IMG/VR virus record: IMGVR_UViG_3300013117_000027 | Strand: one strand, 5' to 3' | Length of the DNA stretch: 64,000 nucleotides | Source of the DNA: a virus | In this document: piece by piece, positions 1 through 64,000 of the stretch | Layout: each line of letters opens with the position of its first letter | Position numbering within the stretch: position 1 is the stretch's first letter | Translations under genes and position numbers: made by a program | Notes under the pieces: generated by a model | Seen by the model: the letters and a program-made list of their open reading frames with translations, nothing else | Database searches by the model: none | Told to the model about the DNA's origin: nothing

Positions 1-2
1 AG

Positions 3-722
3 AAGTTATGGGATATGTTCGTATACATCTTCAGAATGTTATGGTGGAATGAGATATGGCCACGTGTTGTACTCTTTCACATAGAGATGACAGAGAAACT
101 TGTAGCAGTTCCTATCGATATACCTTTCCTTATCCTACGATTCTTTAAGAAGTTCACTAAGAAAAACTTCTACAAGTACGGACCTGTACACAGACTTCTT
201 AATAAGTTGAAAATATTCTTACTATGTTCTCTTCCTAGAGCTATATTCAAAGACTACGATCCTAGAAAAGAGATAAAAGTCTTTTACAACGATAAGATAA
301 CACCTGTTGTAGATATGTGTAGTATAGCTAAGCCTGTTAAAGAATGCTTAGAAAATGATGCACATGCACCTAAGTCTTTTAATAGTAACGCTGAAGGTGA
401 TGAAGATGGATGGCCTAAAGATCAGAAGAAAGCCAGAGACATGCAAGAAGGTATACGTGATACTATTAATAGAGAAACATCATCAACAGATGCTACATGT
501 GCTCCTATGAAGTTCATGGAGTTACTAAAAGAAGAAGCTGTAGAAGGTCCAGGACTTCCTCCTAACTGCGTAGAAGCAGCTAAGAAAGTTCTAGATGCTG
601 TATACGAAGATGCTATAAAATTCGGTGAGTATGATGGTCTAGATGATAGTGCTATAGATCAGATAAAGTCTACCTTAGATGGTAGTATTAAAGATGCGAT
701 TAAGGAGTCAAAGAATGGTTAA
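3..722 (+). CDS. Hypothetical phage protein, probably 5'-truncated by the window edge
   Basis: Frame is open from position 3 (aag tta tgg gat atg...) to TAA at 720-722; no recognisable motif. Confidence 0.7.
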   Translation, partial: KLWDMFVYIFRMLWWNEIWPRVVLFHIEMTEKLVAVPIDIPFLILRFFKKFTKKNFYKYGPVHRLLNKLKIFLLCSLPRAIFKDYDPRKEIKVFYNDKITPVVDMCSIAKPVKECLENDAHAPKSFNSNAEGDEDGWPKDQKKARDMQEGIRDTINRETSSTDATCAPMKFMELLKEEAVEGPGLPPNCVEAAKKVLDAVYEDAIKFGEYDGLDDSAIDQIKSTLDGSIKDAIKESKNG

Positions 723-978
723 GAATAAACACGGGTATACCCCAGCAGCTGTCATGTTTAATAATGTGATCAAAGAGATGAGAGACTATATAGAGTATCA
801 AAAATTCCTAGCGAGAACTATAATAGATAACGAGACTACAAGAGAGTTCAAGAAAAGAACAGATGAACATCCTCAGTCTAAGTATAGATTTAAGTATAAT
901 AATAAACTTGTTAATGCACATACAGCCGAAGGTAAGAAAGAGGTATTAGATGCCACTACCGAACAATCAAGCGAATAA
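715..978 (+). CDS. Small hypothetical protein (87 aa)
   Basis: ORF track gives 679..978, but AAGGAG at 702-707 precedes an in-frame ATG at 715 (MVKNKHGY...), the more likely start. Confidence 0.65.
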   Translation: MVKNKHGYTPAAVMFNNVIKEMRDYIEYQKFLARTIIDNETTREFKKRTDEHPQSKYRFKYNNKLVNAHTAEGKKEVLDATTEQSSE

Positions 979-2275
979 ACAGAAAGAGATACAAGACAAG
1001 ATTAGTAACTTTGCTGACCACTTAGGTCCAGCAGGAGCTAAGGGTGTTGTGGACTTGATAGGTCTTGCTACAGACTCTAAGTTAGACGCTATAGGTTTCT
1101 TGAAAAGACTTACTAACGACGTTAATGTTCCCGTCTTACAACCTCTTGCTAATGACTTAATAGAAGTTTTAGGTTCATTTTATACATCAGAAGAAGTATT
1201 GTGTTGTTTAATAAAGAATCTACTTGTTACCACTAAATTAGGACAAGCTATAGAGGACGCTAAGAAGAAGTTAAAAGATGAGTTAGATAGACTGTCTGAT
1301 AAAGAGAAAGCTGCAATTGTAGTAGGTACAGCTTCTGATCCTGTTACCTTATTAACTTTTAGTGTAGCAGAGTTAGGCTTTATAGATACAATAGATCAAC
1401 TTATATTTATAATAGATACTATCTTGGCTATTATGGGAACAAATATCACAGACATAATGATCCCACCTTTAGATTTTTCTAAGTTACTATCTGATTCTAT
1501 TGTTGGAATGATATGTATAGCGTTACAAGAAATTATATTCACGTTAAGAGATAGCGCTATTGCATGGATAGTAGACGCTTTAACAAAGAATGTTGGTAAC
1601 CAGGCATGGATTAAGTGCTTCCCTTATATGGGTCTTATACAGATTCTGAAAGAATATATACACGACTATGGTCTTCTAGATAAGTTGTTCAAGTTAATAG
1701 AAGGATTTGTAGGCGGTAAGCATGCAAAGTTTAAGAAATATTTAGAGGCTAAGTATCCAAAAAATGTTAAAGATATGGAGTTCTTGAAGTGGTTAAGAGA
1801 TGTTCTTATAAAGATTAGGAATGCTGCTATTAGTTGGGAATTCTGTGTAGACTTAAATTTTGATCCTACCGATGCAGATGAAAAGACAGAAGTGCAAAAG
1901 AATATAGGTATAGAGATTCTTAAAGATGATTTCAAGAAAAAGATAACAGGAAAGCCAGATGATAATATAAACACGACATTAGGCGATAACAATACTATAC
2001 TAATAAACGGAGATATAGAGAATCAAATTAATAAAGATAAGATCGGTGACTTTAGACCTCCGTCTAACAGTGAAGTAAACACCTTTCTAGTCAATCATAT
2101 GGGAATATCAAAAGATTTGGCTGATCAACTAACAGGTTTAACCGATAGAGACAATGTTCAAGGTAGCCTTAGTAGTGATCCACATACGACGAATAACGAT
2201 TGCGGTTATGTTCTAAGTGTTTCTGACCTTGATTCGCAGATTCGTAAACTATTAAGAAGTAATGGATTAGTGTAA
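950..2275 (+). CDS. Hypothetical helical protein with hydrophobic segments, coupled to the portal gene
   Basis: 441-aa ORF with GAGG upstream; TAATG overlap with the portal start; hydrophobic stretches (QLIFIIDTILAIMG, IVGMICIALQEIIF). Confidence 0.75.
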   Translation: MPLPNNQANKQKEIQDKISNFADHLGPAGAKGVVDLIGLATDSKLDAIGFLKRLTNDVNVPVLQPLANDLIEVLGSFYTSEEVLCCLIKNLLVTTKLGQAIEDAKKKLKDELDRLSDKEKAAIVVGTASDPVTLLTFSVAELGFIDTIDQLIFIIDTILAIMGTNITDIMIPPLDFSKLLSDSIVGMICIALQEIIFTLRDSAIAWIVDALTKNVGNQAWIKCFPYMGLIQILKEYIHDYGLLDKLFKLIEGFVGGKHAKFKKYLEAKYPKNVKDMEFLKWLRDVLIKIRNAAISWEFCVDLNFDPTDADEKTEVQKNIGIEILKDDFKKKITGKPDDNINTTLGDNNTILINGDIENQINKDKIGDFRPPSNSEVNTFLVNHMGISKDLADQLTGLTDRDNVQGSLSSDPHTTNNDCGYVLSVSDLDSQIRKLLRSNGLV

Positions 2276-4338
2276 TGTTTGAAGACCTTAAGTATAACAA
2301 TACCATAAGAGAGCAAGATTACGATATGTATGGACAACCGCTAGCAGACGCTGCTAAGATAGGAGATCCTGTTATAAAGTTTTCTCGTCCTGTGTATATT
2401 AAAAGACAAAGTACCCAGTATCGTCCTGAAGGGGTTCAGTTTTATAGACCAGAGTATGATCTTCCTACTATAGCAAACGCAGTCGCCTTAGATGGTATAC
2501 TTAATAGATCGGTAGCTATATATGTAGAACAGATTATGAAGAACGGGTTTGAATATGTATCAACGTCAGACAGAATGCAGAATCATGCTAACAAACGTAT
2601 ACGTGAGATAGAACTAGGTACTAATATTAAACTTACCGAGATAGTGTCTACGATTGCTAACCAGTTAGTTACATACGGTACTGCTTATCTTATTAAAGTA
2701 AGGAAAAACTCTAAGATAGGGAAAACTTATAAGTTGTATAATAGAAAAGTTAAACCTGTAGTAGGAGTATTTGTTGCTGACGCTACTACCATGGAAGTTG
2801 GTCTTAACGCTAAACAAAAGGTTACTCATTACAGACAAAATCTTAATGGACAATGGAATACTTTTATGGTAGACGATGTTATTCAGTTTACTTATAATAA
2901 AGTTCCAGGACAGTTAACTGGAAGATCTAATATTAATCAAGTGTTAGACGATGTAAGAGCGTTAAGAAAACTAGAAGAAGAAGTAGAGATCTTAGGTTTT
3001 CAATATGCTATACCTTTATACTTATATAAAGTAGGAACAGACTCCCATCCTGCTGCACCTGGTGAAGTAGACGCTGTAAGTACTACTATTAATCATATGC
3101 CTACCTATGGTATGATGTGTGTACCTCATACACACGATATGGAAGCCGTATCTCAATCTAATGCTAATATTGATATAATGCCGTTTATAGATCATTACAA
3201 GAATAGAATAAACGCTGGTCTTGGTATATCATCTGTTGCTATGGGACAGTCAGATACTTCTAATAGGAATACATCAGAGATACAAGATTTATCAATGCAG
3301 ACTATTACAAAGTCTTACCAACAAATTATAAAGAACAAGTTAGACCTAGAGTTATTCAAAGAGATAATACTTGATGCTGGCGCTAATCCAATGAACTTCG
3401 ACCTAGAGATAAGATTCCCAGAGATAGATCTAGAAGCACAGATAAAGCATGAGACACATGTTCTACAAAAATATCAAGGTAACCTTATATCAAGAGAAGA
3501 AGCAAGATTACAAATAGATATGGAATCTAAGATAAACGAACAAGACTTTCACTTAGAAAATGTTCAGATACCTCTTATAGAAGCAGAAGCTAAAGCTAAG
3601 ATGGGTATACAAGAACCTGCTCTTAAGACACAAGAAAAGATAGCACGTATGGGTGCTGCCGCTAAGCCAACAACGTCAACCGGTAGATCATCTAGTATAG
3701 GAGCTAAGGCTAAGTCTAAGACAACGAAGTCTACAAATAGTACTACATCTAAAAGTCAACCTTCTAATCAATCAGGTAAACAGTTATCTAGACCTAAGAT
3801 TAAGAGAGACTTTATAGACAGTATGACTGATTACACAGATACTATCGGTGGTATCTTCATAGACGGTAACGGACATAAGTCAGACATTAACCGTAGTACA
3901 TACCTTAAGAAGGTTAGAAACAATATAAAATCTAATGTTACAGAGTATTTGAACTATACTATTAAAGACTATTCAGAGTATTATCATACAGACAGTGACA
4001 TAGATAAATGTAAGGTCAGAGATGAGATAACAGACTACATAATGCTTCGAGTAGAAGATAAGGTTAAAAGACTTGCTAAAGTAGATTCATTAGCTATAGT
4101 AAGATATACGTTAGATTCTATTAAAGACGAAGTAGATTGTGAAGAACGTATAGATAACTATGTTAGAGCATATTTCTTAAGAAGTATGGGTTACACAAGT
4201 ATACTATATAATTCTGACGATTGTATATTACATTCTGACTATAATATAGATATAGAGAATGTGTCTATAGGCACAGTACCTCCATTAAAGTATGGATGTG
4301 GTTGTATAATAAAGGATCATACAGATGGCAATAGCTAA
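2275..4338 (+). CDS. Portal protein with C-terminal extension
   Basis: Portal-like pattern (NQLVTYGTAYLIK; VIQFTYNKVPGQLTGRSNI; RINAGLGIS...SNRNTS; GNLISREEARLQI); immediately upstream of protease and capsid genes. Confidence 0.85.
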   Translation: MFEDLKYNNTIREQDYDMYGQPLADAAKIGDPVIKFSRPVYIKRQSTQYRPEGVQFYRPEYDLPTIANAVALDGILNRSVAIYVEQIMKNGFEYVSTSDRMQNHANKRIREIELGTNIKLTEIVSTIANQLVTYGTAYLIKVRKNSKIGKTYKLYNRKVKPVVGVFVADATTMEVGLNAKQKVTHYRQNLNGQWNTFMVDDVIQFTYNKVPGQLTGRSNINQVLDDVRALRKLEEEVEILGFQYAIPLYLYKVGTDSHPAAPGEVDAVSTTINHMPTYGMMCVPHTHDMEAVSQSNANIDIMPFIDHYKNRINAGLGISSVAMGQSDTSNRNTSEIQDLSMQTITKSYQQIIKNKLDLELFKEIILDAGANPMNFDLEIRFPEIDLEAQIKHETHVLQKYQGNLISREEARLQIDMESKINEQDFHLENVQIPLIEAEAKAKMGIQEPALKTQEKIARMGAAAKPTTSTGRSSSIGAKAKSKTTKSTNSTTSKSQPSNQSGKQLSRPKIKRDFIDSMTDYTDTIGGIFIDGNGHKSDINRSTYLKKVRNNIKSNVTEYLNYTIKDYSEYYHTDSDIDKCKVRDEITDYIMLRVEDKVKRLAKVDSLAIVRYTLDSIKDEVDCEERIDNYVRAYFLRSMGYTSILYNSDDCILHSDYNIDIENVSIGTVPPLKYGCGCIIKDHTDGNS

Positions 4339-5869
4339 CATAGAAACATTTTGTGACACAAAAGACTTTATAGATATTAAGATGAGAGCTACTCACTTAG
4401 AGTTTATTAATAGTAATAGTTTATGGTATACATTGAAAGCTGCTAAGAGATGCGGTAAGTCATGGGTTTCGCCTTACAATCTTCCGCAGTTACTTCATCA
4501 TGATAAACGTAAAGATCCTGTTGGTCGAATTATCGACTACAAGATAAAGAATACAAAGAAAGATACTAATCCATTAGACGGCGAACCAGAGAACTTCGTT
4601 GAACTTACTGTGCGTATAAGTGACAAGAAAGCTATGGCAAATGTTTTACGTGGACTATATAATACTGGATCAGTAGGTAGTTCTGCTGATAAAGTTATAT
4701 GTAGTGAATGCGGACAGGTCATTACTGAAGAAGGACTTTGTGAACACGATAAAGGTACCCTTAATGATAAGGGACAAACTATATATTGGATTATAGATAA
4801 TATAACATATAGGGAGAACTCGTTCGTTAATACTCCTGCTGACTCGTTCAGTAGAATAGTAGATATTAATCTTGGTAACGGCTTTACTCCTTATAACGAT
4901 TTCCTGGACAACCGGGAAGTAATAATAAAAGGAATAATCACGGAGGATTCGATGATTAAAGATGCAAAACTCACTGCTGCGGCAAGAAAGAAACTTCCTG
5001 AGTCTATTTTTTGCGGTCCGGGACGCACTTTTCCATCACATGACGAAGCACATGTGAAGAGTGGTCTTAAACTAATAGATTCATTAGAACTATCTGATGA
5101 AACAAAGAATAAGATAAAAGGAACCTTGTATCGTAAAGGTAAGAGGTTTAATGTCACTCCAACAGATGAAGAACTAACAACTAATCCAGAACTTCTAATG
5201 TATCGTAAAGATGAAGACTTCAGTGATGAAGAAAAGACATCTTTAGAAGATTACTTTAAGGCAAATCCTGAAGCAGATCTTCCTGTAGTAGAAGATACTA
5301 TACCAGAAGTAAAAGATGAAGAAGTTAAAGACGAAATCAGTTTCGACGACATCAAGAAGAAAAATAAAGATGAAATCGTAGCATATACAGAAAACATTAT
5401 AAAAGAACATAATGATGCAGTAAGTACGTATACTAAAGAAGTAACAGATCTTAAGACTGAAAAAGAAAGATTAAGTACTGAATTATCTGACAAAGATAGT
5501 ATACTAAATGCTAAAGAGGATGAAATTAGTAAGCTATTAGACGATAATGCAGTTTTAGAAAATAAGTATAAGAAAACTCTTGTTTCAACTATTCTAGATC
5601 TTAAAGAACTAGATGTAGAAGATAAGAAAGATGAGTTAGAAAATAAATATATGGCGCGTGGATTCGATAGTTTAATTGATACTATTAACGATCTACGAAG
5701 TCTTAATCTAGATAGCCCATCTGAAAAGGTTGATGATCCAACTATTACAGATGATGGCCAAGGAGATAACAAAGGCACAAAACCAGAAGAACAAGAGGAT
5801 AGTGAAGAACTCACACCACCTGAAACTCTTGATCCAAAGTTCGGTGTTTTTTACACAAAACGAAACTAG
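4325..5869 (+). CDS. Prohead protease fused to scaffolding domain
   Basis: N-terminal LLHHD...PVGRI...GSVGS...ENSFVNTPAD pattern of phage capsid maturation proteases, with a CSEC...CEH zinc-ribbon-like insert; acidic coiled-coil C-terminal half; lies between portal and capsid genes. Confidence 0.8.
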   Translation: MAIANIETFCDTKDFIDIKMRATHLEFINSNSLWYTLKAAKRCGKSWVSPYNLPQLLHHDKRKDPVGRIIDYKIKNTKKDTNPLDGEPENFVELTVRISDKKAMANVLRGLYNTGSVGSSADKVICSECGQVITEEGLCEHDKGTLNDKGQTIYWIIDNITYRENSFVNTPADSFSRIVDINLGNGFTPYNDFLDNREVIIKGIITEDSMIKDAKLTAAARKKLPESIFCGPGRTFPSHDEAHVKSGLKLIDSLELSDETKNKIKGTLYRKGKRFNVTPTDEELTTNPELLMYRKDEDFSDEEKTSLEDYFKANPEADLPVVEDTIPEVKDEEVKDEISFDDIKKKNKDEIVAYTENIIKEHNDAVSTYTKEVTDLKTEKERLSTELSDKDSILNAKEDEISKLLDDNAVLENKYKKTLVSTILDLKELDVEDKKDELENKYMARGFDSLIDTINDLRSLNLDSPSEKVDDPTITDDGQGDNKGTKPEEQEDSEELTPPETLDPKFGVFYTKRN

Positions 5870-5881
5870 GAGGATTTAAAA

Positions 5882-6982
5882 ATGGCAGTAGGAAATTTTA
5901 GTTTGCCGTTCAATATCCATAATATCCAAGAACAACCTATCAGAAATAGACCGGATAGATACGCACAGACTCCTTTAGCGGAAAGATTTCGCTTTGAAGT
6001 AAGTGAAGGTGTACGTCCTGCCGAATTTCTAGGCGTTTATAAGTATCTACCAGTAATGCAAAAAGATGTTACTACAGAAGATTACATTGTTCTTCCTAAA
6101 GGTAGAATAGTCTCAGCAATAAGCTCTGAAGATTCAACACCAACAGGTGGAATGGTAACTCCATCGGGTGAAGGAACAATATACTCTTTTACTAGTGCTA
6201 TCGATGGAACACTTAAAACACGTTCTATAGATAATTCTTTCTGGGGATATGACGAAGATATAAATGGATTAATCGTTCCATGTAATGGTGGAACAGATCA
6301 CTTAGCATACTATAGTGCTAATGATGCTACTAACGAAACTATAACAAATTCCGGTACAGTAGCAGCAGCTGGCGACGGCATTGTTATACCTGCTAACTAT
6401 CCTATAGGTACAATCTATCATGATTGGTATCAAGATATACGTGGTAGAGACCTTAACTATCAAATGTGGCCAGATGGTGGTCATGTACTTTGCGACTGGT
6501 ACGTAGAAGTTCCTTTTGTTAAAGTTACAGATGGTGCTAATTGGACTCCACTTGGATCTGGTATAACACCAGTAGCAGAAGCTTATAATCTTACAGATTA
6601 CAATGCTAAGTATAATATAAATAAGAAGTTCACATACCTCGCAGTTAACATTGACACCGATACATTCAGACCAGGTGTTTTCATTCAGTCTGACCTTATA
6701 GGTAACTATACTTATCAAGGTGTTGGCAATAAAACTGTACAAACAGTCGGAAGGCTTATGAGTATCGATAATAGATACCCTAAAAATGGTATGGAAGATG
6801 TACAAACATATCCAGGCAGTGATATGCCAGGAACACAAACAGCAGGTTTACCTGGATTCTTATTCGAATTCGTGTATGCTTGTCAATCATTAACTGGCAC
6901 AGCGCCAACAGTTGAGGAAATCCTTAACTACGTGCAAGCTGGTTACTATGGCGTAGCCAAGATTCAACTTTCAATAGCATAA
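5882..6982 (+). CDS. Putative capsid decoration / minor capsid protein
   Basis: Strong SD (AGGAGG); Gly/Thr-rich, beta-type sequence; located between protease and major capsid gene. Function inferred from synteny. Confidence 0.55.
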   Translation: MAVGNFSLPFNIHNIQEQPIRNRPDRYAQTPLAERFRFEVSEGVRPAEFLGVYKYLPVMQKDVTTEDYIVLPKGRIVSAISSEDSTPTGGMVTPSGEGTIYSFTSAIDGTLKTRSIDNSFWGYDEDINGLIVPCNGGTDHLAYYSANDATNETITNSGTVAAAGDGIVIPANYPIGTIYHDWYQDIRGRDLNYQMWPDGGHVLCDWYVEVPFVKVTDGANWTPLGSGITPVAEAYNLTDYNAKYNINKKFTYLAVNIDTDTFRPGVFIQSDLIGNYTYQGVGNKTVQTVGRLMSIDNRYPKNGMEDVQTYPGSDMPGTQTAGLPGFLFEFVYACQSLTGTAPTVEEILNYVQAGYYGVAKIQLSIA

Positions 6983-6988
6983 GGAGTT

Positions 6989-8326
6989 ATGATGAGTATG
7001 TATATTAGAGACGAAGTAGCGATAAAGGCTTTTCCGAAAGCAAAAGAAAGAAATGCATTTTATAATGTATACAATGCTTTTACTAATCGCGGACTTATGA
7101 AAGATGACAAAGGCGATGCTGATTACTTTGAACTTCGAGATTTAGTTACTCAGCAAGGTCTTACACGTTTTATACCACAAAGTATAGAAGTAGTTGTAAG
7201 AGAAGCTTTAGAACCTAATCTATTCATCGTTGATAGACTCTTTCAACCTGTTCACATTCCTCGTGGAACACGTATCCAAATCGGTGCGGTCGGAGCAATG
7301 GAAGCAGCAAGAGTTGATCAAGGTGGTGAATACAAGGAAAAGTTCATGGACTTAGACGGTGGGAACATGATCGGACTCACAACTCATAAACATGGTCTTA
7401 AGATCTCTATGACTCAAGAAGTCTTAGATGATAACCTTTTCGATGTCGTTGGAATCTGGCTTAGAGCAGCTGGTAGAGCATTAGCTCGTCACAAAGAACG
7501 TCAAGGTGCGAAGATTATAAATGAAATAGGTTATGACGTATACGATAATATGGATCCTCTAAATTCATATCTAGGTAATACTACAGGTAGAGATATCTCT
7601 GGTACACCTAATGGTACAATGACTGTAAACGATGTATTCGGTATGTATACATACTTACTACACCGTGGATTCAATCCTAATGTACTTATGATGCACCCAT
7701 TTGCTTGGAAAACATTTATGACTGACACAGAAATGCGTGAAGTCGTTCTCCAAGGATCAACAGTAACAAGTGTAAGAAATCCTGCTGGATCATACGCTGA
7801 AAACTGGGGAACATCACATGAAGGATATGGTCTAAGAACAACTGCAACAGGTTATAGTGAAACATCTGGCAACCAAGTTAAGGGTGGAAACGCTTGGACA
7901 CAAACACTTAACCCTCTAGGTGCTACATTTAATATAGCCCCATCATACTTACCTTCTCCAGTAGAAGTGATTGTTACACCATACATTCCTTTCAGAGTTG
8001 GTAACAGAGGCGATGCTAGTGCAGGTAATGAATCTACAAGAGGTTCAATGTCTAACCTTGTCATGGTTGATTCAAGCAACTGTGGTATAATCGGACAATC
8101 AATGCCAGTAACAGTAGATAAGTGGACAGACCCAGAACGCGATATCGAAAACGTTAAGTTAAGAGAAGCGTATGGATTTGCAGTACTTGAACAAGGTAAG
8201 AGTATAGCAGTAGCTCGTAATGTAAGTACAGAACGTAACTACAACTTTGAAAATAGTAATAATCAAACTCTTAGTGAAATAACTAAGGATAGTGGTATCA
8301 TACCTAACTTAGGTAACTCTCTGTAA
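6989..8326 (+). CDS. Major capsid protein (HK97 fold expected)
   Basis: 445 aa; FIPQSIEVVVREALEP, KHGLKISMTQEVLDD, AGRALARHKE, LMMHPFAW, KLREAYGFAVL match the layout of HK97-type capsid proteins; SD AAGGAG; followed by a terminator. Confidence 0.85.
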   Translation: MMSMYIRDEVAIKAFPKAKERNAFYNVYNAFTNRGLMKDDKGDADYFELRDLVTQQGLTRFIPQSIEVVVREALEPNLFIVDRLFQPVHIPRGTRIQIGAVGAMEAARVDQGGEYKEKFMDLDGGNMIGLTTHKHGLKISMTQEVLDDNLFDVVGIWLRAAGRALARHKERQGAKIINEIGYDVYDNMDPLNSYLGNTTGRDISGTPNGTMTVNDVFGMYTYLLHRGFNPNVLMMHPFAWKTFMTDTEMREVVLQGSTVTSVRNPAGSYAENWGTSHEGYGLRTTATGYSETSGNQVKGGNAWTQTLNPLGATFNIAPSYLPSPVEVIVTPYIPFRVGNRGDASAGNESTRGSMSNLVMVDSSNCGIIGQSMPVTVDKWTDPERDIENVKLREAYGFAVLEQGKSIAVARNVSTERNYNFENSNNQTLSEITKDSGIIPNLGNSL

Positions 8327-8356
8327 AATAGAAGTAGTTAGTTAAATATATATAAG

Positions 8357-8385
8357 AGGGGCGTACAATAGTACGTCCCTTTTTT
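8357..8385 (+). terminator. Intrinsic terminator after the major capsid gene
   Basis: AGGGGCGTAC-AATA-GTACGTCCCT hairpin followed by a T run. Confidence 0.85.
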
Positions 8386-8478
8386 GTTGTCTTATTACTT
8401 ATGATCTAAAGTTACTATACTAATTCATTAGGTGCTCTACACCTATATACGAAGTATACTATAAACATTGGAGATAAT

Positions 8479-9177
8479 ATGGGAAAAGCAAAAACAATAA
8501 AGTTGCCTAAGTATCTTAAACTAGCAAAGGGATTAATGTGGTTTGATATAGATGGCGAGAACGCAAGTGGCGTTCAACTTATAGCAACAGATGAGCAATT
8601 TGTTGGAAGAGGATATAACACTGATTCTGAATGGAATAAGTACAAACAAGATGGTTATATGTCGGTGAAACCTGTGGTTAACGATCTTAACGATAATAAG
8701 AATTCAGAAGATGGTCAGTATGGATACGTTAAATTACAAAAAGATAGATCATATTTTTGTACAACAAATATACCTAATACGAAGTTAGGTCATATACTTA
8801 CTGCTTATCAAAATGGAATACTTGTTAAGTATGATCCTAAGAAAGCGACTAAAATTAGATCAGAAGATGAAAAAGATCGCGAAATATTTCCTACACAACA
8901 AAAAGACTTCGCTTATAGACATGATGGAGACATAGTGTTCGAAGGAAATAATAAGGAAATATTTAGTAAGCTTCAAACTCTTAGTTATGAGAAACTTTGT
9001 AAGTTTATAGACGATTGCACACCAAGGTCTAGAGAACACTTACAAGATATGCTCGAATATGAACAAAAGGGTTATAATCCTCTATCAAGACCAAGAGATG
9101 AAGTTCTTAGATATATAAGAAAGAAACTTAATTCTTTTGGTAGCGGAATATCATCTATACGTGTAGATGAAGATTAA
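8479..9177 (+). CDS. Hypothetical protein of the head module
   Basis: 232-aa ORF with GGAG SD; no motif recognised. Confidence 0.75.
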   Translation: MGKAKTIKLPKYLKLAKGLMWFDIDGENASGVQLIATDEQFVGRGYNTDSEWNKYKQDGYMSVKPVVNDLNDNKNSEDGQYGYVKLQKDRSYFCTTNIPNTKLGHILTAYQNGILVKYDPKKATKIRSEDEKDREIFPTQQKDFAYRHDGDIVFEGNNKEIFSKLQTLSYEKLCKFIDDCTPRSREHLQDMLEYEQKGYNPLSRPRDEVLRYIRKKLNSFGSGISSIRVDED

Positions 9178-9188
9178 AGGTTGTAACA

Positions 9189-9887
9189 ATGGCAAACTTC
9201 TATGTATCTGGACATTATCCTAATATAAATCAAGAGGCTATTCCTCGTAACCCTGAGATAAGGGTTATTTTTAACAAGGCATTAAGAACGAGTTCTATAG
9301 ACTATAGAACTATTAGTGTTCATGATGATCTTTACACTACTATACCTGGTACAGAAGGATGGGACTATACTAGTCGCGGCACATCGAGTGGTATGGCTAA
9401 CATCTTAACTTTTACACCTTCTATCTTGTTAGCTTCTAATACAAGATATACTGTATATGTTCATAGAAAACCAGATTCTGTTATAAGTATGTATGATGAT
9501 CAGTTAGATGATTCTTATACATTCTCTTTTATAACAGGAAGTGGTAGTATAGAAGGTCAACATCTTACACGAGAAGAACAATTAGAACTAGACCTTCAAC
9601 GAGCTATAGATCTAGAAGATTGGGAGTTAGCTGCACAAATACAGGCGTTACTAGATAGTGTTGACGAAAGCGGAGTTCTTCCGACTGAACCTGTTATAAG
9701 TGGACAACCTGTACCAGAAGTAATAGAAGACCTAGCGTTAACTTCTTCCTATCCTACTAACGGACAAGGAAATGTTTCCTTGACTAATCTTAAGTTTATA
9801 AAACTAGGATTTAATGATGTAATTTATTCGTCAGGTATTGCATTCGAACGATACATCTCAGTAGTTAAACGTAACGTTCTTAGTTAG
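9189..9887 (+). CDS. Ig-like (Big_5/SbsA-type) virion protein with a UVR-like motif
   Basis: YPNINQEAIPRNPEIRVIFNKAL...LTFTPSILLASNTRYTVYV...YTFSFIT is a Big_5-type pattern; followed by QLELDLQRAIDLEDWELAAQIQALL and the first half of a second Ig repeat. Confidence 0.7.
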   Translation: MANFYVSGHYPNINQEAIPRNPEIRVIFNKALRTSSIDYRTISVHDDLYTTIPGTEGWDYTSRGTSSGMANILTFTPSILLASNTRYTVYVHRKPDSVISMYDDQLDDSYTFSFITGSGSIEGQHLTREEQLELDLQRAIDLEDWELAAQIQALLDSVDESGVLPTEPVISGQPVPEVIEDLALTSSYPTNGQGNVSLTNLKFIKLGFNDVIYSSGIAFERYISVVKRNVLS

Positions 9888-9895
9888 GAGATATA

Positions 9896-11038
9896 ATGGA
9901 CACATTTATAAAGCAAGAAAGTGGAATATACTCATTAGTCCACAACTATCAGTATCAATTCAATCCTGGTGAAGTTATACAATCATTTAATATATATATA
10001 GATGATGTAGATCCTGTAGACGCGGCAGCGTCAGGATTATACTCTAGTGGTATGGTATACAACTACGCTAAATACGACGCTACAAGTCTCGTATTTACAA
10101 TAGCGAGCGGTGTCCATGAATCAGGATACTATATAAAGAGTGAAGTTACAACTAATGCTGGTAACTCGTATGATAGAACAACATATCTATATGTAGATGA
10201 AACGAACTATCCTAATGTATACGAAGACTTTTACTATAGATTTCAACACTCTATCTATGATAGAAATTTATACATTGTTCCTGACTTAAATCACACGTTT
10301 ATTTATAATCACGAATATCATGTTAATATACTAGCTGGTCTTTCAGGTGTTTACAATGGATATATGGAAGAGAGTGATAAGTTCTGGTTTACTTCACAGT
10401 ACTGTCCGTTATTTGCTACTATAACTACAATAGAGTTAATGGGTGGACCTACTATAGAGAATTTCTCTGAAGATACTGTTTATAGAATGATACATAAGAA
10501 TTCTATAGACGTGATAGATATTTATAATCTAGGTAATGGAACAAGTTATCCTTATAGTTATTGGGGATGCACGCCTCAGAACGTACCATTCTTAATGAGA
10601 AGATATGTAGAATGTAAGACTACTTATGATCTTCTTAATATAGCAGAGAACTATGTAGGTGTATCTAATACAGTTGGTCAGACTAAACACTTAGGTGATC
10701 TTGATATCAAGTATACAGGAACTCCAGGATCAAGTGGATCTAAAGAACTTACTGCTCCTGATATAAAGAAAAGATTGTTTGATTGCTTTAACTCTATTAT
10801 AGATTACTTCTCTAGAGGAGTATCAATAGCTATTAAAGGTATATACGATTGTTCTAAAGGTTATCCTCATCCTGTATTAGATGTAGGACATAACAGAGTT
10901 ATTAAAGGAATAGATCCATGGCTAGAATCATCTTCTGGACCAGGATTTAATGGACTAGGGTGGAGGTATGTAGATAAAGGTGGTTCACGTATACATTCTA
11001 GATCTAGGTATTATAGAACTGGAAGAGGAACATTCTAA
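9896..11038 (+). CDS. Putative neck / head-tail adaptor protein with N-terminal beta domains
   Basis: SD AGGAG; position between head and tail genes; C-terminal helical part followed by KHLGDLDIKY resembles adaptor proteins. Mostly synteny. Confidence 0.5.
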   Translation: MDTFIKQESGIYSLVHNYQYQFNPGEVIQSFNIYIDDVDPVDAAASGLYSSGMVYNYAKYDATSLVFTIASGVHESGYYIKSEVTTNAGNSYDRTTYLYVDETNYPNVYEDFYYRFQHSIYDRNLYIVPDLNHTFIYNHEYHVNILAGLSGVYNGYMEESDKFWFTSQYCPLFATITTIELMGGPTIENFSEDTVYRMIHKNSIDVIDIYNLGNGTSYPYSYWGCTPQNVPFLMRRYVECKTTYDLLNIAENYVGVSNTVGQTKHLGDLDIKYTGTPGSSGSKELTAPDIKKRLFDCFNSIIDYFSRGVSIAIKGIYDCSKGYPHPVLDVGHNRVIKGIDPWLESSSGPGFNGLGWRYVDKGGSRIHSRSRYYRTGRGTF

Positions 11039-11574
11039 TGGGAGTATTCACAGACCAAGTTATAACAACCAACGAGTTTATACGTGAAAGTATGTACTCT
11101 ACTACTTCAGAAGCCGATGGTATCGATCTTAGAGTAGAGATGAATTGGTTACTTTACGGAGATGGCGTTAACAAACCTAAAGGTCATTGGGTAGTAGTAA
11201 GACACTTCAATAGAACTGAAAAGTCTAAGTATTGGAATAAGTTTTCTAAAGAAGGTGTAGGAGGACCTGCTCACCCTTATACGGATTACCTTGTTAGATC
11301 AAGACGTATGCCTTATCCTATGACTGATACGAGTGATTACACTAAAGTCGGTGATATCTTTAGTGATAAGTTTATTTACTGGATAGAGTATACTGTTAAT
11401 ATTCACGCTGGCGATCAAATATTCGAGTTAAATGTTGTAGATCATAAAGTCGAACCTACTTCTTACAAGTTCGACGAGAAGTATAATGTTAAAAGATTAC
11501 ATCCTTACAGATTAGAGAATGGTAATGTACAATACTATGCTGCTCTCTGCGAACTTGATCATATTGACTACTAG
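11038..11574 (+). CDS. Putative head-closure / neck protein
   Basis: 178 aa, TAATG-coupled, beta-rich C-terminus (IHAGDQIFEL...YNVKRLHPYR); synteny. Confidence 0.5.
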   Translation: MGVFTDQVITTNEFIRESMYSTTSEADGIDLRVEMNWLLYGDGVNKPKGHWVVVRHFNRTEKSKYWNKFSKEGVGGPAHPYTDYLVRSRRMPYPMTDTSDYTKVGDIFSDKFIYWIEYTVNIHAGDQIFELNVVDHKVEPTSYKFDEKYNVKRLHPYRLENGNVQYYAALCELDHIDY

Positions 11575-11582
11575 GAGGAAAT

Positions 11583-12560
11583 ATGGTAGTAACTAATACA
11601 TCAGCATCACCACAAATACTTTTACCGGAGGTTACTCCGGACCTTAAGTTTACGTTATATGAACCTATTAGTAATAAGATATACGAGTATAATCGTGACA
11701 CTAATAATAGACTCACAAGTGTAGGTAATTTACAATCAGTGTTTGAGATGATGTGCTTACTAGAGAAGTCTATAAGAATAGTTAATCCTAGTGTTGTTTT
11801 TAGTCCAGACTTTCCCGACTATATGTTAGACAGAGATGATCCTAAGTATCTAAAAGATTACCCTATTATACAGACAACTGATGTGGGAAAGCTTCCTCAT
11901 CATAGAACAGATATGTTCCAGAGGAACTACGATGAGTATAAGACGGTAGATAGAATTCCTGCTCCTCATATAACATGGGCAACTGTTAGACAAGAGGCTG
12001 GAGGAACAGAACCTTTTAGAGGTACACAAGAAAGAAAACCTAGACAACGTAATTTTATAGGAAGATATGAACCGACTTATAAGATATACGATGATGGGCG
12101 ACAAGAACTTATTAGTAAGTATGGAGATAAAGTAGGATACTATCAGATAGAAGGTCAGACTTTTGATAATCTTGTACAGTTTAATATGTGGGCCCAGAGT
12201 GGATGGGAAGCAGAAGAACTTACTGATTGGTTTGAAGAATATATGAAGAAATATACAGGAATGTTCAGGGAAGCAGGAATAGTACAGATGTGGTTTGATA
12301 GACGTGTACGAGACGATAGACTTGTACAAATAAAAAACAAGTACCATATACGTTCGTTCCTATACTATGTTAGAACTGAACGTATTGATATAAACACTAT
12401 TAATCCTATTAAGCGGATTGAGGCCAAGTTTCACGTTGACGCAGGTGGTGACGGAGGACCTTTCCTTGATTCTTATGAATATGTCGCAAATAATTTTGAC
12501 GACAAACTGTTAAGAAAGTGGCATGGTGAATACTTTCTTCACGTTAATAATAAAATATAG
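11583..12560 (+). CDS. Putative tail terminator / completion protein
   Basis: Directly upstream of the sheath; FDNLVQFNMWAQSGWEAEELTDWFEEYM beta-alpha pattern typical of tail completion proteins. Confidence 0.55.
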   Translation: MVVTNTSASPQILLPEVTPDLKFTLYEPISNKIYEYNRDTNNRLTSVGNLQSVFEMMCLLEKSIRIVNPSVVFSPDFPDYMLDRDDPKYLKDYPIIQTTDVGKLPHHRTDMFQRNYDEYKTVDRIPAPHITWATVRQEAGGTEPFRGTQERKPRQRNFIGRYEPTYKIYDDGRQELISKYGDKVGYYQIEGQTFDNLVQFNMWAQSGWEAEELTDWFEEYMKKYTGMFREAGIVQMWFDRRVRDDRLVQIKNKYHIRSFLYYVRTERIDINTINPIKRIEAKFHVDAGGDGGPFLDSYEYVANNFDDKLLRKWHGEYFLHVNNKI

Positions 12561-12571
12561 AGGAGTACAAC

Positions 12572-15478
12572 ATGGCAAGAGAACATGCAATACCGAGTAC
12601 TTCTACGTTCATCCAGGACTTTGGACTGAATGTTACACCACAACCTGTTACTAAGAACAGACGTGTTGTAATAATCGGAACTGGCGAAGACGGTCCAATG
12701 TATGAACCAGTCTTAGTGGATAAACCAGAAGATTCTGAAATCATATGGGGACGCAGCGGCGCAGGAACATTAGTTCGTGGAATATTCGAATGTTGGGAAG
12801 CGCAAGCAGGAAGTCCTGATGTGGTTGGACTTAGAATAGGTAACGGCGTTAACGCGTATGTTGATATACTAGAAACAGATTCGTATGGGGTTCATGAGGA
12901 ACAGCCAGATAATAATGGTGATGGCGTTAGTTCATTACGATTAGATGCTCGCTTTCCAGGTGGAATCTATAATCAAATAACAGTACGTTACGACGATAGA
13001 CGTAACGTTGCTATATATAACCCTAAGACAGGACTAACATCGGTATTTACAGTTGATATAAATAACCCTAATAACACAAGTGTTGATACGCATAATGTTC
13101 AAGAGCTAGTAGATGCTATAAACGCAGATCCTAATCTTAACAGTGTGTTAACAGCTTCAACATCTGGAGTACTAACTGATTACGAACTAAAAGTAAGAAG
13201 TACTACCCCTGGTGTTAATGTTACTGATAATGGAGTTAAGCTTGATCTTAATACTATTATACAGGAATCAGAGATCATAGCTACAGAGAACGACGCGTTC
13301 TTAGTACCTTCTCCTATACTCCCTTACGGGTCTGGAGAAATAGGTAACGGTAAGTTAAAGATCTTAACAGTAACAAATAACCTTTTAGACGTAGAAGCTA
13401 TTGAATCAGTTTCTTATTCTGAATGGGAAAAGATAGACTTTACTGGAACAACAGGTAAGTTTGACTATACACCATTAGACGGTAAGGGAACAAGCCGGTG
13501 GGATACTATACAATGTATGTATGACTATGGTGATGGAGAAAATGTTATACCTGGCGATACAAAACTTGGAACACCAGACTCTAAGTACATGCATTCACCT
13601 TCAGGTAATGTTAAATCTGAGTATACTTATTACTTAGGTAACGTACTAATAGATGAGGTACCGACTGATCCAGCTGGTAAAGATGGCGCTAATGAATTTA
13701 CAATTAAATGCGACCTTCCTTTAGATGAAACTGAAGAGTTAGTTAATAGCGGGGTTACAGAAGCTTGGTTATCTACTAACGGCGCAACATACGCAGACTA
13801 TTACGATACAGCACTATCTGGTTATCTTTGGGCAACAAATCAGTATGTAGAAACAAAGACAGTAAATGGTATAGAAGTAAGACCTTCCGGACATATACAT
13901 GTATACGTTAGTGAAGATTTAGATCCTAACGGAAATTGGGTAGAAGTACCTTACGATAATGTGTCTGGTGTTTACATGAAGTCTTATACAGATCCTGATG
14001 GAATCGATCCAGGTGTTATAACTTTTGGTATTGGTCCTAATGCTTACCTTGCGAATTCAGGTGGATACGCAACTCAATACTCAGGTAAGACAGGAACAGG
14101 TGACTATATCAAGTTTACTAATATGGCTATACTTGTTGATGGTAATAATGATATTCGCGAGAATAGATATGTACGTATTACTGGTAGTACAGTAAAAGGT
14201 TTCATAAACGAAGTAGAAACTTTACCACAACTAGAAGCGAATACAAGTGCTTCTCTTACTCACTATTTCACGAGAGGACCTGAGTTGTTAATGAATACAC
14301 CACCTCAGTATCCTATACAATGTAACTATGGAACACGTATAACTTATGAACTAGATAGTAATGTTGCTATAAGTGATGCACTTAACGGCGAAATAGCTTT
14401 CACTAATCCTGAGCTACTTCCTGGACCAGGTGGTGGACCACTAGCTAGTGATAAAGATTCACATATAAGACTTAGGTATAAATACCTGCCTAACTTCCCT
14501 GCTATTACAACAGCAGCTATCTCTTTAAAGCATGGTACTAATGGTGCTAAACTTACACCAAAAGAGAAAGAAGAAGAATTTAAAAAGGTATATGAATATC
14601 TAAGAGACTTTGAAGCAACTTTATGGGTTCCTATGGAAGCTTATATAGATGATATCAAAGAAGATTACAATGCTATAACAGGACTTAAAGAACAATTGAG
14701 TACAACATATGCTCAAGATATGCAGGACTTCTTAGAAGAACTATCTATTAACTCTATACAACCACATGCAGTGTTTGGTGTTACACCTATTGTTGGTAAT
14801 ACATTAGGTGATAGAGATAATTGGGTGAAGAATCTTACAGAAGTAGATCTTAATGATGGTACAAGAGCAGCGAACGTGATGATAAATATACAAAGTAAGT
14901 TTGTATCTGTGTCAGCGTTTGAACCTATCTTCCTTAATCTTGGAAGAGGTAATCCCTATGCAGCAAATGGTCAAGCTGCTTACGCTGGTATGCTTGCTTC
15001 ATTACCTTACGATATAAGTCCAACAAATAAAGAGCTTGCTAATGTAACAGCATTACGTAAAGAGTTCTCTATGAGACAGTACGAAGCGCTTAATAATATG
15101 AGATATGTTGCTATGAAAACCAGAGCAACAAGACCTGTAATAGTCAATGACGTTACAGCAGCTCCTTATGGAAGTGACTTTGTGACTTGGAGTACTTACA
15201 GTATAACAGCCGAAGCTGCTGATAGAGTAAAGAGAATCGCTGACGCTTATCTAGGTCAACCTAATAGTGTTGTTCTTAGAAACGCAATGGACCAAGAGAT
15301 TGCTCAAACTTTAAACAATATGTCTGGACTACAAGCGTCTAATCATGTCATTACTTCAACAATCGAACAACAAGTTCGTGGAATTGTAGAAATCGATATA
15401 ATCCTAGTACCTATCTTCCCCATGAAGAAGATTCGTACTACTGTTAAACTCCGTAAGAGTTTACCAACTAACGAATAA
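12572..15478 (+). CDS. Contractile tail sheath protein with large inserted domains
   Basis: N-terminal VVIIGTGEDGPMYEPV, LDARFPGGIYNQITV; C-terminal AAYAGML...SPTNK, AYLGQPNS, IDIILVPIFPMKKIRTTV are sheath hallmarks. Confidence 0.9.
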   Translation: MAREHAIPSTSTFIQDFGLNVTPQPVTKNRRVVIIGTGEDGPMYEPVLVDKPEDSEIIWGRSGAGTLVRGIFECWEAQAGSPDVVGLRIGNGVNAYVDILETDSYGVHEEQPDNNGDGVSSLRLDARFPGGIYNQITVRYDDRRNVAIYNPKTGLTSVFTVDINNPNNTSVDTHNVQELVDAINADPNLNSVLTASTSGVLTDYELKVRSTTPGVNVTDNGVKLDLNTIIQESEIIATENDAFLVPSPILPYGSGEIGNGKLKILTVTNNLLDVEAIESVSYSEWEKIDFTGTTGKFDYTPLDGKGTSRWDTIQCMYDYGDGENVIPGDTKLGTPDSKYMHSPSGNVKSEYTYYLGNVLIDEVPTDPAGKDGANEFTIKCDLPLDETEELVNSGVTEAWLSTNGATYADYYDTALSGYLWATNQYVETKTVNGIEVRPSGHIHVYVSEDLDPNGNWVEVPYDNVSGVYMKSYTDPDGIDPGVITFGIGPNAYLANSGGYATQYSGKTGTGDYIKFTNMAILVDGNNDIRENRYVRITGSTVKGFINEVETLPQLEANTSASLTHYFTRGPELLMNTPPQYPIQCNYGTRITYELDSNVAISDALNGEIAFTNPELLPGPGGGPLASDKDSHIRLRYKYLPNFPAITTAAISLKHGTNGAKLTPKEKEEEFKKVYEYLRDFEATLWVPMEAYIDDIKEDYNAITGLKEQLSTTYAQDMQDFLEELSINSIQPHAVFGVTPIVGNTLGDRDNWVKNLTEVDLNDGTRAANVMINIQSKFVSVSAFEPIFLNLGRGNPYAANGQAAYAGMLASLPYDISPTNKELANVTALRKEFSMRQYEALNNMRYVAMKTRATRPVIVNDVTAAPYGSDFVTWSTYSITAEAADRVKRIADAYLGQPNSVVLRNAMDQEIAQTLNNMSGLQASNHVITSTIEQQVRGIVEIDIILVPIFPMKKIRTTVKLRKSLPTNE

Positions 15479-15481
15479 TAA

Positions 15482-15505
15482 GGTAGTGGGAGAGATCCCA
15501 CTTCC
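15482..15505 (+). promoter_or_regulatory. Intergenic stem-loop between sheath and tube genes
   Basis: GGTAGTGGGA-GAGA-TCCCACTTCC hairpin with a GNRA-type loop and no long T tract. Confidence 0.55.
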
Positions 15506-15524
15506 ATTTACTTGGAGGTAAAAA

Positions 15525-16238
15525 ATGGCAAATGGAATAGGTGGCGCTAACACTTTAAGTGATACACTTACAAGAACGTATAACGCGTTCTCAGGGTGTG
15601 ACATAGTTGCTACAATCAATGGAGTTGTGGTTGGTAACCTGAATGGTATATCTTATTCATCTACTAGAGAAAAGGCACCTATCTATACGATGGGTAATGT
15701 AGATGCTGTAGCTTTTGGTAGAGGTAAACGTGGTCATGCTGGCTCGTTAATCTTCACTAATTTCGACGCATCTCCTTTAACTGACATAATGGACGAAGCA
15801 GAAAAGAGCGGAAGACCACTTCATTATTACGCTAAAGGTAGTGATGTTCCAGCTGGAGGCAGAAGCTTCTTACTAGGACAACAAATCGACGAAGGTGATC
15901 TACGAGCATTCGGACATTCTAAACTTGCAAGACCGAACTACGCTGACCAACTTCCACCGTTTACTATAACTTTAACAGGACAAAACGAATACGGTAATAC
16001 ATCTGTGATGGCAATCTTAGGTGTAGAACTTATAAACGAAGGTTCTGGTATGAGTATAGACGACATCGTCACAGAGACACAAATGACGTTTGTGGCTCGT
16101 GGTATTATACCTTGGAGACGTGTGGTAGGTGGAGATCTAAGAGCTTTTGATCCTGCTACAGTAGGACCATCATCTCCTCTAGCAGCAGTTAGAGCAGCAT
16201 GGGCAGCACGAAGAGTACAAGAACAACAAGGTAACTAA
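15525..16238 (+). CDS. Tail tube protein
   Basis: Follows the sheath; SD GGAGGT; AFSGCDIVATI...GISYSSTREKAPIYTMG...RGKRGHAGSLIF...LPPFTITL...FVARGI; followed by a terminator. Confidence 0.8.
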   Translation: MANGIGGANTLSDTLTRTYNAFSGCDIVATINGVVVGNLNGISYSSTREKAPIYTMGNVDAVAFGRGKRGHAGSLIFTNFDASPLTDIMDEAEKSGRPLHYYAKGSDVPAGGRSFLLGQQIDEGDLRAFGHSKLARPNYADQLPPFTITLTGQNEYGNTSVMAILGVELINEGSGMSIDDIVTETQMTFVARGIIPWRRVVGGDLRAFDPATVGPSSPLAAVRAAWAARRVQEQQGN

Positions 16239-16244
16239 TCATAA

Positions 16245-16270
16245 TAGCCCGGGTAACTGGGCTACTTTTT
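16245..16270 (+). terminator. Intrinsic terminator after the tail tube gene
   Basis: TAGCCCGG-GTAA-CTGGGCTA hairpin followed by CTTTTT. Confidence 0.8.
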
Positions 16271-16286
16271 CTCCAAAGGAACAGAT

Positions 16287-17627
16287 ATGGCAAGAAAGTT
16301 CTACACAAAGAATTTCTTAGATCCTGCTGAAGATTTACTAAAAAATGTAGAGCTTCGCGGAACAAATGTAGTGGCTGGAGGTCCTATAGCTACAAAAACT
16401 ATAGGTGAGTATTCTCCTATACAACAAGCTAAGGATGTACAAAATCTGGGCGGACAGACTGTAGCAGGTAATATGCAAGACGGTCCTCTACAGAGTCGTG
16501 TTCCTTTTCAAGAAGATATGTTACATACATATAGTGGTACAGATGTTACTGTAGCTATAGTATATAACGAGCATATACTTTTACTTAATAATGTTGAGAC
16601 ATTCGCTTGGTCTATTCATAGAGAGAAGGTTCCTGTGAGAAGATTAGGTGATACTAACGCTAAGAATTATACGTATGGATCCAGGACAATAGCTGGTTCT
16701 ATAGTTTTTGTACAGTTTGACGAGCATCCTTTATACGGTCTTTTTCAGTTCCTTAATGAACGTACCGCTAAGAATACACGATATAGTTCGCCATTATCAG
16801 ACGATATCCCTCCTTTTGATATTATACTATACTTTTCTAACGAAGCTGGTGCTGGATCTATAATGAGATTCTACGCAATAGATATAGCTGATGAAGGTGG
16901 AGTTGTAAGTATCAATGATATATACTCTGAGAATACAATGCAGTGGGTATGTAAAGATATGGATCCTATGATATCTGAAGGCGAAGTAGGTTCTTGGAAA
17001 GCACTTTTATTTCAGAAGCAACTAGAAGGTAAGGTTGTAGATGAACAGTTTACTGCTATGCTTAGATATAGACAGAAACTAGAAAATGATGTATCAAGAC
17101 TCTCTGCGGAGATACAGACTATTGATAAACAAATAATAGAGTTAGGTACAAGAAATACCGACGTGAACGGCATAGGAACTATGGCTCGTACAAATATGGT
17201 TAACTCTGATCCGGGTATCACACAAAGAAGAAACGCACTTACCAAACAAGCTAATATAAAACAAAGTAAGATAGATAGATTGGTAGCAGAGATATCTAAA
17301 GTAGATGCATCTATCGCGGCTTACGAACAATCTAATATGACTTGGGACATGGACGCTAACCTATATGGTATGACTAGGTCGGAAAGGTATATTAAACCGT
17401 ATACCACTAATAATGTCGACGGAACTATAGCTCCAGGATATCAACCTTATGGAGACTATGATGACATTGTTACTAATAAACCTGAAGATGAATCACCTCT
17501 CCAATATCAAGGAGGAGCTAAAGGTAGTAATCCTCCGTACTATAAGAAGGGCGGTTATAAGCCTAGACCTTATGTAGATCAAAGACGTCCACCTCGTAGA
17601 GGGGATCAACGTTATCCATCTCAATAG
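16287..17627 (+). CDS. Tail tube paralog (tube initiator-like) with C-terminal coiled coil
   Basis: Aligns by eye with the tube: YSGTDVTV, WSIHREKVPV, GSRTIAGSIVF, DDIPPFDI, NEAG, DEGGVVSINDIYSE; then a coiled coil and a Pro/Arg/Gly-rich tail. Confidence 0.75.
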   Translation: MARKFYTKNFLDPAEDLLKNVELRGTNVVAGGPIATKTIGEYSPIQQAKDVQNLGGQTVAGNMQDGPLQSRVPFQEDMLHTYSGTDVTVAIVYNEHILLLNNVETFAWSIHREKVPVRRLGDTNAKNYTYGSRTIAGSIVFVQFDEHPLYGLFQFLNERTAKNTRYSSPLSDDIPPFDIILYFSNEAGAGSIMRFYAIDIADEGGVVSINDIYSENTMQWVCKDMDPMISEGEVGSWKALLFQKQLEGKVVDEQFTAMLRYRQKLENDVSRLSAEIQTIDKQIIELGTRNTDVNGIGTMARTNMVNSDPGITQRRNALTKQANIKQSKIDRLVAEISKVDASIAAYEQSNMTWDMDANLYGMTRSERYIKPYTTNNVDGTIAPGYQPYGDYDDIVTNKPEDESPLQYQGGAKGSNPPYYKKGGYKPRPYVDQRRPPRRGDQRYPSQ

Positions 17628-17636
17628 GAGACCTAA

Positions 17637-20318
17637 ATGCCTTACGATATAAGAAAAAATGAAGAAAAGTTAGCAAATCTTCAACAACAACACAAGAATG
17701 GACAGACACGAGGAGATCTATTAGCCCCAGACGTTAACGATATACGTCATAACTATAATACATATAGATATGATTACTTTAGTGGAGCACAGGCTAAAGT
17801 GTTTTTCGGTGATGTACTAGTGGACGATATTGTTACGCTTAGTTATGCAATGAGACAGACTAAAGAACCCATATACGGTTATGCTTCTCAAAGGTACGAT
17901 GCGGTTGCTATGGGAACTGTAATAGGAGAGGGTTCACTTACTATAGCTTTTAAAGAGGTAGGTTATCTTAATGTTATACAGTCTTACTTAGAAAACCAAA
18001 GAGAAGGTATAGATCTCGCGAAAGATAATGTTATCAGACGACTAACAAGTGGTAGAGAAAGAAACATTTCACAAGAGATACAGAATACGTCTACTTTATC
18101 AGCAGTGATGGCTCCTAACCTTACTCCTTCTCTTGTAAGAAGATCAGAGAATATCGAGAAGATTCTAGACGATCTAAAAGAGAAAGATATATCTCCTTTT
18201 AAAGTTCGCGGTAGAGAAGATGGCACTATTACTACAGGTGCTCAAGACTTTGACGATATGGCAGAACTCTTAGAAGATACTATCTGGGGAGATCACAATG
18301 GTAAACCATTTGATCTAAAAGATGTAGAGTTAAAGAGAGCAGATGAGTTCGATTACAGGTATGGTCGTAGCGGTAAGATAGGTATCAAAGCTGGTAACAG
18401 AAATAACTACAGAGATACTTTAAATATAATGGTAATTTTTGGCGATATAAACGACTTCAAAGCGGAGCATACATTTGTTTTATTAAACGATGTACACTTT
18501 AACTCACATTCAATGGTTATGGGTCCAACCGGTGATCCTATAGGAGAAACGTATAACTTTTTCTTTCATGATATGAACAAGTCTTTATCTACACAAACTT
18601 TTAATGTTAACGGTATCAAGTTAAACGTAGGAACAAAGAATGAGGATATTACTCTTCCTAGAAAAGAAGACATGGAATACCTAAATGACTTTATAGGTAG
18701 ACCTGAACAATTCTTTAAGATCAACGTAGTTTCTGCTTTTAGAGGCGGAGTATGGACTAATGATATACCGTTATTCTTCGAAGATAAAGCTAGTAAAAAT
18801 AATCAAGTAGGTTTTACTAGAAGAGACGATATACCTTATGTTCCTCAGTTAACAAAGTTTGTAGAACAAACTGTTACAGAGAAAGCGTTAGGACAAACAG
18901 ATTTACCAGAGAAACTATTAGTAAAGATAGAAGCAGAAAGCAACGATATACAAGGCACAGAGACTATGCACTTTATCTTAGATAAAGGATCAGACTTCTC
19001 ATCTTTATACGTTGTAACTGTTCCTACTAAGAATGACTTCTACGCTGTTAATCTTGTACAACGTGAAGACTTCTTTTTTAATCCTGCTCCACCTGAACCA
19101 ATCTTAGAACCTATACAGTCACCTGATCTTAATAGTGAGACAACTGTTACAGATCCTAAGACTGGAGAAGTTTTCACATCTGCCGGTTCACAAGAAGATA
19201 TTGATACAGGACCTAACGTCTCAACGTTTGCTGATACAGGTAAAGTAGATAATACAGATCCAGTGTCTCCGTTAGATAAGACACAACAAGATATTATAAA
19301 TGAACAACAACAACTTCTAGATCAACAAGTGCAAACACTTAATCAACAAGTTAAGAGTGAAGGTCTCACACAAGCTGAGTATGATGCTAGGATTAAAGCT
19401 CTACAGATTAGTAATCAAGCATTACTACAATCTCAGGTTAATGCATTAGAAGCTGATAAGAAGTTAATACAAGATTTAGGTAGTACTCCAGAATCAAGAG
19501 GACAACTTCTAGGGGACAGGACAGCAAAAGAGAAAGCATCTTTTGAAGCTATATACGGTCCAGGAAGCTATGAAACTTCTCTACAAAAACGTAATAAAGA
19601 GATTATAGAATCACAAACAAGAGGTAATAATCCAGATCCTTCAGATGTTCAACAAATATTACCTGATAGTTATCAACTTGAAGGGATAAGTAATAAGCAA
19701 GAGTATAATGGTACTTACTCAGAGACTCCAGGTACCGATGCTCCAGGATTTGTTCCTAGAACATCACCTATAGATAAACATTTACCTCAGTTAGATAAGG
19801 TAAGAGAAGACTACGGAGAAATAGCAGATAGAACTGCACAAAACTATCCAGACATAGATAAAGAAACTTTACTAGCTATTATATACCAAGAGTCTAAAGG
19901 TTTTAGATATGCTAGACCGCAAGATCCTAGAACTGGTAAATTCTTATCAAGCTCAAGAGGTGTTGGTCAGTTTAAAGAAGGAACAGGTAAAGATGTAGGT
20001 TTTGAGAAAAGACCTTCTAACTATAGGAAAGGTACAACAGAGTGGGATAGAGAAGTTTATGCAGATTGGTATGATCCTAATAAAGCTATTCCAGCTATAG
20101 CTACTTATCTACAACGCAATGGAGATAAGAAGTGGTTGGAAGATCTTAAGTACTCTAATCCTAAAGCTTATCAACAGGTAAGGAATTCTTTTCATCACTC
20201 AGGACCATATGGTAAGTTACAAAGACAAGGTCAGATTAATACAGCAGACCCTAATACAGTTAATTGGTTATCAAATGTTGAAGCATGGAAAGAGTATTAT
20301 AAACAATCATCACAATAG
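17637..20318 (+). CDS. Tube-like baseplate protein fused to a C-terminal lytic transglycosylase (SLT-like) domain
   Basis: N-terminal YFSGAQAKV...LSYAMRQTKEPIYGY...GEGSLTIAF resembles the tube; C-terminal LLAIIYQESKG...SSRGVGQF...DPNKAIPAIATYL is the SLT motif series with catalytic Glu. Confidence 0.8.
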   Translation: MPYDIRKNEEKLANLQQQHKNGQTRGDLLAPDVNDIRHNYNTYRYDYFSGAQAKVFFGDVLVDDIVTLSYAMRQTKEPIYGYASQRYDAVAMGTVIGEGSLTIAFKEVGYLNVIQSYLENQREGIDLAKDNVIRRLTSGRERNISQEIQNTSTLSAVMAPNLTPSLVRRSENIEKILDDLKEKDISPFKVRGREDGTITTGAQDFDDMAELLEDTIWGDHNGKPFDLKDVELKRADEFDYRYGRSGKIGIKAGNRNNYRDTLNIMVIFGDINDFKAEHTFVLLNDVHFNSHSMVMGPTGDPIGETYNFFFHDMNKSLSTQTFNVNGIKLNVGTKNEDITLPRKEDMEYLNDFIGRPEQFFKINVVSAFRGGVWTNDIPLFFEDKASKNNQVGFTRRDDIPYVPQLTKFVEQTVTEKALGQTDLPEKLLVKIEAESNDIQGTETMHFILDKGSDFSSLYVVTVPTKNDFYAVNLVQREDFFFNPAPPEPILEPIQSPDLNSETTVTDPKTGEVFTSAGSQEDIDTGPNVSTFADTGKVDNTDPVSPLDKTQQDIINEQQQLLDQQVQTLNQQVKSEGLTQAEYDARIKALQISNQALLQSQVNALEADKKLIQDLGSTPESRGQLLGDRTAKEKASFEAIYGPGSYETSLQKRNKEIIESQTRGNNPDPSDVQQILPDSYQLEGISNKQEYNGTYSETPGTDAPGFVPRTSPIDKHLPQLDKVREDYGEIADRTAQNYPDIDKETLLAIIYQESKGFRYARPQDPRTGKFLSSSRGVGQFKEGTGKDVGFEKRPSNYRKGTTEWDREVYADWYDPNKAIPAIATYLQRNGDKKWLEDLKYSNPKAYQQVRNSFHHSGPYGKLQRQGQINTADPNTVNWLSNVEAWKEYYKQSSQ

Positions 20319-20361
20319 ACATATACTATATGTGTCCCTGATGAATTAACAAGGAGAAACT

Positions 20362-20667
20362 ATGGGAAAAGAAGTTACACAAGACATGATTAATGAATGG
20401 AAAGTTCAACACGGTAGTGTTTTTAGAGTTCCAGTTGGAGATATAGATATATACTTTACTACTCTAACTAGAGAGAACTACGTAGAGATCATGGGTAGAC
20501 AAAATACAATTCCTACATTCGATCCAGAGGTAGAGACTGTGAAGATATGCGTTCTAAATGAACTACCAGATGGTGCTCTTGATAATAAAGGCGGAATCGC
20601 GACTGTTGTCCATGAACATATCATGGTAAAGAGCGGTTTTGTTGTAGTAGAATCTGAAGAACTATAA
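20362..20667 (+). CDS. Putative tail assembly chaperone
   Basis: 101 aa, SD AAGGAG; INEWKVQHGSVF...IYFTTLTRENY pattern of tail chaperones; located between tube genes and the tape-measure position. Confidence 0.65.
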   Translation: MGKEVTQDMINEWKVQHGSVFRVPVGDIDIYFTTLTRENYVEIMGRQNTIPTFDPEVETVKICVLNELPDGALDNKGGIATVVHEHIMVKSGFVVVESEEL

Positions 20668-20690
20668 CGACCAAATATTAATTAGGTAAT

Positions 20691-20726
20691 AAGGGGACGG
20701 GAGTTATATTCCCTTCCCCTTTTTTT
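20691..20726 (+). terminator. Intrinsic terminator after the chaperone gene
   Basis: AAGGGGACGGGA...TCCCTTCCCCTT hairpin followed by a T run. Confidence 0.8.
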
Positions 20727-20739
20727 GTATGGAGGAAAC

Positions 20740-21366
20740 ATGACAAAAAATACAAAGTTCTATAAAGCTAAAGTAGAAGGTTCAGACGATACTATTATAT
20801 ACAGAACTCTTACTGTTAAAGAGTTAGGTATTGTAAATGGTATACAAAATCCTGCTTATAAAAATGAACTTACTGCAAAGCTTGGAATAACAGAAGGATA
20901 CTCTACAGACTTACATTACACTGCTATTAATCAGATAGGTATAGATATACTTAATAAGTCTACAGAAATAATGACCGACAAAGATTTGTTCGATATAGTA
21001 GTAGATACTTACAGAGCATCTGTTCAAGACGATACTACATTAGAGTTAATAAAACATATACTTACTGTGATGCCTAATCTTTCGATACAATATCTTTTAG
21101 ATCAGACATACGCAGATCTGATAGAGTTAGTATGTTTTTGTGAGAACGTAAGTGGTAAGAAAATCTTTCAACGTAAATCGTTTACACAACCACCGATGCC
21201 AGCAGATCCTTTTCAGGATAATAGTAGTAAAACATTAAATCTACAAGGCGTAGATCATACACTTTCTCCTATCCAAGAGTTCGACGGGAAGAAGTATCTT
21301 CATGAAGATAAAGAGAAGTCTCTTGTCGATAAGATGAAGGAAGATCAAAAATTCTTTAAGGATTAA
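20740..21366 (+). CDS. Putative second tail assembly chaperone
   Basis: The TTG at 20725 lies in the terminator T tract; GGAGG at 20731-20735 precedes an in-frame ATG at 20740. IIYRTLTVKEL resembles IYFTTLTRENY of the preceding gene. Confidence 0.55.
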   Translation: MTKNTKFYKAKVEGSDDTIIYRTLTVKELGIVNGIQNPAYKNELTAKLGITEGYSTDLHYTAINQIGIDILNKSTEIMTDKDLFDIVVDTYRASVQDDTTLELIKHILTVMPNLSIQYLLDQTYADLIELVCFCENVSGKKIFQRKSFTQPPMPADPFQDNSSKTLNLQGVDHTLSPIQEFDGKKYLHEDKEKSLVDKMKEDQKFFKD

Positions 21367-21368
21367 CT

Positions 21369-24300
21369 ATGGCTTATTACGATCCAAGAACAAGTGACGA
21401 AAGATACTATGATCCTCATAGGAATACTAGTGGTAGTCTTACTAGTAGCGTCACGTCTGGTATAGGTTCATTTGCTAAAAATGCTGTAGGATACATGGTT
21501 ATGTACTCTGCTATGACGTTCGCGGGTGGCGTCACTAGTAAGTTCATAGGTAATATAGCTAAAACGCAAGCTCTTAAAGGTACAGGTACTATAGCTAAAA
21601 GAATATCTGCCCTAAAGGCTCCTACCTTAGGTAAGATAGCTAAGCAATTCACACCTGTGCGTCACGCTGCTACAAGAGTGAGGATGGCCACGCGTCCTTT
21701 AAGACAAGCCTATAAAAAGAGAGCTAGACTTCTCGAACGAGTTAATAGGAAAGATTCGTTATTAGGAGATAAAGCAAGATTTACTAGTGCTTTTAGAAAC
21801 GGTAAGACATTAGCAGCAACAGCAGGAAATCTTTTATATAAACATGGAATCAAAGGATCTGTAGCAGGATATGCTTGGGATAGTGTAGCCGGTAACCTTC
21901 CTATGTATGGCTTAGAAGAAAAGGCTGCTTGGAATGTTCCTGGACACGTAATGAATTACGCTAAATATATGAAGGATAATATCATTACATTTAGCGCGTT
22001 TGGCGCTATCGGTCCTATATATAAAGGTGCTAGGGGTACTATAGGTCTAGGTCTAAGAAACGTAATGGAGAAGAATACTGCGTTTAGAGATAAGATTTTA
22101 GGTAACTTAGCTAAGATTACAAGACCTAGATACTCGTCAGTTCAAGCTCCTACAAAAGCTACTAATTCTATATTCAAAGAAGATGTTAATAATTTTAATA
22201 CTGCTAATTCTTATAATGTCTTTAATAAAGCTATAGATGCAACAAAGGCTGCTGGTAAAACGTTTTACTCTGCGTTTATAGAGAATGCTAGAACAATGTT
22301 CGCCGAAGCTGGTAGACATGGTTCTCATAATATTCATAAACCTACAAAAGGAAGTGTTACATCTTTCTTATCAAGGTTTAAGAAGAATATAACTGATCAT
22401 TGGCAAATGCATCGCGAGCAAGCAAGGTATGGAAGAACTGTAGGTGTTCTTGAGTCCGAAGGTATGCGCACAATGAAGACCTTTGAACACTTAGGTAACA
22501 TTGAAAGTACAGCCGGACAAGCATTAGAACAGACTACAGCTAAGAATACCAACATGAATCTCATTAACTCTATACGTGACGATCAGTTAAAACCTAAGAA
22601 TTTTTTAGCACAAGTCCTAAGTCTTAGACCTACTGTTACTGGTGATGTTATGAATACCGACTATATCAGTAGAGTAGGTAGTAACTTCGCTAAGTACTTT
22701 CCTAAGAGCAAAGCTCATGTTGTTGATCAGGCTATGAGTAATGTTAGAATGGGTAATGATTATTATTCAAGAGGTAAGTTCAATGTAGACTTATCAATGC
22801 TTAGTCCTCTACATCAGTTAAAGAGGGTTACTAATAAGATAATGGGTCTTAATCTTTCTTTTATGATCGGACTACCTCCTGTAGGAAGAGATCTATCTCT
22901 AGGTAACATAACTGGTTGGAACTCATTAATGGGCGGTAGTGTAAGATCTACTCCTTTTAATAAAGATACGACAGGACTAGGTCTCATAGTTAAGTCTGGT
23001 GGAGTAACAGATACTAGAGGCAATCTTGTACAACGTGGAACTCCTAGAACATTACAACAACTAGCTGCCGATACTTTAGGTGAGAACATGAGTGATAACC
23101 TAAACGTATCTCTTATTAATGGGAAGTTCTATGCTGCTGATGGAGTCAACCTTACCAATCTTAATTCAATGAATACTGTTCTTAAATATTCTCATCCTGA
23201 GATCTTTGGTAAAGCAGGAGAAGCAAAACTTTCTAATATTAAAGAATGGATTTATCATAGCTCTAGAGAACCTGGTAGTATCATGGAAGCTAATAAGTGG
23301 TTAACAGACGCTAATAGAAATACTGCGTCTAATCCTTTTCAATGGGCAATGAAGAAACTTGATTGGGGAGTACCAGAAGCTATTCCTAATGCGTGGAGAA
23401 AACTCAAAGAAATACTAACACCAGGACGTATACGTCATGCTGGTAAGAACTTGAATCACTCTCAAGATCTACAGGCAGAAATGTGGGAAAATTTATTAAG
23501 TAAAAGAATCGATTACGATAAACTTAAAGCACATATACCTATTATGCGTGACTCTATGGAACATACTGGGCAAGAAGTCGGTATGTTGATGCAATCTCCT
23601 ACTATATACCAAGAGATTGCTCATAATAGCAGATACCTTCAAGCTAATCAAATGGACTCAGCTATATTTCATAGCGATGAGAAGTTTATGACAAAACTTT
23701 TCAATATGCAAGAGAGTGCATTAGATCAAAATGATGTCTTCTGGAAACTAATGAAGAACCCTGATTCTAAAGCTATTTACGAGACAGCATTATGGAATCC
23801 TAAAAAAGCCAAGGATGCTATTCCTTTTAAGAGACAAGGACGATTATCTGATTATAACTCAATGAATGTACTGAAGACTCAGTTTGTGACAGAAGGTCTT
23901 AATGTTGACTATTCTATGACTAATATGCATCCATTCGTAGATGCAGCTGATACTTTGTTTAAACAAGGACATATATCTGGTACTCAATCTACTGCTATGA
24001 AGATGTATGGTTTTGTTAGTACGTTATTCGCTGATGGCAATCTAGATAACTTCGCTAAAGGAACTCCTACACCTCAAGATAAGACAGCCTTAGGTGCTGT
24101 TATTAATACTTTTAAAAAGAGACACAATATTGAACTAGAGCACGCTATGGACTACATTAGTAGAACAGAGTTTAGAACTCCTAGTAGAGATGGTAAGTTG
24201 TTTCAAACTTTGAAAGAGACAATCTTAGATCCTAGACTTCTTCCTAGTGTAAGAGAACAAGTTTATGATAAGAGTCCTTTCTTTGCTTTAAGTGTAGGCG

Positions 24301-27300
24301 ATAACGGATCTGGTAAGTTTCAAACCGGCATTAAGAAAGCATTAGATATTGGAGCAGAGCGTCTTACTAACCTTATTAAGATGACAACAGGTCTTAGGAG
24401 AGATCCTTTTAAGTACGGTGACGGTGTACGCGGTGCAGCCAGATTTATTAGTACAAGAGGTGGACAGTTAGCTGCAGCAGGACTTGCTTATAAAGCGTTA
24501 GATGCGCTCATAGCAGATAATCCTATGCTCGACGAGACAGCTCTTGATCAAGGTATAACAGGATTTATCGCCGATAATGTAGCTAAGACTCATTTACTAT
24601 CATCAAGAATAGCTAATATGACAGGTATAGCTGGCGTAGGTAGATACTTAGACGGTTTAATGCCAGGGTTTGTATCTAGTGCTCCTGGGGCTATTGTCGG
24701 AGCTGCTCTAAACTGGCGACGAGGAATAACTGAGACAGCTGTAGGAGCTGTTAAAGGTGCTATCTCTAATAGAGTTCTTTCGCCATTAATGCCTGATATG
24801 ACTAAAACTTACGATCAGTTAGAAGCCGAGTACTCAGGTAAAGAAGAAGTTCCTATCATCGAAGGTAGAATGTGGCTCATGGGTACTACTCCATGGCAAG
24901 GTAAAAGAGTTATTGGATGGAGACCTAACTGGTATCAACGTATGCATTCGAGATGGAAAGCTTCTGATAGTTTATACGGTAGTGAATTAAGAAAGCTTTT
25001 ACATGAGCCTATATTCCCGGTTGGAATAAGTGTTGGAGACATTATCGACCCTTACTACATGGAACGAAAACACTACTTCTCAAGGCCTTATGCGGAATGT
25101 ATTTATCCGCAAGCATTTGTTCAAATACATAATGGTATTAAAATGGTTAAGGATATTGTAAAAGGTGATAAGATATACGATGTGGATGGTGTGATTTATA
25201 ATGTTAAAGATGTTACTAGTAGAAATGTTAAAAATAATGAGAATATTCACTCTGTTAATTTGGTAGGTATTCATGAACCATTAATAATAAGCGAAGATCA
25301 TAAACAACCAATTATAAAAGATATTAAATGTAAGTATAAGTCAGCATCGAATAAATCATGTGTAGGAGAACACAAAGGGATATGTAAAAAATGTAAAAGT
25401 AAAAGAACCTCGTTTGAAATTGATTGGGTTGAAACAAAAGATATAAATGTTGGTGATTTTCTAGTTAAACCTATAGTTAGACCAGTGTATAATGGTGATG
25501 TTATACAATTATCAAAATATATCAACTTTCGTAACTATGTTGTTGAAAAAGATATATGTTATATTATCGATAAGAATAATAAAAAAACAAAAACAAATGC
25601 ACAAAATACATTCCGTATTGATGACAAAATAGCTTATTATTTTGGATTGTATCTTGCTGAAGGTTGGATAAACTTTGGAAGAAACAAACCTCATACAGTT
25701 AATACTGTTCATAATATGAAAGAATATGATTATGTTAAAACATATATTACACATATGTGTTCAGTATTCAAATGTAGTTACTCAGAGGAAAAACATGATA
25801 ACTATGTAACATTTCATATACATAATGTTCTGTTAGCTGAATTAATATTTGGTCTATTTAATAAAGCATCTGATAAAAAATGTATTCATTTTACTAAGGA
25901 AATAGATAGAAAAATAGTGGCTGGAATTATATTCGGTGATGGTCATTATGATATATCAAATGTTGTCTTAACTAATACATCATTAAATATTCATGGATAT
26001 GTTACAACTGTTCTTGAAAATGATATGATTCCAATATGTATTAAAAAACATTGTAATAACGGAAAACAATCATATAGAACTTCATTCCCATATTCGTATC
26101 TAGATGAGTATAGAATGAAGTATGATTCTAACTATAAAAATAAATGTATACAAACTCCTAAAGGGCGATCTAATAGAATATATTTTCGTAATGGATCAAT
26201 ACTAAGACGGGTATTATCTAATGATATTATAGAGTATAAAGATAAACTATACGATATAGTAACAGATTCACCAAAGCAAAGTTTCACTTTATTATCTCAT
26301 TGTATACATAATTCTGCAGACTTTGGTGCAGATATACCGTTAGGATTAGGACCTATAGTTAGTGCTACATTAGGACAAGTTATTAAACCTAAGAAACAGA
26401 TGCATAGAGAGTTCATGGAAGGTGACGATGTTATAGGTGACTCAGACTTCGCGGCCAATCCGCCTCCTACGTATAAAGAGATGAGAGGTATGATGAAGAC
26501 TGGTACATGGAATTCTAATAGTATTGGCAGCAGATCATCATTTATGGGAACAGCTAGATATGGTGGAACAAAACTATATGGACAACGTATGGCTGACCAA
26601 GTACTAGATAACTTTGAAAGTGCAATGGGTCTTGTAGGTTTCGCAGGTCATTCTATTAGACAAGGTCTTACCTCGGACGCTGCTATTATTCCGACTGTTG
26701 AAACTGCTGGTAGAATAGCTTCACAGTCAAGGTCTTACTATGATATGAATCTTGGTGGTCTCGGTGTATACTGTTTACCTTATGATGGTAAGGTTCTAAC
26801 ACCTAACGGACTAACTAATATAGGTGAGATTAATAGTGGTGACATAGTTTACGATCAATGTTATAGTAAAAAAAAGGTAACGAATACATTCTCACGTATA
26901 TGTGATGATGATGAGCGAATGTATACCTTTACTTTAAACGCTGGCAAAACGCAAATTGATTGTACATGGAATCATCCATTAGCTATATATAGGAAAGAAA
27001 CATGTCATGACGGTAAAGTAAAACCATGTATACCTAATAGTAAAAAACATTGCACTATATGTACGAAACAAGATAAAGAAGTTTATTGGGATTGGGTCCA
27101 AGCTCAAGATGTTAAAGTCGGTGATTACGCAGTGATGCCTCTGCCTAAATCAGATACTAGTGTTGAAACTGTTGATCTTAGTGCTTATTCAGACTATTCT
27201 TTTTCTGATAAATATATATATACGAGAGCAGGTAACGGATATATAACTGCATTAGAGATGCTAGAACATAATCCATCATTAACAAGAAAACAACTAAGAG

Positions 27301-30300
27301 AGTATGTAGATGATAAAGATGCTAAAGAAGCACTATATTCTATTAGAAAAAATAAAATACCTACTAGATACGGTAGATATTTAGATATTACACATAATAT
27401 TGCTTGGTTTATAGGATGGTGGTTAGCTGAGGGATCATCTAACATTAGGAATGAAGAAGTGATGTTTTCATTAAATATTAATGAACTACATATAGCTAAA
27501 ACTCTGGGGAAGATATATGCTGAATCGTTCGGTGGAAAGTTTAGAATATATGAGTATCCAGATAGAACAATATGTGTGTTAGTTATAAAGAATAAAGTAT
27601 TAGCATCTTATCTTAAGTCGTTTGGTAACGTTTATACTAAATCTATGAACTCACTAGTTCATCTATCTGATAATAAACTTAGAGCTTTAATCGATGGAAT
27701 AATTCAAGGTGATGGTTGGATAAATCATAAGTTACAGCGAGGAGGATTTAAGAGTGCATCATCTAAACTTGTTAGAGATGTGTGGTTATCGTTATTTAGA
27801 CTTGGTATTCAATCATCTATAACTATAGATTATCTCGAAAAAGCTAATGGCAGATTGTTAAATGGAAAAGTTAGAAAAGATCATGTAAGATCTGAACTTC
27901 AGATGTCTAGAGGTGGTTATACCAATTATAGTGATGTTGTTCTAAATCATAAAAAATCTAAAGATGTCTCAACTGGTAGAGTGTTTACTAGAGATGGAAA
28001 CTTATACATTAAGATATCAAATATATCTTCTCTTGATTGTTCAGGAACAAAGGTATATGATATAGAAGTAGAAGAATCTCATTGTTTCATAGGAAACTAT
28101 TTACTACTTCATAACTCTGAAGCATTAAGAAGGTTTGTTACTAAACCTGATTGGAGAGAATACGGAGTTAATCCTATTCCTAATTTGATGCCTAACTGGC
28201 TTCCTGGAAAGTTCTTAAAGGGTGATCCTTTTTGTGTAACAGCGTCAACTATGATAGAAGTCAATGGTAATAATCTTAAGCGAGCGGAAGATGTTACAAC
28301 AGACGATCTTATAAGAACGCACACTGGTAAACTAGTAAAACCATCTTTTATAAAGAAAAGAAGTATGAAAAATAGTGAATCATTATATAGATTAAAAGTA
28401 TCATCGTTAAGTTCGTTTCCAATAGAAGCATCTGAAGAGCATCCTATATGGACCGAATCTGGGTGGAAACATATTAAGGATATTAATATCGGCGAATATG
28501 TAGGATATCCTATTTCTGATATTAACGATCTTACTACAACTGATAAGATATTAGACTGTTCTAAACTCACACCATATCCATTTGATCATAAATATATATA
28601 TACGTCTGGTTGTGATCAAGAATTCGTAGATATGATAAGTTATATCGAAACTATTCAATCTTCATTCAAAAGAGGAGAACTTAAAAATCTTCTATTTAAG
28701 AATAACTGGGATCGTAGAAAGTTCGAAAGAGCACAAGTTGCAGTGAGAAATAATATAAATAGACGTATTCCTCGCTATATAGATATAAGTTCGCCAGAAT
28801 GGGGATCGCTGATTGGTTATTATTTGTCTGAAGGATGTATAAATATAAAAGATGATAAGTTTATTGGGGTAGGATTCGCTTTTAATATTAATGAGAAAGA
28901 ATATCATGATGAAGTAATGTCGTGTTTAAAATCAGTATTTAATATTCATTCTAAGTTATATCAAGCGAAAGGAACCAATGGTTGTAGTGTAATAGTTAAT
29001 AATTTAGCAATCCCACATATACTATGTGGTTTGTTCGGCAGATACTTTGATGAAAAACATATAGGTTTGCAGCATATTGATTCTATAAAAGAAACAGTTA
29101 GAACCTTGATAAATGGCGATGGATCTTATTATTTTGATAGAGGAAAACCAAGACTATCATTGAAGTTAGAGAATCACCAACTACTATATCAGATAAGACA
29201 AATATTATTAAGTTATGGGTATGTTGGATATATAAATGATAATAATTTAATAATTAGAGGTCAAGCAGCTAAAGAATGCGCTTTGTTTATTAATACAACC
29301 AAATATAAGGACACAAAGGACTCATCTTATACTTGTAGACACACGTATATAAAAGATGGATACGTATGGATGAGGGTATTTGATAACATAGTTATTAAGA
29401 ATGAAAATGTTTATGGTTTTCAAGTGGACACAGATGACTCATTTTGTACAGCTGGGATAGCTACTCATAACACAAAGATAAATAATGGAGAGTTAAGACT
29501 TCCTGGTCCTGCATACGAGAAGACACACGCTGGTGTAGATAAGTCAATGCCCGCTAGAGCGTCTATGTTGGGAAGTCCTACTGAACATAGTATTCAGTAC
29601 TTTACTGGATTGTTACCTCCTCATTTAAAAGAACAGTACGATATTCTTGAGACAGGAACTAGATACCATGAACAAATACAACAATGGTTAGCAGCCGAAA
29701 ATCTTTTAGTACAAGCTGAAGCTCTAGTGTATGACGAGAAGAATAATATCTCTGGTCACGTCGATGCTATCATTAAAGACGGTATGGGTGGTAGAGGTAA
29801 GAAAGCTCTTGAAATTAAAACTATAAGTGAAGAAGGCCTTAAGAGATTAGACGGTCCTAAGTGGCAACACGTTGGACAGATAAACTTTTATATGAACCAG
29901 TTAAAGCTTAAGAAGGGTGGCATCCTATATGTGTCTAGAGACAATCCTGCTAACTTTAAGATGTTTGATGTTAACTATAGTCATAATAGACTAGAGAAAG
30001 ACTTAGAGAAACTTCATAAAGCTAGATCTGTATCTTCTCAAATGCTTGCTAAGAGTATAGAAGGTGACGGGTATGGATTTTCTTATTCTTGGTTAGACAG
30101 ACTTTATATCTTATCTGACGTAGCTCCTACCTCTAAAGAATATAAAGAAGCTAAGTTCATAGTAGAAAGACAGATAAAAGCTGGTATGCTAGATCCTGAT
30201 GGAATAGCTAAGTATCACAGAGCTAAGAAACACAGAGATGCTACTGTTAGAAAGTACGAATTGTATCCTCTAAGATTTAAAGGAAGAGTCATGTCTCCTG

Positions 30301-32684
30301 ATACAGAAGCTAATATAATGTCTATCAATGATAATATAAAAGCTGGAGCAGAGTACAGTCTTCCTGAAAGATGTTTCGATAAAGATACCAATATTGAAAC
30401 TGATAAAGGAATAAAGCGTATATGTGATGTATTGATTGGTGACTATGTGAGAACACATGATAACAAGTGGAAACAAGTATATAACACTTCTAATAGGAAT
30501 GTTGATCATAATGAAAAGGTGTATGAAGTTAAAGTTCAATCAAGAGAAAAAGTTAAAGTTACAGAAGAGCATCCATTCTATGTAATAGAATCTAAACAAT
30601 GTCATAATTGGTCTCATAAAGATTCTGTTTGCGTTCTAAAGAATAATAAGAAATGTAGTAAATGTAAACACACATATTATAAAGAATATGAACATCAATG
30701 GATACCAGTTAAAGACCTAACTAATAACCACTTTGTAGCAACTCCAATATTGGATATAACTGAAAACTCAGAACCTATCGATGTGTATTCATTATTAAAA
30801 GAATATACAAATATAGAAACAGTTGATAATATTATACGATTCTCAAATTATAATGTTAAAGGAAAAAAACAAGGGATTCAGATACCAAGATATATAGAAC
30901 GAACACCAGAACTATATGAGTTATTTGGATGGTATCTTGCTGAAGGATCAAGAAATTCTGCAAAATACCCATATAATGGCTTAAACTTCGCTCTTAATTC
31001 ATCAGAAGAGAATATAGCACAACGAATATGTTACTTATTTAATCGTATCTTTGGAGTTCGTTCTTTCTCTATTAAGAATGTATCAGATAATGGAATAAAT
31101 GTAAGAATATATTCATCTCTGGTTTCGTTAGTGTTTCAGAAGTTATTTAAACATGGCTCAAATAATAAATATATTCCATCACTTATATATAATACATCTG
31201 AAGATAATCTTAAATCTATGATTAACGCTGTATGGTTAGGTGATGGTTGTTATAATAAGAATAGAAAAATAATAAAAGTTATATCATCTTCTTTAATATA
31301 CGATATAAATAACTTGTTATTAACATTAGGATATATGCCGAGTGTTAACTTTATTAAAGGTGGAAAGAAAAAAAAGATATATCGTAATAATAAAGAGTCA
31401 GTTATTAGTGACTGTTGGACTGTTGAGTGGATTGAGAATCCAAAATGTACAAAAGATAGATATATACATGATGATTATTATTATACACGAGTATTATCTA
31501 AAAAAAACATATCAATAGATGAAGTATATAATATCGATGTTATTGATTCTAATTCATATATAGCTAATGGTTTGGCTGTTCATAACAGTATTGGGGCTGC
31601 TTGGGAAAACTTCACTAACACTAATACGTTTCTTGTCAACAAGTTCTTTGCTTACAAAGATCCGTTAGAGCATTACAAACAGTATCAATTGTACGGTCAA
31701 GAATATACACCATGGACAGATCCTTATGGAAGTTTTATAGCTCCTCAAACTAGAACTATGATGGCTCAAGAGAATCCTATAAGTGCTGCAATTAATTGGG
31801 GTTTTGGACTTCCTTATCTATTAGGTGGAAGAGCTGGAGGTATATATGGAGCAGTTGCAGGAGGTGCATATGGTGCTATTCATGGTATGGTAAGAAAAGC
31901 TTCTGGAACAATTTATACACCAGAACATATGCAGAAAGAGCGCCAGATAAATGACTATTTCGATCAGTTAAAATTCGACAGGAACATGAGAATGGCGTCT
32001 TTATCAGAAGGTCTTACTAGGAAAGAATATAGTAATCAAGCAAGATCTACAATGACAAGTATACTATCTCAAGGTGGTAAGTATACAGATATGTTTAGAG
32101 CTGCTCAGTCTAGCGAGAAACCATATCTAGCTGCATGGTTAGATGAAACTAATCCAGAACGTAGAGATGAGATAGCTAGATTCTTACCTGAGAAGATGGG
32201 TCATGCAATGAGAACATTTTGGCATTCAACTGATAACAAGATGTCTACAAGAGATTTCTTAGAATCTACTAGTGCTGACTTGGCTAACGGAAGAAAGACC
32301 ACGCCTTATAGTATGAATATGTTAGATCCTACTGTAGAACTAGAGGATATAAAACTTAAAACTATACAAAATCAAGGTCTTAATCAACACGATTTTGGTC
32401 TTGGATGGCAAGAACAAATGCTTAGGGTACAGAATCAGATAGATGATATGCAGATAGCTGAGATATCAGCCAGACCTTTAGAACCTGTAAATGTTAATAC
32501 AGCTGGTATGAAAGCAGCTATATACGAGATGCTTAATCAGATGGGACTTAGTGGACGTGTACAATTATATGTTAATAATCATAGTACTAATAATAACAAA
32601 GTAACGTTGACTGTTCAACGAGACAGATTACAAACTTTAAAGCGAAGTTTTAATTCAAGGAATAGGTGGATGAGAAATGTCTAA
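21369..32684 (+). CDS. Giant virion protein at the tape-measure position; four inteins and a PD-(D/E)xK nuclease domain; about 2100 aa after splicing
   Basis: Follows the chaperones; Gly/Ala-rich hydrophobic segments; four C...HN|S/T intein units; GTRYHEQ...SGHVD...EIKT...HVGQINFY nuclease motifs. Confidence 0.8.
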   Translation: MAYYDPRTSDERYYDPHRNTSGSLTSSVTSGIGSFAKNAVGYMVMYSAMTFAGGVTSKFIGNIAKTQALKGTGTIAKRISALKAPTLGKIAKQFTPVRHAATRVRMATRPLRQAYKKRARLLERVNRKDSLLGDKARFTSAFRNGKTLAATAGNLLYKHGIKGSVAGYAWDSVAGNLPMYGLEEKAAWNVPGHVMNYAKYMKDNIITFSAFGAIGPIYKGARGTIGLGLRNVMEKNTAFRDKILGNLAKITRPRYSSVQAPTKATNSIFKEDVNNFNTANSYNVFNKAIDATKAAGKTFYSAFIENARTMFAEAGRHGSHNIHKPTKGSVTSFLSRFKKNITDHWQMHREQARYGRTVGVLESEGMRTMKTFEHLGNIESTAGQALEQTTAKNTNMNLINSIRDDQLKPKNFLAQVLSLRPTVTGDVMNTDYISRVGSNFAKYFPKSKAHVVDQAMSNVRMGNDYYSRGKFNVDLSMLSPLHQLKRVTNKIMGLNLSFMIGLPPVGRDLSLGNITGWNSLMGGSVRSTPFNKDTTGLGLIVKSGGVTDTRGNLVQRGTPRTLQQLAADTLGENMSDNLNVSLINGKFYAADGVNLTNLNSMNTVLKYSHPEIFGKAGEAKLSNIKEWIYHSSREPGSIMEANKWLTDANRNTASNPFQWAMKKLDWGVPEAIPNAWRKLKEILTPGRIRHAGKNLNHSQDLQAEMWENLLSKRIDYDKLKAHIPIMRDSMEHTGQEVGMLMQSPTIYQEIAHNSRYLQANQMDSAIFHSDEKFMTKLFNMQESALDQNDVFWKLMKNPDSKAIYETALWNPKKAKDAIPFKRQGRLSDYNSMNVLKTQFVTEGLNVDYSMTNMHPFVDAADTLFKQGHISGTQSTAMKMYGFVSTLFADGNLDNFAKGTPTPQDKTALGAVINTFKKRHNIELEHAMDYISRTEFRTPSRDGKLFQTLKETILDPRLLPSVREQVYDKSPFFALSVGDNGSGKFQTGIKKALDIGAERLTNLIKMTTGLRRDPFKYGDGVRGAARFISTRGGQLAAAGLAYKALDALIADNPMLDETALDQGITGFIADNVAKTHLLSSRIANMTGIAGVGRYLDGLMPGFVSSAPGAIVGAALNWRRGITETAVGAVKGAISNRVLSPLMPDMTKTYDQLEAEYSGKEEVPIIEGRMWLMGTTPWQGKRVIGWRPNWYQRMHSRWKASDSLYGSELRKLLHEPIFPVGISVGDIIDPYYMERKHYFSRPYAECIYPQAFVQIHNGIKMVKDIVKGDKIYDVDGVIYNVKDVTSRNVKNNENIHSVNLVGIHEPLIISEDHKQPIIKDIKCKYKSASNKSCVGEHKGICKKCKSKRTSFEIDWVETKDINVGDFLVKPIVRPVYNGDVIQLSKYINFRNYVVEKDICYIIDKNNKKTKTNAQNTFRIDDKIAYYFGLYLAEGWINFGRNKPHTVNTVHNMKEYDYVKTYITHMCSVFKCSYSEEKHDNYVTFHIHNVLLAELIFGLFNKASDKKCIHFTKEIDRKIVAGIIFGDGHYDISNVVLTNTSLNIHGYVTTVLENDMIPICIKKHCNNGKQSYRTSFPYSYLDEYRMKYDSNYKNKCIQTPKGRSNRIYFRNGSILRRVLSNDIIEYKDKLYDIVTDSPKQSFTLLSHCIHNSADFGADIPLGLGPIVSATLGQVIKPKKQMHREFMEGDDVIGDSDFAANPPPTYKEMRGMMKTGTWNSNSIGSRSSFMGTARYGGTKLYGQRMADQVLDNFESAMGLVGFAGHSIRQGLTSDAAIIPTVETAGRIASQSRSYYDMNLGGLGVYCLPYDGKVLTPNGLTNIGEINSGDIVYDQCYSKKKVTNTFSRICDDDERMYTFTLNAGKTQIDCTWNHPLAIYRKETCHDGKVKPCIPNSKKHCTICTKQDKEVYWDWVQAQDVKVGDYAVMPLPKSDTSVETVDLSAYSDYSFSDKYIYTRAGNGYITALEMLEHNPSLTRKQLREYVDDKDAKEALYSIRKNKIPTRYGRYLDITHNIAWFIGWWLAEGSSNIRNEEVMFSLNINELHIAKTLGKIYAESFGGKFRIYEYPDRTICVLVIKNKVLASYLKSFGNVYTKSMNSLVHLSDNKLRALIDGIIQGDGWINHKLQRGGFKSASSKLVRDVWLSLFRLGIQSSITIDYLEKANGRLLNGKVRKDHVRSELQMSRGGYTNYSDVVLNHKKSKDVSTGRVFTRDGNLYIKISNISSLDCSGTKVYDIEVEESHCFIGNYLLLHNSEALRRFVTKPDWREYGVNPIPNLMPNWLPGKFLKGDPFCVTASTMIEVNGNNLKRAEDVTTDDLIRTHTGKLVKPSFIKKRSMKNSESLYRLKVSSLSSFPIEASEEHPIWTESGWKHIKDINIGEYVGYPISDINDLTTTDKILDCSKLTPYPFDHKYIYTSGCDQEFVDMISYIETIQSSFKRGELKNLLFKNNWDRRKFERAQVAVRNNINRRIPRYIDISSPEWGSLIGYYLSEGCINIKDDKFIGVGFAFNINEKEYHDEVMSCLKSVFNIHSKLYQAKGTNGCSVIVNNLAIPHILCGLFGRYFDEKHIGLQHIDSIKETVRTLINGDGSYYFDRGKPRLSLKLENHQLLYQIRQILLSYGYVGYINDNNLIIRGQAAKECALFINTTKYKDTKDSSYTCRHTYIKDGYVWMRVFDNIVIKNENVYGFQVDTDDSFCTAGIATHNTKINNGELRLPGPAYEKTHAGVDKSMPARASMLGSPTEHSIQYFTGLLPPHLKEQYDILETGTRYHEQIQQWLAAENLLVQAEALVYDEKNNISGHVDAIIKDGMGGRGKKALEIKTISEEGLKRLDGPKWQHVGQINFYMNQLKLKKGGILYVSRDNPANFKMFDVNYSHNRLEKDLEKLHKARSVSSQMLAKSIEGDGYGFSYSWLDRLYILSDVAPTSKEYKEAKFIVERQIKAGMLDPDGIAKYHRAKKHRDATVRKYELYPLRFKGRVMSPDTEANIMSINDNIKAGAEYSLPERCFDKDTNIETDKGIKRICDVLIGDYVRTHDNKWKQVYNTSNRNVDHNEKVYEVKVQSREKVKVTEEHPFYVIESKQCHNWSHKDSVCVLKNNKKCSKCKHTYYKEYEHQWIPVKDLTNNHFVATPILDITENSEPIDVYSLLKEYTNIETVDNIIRFSNYNVKGKKQGIQIPRYIERTPELYELFGWYLAEGSRNSAKYPYNGLNFALNSSEENIAQRICYLFNRIFGVRSFSIKNVSDNGINVRIYSSLVSLVFQKLFKHGSNNKYIPSLIYNTSEDNLKSMINAVWLGDGCYNKNRKIIKVISSSLIYDINNLLLTLGYMPSVNFIKGGKKKKIYRNNKESVISDCWTVEWIENPKCTKDRYIHDDYYYTRVLSKKNISIDEVYNIDVIDSNSYIANGLAVHNSIGAAWENFTNTNTFLVNKFFAYKDPLEHYKQYQLYGQEYTPWTDPYGSFIAPQTRTMMAQENPISAAINWGFGLPYLLGGRAGGIYGAVAGGAYGAIHGMVRKASGTIYTPEHMQKERQINDYFDQLKFDRNMRMASLSEGLTRKEYSNQARSTMTSILSQGGKYTDMFRAAQSSEKPYLAAWLDETNPERRDEIARFLPEKMGHAMRTFWHSTDNKMSTRDFLESTSADLANGRKTTPYSMNMLDPTVELEDIKLKTIQNQGLNQHDFGLGWQEQMLRVQNQIDDMQIAEISARPLEPVNVNTAGMKAAIYEMLNQMGLSGRVQLYVNNHSTNNNKVTLTVQRDRLQTLKRSFNSRNRWMRNV
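25098..26312 (+). mobile_element. Intein 1 with LAGLIDADG homing endonuclease (405 aa)
   Basis: RPYAE|CIYPQAFV...SEDHK...FGLYLAEG...AGIIFGDG...LYDIVT...CIHN|SADF. Confidence 0.92.
26772..28115 (+). mobile_element. Intein 2 with LAGLIDADG homing endonuclease (448 aa)
   Basis: GLGVY|CLPYDGKV...TWNHP...IGWWLAEG...DGIIQGDG...VYDIEVEESHCF...LLHN|SEAL. Confidence 0.95.
28233..29471 (+). mobile_element. Intein 3 with LAGLIDADG homing endonuclease (413 aa)
   Basis: KGDPF|CVTASTMI...SEEHP...IGYYLSEG...TLINGDG...VYGFQVDTDDSF...ATHN|TKIN. Confidence 0.95.
30372..31586 (+). mobile_element. Intein 4 with LAGLIDADG homing endonuclease (405 aa)
   Basis: SLPER|CFDKDTNI...TEEHPF...FGWYLAEG...AVWLGDG...VYNIDV...AVHN|SIGA. 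Confidence 0.95.
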
Positions 32685-35600
32685 CTATGATAAAGATAAA
32701 CCAAAACCTAACTGGTATAATAGAGTAGCTGTAGGATCTATCGGTCTTGCTAGTATTGGTGTAGTAGCTTATAAGATGGGCGGTCCTACAGGAAGACTAT
32801 TAGATAATATAAGAGATGAACTTGTAGAGAAAGATGCAGCAGATAAGTATCTTAAGTGGTCAAGGAAAAGTGTTGCTCCTGAAGATGTTAAAGATCTACA
32901 GGCTAAAATTGTTACTTCATCAAGAGGCGATACTATGCTAGCAGGCGGACCTCCTACAGATGAAATGATGAACGAAGCTATAGATAAAGAGTTTAAGAGA
33001 CACCAGATAACAGATGATCAACTGTTTAATAAAGCTGCTAGAATGGAAGCTGATATAGAAGCAGCGTTTAATCAGGATATCCATGGTCATGCTACTGATA
33101 AGTTAATGAAGTTAAAAGAGTTTAGACGTTACCATAAAGCTCCAACAGATGCTGAGATGAGAAGAGATATGGTAGTTTCTAAACTAAAACATCAGACCAT
33201 AACTGATTATCATAGAACATCTTATGTTGGCATGGAAGGAGTGCCAGATATAGATCTTACAGATCCTGATATCGTTAGAGATCCTTTTGCTAAGTCTGAA
33301 GAGATAGATAAGTTACATCAACATTATATGAAGAACGATAAGGTGTATGCTAGAAAATATAACAAAGCATTACATGCTTCTTTAAAAGAGATTAAAATTT
33401 CTACTGCAACATCTACTATAGCTAATCCTACTCTACAGAAGAATGGGATATTTGGTACTAATAGTGTACCTAAGTCTATGGGTTCAGTAAAGAATATGTG
33501 GTCTAGTATTCTCGATATAGAGGGCGCAAATGCTTATACGTTAGAACCTGATAAAAGTGTTATGTTACATATAACTGGTCAGGCTGGATTTTCGTCTGAT
33601 GAGATAGTAGCTAAACCTACGTCTTTTGAACTAAAGATGGATAACTCTACAAGGATAAAGTATCAAAAGTATATGCCTCAGTTAAAGAGGATTCAAGGAA
33701 GACTAGAAGAGATTCAGACTCAACTTCACGGTAGGCGCGGTTCTCACGTCATATCTGATATACAAATATCTGATCAAGTTTACTCAGTAGGATCTAATAG
33801 GCAAGTATCTTACGCTGTGGTCGAATGGGATGTTAACGTTGGTACCACGAAGAAGCACGTTACAATACCTATACCTATGGCTGAGAATAACACTGTTCCT
33901 AGTATTAAAGGTATTAATGGAAGACTACGAGCTAACGTTAATTATGTGTCTGCTAATCCATTCGGTCTTGGTTCAAGACAGGTTGTTAATACTACACAAA
34001 TGGCTTTCGAAGAATTACATAATTCACTTACAAGTTCTATGATGAATGAGATGGAAGTAGATACCTCTAAGTTTCAACGTAGAATAGTGGATCGTATTAG
34101 TAACAGAATAGAAAATGGAGTTAAACCTCTTGCTAATGAAACTAGAGATTTCTTTAGTGCTCACCAGGTGAAAGTAATAACTAATGATACTATTATGAAA
34201 AGGAAGGGTGAATCAAGAAAAGGTTTTTTTAAACAGTTAAGAAGTGGCGGTAAGAGTTTAAGAAACATGCAGTTAATAAAGAATAATCCTCATGAATACG
34301 TTACGATGTTCCTCGATATAGAGACTATTAACTTAATGACAAATTCTCCACAGTTACAAAAAGGCGATCCTTTTACAGGAATATGGCAATATGGTATTGT
34401 AGAGCAAGACATGGGTACTGGTAATATAAGAAGAGTTAAACAGATAGCTTCTGATCATGTTCTTAATGAACAGTATATGTTAATAGATAAACATATTAAA
34501 GATGGTACTTTAAAGAATGCATTAAAAGACAATGGTAATACAGGTAAGAACCTTAGATCTATGGCAGAGTATGCACAGAGAACAGTAGGTGGTTCAGATG
34601 ATCTAGACGCTTTACTAAGAATGAGAGAGATGATAAAAGCTCAAGCTAATGTTGATAATAGATACGTTAATTCTTTGTACAAAAATCCTATTAGAACATC
34701 TAATGATTTCGCGAGAGTGATAGACAGTGAGTTAAGAAATGCACAGATGAGAGCTGCTAAAGAGGGTAAGAAACTTATAATAGGTACTGCTAATGGAGAT
34801 TTTGACTTAAGTATCATTGGTAATCTATTAGGAGATTCAGCGTATGCTTCTAAGTTTGATCACCTTGATGTACAGACTATGACAAGAGCTATGACATTAG
34901 GGTTGTACGACCAACCTGCTATGTCTGCTGAGAATCTAATGCCGTGGTATGCATCTAAAACTGGAAGACCAGGTCTTTCTATGTTGTCTTTATCTAAAGA
35001 TCCTGTAGGAACTGTTAAAGCTATAAGTACTGGAGTAACACCTACTGCTCATGTAGGTACCAGGCGTGCTCTAGATATGATGGTAAACGGAGAATTATCT
35101 AAGTATGGTAAGTGGGCTATAGCGGCTGGGCACTCATCTTCTGTATACGATAATGTTAATGCCCTAGGTATAATGCATATGCAAATGGAGTTCTTTGAGA
35201 AAGATGGGTTTCAGACAGCTAGAAATATAGAAGATTTTGTACAGAACGCATCTGGTTATGATGTTAATAAAAACCTTAAATCTCACTTAGAATTAGAGTT
35301 AGGAAGACTTCCTGGACAACAACAATGGTTTTCTTATGGACTAATGTCGTCTAATGCTGCTTCTAAGAAGATAGGAAGTATGGTACATATAGCTCATATG
35401 TGGCCTGGACTATCTCTTAATCCTGGTAACAAAGATTTACACCAGTTCGCTAGACACGACATGGTAAGGAAAGATACTATTAAGAATCCTCATCGTGAGT
35501 ACATGATGAAGAATCCTTTGAGATCTAATGTTGTTACTAAGGTAGAACACTGGATGACAAGAGTGTCAGACTTTGACATGAGGTACTATGCTAATGAGTT

Positions 35601-38600
35601 ACAGTTTAATATGGCTTACGCTGTTAATATGACAGGTAGTAAGAACGGTCTTTTCAAGACAGCGGCTGATACATTAGACTTTACAGTTCATTCTACTACA
35701 AGTGTAAGGGCAGGGGATTTGCCTGCTGACTCTAAACTTGCTAACGAGTTAACAAACATATACTCTAAAATTACAAAGAAAGTTAAAGACTTGTCTAAGA
35801 CTTTACACGGTGATCCTAATCACACTATCAGTGGCGAGATGTGGAAAGAAGCTTGTTCTCTTGTCTTAGCTAAGGAAGGTGTTACATTGCCTACTTTTAC
35901 AAGAGATGCTAATGTTCCAATGAAGGTTTCTATAGGTGGTGAAGATCATGTATTTAACTCTCAACTAAACGGACGAGTAACATCGTTACGCGTTGATGGA
36001 CGTCCCGGTGAGAAAGGAACACCGGGATTTATAGCGGATATAATGTTTGAGGCATCAGGTAACGATCTTAATAATGCTGCAGTTAATCATATGGGAACTA
36101 AGAGTATTGTCACAAGACTTAATGTTAAATCTGCCGAACTAGCATATGGTAAGTTTAATGTACTTCCCGATAACTATGCTATTATGAACTTTGATTTCTT
36201 AGACAAGAAATATTGGGGATCAATGAAAGAGATGATGATTAGGAAAGGTTTGGGTGTGTCTATGTATAACGCTAAACATGCAGCTACAGCAGAGCAACGA
36301 GCTTATGCTGTTAAATCTTACAAGAGAATAGCTAACTTAATAAGAGGTTCTTTTCCTGTTACACAGAATAAAGATGGTAGTGTTCGTTTTGGACCAAGAA
36401 ATCTTTCAGAAGATCCTAAAGAAATAATGAAAAAAATGTCAGCTATACGTATGAACGACATAGTTTACGAACTAGGAGCCGTAGGACATGAAGCGTCTTG
36501 GACTCGTAAGACGATGGAATCTTACTATAATCTTAGAGGTGGCGGTGATATGTGGAGAGGGCGAGATAAGATTAGAAATGAAGTGGCTGATCTTTTATTA
36601 GGTCTAGATAGTGCTGCTAGTAAGATAGAAAAAAGAACTCAACAAGTAATGACTACTGCTGATCAACGTACTCTTATCAAATTATTAGATCCTTTAGGAA
36701 TGATAGAAGATAATCTGAGACAACGAGATGAACTAGTTGGTGGAAGTATAGAATCGCATTATAAGACATTGACTAGAGATAAACAAGAGCAACTTATAAA
36801 AGGAGCACGTATAACTCCTTTCTTACAAGAGTTACCAGATTTACAAGGAGGTGGTAGTTTCTTAGGATTCTATGGCGGGTATCAACCTTCAGCTATTTAT
36901 AATAATAACGCTGGAAGAGATATAAAGTATATGCATGACGTGAAGTGGCAAAAGTCTTACTTTGAACAAACACATGTAAAAGACTCGCTATTCTCTACAA
37001 GAACAAGAAGACTTTTAAGATCCTCGATGGGTTATAGGAGACCTGGTTCAGGCGGTAGTAAACAGTTAGATGTAGCTAAGAAGTTCTTTAGACTGTCAGA
37101 GGCTATACAGAACAAAGGGGTTGCTGACTTAGCATCTGAACATATGTTAACCTTAGATAATATAGATGCTATTATTCACAGAAGAACTACAATGAAAGCT
37201 TTTGAAAGAGACTTAGAATCTCTGGCCGATAATAAGAATACACACGAGATAGCAGCTATTAGTGATTCTCTAGATGATATGCTTAAAGATGTTAACAAGG
37301 CAGAGTCTATTAATAAGGACGCAGTTGCTCATTCAATATTCCAGAAGACTACTGGTGAAAGACGAGAGATATTAGAAACTGTTGCTAAGAGAAATAACTA
37401 TCTACATCAAACAGAGATACAAGAATGGGCTGACCTTGCTGTTAAGAAGAAAGATATATTCTTCCTTCCTAGTAAATTTAAACATAAGGATAAGATATAC
37501 GGTAACGAAAGACTTACTATAACATTAGAGGATGCTGCTGAAGCTTTTAACAAAAAAGTTTTACCTACTGAACCATTAGATTCAAACGCCTTTCTTTCTA
37601 TGTTACGACTAGTCCAAAAAGGTGAGAAGTATAAGACATTGTCTAAAACTAATCAACAACTATTCGATATTGTCGATCTAGGTAATGGGAAACATGAGAT
37701 ACACTTAGGAGGTTTTCTAATGCCAGCACATGGACACGTGGGTAATATTGCCGATATGATGGATTCACAACAATACGGTATAGGTACACAGACTACTAAG
37801 ATGTCTTTTGACATGATGGAAGGATATTATATGTATGCCAAAGATATGATAGAAGGTAGAACTGATAATCTAGGTGCTCATTCAACAAGACTTTTCACTG
37901 ATCAGATGAAGATGTATACACATGCTCTTTCAATGGACAAAATGTCTGCTATGTTTAAGTCTACACAAACTGGAGTTATGCAAGGATTTCAAGCTGTTTA
38001 TAAGTCGGTAGATACACATATAGCTTCAGCTCATCAGGTAATTCAAGATATTGCATCAGACGCTCCTTATATAAAAAAGTGGTTTGCTACTAATAAACAA
38101 TGGACAAAAAAAGATGTCACAGGGGTACTTAACAGATTTACTCAGATGAAACTTAATACTATGACTGCTATGACAAGTACGTTATTCGATGAGAAACAAG
38201 TTGCAGTAAATTTTACTACAGGCAAACAAGAAATGATAGCTGACATGATTCAGAAAGGTACTAAAGAGTTTCAAGAGATGGTAGCAGAAATGAAACTAGG
38301 AAGAAGAACATTACCTGGAGGAGTTGCAGTAAGATTTCCAATGCTGCCTAATGGTGTTAATCCTGGATTCGAAGGTCCTCTGTTTGCTATGCCAGATGAA
38401 ATAGGTACAGGTTTACTAGGCATGAGTAATAATCATATGTACATGGTAGAACCTATCGGAGAACTCGTGAAAGCTGATAATGATGTAGACTTAATGGCGG
38501 TAGTAATGAAGTCTTTTAGTACTATAGAAGATATAGATAGAGCGTCTAGTGAATCTAGGTATAGTCTTAATAAGTTAATGTCGAGACTACAAGGTGGAGG

Positions 38601-39999
38601 ATATCAGAAAGCTTACAACGACGCTAACTATGTATTAAGTACTTATTACGATAAAGGTGAACGTATGGCGCGAGTGTCTAAGTTAGATTCATCTGGTAAA
38701 TTCGTAGTCAATAAAGTGAGGTACGACGCATTAGATTTTGTATCTAACGCTCAAGGTATGGTGCGAGAAACTGGTAAGTTAGGGGGAGCACTAGCTCCTT
38801 TATCTAGTACAGAATTTGTAGCAAGATCTAACCTCCATACATCTACTAAGGCACTAGGTGACCATATAGCAACATCTGCTATGGGAGGATTCTCTAAGAA
38901 TCAGATTGGTCTATGGACTAATACTATACAAAAGAAAGTTCATGAACTATTTATGGCGAACGGTGCTATGGCTACAAAGTCTACTGTCTTAATGGACATG
39001 ATAGGCGATCTTAACCATGGACTAGCTTCTATAGCACAGAGTCCTATTAAAGCTACAAAGCATGGCGATCTAGAATCAGTGATGGATATGACAAAGATGT
39101 TATCATGGATAACAAATCCTACTAAGTCTAGAGTAGAAGATTATAATATGGCTTATAGTACATGGGTAGATCAGTTCCCTGTAGAGAAGCAGGAAGCTAT
39201 GGGAGATATCTTTAGAGTATGGACTAAGAGATCTTCAGTGTTTAGTCTGTTAGATAAATATGATCCAGAAGCAGCTAAGTTTGCTCAACGAGAACAAGGT
39301 ATAATGATGGGTAAACAAGGCACTAACTTTATGGACTACGTATCTTACAAGATGATAGGAGAAAGTAAAGTTCAAGCTAAGTTAGATAATGCGTGGAGAA
39401 TGGCTTACGAGAATGTTATGAATCTTAACGATAAGATGCGTGGCGGTATTAATCCTAAAGATGCACAACAAGCATGGGCTACTAAGTTACAACGTGAACT
39501 AGCAGAGACTTCTTTAGATAAGAGATTTAATGAAGTATTTGGTGATGCTATTACTAAGGCTAAATTTGGAATAAAACGCGGAGGCAAAGGAGCAGCAATC
39601 GCCGGACTAGCATTCCTTGCGCTTAACATGTTTAGACCTAATCAGATGTCTAGTAGTTCTAATCCATTAGATGCCTTTGTAGATCTAGGAATAGATATAC
39701 ATGGTAATAATTCTACTAATGAATTACAGTTAGGAAAAGAAGTACCATTAGATCTTGTTAACGCATCGTTTTCTAAAAAAGCTTTCATAGAAATGCAGAA
39801 TAATAATAGTGCAACTATTAAGAGAGCACAAGGTAATATGGGTATGGACGCTATTAAATCTAGGTACATGACTCCTACAATGGTTCACTCACAGTTTAAT
39901 AGTGGAGGAAGTACTACATATAGTAATCTAACCTCTAACATAGGTATCTTCGGTTCTGGTGAGACGCAAAGAAGAGCACGAAGAATTGGCAGTATATAG
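32677..39999 (+). CDS. Giant protein: putative single-chain two-barrel RNA polymerase-like enzyme fused to a DEDDh exonuclease domain
   Basis: FLDIET / ANGDFD / HSSSVYD exonuclease motifs; beta-like HMGTKSIV...YAIMN...GSMKE; beta'-like VRFP...KADNDVDLMAV. ORF is certain; function is from motif reading. Confidence 0.6.
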   Translation: MSNYDKDKPKPNWYNRVAVGSIGLASIGVVAYKMGGPTGRLLDNIRDELVEKDAADKYLKWSRKSVAPEDVKDLQAKIVTSSRGDTMLAGGPPTDEMMNEAIDKEFKRHQITDDQLFNKAARMEADIEAAFNQDIHGHATDKLMKLKEFRRYHKAPTDAEMRRDMVVSKLKHQTITDYHRTSYVGMEGVPDIDLTDPDIVRDPFAKSEEIDKLHQHYMKNDKVYARKYNKALHASLKEIKISTATSTIANPTLQKNGIFGTNSVPKSMGSVKNMWSSILDIEGANAYTLEPDKSVMLHITGQAGFSSDEIVAKPTSFELKMDNSTRIKYQKYMPQLKRIQGRLEEIQTQLHGRRGSHVISDIQISDQVYSVGSNRQVSYAVVEWDVNVGTTKKHVTIPIPMAENNTVPSIKGINGRLRANVNYVSANPFGLGSRQVVNTTQMAFEELHNSLTSSMMNEMEVDTSKFQRRIVDRISNRIENGVKPLANETRDFFSAHQVKVITNDTIMKRKGESRKGFFKQLRSGGKSLRNMQLIKNNPHEYVTMFLDIETINLMTNSPQLQKGDPFTGIWQYGIVEQDMGTGNIRRVKQIASDHVLNEQYMLIDKHIKDGTLKNALKDNGNTGKNLRSMAEYAQRTVGGSDDLDALLRMREMIKAQANVDNRYVNSLYKNPIRTSNDFARVIDSELRNAQMRAAKEGKKLIIGTANGDFDLSIIGNLLGDSAYASKFDHLDVQTMTRAMTLGLYDQPAMSAENLMPWYASKTGRPGLSMLSLSKDPVGTVKAISTGVTPTAHVGTRRALDMMVNGELSKYGKWAIAAGHSSSVYDNVNALGIMHMQMEFFEKDGFQTARNIEDFVQNASGYDVNKNLKSHLELELGRLPGQQQWFSYGLMSSNAASKKIGSMVHIAHMWPGLSLNPGNKDLHQFARHDMVRKDTIKNPHREYMMKNPLRSNVVTKVEHWMTRVSDFDMRYYANELQFNMAYAVNMTGSKNGLFKTAADTLDFTVHSTTSVRAGDLPADSKLANELTNIYSKITKKVKDLSKTLHGDPNHTISGEMWKEACSLVLAKEGVTLPTFTRDANVPMKVSIGGEDHVFNSQLNGRVTSLRVDGRPGEKGTPGFIADIMFEASGNDLNNAAVNHMGTKSIVTRLNVKSAELAYGKFNVLPDNYAIMNFDFLDKKYWGSMKEMMIRKGLGVSMYNAKHAATAEQRAYAVKSYKRIANLIRGSFPVTQNKDGSVRFGPRNLSEDPKEIMKKMSAIRMNDIVYELGAVGHEASWTRKTMESYYNLRGGGDMWRGRDKIRNEVADLLLGLDSAASKIEKRTQQVMTTADQRTLIKLLDPLGMIEDNLRQRDELVGGSIESHYKTLTRDKQEQLIKGARITPFLQELPDLQGGGSFLGFYGGYQPSAIYNNNAGRDIKYMHDVKWQKSYFEQTHVKDSLFSTRTRRLLRSSMGYRRPGSGGSKQLDVAKKFFRLSEAIQNKGVADLASEHMLTLDNIDAIIHRRTTMKAFERDLESLADNKNTHEIAAISDSLDDMLKDVNKAESINKDAVAHSIFQKTTGERREILETVAKRNNYLHQTEIQEWADLAVKKKDIFFLPSKFKHKDKIYGNERLTITLEDAAEAFNKKVLPTEPLDSNAFLSMLRLVQKGEKYKTLSKTNQQLFDIVDLGNGKHEIHLGGFLMPAHGHVGNIADMMDSQQYGIGTQTTKMSFDMMEGYYMYAKDMIEGRTDNLGAHSTRLFTDQMKMYTHALSMDKMSAMFKSTQTGVMQGFQAVYKSVDTHIASAHQVIQDIASDAPYIKKWFATNKQWTKKDVTGVLNRFTQMKLNTMTAMTSTLFDEKQVAVNFTTGKQEMIADMIQKGTKEFQEMVAEMKLGRRTLPGGVAVRFPMLPNGVNPGFEGPLFAMPDEIGTGLLGMSNNHMYMVEPIGELVKADNDVDLMAVVMKSFSTIEDIDRASSESRYSLNKLMSRLQGGGYQKAYNDANYVLSTYYDKGERMARVSKLDSSGKFVVNKVRYDALDFVSNAQGMVRETGKLGGALAPLSSTEFVARSNLHTSTKALGDHIATSAMGGFSKNQIGLWTNTIQKKVHELFMANGAMATKSTVLMDMIGDLNHGLASIAQSPIKATKHGDLESVMDMTKMLSWITNPTKSRVEDYNMAYSTWVDQFPVEKQEAMGDIFRVWTKRSSVFSLLDKYDPEAAKFAQREQGIMMGKQGTNFMDYVSYKMIGESKVQAKLDNAWRMAYENVMNLNDKMRGGINPKDAQQAWATKLQRELAETSLDKRFNEVFGDAITKAKFGIKRGGKGAAIAGLAFLALNMFRPNQMSSSSNPLDAFVDLGIDIHGNNSTNELQLGKEVPLDLVNASFSKKAFIEMQNNNSATIKRAQGNMGMDAIKSRYMTPTMVHSQFNSGGSTTYSNLTSNIGIFGSGETQRRARRIGSI

Positions 40000-40025
40000 C
40001 TATACTAGATAGGTAAGGAGTATAT

Positions 40026-40202
40026 ATGTTTATAGAAGCTAACATTACAATAGATGTACCCGACGGCGTAGATATTACGCCTATTATACAACAAATAAAA
40101 GCAATACTAAGTCGTACTAACGACATGGATACAGATGTTCACATTATAGAAGTTGATGACCCTATAAGTACTAATCCTGTAAATTTATCAAAGGTTATAT
40201 AG
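40026..40202 (+). CDS. Small hypothetical protein (58 aa), missing from the ORF track
   Basis: AAGGAG at 40015-40020, ATG at 40026, MFIEANITIDVPDGVDITPIIQQIKAILSRTND..., TAG at 40200-40202 abutting the next ATG. Confidence 0.7.
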   Translation: MFIEANITIDVPDGVDITPIIQQIKAILSRTNDMDTDVHIIEVDDPISTNPVNLSKVI

Positions 40203-40871
40203 ATGAAAATGTTCAAACAATGCTCTAAGTGTGGAGAGGTAAAAGAGTTAAGTGAGTTTAATAAAAAGAAAGATGGTAAGTTTGGTGTCCAAACTATGTG
40301 TAGAATGTGTAGAAGAGATTATAGAAAAAGGAACTATAATAAGGAAAAGAACGCATCACAATGTCGTAACTACAGACTTAATAATATTGATAAGTTTAAG
40401 TCTTATGATAAACTTTATTATATAAATAATAAGTCTTTGTGTAATAAAAGATCAAAAGAATACTATGAATCTAATAAAGATAGGTTAAAACTGATGCAAA
40501 AAAATAATAGATCTCATATAAATGCTAGCAGGAAACAACGTTATATCAATGATACTGGATACAGAATAGAATGTAATATAAGAAGTAGAATCTTTGGATC
40601 ATTGAATGGATTAAATAAATTCACATCTACAAGAGAACTAATAGGTTGTACAATAGATGAACTCAAAACGCATCTTCAGTCTACAGCTATTGTTAATGGT
40701 TACAAAGACTTCGATATTAATAGCTACTTAGGACAAGATTATCATATAGATCATGTACGTCCATGTTCATCTTTTAATCTTGAAGACGAAGAAGAACAAC
40801 AAAAGTGTTTCCATTATACTAATCTTCAGATTCTTTCTGCTGAAGAAAACCTTAAAAAAAGTAATAAGTAG
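40203..40871 (+). CDS. HNH homing endonuclease with N-terminal zinc finger
   Basis: CSKC...CRMC at the N-terminus; YHIDHVRPC...CFHYTNLQILSAEENLKKSNK HNH motif at the C-terminus; Lys/Asn-rich. Confidence 0.9.
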   Translation: MKMFKQCSKCGEVKELSEFNKKKDGKFGVQTMCRMCRRDYRKRNYNKEKNASQCRNYRLNNIDKFKSYDKLYYINNKSLCNKRSKEYYESNKDRLKLMQKNNRSHINASRKQRYINDTGYRIECNIRSRIFGSLNGLNKFTSTRELIGCTIDELKTHLQSTAIVNGYKDFDINSYLGQDYHIDHVRPCSSFNLEDEEEQQKCFHYTNLQILSAEENLKKSNK

Positions 40872-40879
40872 GAGACTTC

Positions 40880-43800
40880 ATGGCAGTAGAAAGATATCAT
40901 TTTAATAGTTCAGCAACATCAGACCTATCAGAAGTGTCTTATAACCAATTATCAAAGTATCTTAAGTTAAAGTTACACGAAGTAGAAAAGACTTCTGAGA
41001 AAGAAAGTAATCATACTGTGGTAATGGAAGACCTTAGTCAAGATCCAAATCCTGTATGGTTATCACAGTATAATGTAGAAATTCTAAAAGAGATAAGAAA
41101 GACTTTATTCGAAGATCTTGAGATAACAAAACCGCCTAGTCTTAATAGTGGTAGAGAAACTTTATCGATGCTCGATGCTCCTCTTCCTGGTGATGTACTT
41201 ATTATAAATAAATCAAATCCTGATACTAGTAAACAATACACTATTATTACATCGATTGATAGTGGTGGACGCGTGTATACGTTTCCAGCTACATCAGAAG
41301 TAGATCTACGATATGTTACTCATGTTTATAGATTCGATATTCTCTCAGATGATAATGCAGCAGAGATTATATCTAAGATGAATCAAACAATTGAAGACGC
41401 AGCTATCCTTCCGAAACCGAGAATGTCTGTCGATATAAATGTTCCTGTGTACACAGAAGAACCTCGTGGATTATTACAGATAGGTGATATTAAATTCTTA
41501 ATAGCTCCTACTCAAATGAGTTTTACTACACAGAACGGTTATCAACACTTTCCTACTGTTAGAACTAAAGGTAATCCTAAACTTCCTACGTTAGCAGAGA
41601 CTAAGTCTTTAAATTTTACGTTAATATTCCCTAATACAGAAGCTATTAATAATCAGTTGGTTCCTTTATATGCTATGTTTAAAAGGACTCCGTTCGTGAA
41701 TCTTTATAACAGAGATATATCTGAATTTTACAGTACTATAAGAAATAGAGATACTAAGTATATACCTGTAGCTCTTGAATCTATCACAGTAGAATCTGTT
41801 ACTGGATTTCCTAATACTCTACAAGCTAATATAACTGTCTTACCTTTCCAACACAAAGGTGTAGGAGAAACATTTGAAGCGTTAAAGACATTTGGAGATG
41901 TAAAATCTCAACAATACTTAAAGCGAGATATATCAGAAGGTAGGGTAGTAGAACAAATTGAAGCAAGATTAGAGAACAGAGAAGCTACACCACACTCTAA
42001 CAATATGCTTACAAATGTTATACACTCGTCTGATAACTTCGAGAAAAGTGAACCTTTCAGAGCTTTTTATCAATCGTTAATAGCAGAAAGAAAGTATGTA
42101 GAAAATGACCTAGGTGAGATAGTATATAAAACAGATGGTAGTTCTATCCCTCTTTCTACGTTCAGACCTAAACATATAGAGAATCAGTTACATTACTATT
42201 CGGCTCAGGCTAATAAGAAGAATATGACTTTCACATATGAGTTTATACCTCAGAATCTTAGAGAGTTTTCAGATGATCTTCGTGCATTAAGAAAACAAGA
42301 GATAACTACTCTAGGTAGTGAGACAGCGGAGATGTTAAAGATTATTACTAGTAGAGATTCTAAGTTTAAAAACTTCATGAGAGAAGCGCTTATTAATAGA
42401 CAAACATTCTACGATCAGATAGGAAATCATTTTAAAAAAGCTGAGAGGTATATACATGATTTCTTAGGTTTTCATAGAATTAATATTGATTCAAGTCCTG
42501 GTCCAGAGATTACTAATCTCCTAGAGTTACTACTAGAAGTGGGTGCTCATCAGTTTCCAGTAACCGCATGGGTAACAGGAACAGGAAGAGGAGTAGTATC
42601 TACCACTGCCGATCTTATAAAGAATGTATCAGATGGTAACTATTCACTTGGTAATACAAGTGGAGAAGAATTACTAAATATTTTAAATGGTGTTATGACA
42701 TGGTATGAAGGGCCTGACGAAACACGACGGTTAGGTGCTGTGGATGCTAATACTTTATCGGATATTATATCTGACCAGATATTAGATTATCTTGATGCAG
42801 TATCTGACTCTAAAGAAAACGGTGAGTCTGAAAAAGAAAAGTGGGCACAGTTCTTTGATCGTTTCTTTAAAGCGTTTGTAGATCCATCTATTATAAGAAA
42901 TTTATCTGCAGGTCAAGAGATCGTAGCTTTTAAGACAGAGAGAGATATTATAGAGATAGACAATGTTAACGATGTGGTTAATGGTTGGGGACTACAGTTT
43001 TCTAATAAGCTTGTTCCTATACATCTTAACGGTTTTCAATTTCCTTATTATCAACACGTTGGATGCGATGATGTCAATATCTTTCTTAATATAAAGTCTA
43101 TACAAGGAGGCCGAGATCAAGGTCTTAAAGAGAGACTGTCTTTATTAAATGAAAGATTACATACTACAACAAAGATTGTTACATACAATGCGCCTGAGTT
43201 AATAACTCACTTAGATCCAAGATTAAGTGTTAGTGTACAAGGTAATGATCTTGGACATATATTTAATGTATTCGGTATAAGAAAAGTTGTTTATAATGGT
43301 AGTAATGTATCAAGTGTGGAAGGTAAACCTGATTGTTGGTCTATTAATCTTAATCTTACCCAGGCTAACTTTACTTTAAAAGATTATCAGTCTATCGTAG
43401 TAAAGAAGTCTATATCCGGAATAGAAGATGAGGTCGCTAACTTACTACTTAGATCTAGAATAACTCCAGATGGAGGTATAGAGGTAATAGATTACAAGGT
43501 TAATACTGACAGATTAAAAGATTTAGATTCTGTATCACCTGAAGCTACAAAAGGATTTGTGGGTAAGTACTTTGGAGATTGGGCAAAGTCTATGATACCT
43601 AATAGTACTAAGGATCTAGTTATTCCAAAAGAGTATGTTATAGGTTCTCCAGATAATACTAATATATTCGGAGATGCCTCATTAAGTGGTGAGCAGACAA
43701 GACGTATTAATAATATGATCATGTCTATGACTTTCTATAAACGTTTTATCCAAGAAGCTTATGAACAATGGCGTGGTACACAAAAGGATTCTGAACAAGA

Positions 43801-46800
43801 AGCAGGATTTGAAGTAGATGATAACTTCGATGGTGCTCATAAGAATAGTCCTGATAAAGAGGATAGGAACTCAAGGATAGGTAAAGCTTTACAATATATG
43901 ACCTTATTATTTAATCCTGGATCTAACAATGATAAATGGATAATACAAGAGGTTAAGAATGAATCTGACACGGTTAGACTTAATAAGTCATTAGGTGATC
44001 TAAAGATAAAGACTATATACAAAGGTATTGTAAATGATATGGACAATCTACATTATCAACACGCTGGTGTTTTAATGCAAGGTGCCGAAAGAGCAAGAGG
44101 TTACTGGGAAATACTATGGTATGATCTTAGAAATAATAGTTCAGGTTTTATAGCAGGAACAATATTCGGTGCATTACTATGTTATCTAGCAGGAGCAGGA
44201 ACGTTTGTATGGACTGTATTCACCGGTATAGCAAGCTTACTAGGATTCGGTATACCTGGAGTCAAGACAGGTAAAGAAGCTGCTGTAGCAGCCACGTTTG
44301 ACATTTTATCAGAGTCATTACCTTCATTAATGAACGGTATTAAATCTTCTGTTGTACAAGATATGGTAAATAATATTATTAGAGATCCTGTTGCTAGAAG
44401 AAAGTTCTTTGATAATAAATATGAAGATATTGTCGGTGAGATATATTCTAGCGATGGTATGAACTGTTACGAAGACTTTGATATACCTACAAATTTTCTT
44501 GCTGGTTACACAGATGCTAATAATGATCCATTAGGTATAAAGTTTTCACCAGACTTCTATCTTTTCGATAAAGACTTTACTGGTATAGAAAAGTATTCTT
44601 ATGTTAATCAGTTCATAGACACTACATCTAGGATGGCCAAGCTCGCTTTACAGTTAACTCTTGAAGAAAATAAAGAAGTTATAGAAAAGTTAAAGCAAGT
44701 AGAAGAATTAATATTCGATGCATCAGAACTAGATAGTGTTGTTAAGCGTCAACTTTACGATGAAGTATCAATGACAACAGATGGTGGAACTAATACACAA
44801 ACTAATCAGACTATTGAAAGCGACATAAATAATAAGTTAGAAGAACTCAAGGACGTATATGTTCATCTTGCTCTTGATCAAAGAAATAATAAAGTTAATC
44901 CTGATGCACAGAAATTAAACCTAATGAGATCTGCTAGGAATAAGAGAGTATTAGAGTTAAAAGTTATTCAAACAGCTATCAATCTCGCTCTTGCTGGATC
45001 AAAATTAGACACAGATCATGGTAAAGATAAGTATTCAGGAACTAATCAACCAGCTTATTTATCAGACGACAAATCGTTGATAAGTGATACAAGGCTAAGA
45101 AGTTCCTTAGAAGGCGCGTCGTATCAACAACTAAGGAAGATGGCAGATCTTATAAGAAAATACTTTAGACATTATACTAACGAAGAACAAATGAAACACG
45201 AAGAAGTTATCAATAAAGATACACCAAGTATACGTTTTTTCGAAGAGACTGTATACACTCTTGTTACACAGTTAATAATCTTAGGAGATGCTATAGCTGA
45301 GTTCGAATCTGGTAATCTTACTGTTACGTCATTATTAACCGACATACCTGAGATGGGATTACTAGATTGGTATAACTGGAGAAATATAGATGATATCAAT
45401 GATAAGAAAATATCTTTAATGAGTGACTTCTTAGAAGAAGACACTAATAGAACTCGTGGGTATAACCAAAAAATGTTTCCTACATTTAAGGTATTCTTTG
45501 TAGAAGAAGATGGTAAGACTATAAGCGTAGATGACTACTACGCTTATAACGCTGTACAGTCTATAGACATTATTAAGAATAAGTATTCAGCATCTTCTAC
45601 CGCTGTTATAAAATTAGGTAACGTATACGGTAATCTTACTAATAAGATATCTTTAATGAAAGAATCTGATCAGATTCTAGACATACTTCTTAACCAAAGA
45701 GATAATAGAATATTCTTAGGAAGTCTAGATATTAAGCCAGGTGTTAAGATAATAGTAAAAATGGGATACGGAGCTAATGATAGAGATCTTAAGATAGTTT
45801 TTATCGGTAAGGTAGTAGAGATGAGTGCTGGTCCTATCACTGAGTTAGTAGCTCAATCTTACGGTGCACAATTATCACATGAGATTACTAAGATGCACTT
45901 TGGAGTTCTTAACTCTAGAAAAGAACATGGAGATATAGCATCAGCTGTTTTAGACGCTATACCATCATTAGATGGTCTAGGTAAACCATCACTCTTAGGA
46001 TTAAATCCAGTTAATTATAGTGGAAGACGTAGCGCTTTCTATGATGGAACATTGTTTGATAGATTCTTAATGTCTAATATAACTACAAGAGTTAATACCA
46101 CGTTGTTTCAAGAAGATAATCCTAGAGATGAGAACATATACCTTCCGGTGGATCTGATACCTGATATTACAAAGAACGTTACATTCGACTGGATAGTTTA
46201 TAATCAAACAGTATGGCAAGCTTTACATGAGTTAAGTCTTTATCACGATAATACTATTCCTATTATAAGACCTTATAATGATGGTATGTTCTCTACGTTG
46301 GATGACGCAAGAGAAACTATTGTAGTAGGTAAGAAGAGTGGGTGGTATAAACACACAGATGCATTCAGATATACTACAAGAGATATCGATAAACTAGGTA
46401 ACCTTATAGATGATTGGAACACTAAGTACTGGAAGTTCTTAATGGAATTAAGACAGAAGATACAGAAAACTAGAACTTTACTAATAGATGCACCATCTGG
46501 CCAAGCAGCTCCAAAAGATGTAATTCTTGCCGAGTACCTTGTTCAAGAAGGATTAATGAAGAAGGAAGTTCAAGAAGTAAGGAAGACTGGTATTGATGTT
46601 ACTGTTACTATTACTAATTACTATCCAAGAGGCAAGTTAAAGAATTTACTTGTAGGTCTGTCTAGTAAACAGTTAGCTCTCGTAGTTACTAAAGCTATAG
46701 AAGATAATGCTCCTCAGGTAGACACTAGAAATCTTGGTACTATGCAATTACTCGTAGACACTGTAGCTAGAGTTGTTCCAGGTATATGGGAAACTACAGC

Positions 46801-48283
46801 TAACAAACTAAGAACTTCTATATTAAAAGTAGGATTCAATGAAGCTATAAGTGATAGAAAAGCTGACGAAGTTATCGTCATGGAAAGTAGAGTATTTCAA
46901 AGAGCTAATTCTAGTCCAGGCACACCAACTGTTACTATAAGACATTCTATATTTGATGTTATACTTAACTTTGGTAGTGTGCCTCGACGATATGAGAATT
47001 TTGTACAAAGACTTAATGATCTTAAGCCTTATCAATTCTTAGGTGTGTCTGCTAAGGAGTTAGATAATAATCAAGATAAATTTGTTAACGATCCAAGATA
47101 TAGAAAGATTCAACGTCAACATTTAATAACAGATACTAGTGATATTATATCTAACGAGATAGTCTTATCTGAAGATTTTAACAACGCCGTGAAGGTATAC
47201 TATTTATCAGAACCTAAGTTTTATACAGACTTAGGAAGTATAAGTGCTGATGATCAAGAGAAGTTATCATGGGACACTGTTAAAGCTTTTGGAGATACAA
47301 GAGATACAGACGTACGACTTCTAGAAACTTATCAGAAGAACATAGATACAAACTGGTATGAGATACGAAAGTACAATGAGGAAGTTCTTGGTAAATATAG
47401 TACTATGTATAAGAAGAATAGAGAGTCAGATAATCAAAATAATAAGAACTATAAGATTACAATGAACGAATTACCATCTTACAAGAAAGTTGGTATTAAT
47501 CTTCTTATACGAGAAGTTGAAAAGATGTATAGAGGTAATATAACTATTATAGGAAATCCAGCTATAGAACCGATGGACATTGTTCATATAGAAGATTCTA
47601 TGAATAACATGGATGGACCTATAGAGATAGAAGAAGTTATACATTCATTCTCTCCCACAACCGGGTACACGACTACACTTACTCCTTCGTTAATAACATA
47701 CGATAGAGATCCTATAGCTATGAGTGATCTTAGTGTTATACATAGAATACTTACAACTGCTGAAAGTAAGAGAAGTTCTACAAGGATGTGGGCATTCGCA
47801 CAAGCAACTGCGGCTGGTATAGCTTCGACGTTCGCTATTGCTGACATAGTAGGTGGAACAAAAATAGGTGGTATTATGACACTTATAGGTACTGTTCCTG
47901 CTATGGCATCTTCGTTGTGGAATATGGTTGTAGGTGTAGAGAAAAGATATAACAAGTTCATATACGATCATATGGCAAATGTGTTCGGACGTGATTGTAT
48001 AAACTTCTCAGCTTTACACTACAAAGATAAACCTTATATGACAGGTTTTGGTGGTGTAGACTACACTAATATAAAGACATTAATAAATCACCAATGGCAA
48101 GGTCTTGGGGTTATAGAAAGATTAGCAACATCTAATGATGTAGAAGGTAAGTGGATTGAAAACTCAACATTCTCTAAAGATTTACCAGTATTTAAATATC
48201 TTCTTCAGGAAGATGTACCAGTTGTTGGTAAACCGTTATACTATATAATGAAATTCTTTGGAAACGATTCATGGGGACAATAG
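40880..48283 (+). CDS. Giant baseplate hub-like protein (gp27/GpD-like C-terminal region) with hydrophobic segments
   Basis: IKPGVKIIVKMGYG...VFIGKVVEM...VAQSYG and MYRGNITIIGNPAIEPMDIVHIED...IEEVIHSFSPTTGYTTTL match hub proteins; lies before spike/gp25/J genes. Confidence 0.7.
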   Translation: MAVERYHFNSSATSDLSEVSYNQLSKYLKLKLHEVEKTSEKESNHTVVMEDLSQDPNPVWLSQYNVEILKEIRKTLFEDLEITKPPSLNSGRETLSMLDAPLPGDVLIINKSNPDTSKQYTIITSIDSGGRVYTFPATSEVDLRYVTHVYRFDILSDDNAAEIISKMNQTIEDAAILPKPRMSVDINVPVYTEEPRGLLQIGDIKFLIAPTQMSFTTQNGYQHFPTVRTKGNPKLPTLAETKSLNFTLIFPNTEAINNQLVPLYAMFKRTPFVNLYNRDISEFYSTIRNRDTKYIPVALESITVESVTGFPNTLQANITVLPFQHKGVGETFEALKTFGDVKSQQYLKRDISEGRVVEQIEARLENREATPHSNNMLTNVIHSSDNFEKSEPFRAFYQSLIAERKYVENDLGEIVYKTDGSSIPLSTFRPKHIENQLHYYSAQANKKNMTFTYEFIPQNLREFSDDLRALRKQEITTLGSETAEMLKIITSRDSKFKNFMREALINRQTFYDQIGNHFKKAERYIHDFLGFHRINIDSSPGPEITNLLELLLEVGAHQFPVTAWVTGTGRGVVSTTADLIKNVSDGNYSLGNTSGEELLNILNGVMTWYEGPDETRRLGAVDANTLSDIISDQILDYLDAVSDSKENGESEKEKWAQFFDRFFKAFVDPSIIRNLSAGQEIVAFKTERDIIEIDNVNDVVNGWGLQFSNKLVPIHLNGFQFPYYQHVGCDDVNIFLNIKSIQGGRDQGLKERLSLLNERLHTTTKIVTYNAPELITHLDPRLSVSVQGNDLGHIFNVFGIRKVVYNGSNVSSVEGKPDCWSINLNLTQANFTLKDYQSIVVKKSISGIEDEVANLLLRSRITPDGGIEVIDYKVNTDRLKDLDSVSPEATKGFVGKYFGDWAKSMIPNSTKDLVIPKEYVIGSPDNTNIFGDASLSGEQTRRINNMIMSMTFYKRFIQEAYEQWRGTQKDSEQEAGFEVDDNFDGAHKNSPDKEDRNSRIGKALQYMTLLFNPGSNNDKWIIQEVKNESDTVRLNKSLGDLKIKTIYKGIVNDMDNLHYQHAGVLMQGAERARGYWEILWYDLRNNSSGFIAGTIFGALLCYLAGAGTFVWTVFTGIASLLGFGIPGVKTGKEAAVAATFDILSESLPSLMNGIKSSVVQDMVNNIIRDPVARRKFFDNKYEDIVGEIYSSDGMNCYEDFDIPTNFLAGYTDANNDPLGIKFSPDFYLFDKDFTGIEKYSYVNQFIDTTSRMAKLALQLTLEENKEVIEKLKQVEELIFDASELDSVVKRQLYDEVSMTTDGGTNTQTNQTIESDINNKLEELKDVYVHLALDQRNNKVNPDAQKLNLMRSARNKRVLELKVIQTAINLALAGSKLDTDHGKDKYSGTNQPAYLSDDKSLISDTRLRSSLEGASYQQLRKMADLIRKYFRHYTNEEQMKHEEVINKDTPSIRFFEETVYTLVTQLIILGDAIAEFESGNLTVTSLLTDIPEMGLLDWYNWRNIDDINDKKISLMSDFLEEDTNRTRGYNQKMFPTFKVFFVEEDGKTISVDDYYAYNAVQSIDIIKNKYSASSTAVIKLGNVYGNLTNKISLMKESDQILDILLNQRDNRIFLGSLDIKPGVKIIVKMGYGANDRDLKIVFIGKVVEMSAGPITELVAQSYGAQLSHEITKMHFGVLNSRKEHGDIASAVLDAIPSLDGLGKPSLLGLNPVNYSGRRSAFYDGTLFDRFLMSNITTRVNTTLFQEDNPRDENIYLPVDLIPDITKNVTFDWIVYNQTVWQALHELSLYHDNTIPIIRPYNDGMFSTLDDARETIVVGKKSGWYKHTDAFRYTTRDIDKLGNLIDDWNTKYWKFLMELRQKIQKTRTLLIDAPSGQAAPKDVILAEYLVQEGLMKKEVQEVRKTGIDVTVTITNYYPRGKLKNLLVGLSSKQLALVVTKAIEDNAPQVDTRNLGTMQLLVDTVARVVPGIWETTANKLRTSILKVGFNEAISDRKADEVIVMESRVFQRANSSPGTPTVTIRHSIFDVILNFGSVPRRYENFVQRLNDLKPYQFLGVSAKELDNNQDKFVNDPRYRKIQRQHLITDTSDIISNEIVLSEDFNNAVKVYYLSEPKFYTDLGSISADDQEKLSWDTVKAFGDTRDTDVRLLETYQKNIDTNWYEIRKYNEEVLGKYSTMYKKNRESDNQNNKNYKITMNELPSYKKVGINLLIREVEKMYRGNITIIGNPAIEPMDIVHIEDSMNNMDGPIEIEEVIHSFSPTTGYTTTLTPSLITYDRDPIAMSDLSVIHRILTTAESKRSSTRMWAFAQATAAGIASTFAIADIVGGTKIGGIMTLIGTVPAMASSLWNMVVGVEKRYNKFIYDHMANVFGRDCINFSALHYKDKPYMTGFGGVDYTNIKTLINHQWQGLGVIERLATSNDVEGKWIENSTFSKDLPVFKYLLQEDVPVVGKPLYYIMKFFGNDSWGQ

Positions 48284-48294
48284 AAAGGTAAGAA

Positions 48295-49110
48295 ATGGAA
48301 TATTTAGAAAATAGTCAACTGAAGTTCTTTGTAGCAGAGATAGCTTCTAGTAACTACTATAATCAAGAGCAGAATGTTATACGTATAAAACTGCCTATAG
48401 ATGATACAACATATAAGTACTTTGATATGTACTTTATTCAAAGTGTCGATTTCCCTAACCCGGACGATCATCACGCCTTAGTTGCTACAAATCCTGATGT
48501 TATAACAGGCTTAAAGAATGCTATATTAGATGGAGACGATAGACTAGAATTAATGCCTGGTTATAAAGATCAACAGACACTAAACGAACAGATAACGTTC
48601 GGGTTTGTATGGTTAATTAATAAGAGACTTAAAACTTCTACAACAGGTTCTAATGATGGTAGTGCGGGTATGCATAATCAGAACGCATCCTCTACAACAG
48701 ATACATCCAAACTTAAGTATTCGATATCTCCATCGTTAGCTAGAGACTATACTACTACACGAGGTAGTTCAAGAGACAACTATAATAACGAGAATATAGG
48801 TCTATTTATTACTGATAATTCTGTCACATTAAAGTCTTCTGAAGCTTCTCTAGTATTAGGACCAGACGGTATGTCTTTACTAGGACCGAAATTTGAAAGT
48901 AATACAAAAGGCGGGAAAGGCATGATGGCAGACAATCCTTTCTGTGGATGGTTCCCATCTACGATAATGACTATACCGTTAGGTATAGAGTACATACCTA
49001 ACTTTAACTATATTCTGAGTATAGGAAGTGCATGTCAACGACTTAATAAAGGGATGGCTACAATAGGTAAGGTTACCAAGAATGTTACTAACTTTATAAG
49101 GAGAAAATAA
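48295..49110 (+). CDS. Putative baseplate central spike-like protein
   Basis: Between hub and gp25-like genes; short beta-strand repeats (IGLFITDNSVTLKSSEASLVLGPDGMSLLG). Confidence 0.45.
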   Translation: MEYLENSQLKFFVAEIASSNYYNQEQNVIRIKLPIDDTTYKYFDMYFIQSVDFPNPDDHHALVATNPDVITGLKNAILDGDDRLELMPGYKDQQTLNEQITFGFVWLINKRLKTSTTGSNDGSAGMHNQNASSTTDTSKLKYSISPSLARDYTTTRGSSRDNYNNENIGLFITDNSVTLKSSEASLVLGPDGMSLLGPKFESNTKGGKGMMADNPFCGWFPSTIMTIPLGIEYIPNFNYILSIGSACQRLNKGMATIGKVTKNVTNFIRRK

Positions 49111-49619
49111 TGGATTTATTCGGAGGACGAGTAGATGTACATATGTCTTATGATGGAGATCTAGAGTTTGAACAAGGCGATATCAAGTTGGTACGTGGTA
49201 TAGATTATATAAAGCATCTTATATACAAGGTTCTTACAACAGAAAAAGGTGATTGGAAAATATATCCTCAAGAAGGTGGAAGTCCTGTAGTATTCTTAGG
49301 TGAACAAAACACTAGGGATACAGCTAAGTTACTAGAAGGACATTTAGTATCGTCATTATCAGAATACGTTTTACCAGCTACAGTAGAAGCCAGAGTAGTT
49401 CCTATATCTCATGACTCAGTAAAGTGTTACGTTGATATTATTATATTAGGTCTTACTATTGCACAAGTTCCATTTATGCTTGATTATATTAACGGTATAA
49501 AGTATGAAGACTTTGACGAGACAGTAGATACGGTAGTCGCATCTAAAGAGCACAGACCGAACGATAATCGTTCGCTCACAAATCCTAATCCGTATCTAGA
49601 TAGAATAAGGAGACAATAA
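49110..49619 (+). CDS. gp25/GpW-like baseplate protein
   Basis: DGDLEFEQGDIKLVRG...VLTTEKGDWKIYPQEG...FLGEQN; precedes the J-like gene. Confidence 0.8.
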   Translation: MDLFGGRVDVHMSYDGDLEFEQGDIKLVRGIDYIKHLIYKVLTTEKGDWKIYPQEGGSPVVFLGEQNTRDTAKLLEGHLVSSLSEYVLPATVEARVVPISHDSVKCYVDIIILGLTIAQVPFMLDYINGIKYEDFDETVDTVVASKEHRPNDNRSLTNPNPYLDRIRRQ

Positions 49620-50884
49620 TGGCAACACGCAGAAACTTCATAGACGTACAGAATGACGCAAAGTATAGGTTAGAGAACTTCACACCTGTAACATCTTTCG
49701 AGAATCTAAGTACTTCTATGACTCTTATAAATATACTTAGTAACGAGACAGAGAAGTTGTATGATGAAGCTGAGTATCTTTTCAGTATAAATGATATAAC
49801 AAGAGCTTATGGTAGAGATCTCGATAATATAGGAAGGATTATAGGATCCGAACGAGGGGATGCTACCACATCTAATGATATGACATATACTAATTTCTAT
49901 TTTTATCTTGACACGAGGTTAGGAATAGATATAGGTACGTTAATCGATAGAGTTTATCCTACAAGTACTCACTATAATATTAGACAAAGATTAGAAGATC
50001 AAGGTTATATAGATAATAAAGATGTTCCTACTCAGTTAAAACTTCCTAGAGGTATGTACGTGTCCAGCGACGATAGACGTATACTTTATACTACAGTTGA
50101 AGACGCTTATCTAACAAATGATTCTAACGAGGTATACGTTCCTGTCATAGCAACCGCTACAGGATCCGGACAGAATGTTGGAGCTAATGTTATTATAAAG
50201 CATTCTCTTAACGAGGTTAATATTATAAAAGATCTATCTAAGTATATACTTTGTACTAATAGATTCCCTATTACAAACGGATCGAATACTGTAAGTGATG
50301 ATGACTATAGATATAATATGTCTATTAGTAGAATAAACCTTGGTGCGAACGAGGTAGCTATACGACAAGCCGCTCTTTCTGTACCAGGTGTTAGAAACGT
50401 TCTGTTTGAGCGCGCAAGATTTGGTAATGGTACATTTAATCTTATAGTAGAAGGTGTTAGTCCTCTTGTATCAGAAGGTCTTGTTACTACAGTAAAAGAG
50501 AGAGTCCAAAGTATCGTAGGTGGAGACTCAGTATATGTTCACAGACCTGAGTACATAGGCGTTGAACTGAACTTAGATCTTATTACAGAGGTAGGTACAG
50601 ATACTGATCTGTTAAGAGAGACTGTTAGAAATGATATTATATCATATATAAATGATACTACTATAGGCGGAAGACTTATATGGAACCAATTAGTAGATAT
50701 TATTATAAGAGAGGGCGTTATAGACTTTGTTCTATCTTACTACAAGTTCGGAGAATATGACATCTTTAACAAGATAAACCTTAACCAAATAGTATTAAGA
50801 CCTTCTAATCAAGGTGCTAATTATAACGAGAAATTTTATATTGATGCGGGATTGTGTTCCATCTGTGTTAGGGAGCAGGGTTAA
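49619..50884 (+). CDS. Baseplate J-like (gp6-type) wedge protein
   Basis: AYGRDLDNIG, VPVIATATGSGQNV, NGSNTVSDDDYR, ALSVPGVRNV, YINDTTIG motifs. Confidence 0.9.
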   Translation: MATRRNFIDVQNDAKYRLENFTPVTSFENLSTSMTLINILSNETEKLYDEAEYLFSINDITRAYGRDLDNIGRIIGSERGDATTSNDMTYTNFYFYLDTRLGIDIGTLIDRVYPTSTHYNIRQRLEDQGYIDNKDVPTQLKLPRGMYVSSDDRRILYTTVEDAYLTNDSNEVYVPVIATATGSGQNVGANVIIKHSLNEVNIIKDLSKYILCTNRFPITNGSNTVSDDDYRYNMSISRINLGANEVAIRQAALSVPGVRNVLFERARFGNGTFNLIVEGVSPLVSEGLVTTVKERVQSIVGGDSVYVHRPEYIGVELNLDLITEVGTDTDLLRETVRNDIISYINDTTIGGRLIWNQLVDIIIREGVIDFVLSYYKFGEYDIFNKINLNQIVLRPSNQGANYNEKFYIDAGLCSICVREQG

Positions 50885-50887
50885 TGA

Positions 50888-53167
50888 ATGAACGGTAAGA
50901 ATGTATATTTTTCTAATAACACTGGTAGGATTATCAATGCTGTTGTTCCTGAACACTTTAAGATGGCCAGTGACAAGACCTCTAATGGGTACAAGTATGT
51001 AAATCTTCTCTACACTATAGAAGTAGATTTACTGTACGATTATCTAGATGACGCTAGGTATAGTAATAGTCTTGAATATTTTGACTACGGAACAGACTAT
51101 GATTATTTCGAGGTTACTCTTAACGAGAATGTTATTAGTGATACTGTTTATGGTGACAATATACCTATTAAGATAACTACACAACAAGAGTTTAATGACG
51201 GATTTCCTACGCGATTTAATATTGAATCTATTATACCAGTAAGTGGAGTAAGTTATGGCGCGTTAGGAATAGAGTACGTAAGAAAAACAGCTGAGGGTTC
51301 TGGTGTTCTTCTTATTAATACTGACGTAGACGCTTCTGAAATATTTCCTTCTGGTTATCAAACTATATCAATCAATATAGATCCTGTCGGAAGAGGTGTG
51401 TATGGTTCACCTTTATCTGGTTATAACTTTTTGGTAAGAGAACAGTCTTACGATGTAGCAGGTAATGATGAGATAATAGTCCCTCCTACAAGGCAAGAAC
51501 TCTTACAGTTATATCCTGAACAAAAAAAGATATGGGCCCAGTCTGGTGTAAGTGAGTTTTCTTATAACTATTGGGTTGATCATTATACTCCTAACAATGG
51601 AGCAGTGTGGAATGACACTTTAAAAACTTGGGAAGCGCGCGGATATTCAGAAGATTATTATCTTGATATGAATAATAACAAGGTGTACTATCGTACGTTT
51701 CTTAACAATCCACATGGTACAGGTAATTATAATGAAACGTATATGCCTTTAAAGTATGTTCCTATTAGTGGGACGTTTAAACTTTATGATCTAGATATAC
51801 TTCAAAGTGGACAGCTCGTCAATATAGATGCATCAGGAACTACATTGTACATACATAGTGGTATGTATGACTTTAGTCAGTTCGATGATAGAGATGAATG
51901 GTTCTCTCCTTACAAAGGTTATGATGAAAATGTTCCTCATGAATTTATTCCTAATGGTTACAAAGAGTTAAATCCTACAGGAGTTCTTCCTGCGATTCCT
52001 TACCAAGAAGTATCTTGGGAGTTACAACACGAAGGTGCAAGAGTAGGAGACGATTTTACATGGCAAGACGACGATACAGAACCTATTACTAATATGCTTA
52101 AGATTAAGAATGGCCAGAGTAGGTATATAGCAGAGTACTTTTATAAGATAGCTAATAAGATAGGTTACCTAACAACATTAGATTCTACCAAGTATATACG
52201 TTATGGTAATGGTAACTATACTTTCTCTATACAAGATATTACTAACAATAGACAAGAGTTTGATGTATCTTTATCCAAAGATCCTACAGATAGGAAAGCA
52301 GCTTGCTTTCATGGACTTCTTGTAAGACCATTTAGTACTATTGATCAATTAAACGTTACTTTCGACGTTGCATCAGATCCATTAGATCTTCAGGACTCTA
52401 GTATAAATATTTACGCAAGAGCACCTAAAGTTGGAACATCTTACAGCGAGATAAAACCTATTATACATGATAAACGAACTTATATGTTTAATAAACATTG
52501 GGGAGATGTTGATCTTTCTGGAGTAGTAGATCTTCATCAAGCTACAAATGATATAGTTTCTAGTGTACCATATGGTACATATAAAGGTGTATCGCTTATA
52601 CACGTTGACACTAGCGAGAATACTTACTATGAAACAATAGGTCAGTATTCTGGTTATATGGATCTTATAACAGAAACTTCTACTAATTCTAATAGATATG
52701 TTAAGATGGGATTTAAGGTAACAAAGAGAGTTGGTGATGTAGGTGAGCAAATGCTAGCAATGTCATGTAATTCAAGCGGAGAGTTTTGGGCACTAGATCT
52801 ACTTCCTAATGGAAGATTTAGAGTTAGGGATAATCTTAATACACTTATAAGTTATGACGGTATATTTGAAGAAGGAGATAACTTTGAAAGAGAACTTATT
52901 CTTGAGCGCGATACTGATTATGATTATGGTCCAGGTTTATATCCTTACCGACTTTATACAAGATCAACAGATACTAATCAAAGAGTAGCAGATAGTAGAA
53001 AAGATATATTTACTCAACATGGATTTGACTTAAGCGTTAACGCAAATGATCCTTCTGGAATTGTTGGTGATGTGTACGACTTTACTAAGTTATTTTACAA
53101 TACATGTACTGACATAGAATATGTACAAATTTATGAAGAATCAAGGGAGTTCGTAGATGGCCAATAA
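50888..53167 (+). CDS. Baseplate / tail structural protein
   Basis: 759 aa, acidic, Tyr-rich and beta-type; directly after baseplate J. Confidence 0.6.
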   Translation: MNGKNVYFSNNTGRIINAVVPEHFKMASDKTSNGYKYVNLLYTIEVDLLYDYLDDARYSNSLEYFDYGTDYDYFEVTLNENVISDTVYGDNIPIKITTQQEFNDGFPTRFNIESIIPVSGVSYGALGIEYVRKTAEGSGVLLINTDVDASEIFPSGYQTISINIDPVGRGVYGSPLSGYNFLVREQSYDVAGNDEIIVPPTRQELLQLYPEQKKIWAQSGVSEFSYNYWVDHYTPNNGAVWNDTLKTWEARGYSEDYYLDMNNNKVYYRTFLNNPHGTGNYNETYMPLKYVPISGTFKLYDLDILQSGQLVNIDASGTTLYIHSGMYDFSQFDDRDEWFSPYKGYDENVPHEFIPNGYKELNPTGVLPAIPYQEVSWELQHEGARVGDDFTWQDDDTEPITNMLKIKNGQSRYIAEYFYKIANKIGYLTTLDSTKYIRYGNGNYTFSIQDITNNRQEFDVSLSKDPTDRKAACFHGLLVRPFSTIDQLNVTFDVASDPLDLQDSSINIYARAPKVGTSYSEIKPIIHDKRTYMFNKHWGDVDLSGVVDLHQATNDIVSSVPYGTYKGVSLIHVDTSENTYYETIGQYSGYMDLITETSTNSNRYVKMGFKVTKRVGDVGEQMLAMSCNSSGEFWALDLLPNGRFRVRDNLNTLISYDGIFEEGDNFERELILERDTDYDYGPGLYPYRLYTRSTDTNQRVADSRKDIFTQHGFDLSVNANDPSGIVGDVYDFTKLFYNTCTDIEYVQIYEESREFVDGQ

Positions 53168-55385
53168 AGATATATTTGTTAGAGCAGTAGCATCAGGAGA
53201 CGGAACAGGTCTCGACTGGTATAATGCTTATACTACATTACAAGATGCTCTTACAGAGGCAATGGCTGAGCCTGCAGCTAACACAGTTAACGTATATGTT
53301 GATGATGATATTTACACGTTGGCTTCTCTTACAGTCAGTCATAACTCAATTAATCTGTATGGTGGTAATATTCTTACTGCTGACGTTGTTGTGTCTGGAT
53401 ATAATGAGATACCTGTTGGTACAACTTTTAAAAGTATTGTTTACCTAGAAGACTCAGTGTACGTACAAAGTGGTGTATTTATAACAGATTCTGTTAGGTT
53501 TATTAACTCTTCTGGAGGCTACGCTATCCAAGGTGAAGATCTTACTGACATACTTCTGAAGAAAGTTAACTTTGAAACAGACTACGGTATTGATACTAGT
53601 GGTAATCTTAGATGTGAGTTCATAAATGCTATATCGTATACTCCTCAGGAGTATACATATGGATTTGGAGGTTCTTACATAGCAGAGTCTGGATATTCGG
53701 ACGCATTGTCTGGCAACATATTTATTAATAGTGTCGGAGAAGAGACAGTAGTTAATAATTCCTCAATGATAGGTTACTATAACACTATAGTATTTAATGG
53801 TATCAACGACAATGAATGTATTATAGACGACGTACTTATAAAGCAGGCATCTAATGGTATAGTTTATCAATCAGTGGGCGGTAGTGGTACATTGCGTACC
53901 AATAATATCGTTATATACGATACAGATAAATCTTTCTTATTTAAAGATACTACTATATCAGGTGGATTAAACGGAGAGATAGGTAACTGTACATTATATA
54001 CACCTTATTCATTCTCTATATCTCCTATGATAACAGGTCTTATACAGATAACAGATTCTATAATGTCCGGCGAAATGATCTACGGAGACGGTTCTCTTAC
54101 TCTTACTACAGAGTACACTTTATTAGATACTACTCCCAGTGGTTACGGATTTGTTCCTGGAACAGGTATAGTCTATGGAGATCCTAAGTATATAGATGTA
54201 ACAAAAGGTGACTTCAGTCTTGGAATAGGTACTGCTGACGATAGAGTATCATCTGATGGTCTTAATGTGGGATCTTATACAGAGATAGGAAGAAGTATAC
54301 AATTGTCTGACTCCAAAGGATTTAGATTATCAGATTCAAGTGTAGAAGGATATGATATGTTCTTACATAAGAGCGACGAGACCGTCGTATGGTCAGATCA
54401 TATGAAAGAGATTCCTATGGCCACATTTAGAGATAATAATGGTACGTTATCGTATGTTTATAATCATACTACTACAGTAGTATTGTCTGGTGTTGTTACT
54501 ATTCCTGCATTTTCTAGAGAACCTTCTTTAAACGATTGGATGTACGAATGGGACTATGAGATAATGAACAGTCCTGGTATCGAGAATAATCCTAGGATCA
54601 TTCCTAAGTCTATTATAGATATTACAAATATCTTACAGAATATAGACTACGGTAAGAATAAATCTAATATAAGCGTAAGAGCATTTAAGAATATAGATAA
54701 TAGAGGCATTAGTTATGACTATGACTCTTCTAACAATACAAGTAAAATCGTATGGTCTTTGGATGGAGATCAGATGTTAACAAAGACAGACTTTTGGAAC
54801 GGAAACGTTATAGATAAGTATCCACTTGTTCCTCCTATTCATCCTTCTGGTGAGAAATTATTTATTAAACCTTCTGGACTTATACCTTATGGAGTTAATA
54901 AATATGTGACAGAGGATGATCCTGATACTATCCTAGAAAGTGTAAATGATGACGGTTCGTTTGAATGGTTATCTACAGAGAAACATAGGAAGTGGGATTT
55001 AAAAGGTATTTTAACTCATAAGGGAACTATGTATGTAACAGCATCTTTTGCTGACCAAGCATCTACAACTCCTTACGTTCTAATATATCCTAGTAGAGGT
55101 TACTATGCTGATTATCAATGTCCTGATCCTACAAAGTTAGAATTACACGATGATAACAATGATCCAAGAGGCATAACTGTTTATGAAGACGGAAGCATTC
55201 TTATTAGCAACTACGATGTTATGTCATCCGGAATTGCTAACTATGTGAATATATTTCACTATAAGCCATGCTTTGACTATGCTTTAAAAGAAAATAATAA
55301 CTATATGAATACAAAACTTATACTTCGTGAGGCTTATGACGAAGTAACATTAGAACAGGCATTAGAAGAGCCTGATACACCATAA
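53157..55385 (+). CDS. Tail spike/fibre-like protein with a right-handed beta-helix (pectin lyase-like) region
   Basis: IFVRAVASGDGTGLDWYNAYTTLQDAL N-cap and GDPKYIDVTKGDFSL C-cap typical of parallel beta-helix domains; propeller-like C-terminus (DPRGITVYEDGSILIS). Confidence 0.65.
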   Translation: MANKDIFVRAVASGDGTGLDWYNAYTTLQDALTEAMAEPAANTVNVYVDDDIYTLASLTVSHNSINLYGGNILTADVVVSGYNEIPVGTTFKSIVYLEDSVYVQSGVFITDSVRFINSSGGYAIQGEDLTDILLKKVNFETDYGIDTSGNLRCEFINAISYTPQEYTYGFGGSYIAESGYSDALSGNIFINSVGEETVVNNSSMIGYYNTIVFNGINDNECIIDDVLIKQASNGIVYQSVGGSGTLRTNNIVIYDTDKSFLFKDTTISGGLNGEIGNCTLYTPYSFSISPMITGLIQITDSIMSGEMIYGDGSLTLTTEYTLLDTTPSGYGFVPGTGIVYGDPKYIDVTKGDFSLGIGTADDRVSSDGLNVGSYTEIGRSIQLSDSKGFRLSDSSVEGYDMFLHKSDETVVWSDHMKEIPMATFRDNNGTLSYVYNHTTTVVLSGVVTIPAFSREPSLNDWMYEWDYEIMNSPGIENNPRIIPKSIIDITNILQNIDYGKNKSNISVRAFKNIDNRGISYDYDSSNNTSKIVWSLDGDQMLTKTDFWNGNVIDKYPLVPPIHPSGEKLFIKPSGLIPYGVNKYVTEDDPDTILESVNDDGSFEWLSTEKHRKWDLKGILTHKGTMYVTASFADQASTTPYVLIYPSRGYYADYQCPDPTKLELHDDNNDPRGITVYEDGSILISNYDVMSSGIANYVNIFHYKPCFDYALKENNNYMNTKLILREAYDEVTLEQALEEPDTP

Positions 55386-55395
55386 GGAGATTAAG

Positions 55396-56655
55396 ATGGC
55401 ATATCCACAAGGTAACGCATCTCAAAATATGGACTTAGGGATTTACTCGTCTGACTTTAGTCCTGATATAACCGTAGCTGGTATAGTAGATAATCATACA
55501 ACTGTAAATAAGTTAGGATTACGTAATTCATTAGGTAACCAAATTTCGTTGCTACAAAATTTTGTATGTGAGCAATATTTAGGACGTCTATCTAGTCCTG
55601 TTGGTAGTGGATATATAAACTATCTAAGAGGTGGTCAGTATAGTAATATACATTACGGTATAGATCCAACAGGTACAGGTTCTTATACTTATGCTGAACC
55701 TGGTATCCTAATGACGAAGTATGTATACGATACTTCTACAAGTGGGGTAACTATAAGTGAGAGTGATATTAACTCTTATAGAACAATAGGAACAAGAACT
55801 TATCAAAGTAAAGCAAATGGTAGTTGGATCCAATTAAACGACTACGCAACAGATGGTACATGGTCACAATGGGGCTCTGGACTTTTAAAAATGGTTGCAG
55901 GATATGGTAACGATAGTTCTAACTTTTCTAGTTTTATAATGAAATCTACAGGAGATATCATCTTAGATACTGGTCCAGATCCTTACACATCAGAGGTAAT
56001 AATAAGTGGTAATCTTTCCCTCCCTACAGTTAATGCTACAATGACTATACATAATGACTTCGGTAATAATCAATTATTTATGGACGGAGCCACATTCGCA
56101 CTTAATAACTATTCTACAGGCAATAATACACAACTATTTCCTAGTTCAATACAGATGACACAAAATGCATCTATATACGGATTTAATAATTTTGCTTTGA
56201 ACGGTAACGGTCCTATTATACTTAACTCAGAACGAGGATCTTTCAATGAATCTTATCTTACTATGAGTGGTGAGAATATATATATTCAAGCTGATAGAAT
56301 GTTCTTAGAAGGTGAAGTATATATAAGTGGTACATTGTATAGTGATGGGGATAACAATATAATGCTTAGACAAAATCCTTTGATATCTTTATCACAACAA
56401 GCTTATACGTCTGTAGCAGCAGGAAATATTCTTGTAGGTTCAGGTACTACAAGCTACATGACTTTAAAATTTGAAGAAACAGAACCTGATACAATAGAGA
56501 TATACGGAAGAAATCACTTAAGATTAGGCGCACTACAAAACTTACTGTTAGGATACAATACTAATATAATCATAGAAGGTGGACTACCATCATCTGATCC
56601 ATCTGTATCAGGTGCGTTGTATGAGTCATCTGGTGTAGTAATGATCTCATTATAA
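55396..56655 (+). CDS. Putative tail fibre / receptor-binding protein
   Basis: SD AAGGAG; Ser/Gly/Asn-rich short beta-strand repeats; C-terminal LPSSDPSVSGALY motif of the kind seen at fibre ends. Confidence 0.5.
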   Translation: MAYPQGNASQNMDLGIYSSDFSPDITVAGIVDNHTTVNKLGLRNSLGNQISLLQNFVCEQYLGRLSSPVGSGYINYLRGGQYSNIHYGIDPTGTGSYTYAEPGILMTKYVYDTSTSGVTISESDINSYRTIGTRTYQSKANGSWIQLNDYATDGTWSQWGSGLLKMVAGYGNDSSNFSSFIMKSTGDIILDTGPDPYTSEVIISGNLSLPTVNATMTIHNDFGNNQLFMDGATFALNNYSTGNNTQLFPSSIQMTQNASIYGFNNFALNGNGPIILNSERGSFNESYLTMSGENIYIQADRMFLEGEVYISGTLYSDGDNNIMLRQNPLISLSQQAYTSVAAGNILVGSGTTSYMTLKFEETEPDTIEIYGRNHLRLGALQNLLLGYNTNIIIEGGLPSSDPSVSGALYESSGVVMISL

Positions 56656-56664
56656 GGAGTATAA

Positions 56665-58263
56665 ATGGCTAAGCCTGTAAAAAAGAATAGATGGACTAAC
56701 GTAGATGCGTTCGCATTACTTAACGGTATAAGTACTTGGGATAAGAATTATCTTAATCTTAAGTATGTTCGTATACCTGGTGAAAGTAATATAGAACTAA
56801 GACAAAAAATTTATAATAGTCATTCAAATCCAGCTGAAGATACGTCTTTACAAAGTCTTATTCGAGGTCTTTCTAACGAGTTAAATCTTACTACATATGA
56901 TATAGAATCAAAGACTACGTTTGATCTTATACGAACACCATTTCCATCAGGAGATGTTGGGATTCAAGATATATGGCTTTTCTACAAGCCACCTGGTAGT
57001 GGAGAATGGTACGAGATAGCTCCACAATTATGGGGATCTGGCTATTATACTGACTATGAAGCTAGCGAGACACAGTCTTCTGGATTTATAGTGTGGGAAG
57101 AATCTTACTATAAAGATTCGTTAGGAGTTACTACTAAGACTAGTACGTATAGTACTTTACTAAGTGTGCTTCCTAATCCTAATCTCGAAGTTCCTCTTGT
57201 TGATAAGAGTCTCATAAAGATTATATACAATGTAAGACTTTATGATAAAGATAATAATTCTTCTACTTATCTTTACACTGATATGCCCAACGAGTATGAT
57301 GTAGATGACGATAGACTCATATATAGAATACCTTATGTTGTTCAATCAGGCGATTACTATAATTCAGTTATAGCTTATCATCTAGATGAGGTACAAAGTT
57401 TTGCATCTGGTCTTTACTATACGTCTGGCGGTCTACCTACAGGGATGCTTTATAAGTTAAGAGACATCATAGATAATAACTTTCAACATAAATGGAAGAA
57501 TGTAAGAGATAAACAATCTATATGGGATGTACATAAAGATTACAGTAAAGGTACTATACAAAGTTTCTATGATATACCTACTGTTGTTTCTCCAGAGAAT
57601 TCAGGAGAAGCATTAGATGTAGAAGATCTTTTTACCGGCGGTATAGAGTATCAAGATCCAGTACTTAATATATCAGATATATATATATCAGAAGAAGACT
57701 CTGTAGAGAGATGGTATCCTATCATGTATCCTGGCAAGTTCTATATAGGTGGTCAACAATATTACCTAATGGAGAATCCACAGTTTTCTACTATTGAGTT
57801 ATTAGATAGTTACTCGGATATATATGGTACTTGTGGTTCAGGAGTTCTACCATCTGGTATAGAAAGATGGTATAAGATTATAACACACTTTAATAGTAAT
57901 CCTTCTGGTGAAAGTTTTGTGTTTGAAGACTACAATTATAAGATACCATATAGACAATATGATCCTAATGACGCATCAGGTCTATATAACTTTAACACTT
58001 TGATATACAGAAAAAGACCTTATATTACAGCTGCAATGGGATATCAATTAGATCTAGGTTCTGGTGAATATAATATCGACTTTGATCAATCACCTCCTGT
58101 TATACATGTTAGTGGGGTGCATAATACAGAGTTAAACATTGTATGGGATGAGGTTACCGTTCCTAGTGGACGTATATGTAGTAACGATTATGCTGATCTT
58201 AATCCTTTAAATGGAGACAATGTAGACTTTAGTAAGTATTTCTTTGTTATAGGAGATGAGTAA
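56665..58263 (+). CDS. Baseplate wedge-like structural protein
   Basis: N-terminal VDAFALLNG...RIPGESNIELRQKI resembles the P2 gpI-type wedge motif. Confidence 0.55.
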   Translation: MAKPVKKNRWTNVDAFALLNGISTWDKNYLNLKYVRIPGESNIELRQKIYNSHSNPAEDTSLQSLIRGLSNELNLTTYDIESKTTFDLIRTPFPSGDVGIQDIWLFYKPPGSGEWYEIAPQLWGSGYYTDYEASETQSSGFIVWEESYYKDSLGVTTKTSTYSTLLSVLPNPNLEVPLVDKSLIKIIYNVRLYDKDNNSSTYLYTDMPNEYDVDDDRLIYRIPYVVQSGDYYNSVIAYHLDEVQSFASGLYYTSGGLPTGMLYKLRDIIDNNFQHKWKNVRDKQSIWDVHKDYSKGTIQSFYDIPTVVSPENSGEALDVEDLFTGGIEYQDPVLNISDIYISEEDSVERWYPIMYPGKFYIGGQQYYLMENPQFSTIELLDSYSDIYGTCGSGVLPSGIERWYKIITHFNSNPSGESFVFEDYNYKIPYRQYDPNDASGLYNFNTLIYRKRPYITAAMGYQLDLGSGEYNIDFDQSPPVIHVSGVHNTELNIVWDEVTVPSGRICSNDYADLNPLNGDNVDFSKYFFVIGDE

Positions 58264-58760
58264 TGAGACGTAAAAGAAGACCAAATCTTATAATAACTAA
58301 TCGTAGTGTACTTCCATATAATATAGATGGTGATACTATGAAATTCAAGATTATATATCGCGATGATCAACAGCAAAGTTATGTTGCTGGTATTAGTGGA
58401 TACGTATATGGTAATATAGGAGTTAGTGGCGCTACTATTAATATGGGTCTATTTGTGACTGACAAGTTTGGTCAATGTGACTTCTTATATAATACCGACT
58501 TAATAGAAGATAGGAATATAAATACTGCTAAGTTTTGGGCTTCTGGAGTTCATGAAAATTGGGGACTAGATGTTAATTCTTGTATAGCAAGAGCAGACTA
58601 TATATACATAGATCAACTAAGCGGTATTATTATAACAGCTGGTACTTGTGGAGACTTTAATGATCTTGGAACAAGATATGACTTTGATGAATTTGATGGA
58701 TATAGAATAACAGAATCAGGATTAAATAATATTACTGTTATAGAAAGGCCTTGGATATAA
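58263..58760 (+). CDS. Small beta-rich (Ig-like?) structural protein
   Basis: 165 aa, TAATG-coupled at both ends; VTDKFGQCDF resembles an Ig-like beta-hairpin. Confidence 0.55.
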   Translation: MRRKRRPNLIITNRSVLPYNIDGDTMKFKIIYRDDQQQSYVAGISGYVYGNIGVSGATINMGLFVTDKFGQCDFLYNTDLIEDRNINTAKFWASGVHENWGLDVNSCIARADYIYIDQLSGIIITAGTCGDFNDLGTRYDFDEFDGYRITESGLNNITVIERPWI

Positions 58761-60844
58761 TGTCAGTAAACTTCCTTAAGAAGAAAGATGGATACGATAT
58801 AAGTATGTGTCCTATAGCTACAGTACGATTAGATGGATTTAGTCCTACAAAGATAACTAAACTCATAGATTACTCTAATGATGTCCACGAGAATAGTGAA
58901 AACTATGTACAGACACAAATAATATTAGCTGATAGAGATGGAGCAGAAGATACTACTCCTATCTCAGGATTTCCTCTTACATATTATGAGACAACATTCA
59001 GATATAAGTCTACATTCTTTGTAACAGATAAAGTTAACGATAACAATGATCCTTTATACTTTTCTTACGAGTTAAAGTTTGATGTAAACGGCGTTACAGA
59101 TACAGATATAATAGAAGTATTAAAGAATAATACTACACCTTTAAGACCTGATCAGTTTAAGCTACAGTTTGGACATGTATCTCTTACAGATAACTACTAT
59201 GGTACCAAGGATGCAGGATTAGATAGGTATGGAAGGGATATAGTATGGGGTCCTATAGATGGATCTAAGAATATACATAGGGTTAGAGTTTTACTGCCTA
59301 TAGATGTTGTTAATAGAAGTGATTTTTACACTGTTAGATACAATAAGAGCCTGTTTAACATCAGTTATCCTGCTCATTTTGAGTTAATAGAGTTAACAAC
59401 ACTGTATACAGAGACAATAGACTGGGATATACAGGAAGATAAGGTAGTCTTACCGACGACATCCTTTATATCTAACGTTAACACTAAGCAGCTCTACATA
59501 ACAAAAGATCCTAATGCACACATAGCCGTCGAAGGTGTTATAAGTATGAACGCTGAAGGATATCAAAGTGACGCTGAGTCATCGTGGAACGCACGCATAT
59601 CACACGGTTCATTTCTTACTAACCTCGATGAAAGATTTTATCAAGCTAAGTTTGTACCGATAGACGTCGATAACCCTCAAGAGAAATACCAGTTGATAAC
59701 GTACGTTAATCCAAAGCTTCTCGGTGGTAACATCGTTAGAATCGAAGATGCTCCTATTCATATTACCACAGTAGACGATTTAGGTTCGCCATCTGGATAT
59801 GTATATCCTTACTATGACGTGACTATCTTTCCTAAAGAGTCGTTTGATAATATTATACCTATTGGAACATTCGGTATAGACGTAGATGGTGTTGATGTTT
59901 CAAGAATAAAGATCTCATCTATAGACAGACAAAAGGGATACATACTGTTTAATAAGCAATTTAATCCACAAGAAGATGTAGATTTCTTCTTTTATACTGA
60001 TTGTTCTAGTAAGTCTTATATATATAATCTAGAACTTAATCCTAGAATTAGTGGAGAGTATGGTATATCACATATATGTGAGAATACTATAAAGAATATA
60101 GGTGTTGCAGTAAGAGAGTCCCCAGAAGTTGGTGTCGGAGATTCTTATACTAATAGACTAAGATATCATAGTCTTTATTTCTTTGATTATGAAGCTGTTG
60201 CTGATGACGGTCAGGTCACTTTCTACAGGGGTAACCAAATTCCGGGGCTAAGTACATATAGTGAGGTAGGATACTTAAGATGGAATCCTTTCGACGGAAA
60301 AGAAAGTTCTACGGGACAGTTTATACCTTTATCACATGTTTCTGTTAATAGAATGTTTCCAGATATACTTACAGTGAGAGATGCTAGGATCATAGCAGGC
60401 GGTTTCACATCACAAGAACAGAAAAGGCTTAATAACGAACAAAAGAATTCATACACAGATATAGGCTATTGGGATGGTGAACCATTACCTCACGCTGGAC
60501 TTATAGTTATTCACTTACCTAGCACTATATATCCTAATCTTATAACCAAGTGGAAAGAGTCAGGTCTATTTAATCCTGACATGTATACAGATATAACAAA
60601 AGAAGAGATAGAACAACTAGCTGCAGCTAGTGGAGAAGATTATGATGAATATTATAGTAAACTTCTAGAGGGTTACTCTGTTAATAACGAGAAAGTAAAA
60701 GATCCTTACGAGACTATGTTAACTTCATGGGCTAAGAAGGAAGCATCTCATTACTTAGATCAACTTATAAAGAAGTATATACCAGCAGGAACGCAGTATA
60801 TACTATTAGATGAGAACTTTAATCAAATAAAATTGGATTTATAA
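58760..60844 (+). CDS. Baseplate-associated structural protein
   Basis: Likely start is the ATG at 58760 (TAATG overlap) rather than TTG 58751; C-terminal LIKKYIPAGTQYILL resembles wedge protein C-termini. Confidence 0.6.
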   Translation: MSVNFLKKKDGYDISMCPIATVRLDGFSPTKITKLIDYSNDVHENSENYVQTQIILADRDGAEDTTPISGFPLTYYETTFRYKSTFFVTDKVNDNNDPLYFSYELKFDVNGVTDTDIIEVLKNNTTPLRPDQFKLQFGHVSLTDNYYGTKDAGLDRYGRDIVWGPIDGSKNIHRVRVLLPIDVVNRSDFYTVRYNKSLFNISYPAHFELIELTTLYTETIDWDIQEDKVVLPTTSFISNVNTKQLYITKDPNAHIAVEGVISMNAEGYQSDAESSWNARISHGSFLTNLDERFYQAKFVPIDVDNPQEKYQLITYVNPKLLGGNIVRIEDAPIHITTVDDLGSPSGYVYPYYDVTIFPKESFDNIIPIGTFGIDVDGVDVSRIKISSIDRQKGYILFNKQFNPQEDVDFFFYTDCSSKSYIYNLELNPRISGEYGISHICENTIKNIGVAVRESPEVGVGDSYTNRLRYHSLYFFDYEAVADDGQVTFYRGNQIPGLSTYSEVGYLRWNPFDGKESSTGQFIPLSHVSVNRMFPDILTVRDARIIAGGFTSQEQKRLNNEQKNSYTDIGYWDGEPLPHAGLIVIHLPSTIYPNLITKWKESGLFNPDMYTDITKEEIEQLAAASGEDYDEYYSKLLEGYSVNNEKVKDPYETMLTSWAKKEASHYLDQLIKKYIPAGTQYILLDENFNQIKLDL

Positions 60845-63048
60845 TGGTAAAGCAATACGATATAAAAAACAATATAAAGAGTATACAAAGTGTACTTGTT
60901 AGTGAGTCTATAAAAGAACGTTCTAATCTACAGTTACTCAAATCAGAGGAAGCTATAAGAAATGTTCTACAATCGTACTCAGATAAAATGAATGCAACAG
61001 GTGATAAACTTACAAAGTTATCTCAACATCTTGTTAATTCTAAAGATATAATATCTAAAGATAAGTTCAATGATCTGTTTAATAGTCTTTACATTGATAT
61101 CAAGACCTTGTATCAACACATAGACTATGTTGATGAAGTCTTATCCCTTAATCTTCATAGAAATAGAAAGTTCTTTAATGTTCTTAAGAAAAGGATGAGA
61201 GAGTTATGGAATAAGTTAGTTCTTACAAGACTTAATATTACAGATAGTTCTCAGTTTGACGAATCATACTTTGAAGCATTCTCTACTATTAATTCTAAAC
61301 ATAGATATGTAGGAGTTTTAATAGACAAGAAATCTGGCGTAATGACTCTAGAACCAAGAGAAAGTTTTATTCATAATAAGAAATACTTAATAAAAGATAT
61401 ACAGACCAAAACATATCCTGTTCATAACAAAGAAGGTGGAGTTATCCATACTACTAGTTATCTTAATAGTTTTGCATCGTCTTATAGAAGAGATGGACAG
61501 CGTGACATGTTAGAGAACGGATTATGGAAAGAACAGATACTTTGTAATGATATTCCTGATATCAAGTACGATATCAAAGATGATCTAACAGAGATAGACC
61601 AACTCTTTAAGTCTGTTAACGGTATTCTATCGTTTGTAGACATAGAGTTTACACAACCTATTCAATTTAACGACATAGAGATTGACTTATTCGGTGACTA
61701 CCCTATAACGTTAGTTTCTATAATGTGTAAGAGTGAAAGCGATGGTGTTTGGCAACCAGTAAAGAAGCTTGATAGTATTGAAGTTGATAATGGGTATCAG
61801 ACTTATGATAACTCAAAAGAAGAGACGGCTTTCGACGTACTTTCTATCAAGAATATTGAACGTACCAATGCTAGATTTATGAGACTAGTATTCAACCAGA
61901 ACAACTACGACATCCTTGATAGCAGTGAGTTTTCTATTAAAGATCTAGAGGATAAGATTAATAATGATCTCTCTGAAAGACGTTATGAGGTTGTTAAGTT
62001 AGATGGAGGATCTGATGATCGCCCAGCGATCCCAAAGAGTTATGATAATGACTCTCTATATTCACAGGTAACTGACGTAATAGAAGATACTAGAAGTTTA
62101 GAGGAGACTATAACTAAAATTATAAATATATTGGAACCGACACCTAAGCTTCAGTCTATCGACTTTAAAAAGACACTTAAGTATGAAGTTGGCGCTTGGT
62201 CTATAGAACCAAGGTACCAATCTTACTCAGGAACAGGTAAGTTTAACTCAGGAGATTATCCTATACGTGATAGGTCACTGATCTCCGTTAACTTACTTAC
62301 AAAGCAAGAAGATATAAAATATAATACTTGTAACTGGTTCGTTAGTAACCGAGGATATAATAAACATATACCTATTATAGAAAATGATAGGAGAGTTAGA
62401 AAAGAACCTGCTTATATTATAAATCCTGATTATTTTACAGATTATACTCAAGGTACATTTATTCACTTAGACTTACCTTCTTCTAATATAGACTTTGCTG
62501 ATAATACAAAGATATGGATAAATGGCGGAAGGGAGAACGGTGGAGAACCTTATCCTTTAACAGCTTTTACTTGGATAAGACTTAATTCTACTCTTATACA
62601 CATAGAAGATATACAGGATATTTATAAGAATGATTATGTTATACAATATGTGCCAGCGTCATTAGATGCAGTATATATGTATACTCTAGAGAAATTAGGA
62701 GAGGAAGAAGAAGGAGATCTTCTACCTTATGAGGTTGTAGCGTCTAGAAAATCTATGTTAAGGTACTTCCTTAGTTCGATAGATAAGACTAATGAGTACG
62801 TCATAAAGACGACGAGAGCTACTACGTTAGAGGCTGAGCTATGGTTTAGAACTAATAGACACACTTTATGTATCACGAAGGCTGTAGAAATGTTATACAG
62901 TGATAAGATACCTCCTGCTATGAGACCGACTTTAAATGTTATCACAGGTACTAGATCTAGTAAAGACCTCATAGTGTCTAGAGATATAGATAGTAATATG
63001 GACTTACCACCAATGATGCCTATAATCATCGAAAGGGACATTACATAA
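60844..63048 (+). CDS. Structural protein with N-terminal coiled coil and beta-sandwich regions
   Basis: 734 aa, TAATG-coupled, in the baseplate/fibre region. Confidence 0.6.
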   Translation: MVKQYDIKNNIKSIQSVLVSESIKERSNLQLLKSEEAIRNVLQSYSDKMNATGDKLTKLSQHLVNSKDIISKDKFNDLFNSLYIDIKTLYQHIDYVDEVLSLNLHRNRKFFNVLKKRMRELWNKLVLTRLNITDSSQFDESYFEAFSTINSKHRYVGVLIDKKSGVMTLEPRESFIHNKKYLIKDIQTKTYPVHNKEGGVIHTTSYLNSFASSYRRDGQRDMLENGLWKEQILCNDIPDIKYDIKDDLTEIDQLFKSVNGILSFVDIEFTQPIQFNDIEIDLFGDYPITLVSIMCKSESDGVWQPVKKLDSIEVDNGYQTYDNSKEETAFDVLSIKNIERTNARFMRLVFNQNNYDILDSSEFSIKDLEDKINNDLSERRYEVVKLDGGSDDRPAIPKSYDNDSLYSQVTDVIEDTRSLEETITKIINILEPTPKLQSIDFKKTLKYEVGAWSIEPRYQSYSGTGKFNSGDYPIRDRSLISVNLLTKQEDIKYNTCNWFVSNRGYNKHIPIIENDRRVRKEPAYIINPDYFTDYTQGTFIHLDLPSSNIDFADNTKIWINGGRENGGEPYPLTAFTWIRLNSTLIHIEDIQDIYKNDYVIQYVPASLDAVYMYTLEKLGEEEEGDLLPYEVVASRKSMLRYFLSSIDKTNEYVIKTTRATTLEAELWFRTNRHTLCITKAVEMLYSDKIPPAMRPTLNVITGTRSSKDLIVSRDIDSNMDLPPMMPIIIERDIT

Positions 63049-63770
63049 TGGATGAAAAACAGACTCTTTATCCTGAGAGTGCTTTACTAACATCGACATT
63101 TATACCTTATTACTTTGAGCCAAAGAAGGTATCAACAATAGATAGTACTCTTATTAAGGATGATAATTATACTATAGAACAAGATGTTAACGGACTATCA
63201 TCTATCATATCAGTAAGAGATATACCTTATATTGATATATCTAAATATGATCACCTAAGGAAGCGTTTTTTCTGGACAGATCAGTTTGATAATAGATGGA
63301 GAGTATTTCTCCCAGGAGACTGGATAGAACAAGAGCAATCATTTTGGCCAGAAGACTTCACATATAATGTTTATCAAAGTATAGAAGGATTACTTGATGG
63401 TGATCTATGGACTGTAACATCTTTAAAGTTAGAAGACTTTAATATACAACAGTTTAGACCTATATCTGTGAGAGTTAACGGAGTTGAACTAGAGGATGTA
63501 AGTAACTACGCAGGAGATAGAAATATTATACCTAAGTTAGACAATATAGATCCTTCTACTAATAAACAGTTTTACTACGATATGAAGAACACTATATATA
63601 CTAACCAAGATTTCGATCTTTTTGAAGATGATAATATAGAGATTACTTATTTTAAGAACATTGATAGTGTTCAGATCTATGGAAGACTGAATACTAATGT
63701 TACAAATCTCTCATCTTACACACCGGTGGTAGATTACTACATAATAAAACTGTCTAGCCAGAACCTTTAG
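63048..63770 (+). CDS. Hypothetical structural protein
   Basis: 240 aa, TAATG-coupled; ends YTPVVDYYIIKL. Confidence 0.6.
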   Translation: MDEKQTLYPESALLTSTFIPYYFEPKKVSTIDSTLIKDDNYTIEQDVNGLSSIISVRDIPYIDISKYDHLRKRFFWTDQFDNRWRVFLPGDWIEQEQSFWPEDFTYNVYQSIEGLLDGDLWTVTSLKLEDFNIQQFRPISVRVNGVELEDVSNYAGDRNIIPKLDNIDPSTNKQFYYDMKNTIYTNQDFDLFEDDNIEITYFKNIDSVQIYGRLNTNVTNLSSYTPVVDYYIIKLSSQNL

Positions 63771-63778
63771 GAGTTTAA

Positions 63779-64000
63779 ATGCATAAAATAGATATACAAC
63801 AGTTAAAACTTGATTGGGATGAATGTAGAAATTTAACACAGTTAGAAAAAATATATAGTTGTTCAAGAAAGACATTAGCTAGAAGACTTAACGGTATAGG
63901 TATAGACACAAATAAAAGACTATATCCTATTATAGAAGGTAAGAAAGAGTGTAGAGAATGTGGTAATACATTAACTATAGACAACTTTCATTCTATAAAA
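63779..64000 (+). CDS. 3'-truncated ORF, probable homing endonuclease (HTH plus zinc finger)
   Basis: AGGAG then ATG at 63779; MHKIDIQQLKLDWDECRNLTQLEKIYSCSRKTLARRLNGIGI...KKECRECGNTLTIDNFH is open to the window edge; the CxxCG...F pattern matches the N-terminus of the 40203 HNH gene. Confidence 0.6.
   Translation, partial: MHKIDIQQLKLDWDECRNLTQLEKIYSCSRKTLARRLNGIGIDTNKRLYPIIEGKKECRECGNTLTIDNFHSIK

What the first reader, a model, noticed from the sequence alone, without database searches (positions are those of the whole stretch)
35600..38520. Candidate single-chain two-barrel RNA polymerase hidden in the tail module
Seen: the 2440-aa protein contains VAVRFP (38332) followed about 48 aa later by KADNDVDLMAVV (DxDxD at 38476-38490). 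This mirrors the R-x-P...NADFDGDxM catalytic barrel of RNAP beta'. Upstream (about 35600-36250) is a collinear series resembling the beta barrel: NMAYAVNMTG...DFTVH (cf. NVLVAFMPWNG...FTTIH), GRVTSLRV, SGND...NHMGTKSIV (cf. GDKxxGRHGNKGVI) and YAIMN...WGSMKE (cf. DIVLNP...IGQILE). Established: single-chain two-barrel RNAPs occur in phages (crAss-like phi14:2 gp66, virion-packaged; SPbeta YonO). Inference: this is a highly diverged virion-delivered RNAP of a myovirus. The first conserved beta lysine (GDK) is not evident and the FDGD loop is altered, so it may be atypical or inactive.
Basis: partly seen in the sequence, partly recalled or inferred. Interest (0 to 1): 0.9.

Follow-up and report, generated by a model that had tools for sequence, protein, structure and literature searches.

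The report
Hidden RNA polymerase in phage tail protein
A 2440-residue protein in the tape-measure slot of an uncultured large contractile-tailed phage carries a very diverged RNA-polymerase-type catalytic core fused to a 3'-5' exonuclease, so this phage group probably injects its own transcription enzyme.

Summary
ORF 32677-39999 (+), 2440 aa, contains VAVRFP and KADNDVD exactly where stated. DxDxD alone occurs by chance in 47% of shuffles. However, R-x-P followed 47-50 aa later by D-x-D-x-D sits at the same place in all 25 full-length homologues (17-38% identity), and these five residues are among only 16 invariant columns.

The flanking giants are homologues of Bacillus phage 0305phi8-36 gp145 and hub gp147. 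The target is therefore the positional counterpart of gp146, a virion protein confirmed by mass spectrometry and annotated "tape measure".

No Pfam, PHROG, PDB-sequence, GenBank-phage or crAss gp66-profile similarity was found.

Verdict: a new family of two-barrel RNAP-like enzymes, probably virion-delivered. Activity and template are untested. The same scan's first-stage readers had also noted this stretch in another window.

The parts
32677..39999 (+). Whole gene: a 2440-aa multi-domain protein in the tape-measure slot of the tail module. Its start overlaps the stop of the upstream giant gene by 8 nt.
   Evidence: It has 25 full-length homologues of 2268-2501 aa. The gene order giant1-target-~60 aa ORF-giant3-baseplate J is kept in L001, L010, L011, L012 and one further contig.
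32719..32784 (+). N-terminal moderately hydrophobic Gly/Ala-rich segment (aa 15-36) ending in the conserved KMGGPxG. It may be a membrane- or tail-lumen-interacting element.
   Evidence: G36 and P37 are present in 24/25 homologues. No window of 19 residues reaches Kyte-Doolittle 1.5, so it is not a classical transmembrane helix.
34279..35244 (+). DEDDh (DnaQ-like) 3'-5' exonuclease domain, aa 535-856, with long insertions.
34315..34323 (+). ExoI motif D547-x-E549 (LDIET).
   Evidence: Invariant in 25/25.
34792..34806 (+). ExoII motif N706-G-x-F-D710 in this protein; relatives have one more residue (NGxxFD).
   Evidence: D710 is invariant, N706 is in 24/25 and G707 in 23/25.
35131..35151 (+). 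ExoIII motif H819-x5-D825 (H-x4/5-D across the family).
   Evidence: H819 and D825 are invariant in 25/25.
35968..36246 (+). Candidate first half of the beta-like barrel (DPBB-B), aa 1098-1190, including NHMGTKSIV and the conserved FLxKxYxGxxK motif (K1177, G1181, K1184).
   Evidence: Alignments to single-chain RNAPs start here: QDE-1 at model 131, P74 gp62 at 127, gp96 at 127. G1181 is invariant and K1177 is in 24/25. Model confidence is low here (pLDDT 50-67).
36823..36966 (+). Candidate second half of DPBB-B, aa 1383-1430 (four strands), with the conserved [IV]K[FL][RQ]xxY motif (K1423, K1426, Y1428).
   Evidence: The model has strands at 383-425. One QDE-1 alignment starts at model 410 against QDE-1 residue 783. 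Conservation is shown. The assignment is an inference.
36967..37968 (+). Mostly helical connector between the barrels, aa 1431-1764, aligned to clamp and N-terminal parts of RNAP largest subunits.
37969..38511 (+). Beta'-like catalytic barrel (DPBB-A), aa 1765-1945, with an internal insertion.
38332..38340 (+). R1886-F-P1888 strand motif (compare NRAP of beta' and YRIPNQ of crAss gp66).
   Evidence: R and P are invariant in 25/25. R1322 and P1324 are invariant in the gp66 family alignment.
38476..38490 (+). Metal-binding loop D1934-N-D1936-V-D1938 (family consensus KADxDGD).
   Evidence: Invariant in 25/25. hhalign places it on gp66 DFDID 1361-1365, but not significantly.
38851..39066 (+). Candidate bridge-helix and trigger-loop region, aa 2059-2130. 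It has a 36-residue helix with SKxxIGxxTNxxxxR followed by GxxxxGxxGxxQxxIxxGKH.
   Evidence: The model has helix 1059-1094. Q2121 and K2128 are invariant; I2077, N2082 and H2129 are in 24/25. All RNAP alignments run through this region to model 1148-1160. The element assignment is inferred.
39574..39801 (+). Conserved C-terminal module, aa 2300-2375. It has a Gly/Ala-rich hydrophobic segment GKxAAIxAxxxLxLNxFRP followed by NPLDxFxDLG...NASFSKxAFI. It is probably the hub- or tail-anchoring end.
   Evidence: This is the best-conserved stretch of the protein. F2319 is invariant; K2304, P2321, S2364, F2365 and A2369 are in at least 23/25. A look-alike hydrophobic segment occurs about 120 aa from the C-terminus of 0305phi8-36 gp146 and of ME3_36 (by eye only).
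21369..32684 (+). Upstream giant gene (3771 aa, interrupted by inteins), a homologue of virion protein gp145 of 0305phi8-36 and of ME3_35.
   Evidence: Intein/LAGLIDADG Pfam hits. tblastn gives E 3e-16, 1e-11 and 4e-9 to gp145, and 5e-6 to ME3_35.
40026..40202 (+). Small 58-aa ORF, the counterpart of the 57-66 aa ORF that follows the target in all related loci.
40880..48283 (+). Downstream giant gene (2467 aa), a baseplate hub homologue with a C-terminal lysis-type domain.
   Evidence: phrog_20474 at 1.4e-41. tblastn gives E 8e-16 to the ME3_37 hub and 1e-12/6e-12 to the 0305phi8-36 gp147 hub.

Best explanation
The gene encodes a tail-lumen, tape-measure-position virion protein whose central and C-terminal 1100 residues form a single-chain two-barrel nucleotide polymerase of the RNAP/QDE-1 type. 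Its parts in order are a beta-like barrel, a long clamp-like connector, a beta'-like barrel carrying RxP and DxDxD, and a bridge-helix-like region. This core is preceded on the same chain by a DEDDh 3'-5' exonuclease.

Proposed mechanism: the protein is assembled into the tail between the gp145-like protein and the baseplate hub and is expelled into the host on sheath contraction. There it transcribes the first phage genes independently of host RNA polymerase. Later genes are handed to host polymerase redirected by the phage sigma factor. The exonuclease acts on the entering DNA or on RNA 3' ends.

Shown here: the motifs and their invariance, the predicted folds of both enzymatic domains, the conserved synteny, and the homology of both flanking genes to proteins of a phage whose middle gene product is in the virion.

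Inferred: virion packaging of this protein, ejection, DNA-dependent RNA synthesis, early-gene specificity, and the role of the exonuclease.
For: 1. Catalytic signature. R1886, P1888, D1934, D1936 and D1938 are invariant in 25 homologues at 17-38% identity, among only 16 invariant columns. The consensus is KADxDGD and one member reads GGDFDGD.

2. Fold of the core.
- The AF2 model of aa 1001-2160 has pLDDT 72.7.
- The Foldseek PDB top 50 are all RNAP largest subunits (best E 8.8e-4, prob 0.99).
- The viral BFVD search hits giant-virus and jumbo-phage RNAP subunits.

4. Virion context.
- The gene lies after the sheath, tube-like and chaperone-size genes and before the hub and baseplate J.
- This order is kept in the five related contigs examined, which include one of the most diverged relatives (17% identity).
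- The start overlaps the upstream gene.
- giant1 and giant3 are homologues of 0305phi8-36 gp145/gp147 and of ME3_35/37.
- 0305phi8-36 gp145 and gp146 are annotated as virion proteins identified by mass spectrometry (PMC2147016).

5. Precedent. Virion two-barrel RNAPs exist in crAss-like phage phi14:2 (gp66, 10.1101/2020.03.07.982082) and fused to the tape measure in P23-45 (PMC10770324).

6. A phage sigma-70 gene elsewhere in the genome fits a hand-over to host RNAP.
Against: - No sequence method links the family to any RNAP. Pfam found nothing in 20 members. PHROGs, PDB phmmer and hmmsearch were also empty. hhalign against a 20-sequence gp66 profile aligns only the Asp loop, at E 0.08.
- The beta-like barrel has pLDDT 50-67, and I could not inspect coordinates or per-residue superpositions.
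- The positional counterpart in 0305phi8-36 (gp146) has no DxDxD, so the polymerase is not universal in this slot.
- No proteomics, transcript or activity data exist for this protein.
- The contig is only about 61% complete, so another RNAP or a DNA polymerase may be encoded off-contig.
- A globular 1600-residue enzymatic payload sits oddly with a pure ruler function.
Confidence: 0.68

Rival explanations
1. It is primarily the tape measure (tail-length ruler) of the phage. The polymerase-like and exonuclease-like modules are accessory cargo or relics, and the protein's essential job is structural.
For: The slot is the same as 0305phi8-36 orf146, which was assigned as tape measure from tail length (PMC2147016). 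Length is tightly kept at 2268-2501 aa across homologues as low as 17% identity. The most conserved stretch is the C-terminal module next to the hub gene. gp146 lacks DxDxD.
Against: All five DEDDh residues and the RxP/DxDxD residues are invariant across 25 very diverged sequences, which indicates selection on catalysis rather than relics. About 1500 of the 2440 residues are predicted as folded enzyme domains, not an extended helical ruler. This rival is also compatible with the best explanation, because in P23-45 a tape measure and an RNAP share one chain (PMC10770324).
Confidence: 0.15
2. It is a two-barrel polymerase with a different chemistry from DNA-dependent transcription. It could be a proofreading DNA polymerase or primase (PolD-like logic, with the DEDDh domain as editor) or an RNA-dependent / end-to-end copying enzyme like QDE-1.
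For: The best single structural matches are the RNA-silencing polymerases QDE-1 and RDR2. A DEDDh exonuclease on the same chain is the classic layout of proofreading DNA polymerases, and exonuclease domains of family B polymerases are among its top fold matches. No family A or B DNA polymerase or T7-type RNAP was found in the 140 kb available.
Against: The gene is locked inside the tail operon in every relative examined, which is not where replication genes lie. Primase-helicase and RNR genes are elsewhere in the genome. PolD DP2 is not among the top 50 structural matches, although its absence from the list does not exclude it. According to PMC10770324, phage single-chain RNAPs cluster with QDE-1, so QDE-1 as best hit is what a phage DNA-dependent RNAP would give. 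The contig is incomplete, so a missing DNA polymerase means little.
Confidence: 0.08
3. The polymerase resemblance is spurious. The region is an unrelated fold, and AlphaFold plus a chance acidic motif produce a false RNAP match.
Against: The motif pair is invariant at one position in 25/25 sequences. Three different search modes return exclusively two-barrel polymerases at the top. DPBB-only domains land exactly on the motif-bearing segment with rmsd 2.5 over 86/86 residues. The AF2 run used no templates.
Confidence: 0.06

Closest known systems
P23-45 gp96 (Thermus siphovirus): virion two-barrel RNAP fused to the tape measure protein (PMC10770324; PDB 8h2n/8h2m)
   Different: No sequence similarity was found. 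The host virion here is contractile-tailed. The polymerase lies in the C-terminal two thirds of the protein, not at the N-terminus. It has a roughly 330-residue connector, where gp96 is clamp-less. It carries a DEDDh exonuclease that gp96 lacks. At 2440 aa it is about half the size of gp96 (5002 aa).
crAss-like phage phi14:2 gp66 virion RNAP (2180 aa; PDB 6VR4; 10.1101/2020.03.07.982082)
   Same: Both are giant virion-module proteins of similar size with RxP followed 39-48 aa later by DxDxD (gp66 R1322/P1324 and D1361-D1365). In both, most of the chain lacks recognisable homologues. Relatives of gp66 are also found fused to other nucleic-acid enzymes (helicase domains).
   Different: Profile-profile comparison finds only the Asp loop, at E 0.08, so this is not a member of that family. 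gp66 has DFDID, whereas this family mostly keeps the canonical Gly (DxDGD). gp66 belongs to a podovirus-type particle in which it is a capsid cargo. gp66 (6VR4) did not appear among the listed structural matches, which does not exclude similarity.
QDE-1 / RDR2 cellular RNA-silencing polymerases (PDB 7y7p, 7w84)
   Different: They are eukaryotic and not virion-associated. Sequence identity in the aligned residues is only 8-10%. They have no exonuclease domain.
Bacillus phage 0305phi8-36 gp146 and Acinetobacter phage vB_AbaM_ME3 gp36 (middle giant gene between the gp145-like protein and the hub)
   Same: They occupy the same slot, and both flanking genes are sequence homologues of the window's flanking giants. 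gp146 is a virion protein confirmed by mass spectrometry. gp146 shows an LDIETTG ExoI-like string. ME3_36 shows R-E-P followed 43 aa later by DHDQD, and its BFVD model matches the core model here (prob 0.97, E 1.2e-2).
   Different: The family HMM finds no detectable sequence similarity. gp146 has no DxDxD, and ME3_36 is 1603 aa with no clear DEDD motif. Neither is annotated as an enzyme.
DnaQ-like DEDDh exonucleases (Pol III epsilon, RNase T, oligoribonuclease, ERI1)
   Different: The domain is about twice the usual size because of helical insertions. The ExoIII spacing is H-x5-D in most members. There is an extra invariant Asp (D731). It is not detected by Pfam. It is fused to a two-barrel polymerase, an architecture I did not find described.

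Membership tests
Two-barrel (double-psi beta-barrel) RNA polymerase superfamily | Beta'-like DPBB carrying the metal-binding D-x-D-x-D loop | tested here: met
Two-barrel (double-psi beta-barrel) RNA polymerase superfamily | Second, beta-like DPBB N-terminal to it, with conserved basic residues facing the active site | tested here: inconclusive
   Alignments to QDE-1, RDR2, P74 gp62 and gp96 extend back to model residues 127-135. K1177, K1184, K1423 and K1426 are conserved. However, the region has pLDDT 50-67, and no DPBB-only hit was returned for it.
Two-barrel (double-psi beta-barrel) RNA polymerase superfamily | Bridge helix and trigger loop after the catalytic barrel | tested here: inconclusive
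   A long helix spans aa 2059-2094, followed by a motif with invariant Q2121 and K2128 and near-invariant H2129. RNAP alignments run through it. No per-residue superposition was available.
Two-barrel (double-psi beta-barrel) RNA polymerase superfamily | Overall fold most similar to known members | tested here: met
Two-barrel (double-psi beta-barrel) RNA polymerase superfamily | Template-dependent RNA synthesis abolished by Asp mutations | not testable with these tools
   This needs biochemistry.
Multisubunit RNAP beta/beta' (Pfam RNA_pol_Rpb1/Rpb2 families) | Significant match to the curated sequence profiles | tested here: not met
   hmmscan of P0001 and of 20 family members at E<=1 gave no RNAP family.
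crAss-like virion RNAP (gp66 family) | Profile-level sequence homology to gp66 orthologues | tested here: not met
   hhalign of the 25-sequence profile against a 20-sequence gp66 profile gave no significant hit over the full length. Cut regions aligned only the Asp loops, at E 0.08.
Virion-packaged / ejected RNAP (functional class: N4 vRNAP, gp66, gp96) | Protein present in the virion | not testable with these tools
   Only indirect evidence exists. The positional counterpart gp146 of 0305phi8-36 is in virions by mass spectrometry, and both flanking genes are homologous.
DEDDh (DnaQ-like) 3'-5' exonuclease | RNase H-like exonuclease fold | tested here: met
DEDDh (DnaQ-like) 3'-5' exonuclease | ExoI D-x-E, ExoII N-x2-3-F/Y-D and ExoIII H-x4-5-D catalytic residues | tested here: met
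   D547, E549, D710, H819 and D825 are invariant in 25/25.
Tail tape measure protein | Gene between the tail chaperones and the baseplate hub, with length conserved within the lineage | tested here: met
   The position is shown. Family length is 2268-2501 aa. This is the same slot as orf146 of 0305phi8-36.
Tail tape measure protein | Predominantly extended helical ruler whose length sets tail length | tested here: inconclusive
   Two thirds of the chain is predicted as globular enzyme domains. The N-terminal 500 and C-terminal 280 residues were not modelled, and no tail length is known.

The most novel reading that the evidence does not exclude
The middle giant gene of the tape-measure cassette in a whole clade of large contractile-tailed phages (the 0305phi8-36 / ME3-like structural lineage and its uncultured relatives) is a modular carrier of ejected nucleic-acid enzymes. 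In this family it would be a self-contained 'resect-and-transcribe' machine. The DEDDh exonuclease would strip the 3' strand of the entering genome end, creating the single-stranded template that the fused two-barrel polymerase then transcribes. Known virion two-barrel RNAPs such as gp66 prefer single-stranded template. This would make the first step of infection independent of host polymerase, supercoiling and SSB.
Probability: 0.12. Interest if true: 0.9.

Novelty: new variant of a known kind. Interest (0 to 1): 0.78.

Why it matters
Virion-delivered two-barrel RNA polymerases are so far known from crAss-like podoviruses and from one siphovirus lineage, where the enzyme is fused to the tape measure. 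This finding would add a third, sequence-unrelated family in contractile-tailed phages, again in the tape-measure slot. That would suggest that carrying the first transcription enzyme down the tail has arisen, or been kept, repeatedly.

The fusion to an apparently active DEDDh exonuclease is an architecture I did not find described for any two-barrel polymerase. It poses a clear biochemical question about what the exonuclease acts on.

The finding also flags that 'tape measure' or 'minor tail protein' annotations in large myoviruses can hide enzymes. Examples are 0305phi8-36 gp146, ME3 gp36, and the UniProt entry A0A8S5SD80, which is annotated 'Minor tail protein' and matches the core model. 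ME3 offers a cultured relative on which part of the idea could be tested.

Tried and rejected
Searches and comparisons that found nothing:
- Pfam and PHROGs on the protein, and Pfam on 20 family members, found nothing relevant.
- phmmer and profile hmmsearch against PDB sequences found nothing.
- megablast and tblastn of P0001, P0024 and P0033 against 50,697 GenBank phage records gave no match.
- The search for related loci in IMG/VR chose uninformative peptide patterns and found nothing.
- The family HMM against ME3, Ma-LMM01 and the 0305phi8-36 cassette gave no match.
- tblastn of ME3_36 against the phage collection matched only ME3 itself.

hhalign against gp66, both as a single sequence and as a 20-sequence profile, aligned only the Asp loop, non-significantly. 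One full-length run gave a spurious match of ExoII to the gp66 Asp loop.

BLASTP of the target against giant1 and giant3 found no paralogy.

Technical failures:
- A first 1200-residue structure job and a first 1212-column profile search failed for size. Both were repeated with shorter input.
- The protein atlas call was unavailable.

I checked the 'moraphage' jumbo-phage paper (PMC12619734) as a possible prior description. Its gene content is T4-like, and its authors report no RNAP, so it does not cover this family.

phi14:2 gp66 (6VR4) and PolD DP2 did not appear among the 50 listed structural matches. This is not evidence against similarity.

I did not use complex prediction, sequencing-run look-ups or RNA tools, because none bears on the claim.

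Full report
**Where the window lies.** The window is positions 31346-95345 of a 140-kb IMG/VR viral contig that CheckV rates about 61% complete. Nearly all genes are on the + strand. PHROG hits identify a portal (2275-4338), a major head protein (6989-8326), a 968-aa tail sheath (12572-15478) and baseplate wedge/J genes from 49619. This is therefore the structural module of a large contractile-tailed phage.

Three giant ORFs lie between the tube/chaperone-size genes and the baseplate. They are 21369-32684 (3771 aa), 32677-39999 (2440 aa, the target, P0001) and 40880-48283 (2467 aa).

**The observation.** VAVRFP is aa 1883-1888, with the R1886 codon at 38332. D1934-N-D-V-D1938 is at 38476-38490, and R1886 to D1934 is 48 residues.

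A DxDxD in a protein of this size and Asp content is not remarkable in itself. It appears in 47% of shuffles, and RxP-(35-55)-DxDxD appears in 2.4%. The evidence has to come from homologues and from structure.

**Homologues.** The word-indexed search gave two relatives. A full hmmsearch of 1.84 billion cluster representatives gave 33 hits. About 25 of these are full-length proteins of 2268-2501 aa and the rest are fragments. All come from metagenomes and none carries a relevant name.

In the 25-sequence alignment (17-38% identity to P0001, mean column identity 27%) only 16 columns are invariant:
- Y332
- D547, E549, D710, D731, H819 and D825
- G1181
- R1886, P1888, D1934, D1936 and D1938
- Q2121, K2128 and F2319

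The RxP...DxDxD pair is at the homologous position in 25/25 with a spacing of 47-50 residues. The family consensus is KADxDGD, and one member reads GGDFDGD.

**Sequence methods find no known family.** The following were all empty or non-significant:
- Pfam and PHROGs on P0001, and Pfam on 20 members
- PDB sequences by phmmer and by profile
- tblastn of three diverse members against 50,697 GenBank phage records
- hhalign against a 20-sequence alignment of crAss-like gp66 orthologues

The hhalign run aligns the two Asp loops and the preceding PDE/LPE strand correctly, but only at E 0.08.

This agrees with the statement in PMC10770324 that two-barrel RNAP families share no significant similarity beyond the DxDxD region. 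It also means the protein is not a member of the gp66 family.

**Structure of the core.** A template-free AlphaFold2 model of aa 1001-2160, built on the 25-sequence alignment, has mean pLDDT 72.7 and pTM 0.53. Confidence is 85-94 around RxP/DxDxD but only 50-67 at aa 1090-1180. Four searches were run on it.
- Foldseek against the PDB: all 50 top rows are largest subunits of multisubunit RNAPs. They include bacterial beta', Pol I/II, plastid and phage AR9 enzymes (best E 8.8e-4, prob 0.99).
- BFVD: giant-virus and jumbo-phage RNAP subunits appear, plus closer unnamed relatives (see "A cultured structural analogue" below).

The beta'-like barrel (DPBB-A, aa ~1765-1945) is well supported. After it comes a 36-residue helix (aa 2059-2094) with SKxxIGxxTNxxxxR, followed by GxxxxGxxGxxQxxIxxGKH with invariant Q2121 and K2128. 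In position this corresponds to the bridge helix and trigger loop, which in gp66 lie at 1529-1559 and 1598-1636, that is 168 and 237 residues after DFDID. That assignment is an inference.

The beta-like barrel is less secure. Alignments to the single-chain polymerases reach back to model residues 127-135. One QDE-1 alignment instead starts at model 410. This suggests a barrel built from aa ~1098-1145 and aa ~1383-1430 with a large insertion between the two halves. The conserved basic residues K1177/K1184 and K1423/K1426 would fit.

I could not inspect coordinates.

**A second enzyme.** The other invariant block is a DEDDh signature:
- ExoI: LD547-x-E549-T
- ExoII: N706-G-x(1-2)-F-D710
- ExoIII: H819-x(4-5)-D825

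The exonuclease domain is therefore confirmed, and by its residues it is likely active. The scan's first-stage reader had also noted these motifs (e1-5878260). I tested that note here, and it holds.

**Genomic context and the virion question.** The order [~900-1000 aa] - [~100 aa] - [~180-210 aa] - giant1 - target - [57-66 aa] - giant3 - [~272 aa] - [~170 aa] - baseplate J is the same in the window and in five related contigs. These include some of the most diverged members, at 16-17% identity. The target's start always abuts or overlaps giant1's stop. In the window an HNH endonuclease gene (40203-40871) has been inserted after the small ORF.

The target is not a paralogue of giant1 or giant3.

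The key link came from the BFVD hit to Acinetobacter phage vB_AbaM_ME3. Its structural module (portal, capsid, sheath, chaperonin, ME3_35, ME3_36, hub ME3_37) is annotated by homology to Bacillus phage 0305phi8-36. In that phage the cassette is gp143/144 chaperonins, gp145, gp146 and the gp147 hub.

tblastn shows the window's flanking genes belong to the same lineage:
- giant1 matches gp145 collinearly (E 3e-16, 1e-11, 4e-9) and ME3_35 (E 5e-6).
- giant3 matches the ME3_37 hub (E 8e-16) and the gp147 hub (E 1e-12, 6e-12).

The target is therefore the positional counterpart of gp146. That protein is 2537 aa, was identified in virions by mass spectrometry, and was assigned as tape measure from its length (PMC2147016).

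This is the best available support for a virion location, and it is indirect. The middle gene evolves too fast for sequence comparison, and the family HMM finds nothing in ME3, 0305phi8-36 or Ma-LMM01.

The middle gene also appears to be modular:
- gp146 has an LDIETTG ExoI-like string but no DxDxD.
- ME3_36 has R1178-E-P followed 43 aa later by D1221-H-D-Q-D, and a BFVD model of its second half matches my core model (prob 0.97, E 1.2e-2).
- All three proteins have a look-alike Gly/Ala-rich hydrophobic segment about 120 residues from the C-terminus (by eye only).

**Mechanism.** I think the most likely reading is a tail-lumen protein in the tape-measure slot that is expelled on contraction. 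It would act as the phage's first transcriptase, as shown for P23-45 gp96 (tape-measure-fused; PMC10770324) and, with a different delivery route, for phi14:2 gp66.

A sigma-70 family gene elsewhere on the contig (133228-134076, minus strand) fits a later hand-over to host polymerase. No T7-type RNAP and no family A or B DNA polymerase was found in the 140 kb, but the contig is incomplete.

The role of the exonuclease is open. It might trim RNA 3' ends, attack host nucleic acids, or resect the entering DNA end to expose single-stranded template. The last option is attractive because gp66 transcribes single-stranded or denatured DNA, but it is speculation.

The rivals are a mainly structural ruler with enzymatic cargo (compatible with the above), a polymerase with other chemistry such as a proofreading DNA polymerase or a QDE-1-like enzyme, and a spurious structural match. 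They are weighed in their own sections.

**Novelty.** I found no description of this family or of a DEDDh-plus-two-barrel fusion in the literature searches. The nearest candidate, the 'moraphage' lineage paper, describes T4-like phages and reports no RNAP.

The kind, a virion two-barrel RNAP associated with the tape measure, is known. The family, the contractile-tail setting and the exonuclease fusion are new. I therefore rate it a new variant of a known kind with high but not top interest, because nothing about activity or packaging has been shown.

**A cultured structural analogue.** In the BFVD search the two best matches are A0A7R7G2L5 segment 2 (E 7.3e-8) and A0A8S5SD80 segment 1, annotated 'Minor tail protein' of an uncultured siphovirus-labelled contig (E 6.9e-6). 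These are probably relatives of the family that sit unrecognised in UniProt. I could not retrieve their sequences.

**Limits.** The alignment is shallow (25 sequences). No model coordinates could be inspected. No per-residue superposition was possible. HHpred-scale profile libraries were not available. The N-terminal 500 and C-terminal 280 residues were not modelled. The host is unknown.

Noticed in passing
window 21369-32684, and genome loci L003, L004, L006 and L007: The genome is unusually rich in inteins. Intein/LAGLIDADG/Hint hits occur in giant1, which has several and is 3771 aa against 2050-2560 aa in relatives. They also occur in a 1417-aa ORF, the DnaG-DnaB primase-helicase, an RNR-like ORF, an FnlA-type dehydratase and a glycosyltransferase.
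   Followed up: partly
window 40203-40871: An HNH/endonuclease VII-like gene (phrog_1035, 5e-17) is inserted between the small 58-aa ORF and the hub gene. The related loci have no gene there.
   Followed up: partly
genome G000:C1:133228-134076 (-), locus L013: A phage-encoded sigma-70 family factor lies here (Sigma70_r2, 3.1e-11, above Pfam cut-off). It sits in a leftward gene block at the right end of the contig.
   Followed up: no
L029 18173-22984 (Acinetobacter phage vB_AbaM_ME3 gp36, KU935715 33172-37983): This 'hypothetical protein' of a cultured jumbo myovirus has R1178-E-P followed 43 aa later by D1221-H-D-Q-D. Its BFVD model matches the RNAP-core model (prob 0.97). It may be an unrecognised RNAP-like protein.
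   Followed up: partly
L031 7623-15236 (Bacillus phage 0305phi8-36 gp146): This virion protein, confirmed by mass spectrometry and annotated 'hypothetical tape measure protein', contains a classic ExoI-like string YLDIETTGLS at aa 1222 but no DxDxD. Whether it has a DnaQ fold was not tested.
   Followed up: no
proteins P0074, P0082, P0095, P0096, P0118 and others: Many crAss-like gp66 orthologues of 2700-3400 aa carry superfamily-1 helicase Pfam domains (PF13604, PF13245, PF13086 and others) on the same chain. Fusing the virion RNAP to another nucleic-acid enzyme is therefore not unique to the present family.
   Followed up: no
L003 2120-2300 (genome left end): A run of short GA-containing hairpins (for example gaacgaagtgaatc and ggaactttagttcc) lies just downstream of leftward genes. 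First-stage notes e1-5878249 and e1-5878250 flagged them. They could be promoters for a virion polymerase, but nothing was tested.
   Followed up: no
window 15525-16238 and 16287-17627: Two adjacent paralogous ORFs both hit phrog_9206, which is labelled 'major head protein'. They lie right after the sheath, where tube proteins are expected, so the PHROG label is probably misleading.
   Followed up: no

Follow-up and report, generated by a model that had tools for sequence, protein, structure and literature searches.

The prevailing view is that RNA polymerases (RNAPs) of the cellular, two-barrel type edit RNA solely within the polymerase active site, with the help of Gre/TFIIS-type factors. 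No two-barrel RNAP is known to rely on a separate DEDD proofreader, the RNA being cleaved in the active site of the polymerase itself. The exonuclease domains of PolA, PolB, and PolC are 3'-5' nucleases tied to palm-type polymerases. Coronavirus nsp14 ExoN is a DEDDh domain that edits RNA products, but it serves, in trans, the nsp12 RdRp, an enzyme of another fold. Archaeal PolD (DP1-DP2) is a two-barrel polymerase with a dedicated exonuclease, but this exonuclease, DP1, is an Mre11-type phosphodiesterase and not DnaQ-like. The known DEDD domains that are joined to a polymerase, on one chain or within one holoenzyme, all trim the 3' end made by that polymerase. Two phages provide the closest described settings for the protein considered here. 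Thermus phage P23-45 gp96 is a virion two-barrel RNAP fused to the tape measure (PMC10770324), and Bacillus phage 0305phi8-36 encodes a separate RdRP/YonO-like RNAP, gp99 (PMC7824862).

The window analysed here is a 64,000-nucleotide stretch of DNA (IMG/VR record IMGVR_UViG_3300013117_000027) from an uncultured, contractile-tailed phage. Within its block of tail genes, an intact reading frame at 32677-39999 (this and all other coordinates refer to the plus strand) encodes a giant protein of 2440 aa (P0001). With the tail chaperones on one side and the baseplate hub on the other, the gene is in the tape-measure slot, and it corresponds in position to the gene for 0305phi8-36 gp146 (2537 aa), a protein recorded as detected in the virion by mass spectrometry. 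Upstream is an even larger ORF (21369-32684; 3771 aa), which overlaps the start of the 2440-aa ORF by 8 nt and is the positional counterpart of 0305phi8-36 gp145; its counterparts in relatives have 2030-2280 aa, compared with 3771 here. Downstream, an ORF for 2467 aa with an endolysin-like domain (40880-48283) takes the place of gp147. Paralogy among the three giant proteins was rejected, given that blastp finds no match between them. Because the 2440-aa protein occupies this slot, in a contractile tail like that of 0305phi8-36, it would be expected to be packaged in the virion and delivered into the cell along with the DNA.

Among 1.84 billion representative proteins there are nine full-length relatives of 2396-2491 aa, and further homologues occur in metagenome and IMG/VR loci. 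The family comprises at least 23 full-length members, all of them uncultured, with identities of about 20-40%. When 50,697 phage records were searched by tblastn, no match was obtained either with the whole 2440-aa protein or with the first 1200 aa of the upstream giant.

A DEDDh (DnaQ-like) 3'-5' exonuclease domain is predicted at about aa 535-850 (34279-35226). An earlier, sequence-only reading had noticed four motifs of the DnaQ superfamily in their expected order, and all four are present in the 2440-aa frame at the places it gave, including its position of 34315 for the aspartate of ExoI. ExoI, TMFLDIETI (aa 543-551; 34303-34329), lies on strand 1 and supplies D547 (34315-34317) and E549 (34321-34323); the D-x-E pair is found in 23 of 23 proteins. 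ExoII, IGTANGDFDL (aa 702-711; 34780-34809), is an N-G-x-F-D motif whose D710 (34804-34806) is present in every member and whose N706 is present in 22 of the 23. The third motif, HLDVQT (aa 729-734; 34861-34878), contributes the "LDV" of strand 5, which occupies the "iDT/LDV" position of RNase T/Orn-type enzymes, and its D731 (34867-34869) is again found in 23/23. ExoIII, GHSSSVYD (aa 818-825; 35128-35151), contains H819 (35131-35133) and D825 (35149-35151), both invariant. Since the histidine never varies, a DEDDy type was rejected.

The conservation of these residues stands out against the rest of the protein. Only 15 of the 2440 residues are invariant among the 23 full-length proteins; six of these are D547, E549, D710, D731, H819, and D825, and three more are the DxDxD triad D1934/D1936/D1938 discussed below. 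In an alignment of the domain alone (A2; 16 sequences with 13-36% identity to the window protein, constructed without the homologues P0002, P0003, and P0006-P0009), the same six positions are the sole invariant columns. The spacing within ExoIII is H-x5-D in the 2440-aa protein and in 17 of the 23 members overall, while the other six have the canonical H-x4-D (e.g., AH-DALSD). A composite DEDDh pattern, which was devised post hoc, has a single match in the actual sequence (aa 546) and is found in 2 of 2000 residue shuffles. All 23 proteins carry both the exonuclease motifs and DxDxD on one chain, and a more distant protein, L037, has compact DEDDh-like motifs together with GDHDGD. Alignment to the L037 domain by hhalign is not significant, and a Pfam search of the L037 segment gives nothing.

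Structure prediction leads to the same superfamily. An AlphaFold2 model of aa 520-880 (pLDDT 77.6, pTM 0.78) orders its strands and places its motifs as DnaQ-like enzymes typically do; a single-sequence model of aa 521-900 gave no confident fold (pLDDT 32). When compared with 48,161 PDB representatives by VIA-align, the top 50 matches are all DnaQ-like exonucleases, with Z scores of 9-12. Examples are Pol III epsilon (Z 11.8, 167 of 174 residues at 3.0 A) and RNase T (Z 11.5), and coverage reaches 155 of 166 residues for ExoX and 160 of 164 for Cas2-DEDDh. A second VIA-align comparison placed 426 of 1000 chains at Z>=8, with a best Z of 12.3. Over the aligned portion, 155-190 residues on references of 164-225, the predicted fold is alpha/beta and RNase H-like, with five strands in its sheet. 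In Foldseek searches of the PDB and BFVD, the top matches are nearly all exonucleases or the exonuclease domains of DNA polymerases. The fold neighbours include stand-alone nucleases, such as Orn/REXO2, the diDNases, Cap18, and the TREX1-like Plex9.1, and the nearest named clusters in the ESM Atlas, which serve as a lead only, are all exonuclease families (score 0.77-0.78). Because the Z scores are tied, the matches do not assign the domain to one DEDDh subfamily or, by extension, a preference for RNA or DNA.

The model also indicates where the conserved residues would lie. D547 and E549 (model residues 28 and 30) fall inside a strand spanning model residues 22-32, and, if strand 1 is taken to be ungapped, the starts of the structural alignments place them in register with D12/E14 of epsilon, D23/E25 of RNase T, D6/E8 of ExoX, and D11/E13 of ISG20. 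By hhalign with the core profile, D547/E549 fall on D12/E14 of Orn. In the hhalign alignments, D710 falls on epsilon D103, RNase T D125, and Orn D112, D731 on the LDV of Orn and the TDS of epsilon, and H819/D825 on RNase T H181/D186 and epsilon H162/D167, at P values that are not significant for the single E. coli enzymes. Judged from these registers and from the placement on secondary structure, D547, E549, D710, H819, and D825 would come together as one two-metal site. In this predicted active site, strand 1 would supply D547 and E549, D710 would sit where the helix that follows strand 4 begins, and H819 and D825 would be at the ExoIII helix; the additional invariant residue D731 would lie on strand 5. 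The RNase H-like fold that the sequence-only reading called for is predicted with good confidence and matches DnaQ-superfamily exonucleases only, and its assignment of the motifs to that superfamily is upheld by the invariance of the DEDDh residues across 16 domains and 23 full-length proteins.

Two insertions separate the motifs, as had also been noticed from the sequence. The first is helical, about 95 residues between strands 3 and 4 (aa 603-695; 34483-34761; model helices 84-176), and distant members vary in its first part or lack it. The second, of about 85 residues, follows strand 5 in the AlphaFold2 model and precedes ExoIII. These long insertions hide the domain from sequence searches. 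Pfam, PHROGs, and NCBIfam give no match to either the whole 2440-aa protein or the exonuclease domain, and phmmer and profile hmmsearch against PDB sequences yield nothing relevant. In the profile search against RNase_T/DnaQ that the sequence-only reading had proposed as a check, the window protein has no Pfam match, and the best scores among 16 members (RNase_H_2, E 2e-4; RNase_T, PF00929, E 0.032) are below the gathering threshold. Aligned by hhalign with E. coli RNase T, Orn, or DnaQ singly, the domain profile gives P values of 0.011-0.44, which are not significant even with the insertions removed. A word-indexed search with aa 500-900 returned only the 2440-aa protein itself, and PF00929 finds no match in the window's own genome. 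As no Pfam threshold is reached, the domain is assigned to the superfamily by fold and motifs, outside any Pfam family.

The same chain appears to carry a polymerase-type module downstream. The motif block R1886-x-P1888 ... K-A-D1934-x-D1936-x-D1938 (38332-38496) includes an invariant A-D-x-D-x-D at aa 1933-1938, and P1888 and the three aspartates are invariant. By hhalign, the block aligns with E. coli beta' aa 443-471 (NADFDGD) over 29 columns with a P of 0.0013, and distant members have ADFDGD or GDFDGD at this position. A profile of aa 1560-2200 detects nothing in the PDB or Pfam, and the ESM Atlas is uninformative for the DxDxD region. These features are consistent, at the motif level, with a beta/beta'-like two-barrel polymerase module, and the exonuclease domain would lie some 600-1300 residues upstream of it. 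The proposal that an exonuclease sits N-terminal to a putative RNAP thus holds at the level of motifs, through R-x-P and the DxDxD aligned to beta'. A combination of DEDDh with RNA-polymerase-like motifs on one chain was not found in the literature searched for characterised phage or cellular RNAPs, in keeping with the earlier impression that this architecture is unfamiliar among characterised phage RNAPs.

Together, the conservation and the predicted fold argue with high confidence that aa ~535-850 constitute a real two-metal DEDDh 3'-5' exonuclease, and very probably an active one. The alternative, an inactive structural relic or a chance resemblance of motifs, could appeal to the absence of a sequence-profile match, the unusual H-x5-D spacing, and the large insertions, but it is very improbable, since the five catalytic residues are invariant at 13-36% identity where nearly all else varies, the fold match is unanimous, and the composite motif is so rare among shuffled sequences; chance motifs were rejected on residue conservation and fold.

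What the nuclease would do is less firmly indicated. Beyond the motifs, their invariance, the fold, and the synteny, which the analysis shows directly, we infer that the domain is catalytically active and that the protein is carried into the cell, as well as what the nuclease acts on and how it would be linked to the polymerase module. The explanation that probably accounts best for the locus is a DEDDh exonuclease that resides on a putative polymerase chain and is delivered by the virion. As to its role, the leading but tentative candidate is that the nuclease shortens, from the 3' end, the strand that its own polymerase module has synthesised. Such trimming would amount to proofreading or to the rescue of backtracked or stalled complexes.

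Of the other possibilities, the one with most in its favour, although still unlikely, is that the domain is an active exonuclease independent of the polymerase, an injected early effector that would act on host nucleic acids, on defence-related 3'-OH oligonucleotides, or on DNA ends. The gene lies in a tail-module block of giant proteins that are likely to be ejected, and fold neighbours such as Orn/REXO2, the diDNases, Cap18, and Plex9.1 act on short oligonucleotides or defence signals. In addition, 0305phi8-36 gp146 has by-eye candidates for an ExoI-like motif (at aa 1222), LDT, and H-x4-D, lacks DxDxD, and coexists with a two-barrel RNAP encoded by a separate gene, gp99. If these candidate motifs are real, the nuclease would go with the slot rather than with the polymerase. 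However, the gp146 candidates receive no support from hhalign, which is not significant against gp146 or gp99; Pfam detects nothing in the gp146 segment, and the 2440-aa protein has no detectable sequence similarity to gp146. Also against independence, the nuclease and DxDxD are conserved together on one chain in every full-length member and in L037. Furthermore, no stand-alone relatives of the domain were found in the homologue search of the 1.84 billion representative proteins or, with profile A2, among proteins of 186-643 aa, a search limited by its word index.

A second possibility is that the two-barrel module is a PolD-like DNA polymerase and the DEDDh domain its classical proofreader, brought in by the virion, for instance, to mend or finish the incoming genome. 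Where a DEDD domain is known to be fused to a characterised polymerase on one chain (PolA, PolB, and PolC), the enzyme is a DNA polymerase, and an exonuclease N-terminal to the polymerase core is the arrangement seen in PolA and PolB. PolD demonstrates DNA synthesis by a two-barrel fold (PMC7281927). Nevertheless, this interpretation is improbable. Complete or nearly complete relatives have a family B DNA polymerase of their own and contain no recognisable T7-like, beta'-type, or QDE-1/YonO-type RNAP elsewhere, which leaves transcription as the unfilled role. The ADFDGD and GDFDGD of distant members resemble beta', and the known virion enzyme of this kind, the tape-measure-fused two-barrel P23-45 gp96, is an RNAP (PMC10770324).

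There is a similarly small chance that the nuclease processes the ends of the phage genome during ejection or shortly afterwards, by 3' resection that might, for example, lay bare single-stranded template or promoter DNA for the polymerase or ready the ends for joining. Judging by its slot, the protein would probably accompany the leading DNA end in the tail lumen or at the point of entry; one relative genome has direct terminal repeats, and ExoI, ExoX, and RNase T, which are fold neighbours, trim DNA 3' overhangs. However, once the 3'-ended strand is resected, the single strand that remains has a 5' end, and a polymerase could read it only towards the terminus.

Trimming of the product of its own polymerase module remains the preferred role, and the warning in the sequence-only reading against assuming either an RNA or a DNA substrate is still valid. 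It is possible, though doubtful, that this is the first two-barrel polymerase to have a dedicated DEDDh editing nuclease built into its own chain. It could then be a transcription enzyme in which a separate active site proofreads or rescues RNA 3' ends, or else a PolD-like DNA polymerase of bacterial viruses that proofreads and is delivered by the virion. The retention of a DnaQ-type nuclease beside a polymerase motif, despite domain identities of only 13-36%, may point to a new form of transcript quality control or to a new class of injected nuclease. The family would also widen the small set of phages known to have a polymerase in the tape-measure slot, for which P23-45 is the sole case in the literature found. 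Since its members are invisible to Pfam, PHROGs, and NCBIfam, they are annotated as hypothetical or tape-measure proteins. At about 330 aa, and with catalytic residues predicted at five positions, the exonuclease domain itself is a concrete unit that is easy to assay.

Compared with known DEDDh exonucleases, the predicted domain has the fold of Pol III epsilon, RNase T, ExoX, ExoI, oligoribonuclease, Cas2-DEDDh, and the N-terminal exonuclease of DinG, matching nearly the whole of each reference domain at Z 11-12. It shares their motif order, D-x-E, N-x2-3-F-D, (I/L)D, and H-x4/5-D, and by register the same catalytic residues, apparently of the histidine and not the tyrosine type. It differs from them in having no significant sequence similarity, in its two insertions (the canonical enzymes lack the helical one at aa 603-695), in its mostly H-x5-D spacing, and in being embedded in a 2440-aa tail-module protein.

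The comparison with P23-45 gp96 concerns the whole chain. Both are giant proteins at the tape-measure position with a DxDxD polymerase module, for both delivery with the DNA is proposed, and in both the similarity to other RNAPs is confined to the surroundings of DxDxD. However, in gp96 the RNAP forms the N-terminal part of a siphovirus tape measure of 5002 aa, whereas the 2440-aa myovirus protein has its polymerase motif at about aa 1880-1940 with the nuclease ahead of it. There is no sequence match between the two, and the gp96 paper (PMC10770324) makes no mention of an exonuclease or nuclease. In 0305phi8-36, the likeness lies in the gene order, which is the same: sheath, tube, tube paralogue, gp142-like, two chaperones, three giants, and baseplate, with lysin domains in the third giant, as in the downstream giant here. 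Finally, none of PolA/PolB/PolC, nsp14-nsp12, or PolD combines a two-barrel polymerase and a DEDDh domain in one chain, but in each of them, as is proposed for the 2440-aa protein, a 3'-5' nuclease is physically tied to a nucleotide polymerase.

The 2440-residue protein that carries the proposed exonuclease is the product of a single, intact ORF (32677-39999, + strand), whose first 8 nt are shared with the giant ORF that precedes it (21369-32684, +, 3771 aa). All four DEDDh motifs claimed by the sequence-only reading were located in its translation at the positions claimed: TMFLDIETI (aa 543; 34303-34329, with the D547 codon starting at 34315), IGTANGDFDL (aa 702; 34780-34809), HLDVQT (aa 729; 34861-34878), and GHSSSVYD (aa 818; 35128-35151), all on the + strand. 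A composite DEDDh pattern, written post hoc and weak alone, matches the protein once and was found in 2 of 2000 shuffles. The protein has only one cysteine.

Neither the whole protein nor its exonuclease segment matched Pfam, PHROGs, or NCBIfam, and the whole protein found no match in a PDB sequence search or, by tblastn, in 50,697 phage records. When residues 481 to 1000 were run by HMMER against the full set of 1.84 billion representative proteins, just nine relatives were returned, each of 2396 to 2491 residues and all aligned at the same position; scans of IMG/VR and of JGI metagenomes contributed another 37 loci, from which came 13 more full-length homologues, more distant ones. Ten full-length representatives share 50 invariant columns of about 2440, among them D547, E549, N706, F709, D710, D731, H819, and D825, as well as A1933, D1934, D1936, and D1938. 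When 23 full-length proteins are compared, 15 invariant residues are left of 2440 (Y332, D547, E549, D710, D731, H819, D825, P1888, D1934, D1936, D1938, N2082, K2128, L2352, and A2363). The D, E, D, H, and D picked earlier from one sequence are all in this set, an agreement that, judged from the alignment, cannot be chance. Within the domain itself, an alignment of 16 sequences with 13-36% identity to that of the window leaves only D547, E549, D710, D731, H819, and D825 invariant. Selection evidently maintains two sites in these aligned proteins, the DEDDh set and the DxDxD triad.

The surroundings of the acidic residues also resemble those of canonical enzymes. T550 comes directly after D-x-E, N706 stands before F-D in 22 of the 23 proteins, and D731 belongs to an (I/L)D motif that occupies the "iDT/LDV" position. 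ExoIII has the textbook form, AH-DALSD, in several homologues; in the protein of the window and 16 others, the motif is longer by one residue (H-x5-D).

Structure prediction from the single sequence gave a pLDDT of 32; prediction of residues 520 to 880 with the 16-sequence alignment gave a pLDDT of 77.6 and a pTM of 0.78. In this model, strand 1 (residues 541 to 551) bears D547 and E549 and is followed by strands 2 and 3 (568 to 578 and 584 to 591), a helical insertion (603 to 695), strand 4 (699 to 704), a helix that starts at residue 709 and bears D710, and strand 5 (728 to 731), which ends with D731. Further helices and a low-confidence loop (787 to 797) lead to the ExoIII helix, which runs from residue 822, with H819 just ahead of it and D825 within it. 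A Foldseek search of the PDB with the model found nothing at E<=0.001; nearly all of the top 50 listed matches, at probabilities of 0.9-0.99, are DEDDh or DnaQ-like nucleases, including Maelstrom, REXO2/Orn, RNase T, ExoI, ERI1, and a DnaQ domain. When VIA-align was run against 48,161 representative chains, the best 50 listed were all DnaQ-like exonuclease domains (Z 8.9-12.0), such as Pol III epsilon (Z 11.8; 167 of 174 residues aligned, rmsd 3.0), RNase T (Z 11.5; 184 of 204), Cas2-DEDDh (Z 11.0; 160 of 164), and ExoX (Z 10.7; 155 of 166). A second structural comparison reached a top Z of 12.3, with Z>=8 in 426 of 1000 chains. Matches in a viral structure library were exonucleases and DNA-polymerase exonuclease domains, and the nearest named clusters in the ESM Atlas were all exonuclease families, with scores (0.77-0.78) that serve as a lead only. 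Thus, the RNase H-like fold expected by the sequence-only reading is indeed predicted, as a DnaQ-type fold, while the suggested profile search was unsuccessful, the domain missing the Pfam RNase_T threshold. By predicted fold and motifs the domain is a member of the DEDDh superfamily; because the Z scores are tied and the RNase_T threshold was missed, we assign it to no subfamily.

The alignments also indicate which residues would form the active site. In the VIA-align ranges, model residue 23 pairs with epsilon residue 7, ExoX residue 1, and ISG20 residue 6, and model residue 14 pairs with RNase T residue 9. If strand 1 is ungapped, these ranges place D547/E549 (model residues 28 and 30) on D12/E14 of epsilon, D23/E25 of RNase T, and D6/E8 of ExoX and D11/E13 of ISG20, which we take to be the catalytic residues of the latter two; residue numbers of the three E. 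coli reference proteins were confirmed on their sequences. Alignment of the domain with single E. coli enzymes by hhalign, although not significant in any case (P 0.011-0.44), gave the same register: D547/E549 fall on Orn D12/E14; D710 on epsilon D103, RNase T D125, and Orn D112; D731 on the LDV of Orn; and H819/D825 on RNase T H181/D186 and epsilon H162/D167. These registers suggest that D, E, D, H, and D form one site.

The proposed fusion to an RNAP is borne out at the level of motifs. R1886-x-P1888, followed after about 45 residues by K-A-D-x-D-x-D, matches the E. coli beta' segment ending NADFDGDQMAVH (29 columns, P 0.0013), and the invariant DxDxD lies in ADFDGD and GDFDGD surroundings in distant homologues. 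The DEDDh set and DxDxD occur together on one chain in every member. Profile searches with residues 1560 to 2200 found no match in PDB or Pfam, an outcome that the paper on Thermus phage P23-45 describes as usual for such RNAPs (PMC10770324). The best-conserved stretch is the C-terminal 160 residues (mean column conservation 0.41-0.59), which include a Gly/Ala-rich hydrophobic segment common even to a distant protein of 2219 residues (L037:3489-10145, +). This protein, undetected by the family HMMs and without a match in Pfam or PDB, follows the same plan at the motif level: compact, canonical-looking DEDDh motifs within about 190 residues (AIDTETT at aa 527, HNRDFD, IIDT, and H-x4-D), GDHDGD at aa 1658, and then the family's C-terminal YLGLNFFRPNQ segment. 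Its motifs suggest that it is probably a deeper branch lacking the insertions.

The gene lies in a structural module with portal (2275-4338), major head protein (6989-8326), tail sheath (12572-15478), and two tube-like paralogues (15525-16238 and 16287-17627, +), followed by two small genes in chaperone position, three giant ORFs, of which the last has an endolysin-like domain, and baseplate genes. The triplet is kept in all related loci, where the upstream giant protein has 2030-2280 residues versus 3771 in the window; by blastp it is not similar to the other two giant proteins. A 222-residue HNH/endonuclease VII-like ORF (40203-40871, +; phrog_1035, E 5e-17) separates the second and third giant genes. 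Since the counterpart gap in related loci is only about 170-210 nt, this ORF has the look of a mobile insertion peculiar to this genome.

This order is exactly that of Bacillus phage 0305phi8-36: sheath, tube, tube paralogue, gp142, two chaperonins, gp145 (1930 aa), gp146 (2537 aa, "hypothetical tape measure protein"), gp147 (1903 aa, endolysin), gpV-like, and baseplate. The tube-like paralogues match phrog_9206, whose label, "major head protein", is probably inherited from a mislabel, because their counterparts gp140 and gp141 bear that product name together with the notes "tail tube" and "tail tube paralog". According to the 0305phi8-36 record, mass spectrometry detected gp146 in virions, and by position only this supports a virion location for the 2440-residue protein.

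By two-metal hydrolysis, the predicted site would take nucleotides off a free 3'-OH end, and the protein would enter the cell with the DNA. We tentatively favor the idea that the nuclease edits the product of its own polymerase in cis, by proofreading or by rescue of backtracked complexes, because the family conserves just these two sites and, to our knowledge, all DEDD domains so far linked to a polymerase edit that polymerase's product. The main alternative, somewhat less likely, is that the nuclease is injected and acts independently of the polymerase, in host takeover or counter-defense. This alternative would be favored if gp146 (L048:623-8236), which lacks DxDxD, had a DEDDh-like domain with large insertions in the corresponding slot of its genome, as may be the case: YLDIETTGL (aa 1222), LDT (1487), and HLARAD (1685) are seen there by eye, but hhalign and Pfam gave these motifs no support. 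A proofreading DNA polymerase is improbable; relatives with complete or almost complete genomes (230 kb, bearing terminal repeats, and 219 kb) carry a gene for a family B DNA polymerase, and searches of both found no PolA, T7-like RNAP, QDE-1/YonO-like RdRP family, or clear beta' match. In another genome, a related 147-kb phage record, a 228-residue ORF contains a weak, sub-cut-off RNA_pol_Rpb1_2 match (G003:C1:86591-86842; E 7e-4, 16 bits), which could be a split-RNAP fragment or noise. Processing of genome ends by the nuclease is just as improbable. An inactive relic is very improbable indeed; the DnaQ-type fold bears every catalytic residue of the histidine type, and purifying selection on this set is strong.

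A loose analogy only is offered by a recent preprint, which shows that nucleus-forming phages have an RNase H-fold nuclease that aids transcription through its action on RNA:DNA hybrids (10.64898/2026.10.01.755736). Phage 0305phi8-36 has a separate RNAP of the RdRP family (QDE-1/YonO-like), gp99 (L051:8026-11682, -; PMC7824862), adjoining the right terminal repeat, whereas the relatives of the window lack such a gene. A search of full-text literature for two-barrel or virion RNAPs with an exonuclease, and for tape measure proteins with DEDDh, found no such fusion described. The closest functional precedent is P23-45 gp96, a virion two-barrel RNAP fused to a tape measure, whose paper mentions no exonuclease or nuclease (PMC10770324). 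Compared with these systems, the 2440-residue protein has a nuclease fold that is already known, but its architecture and its setting are new.
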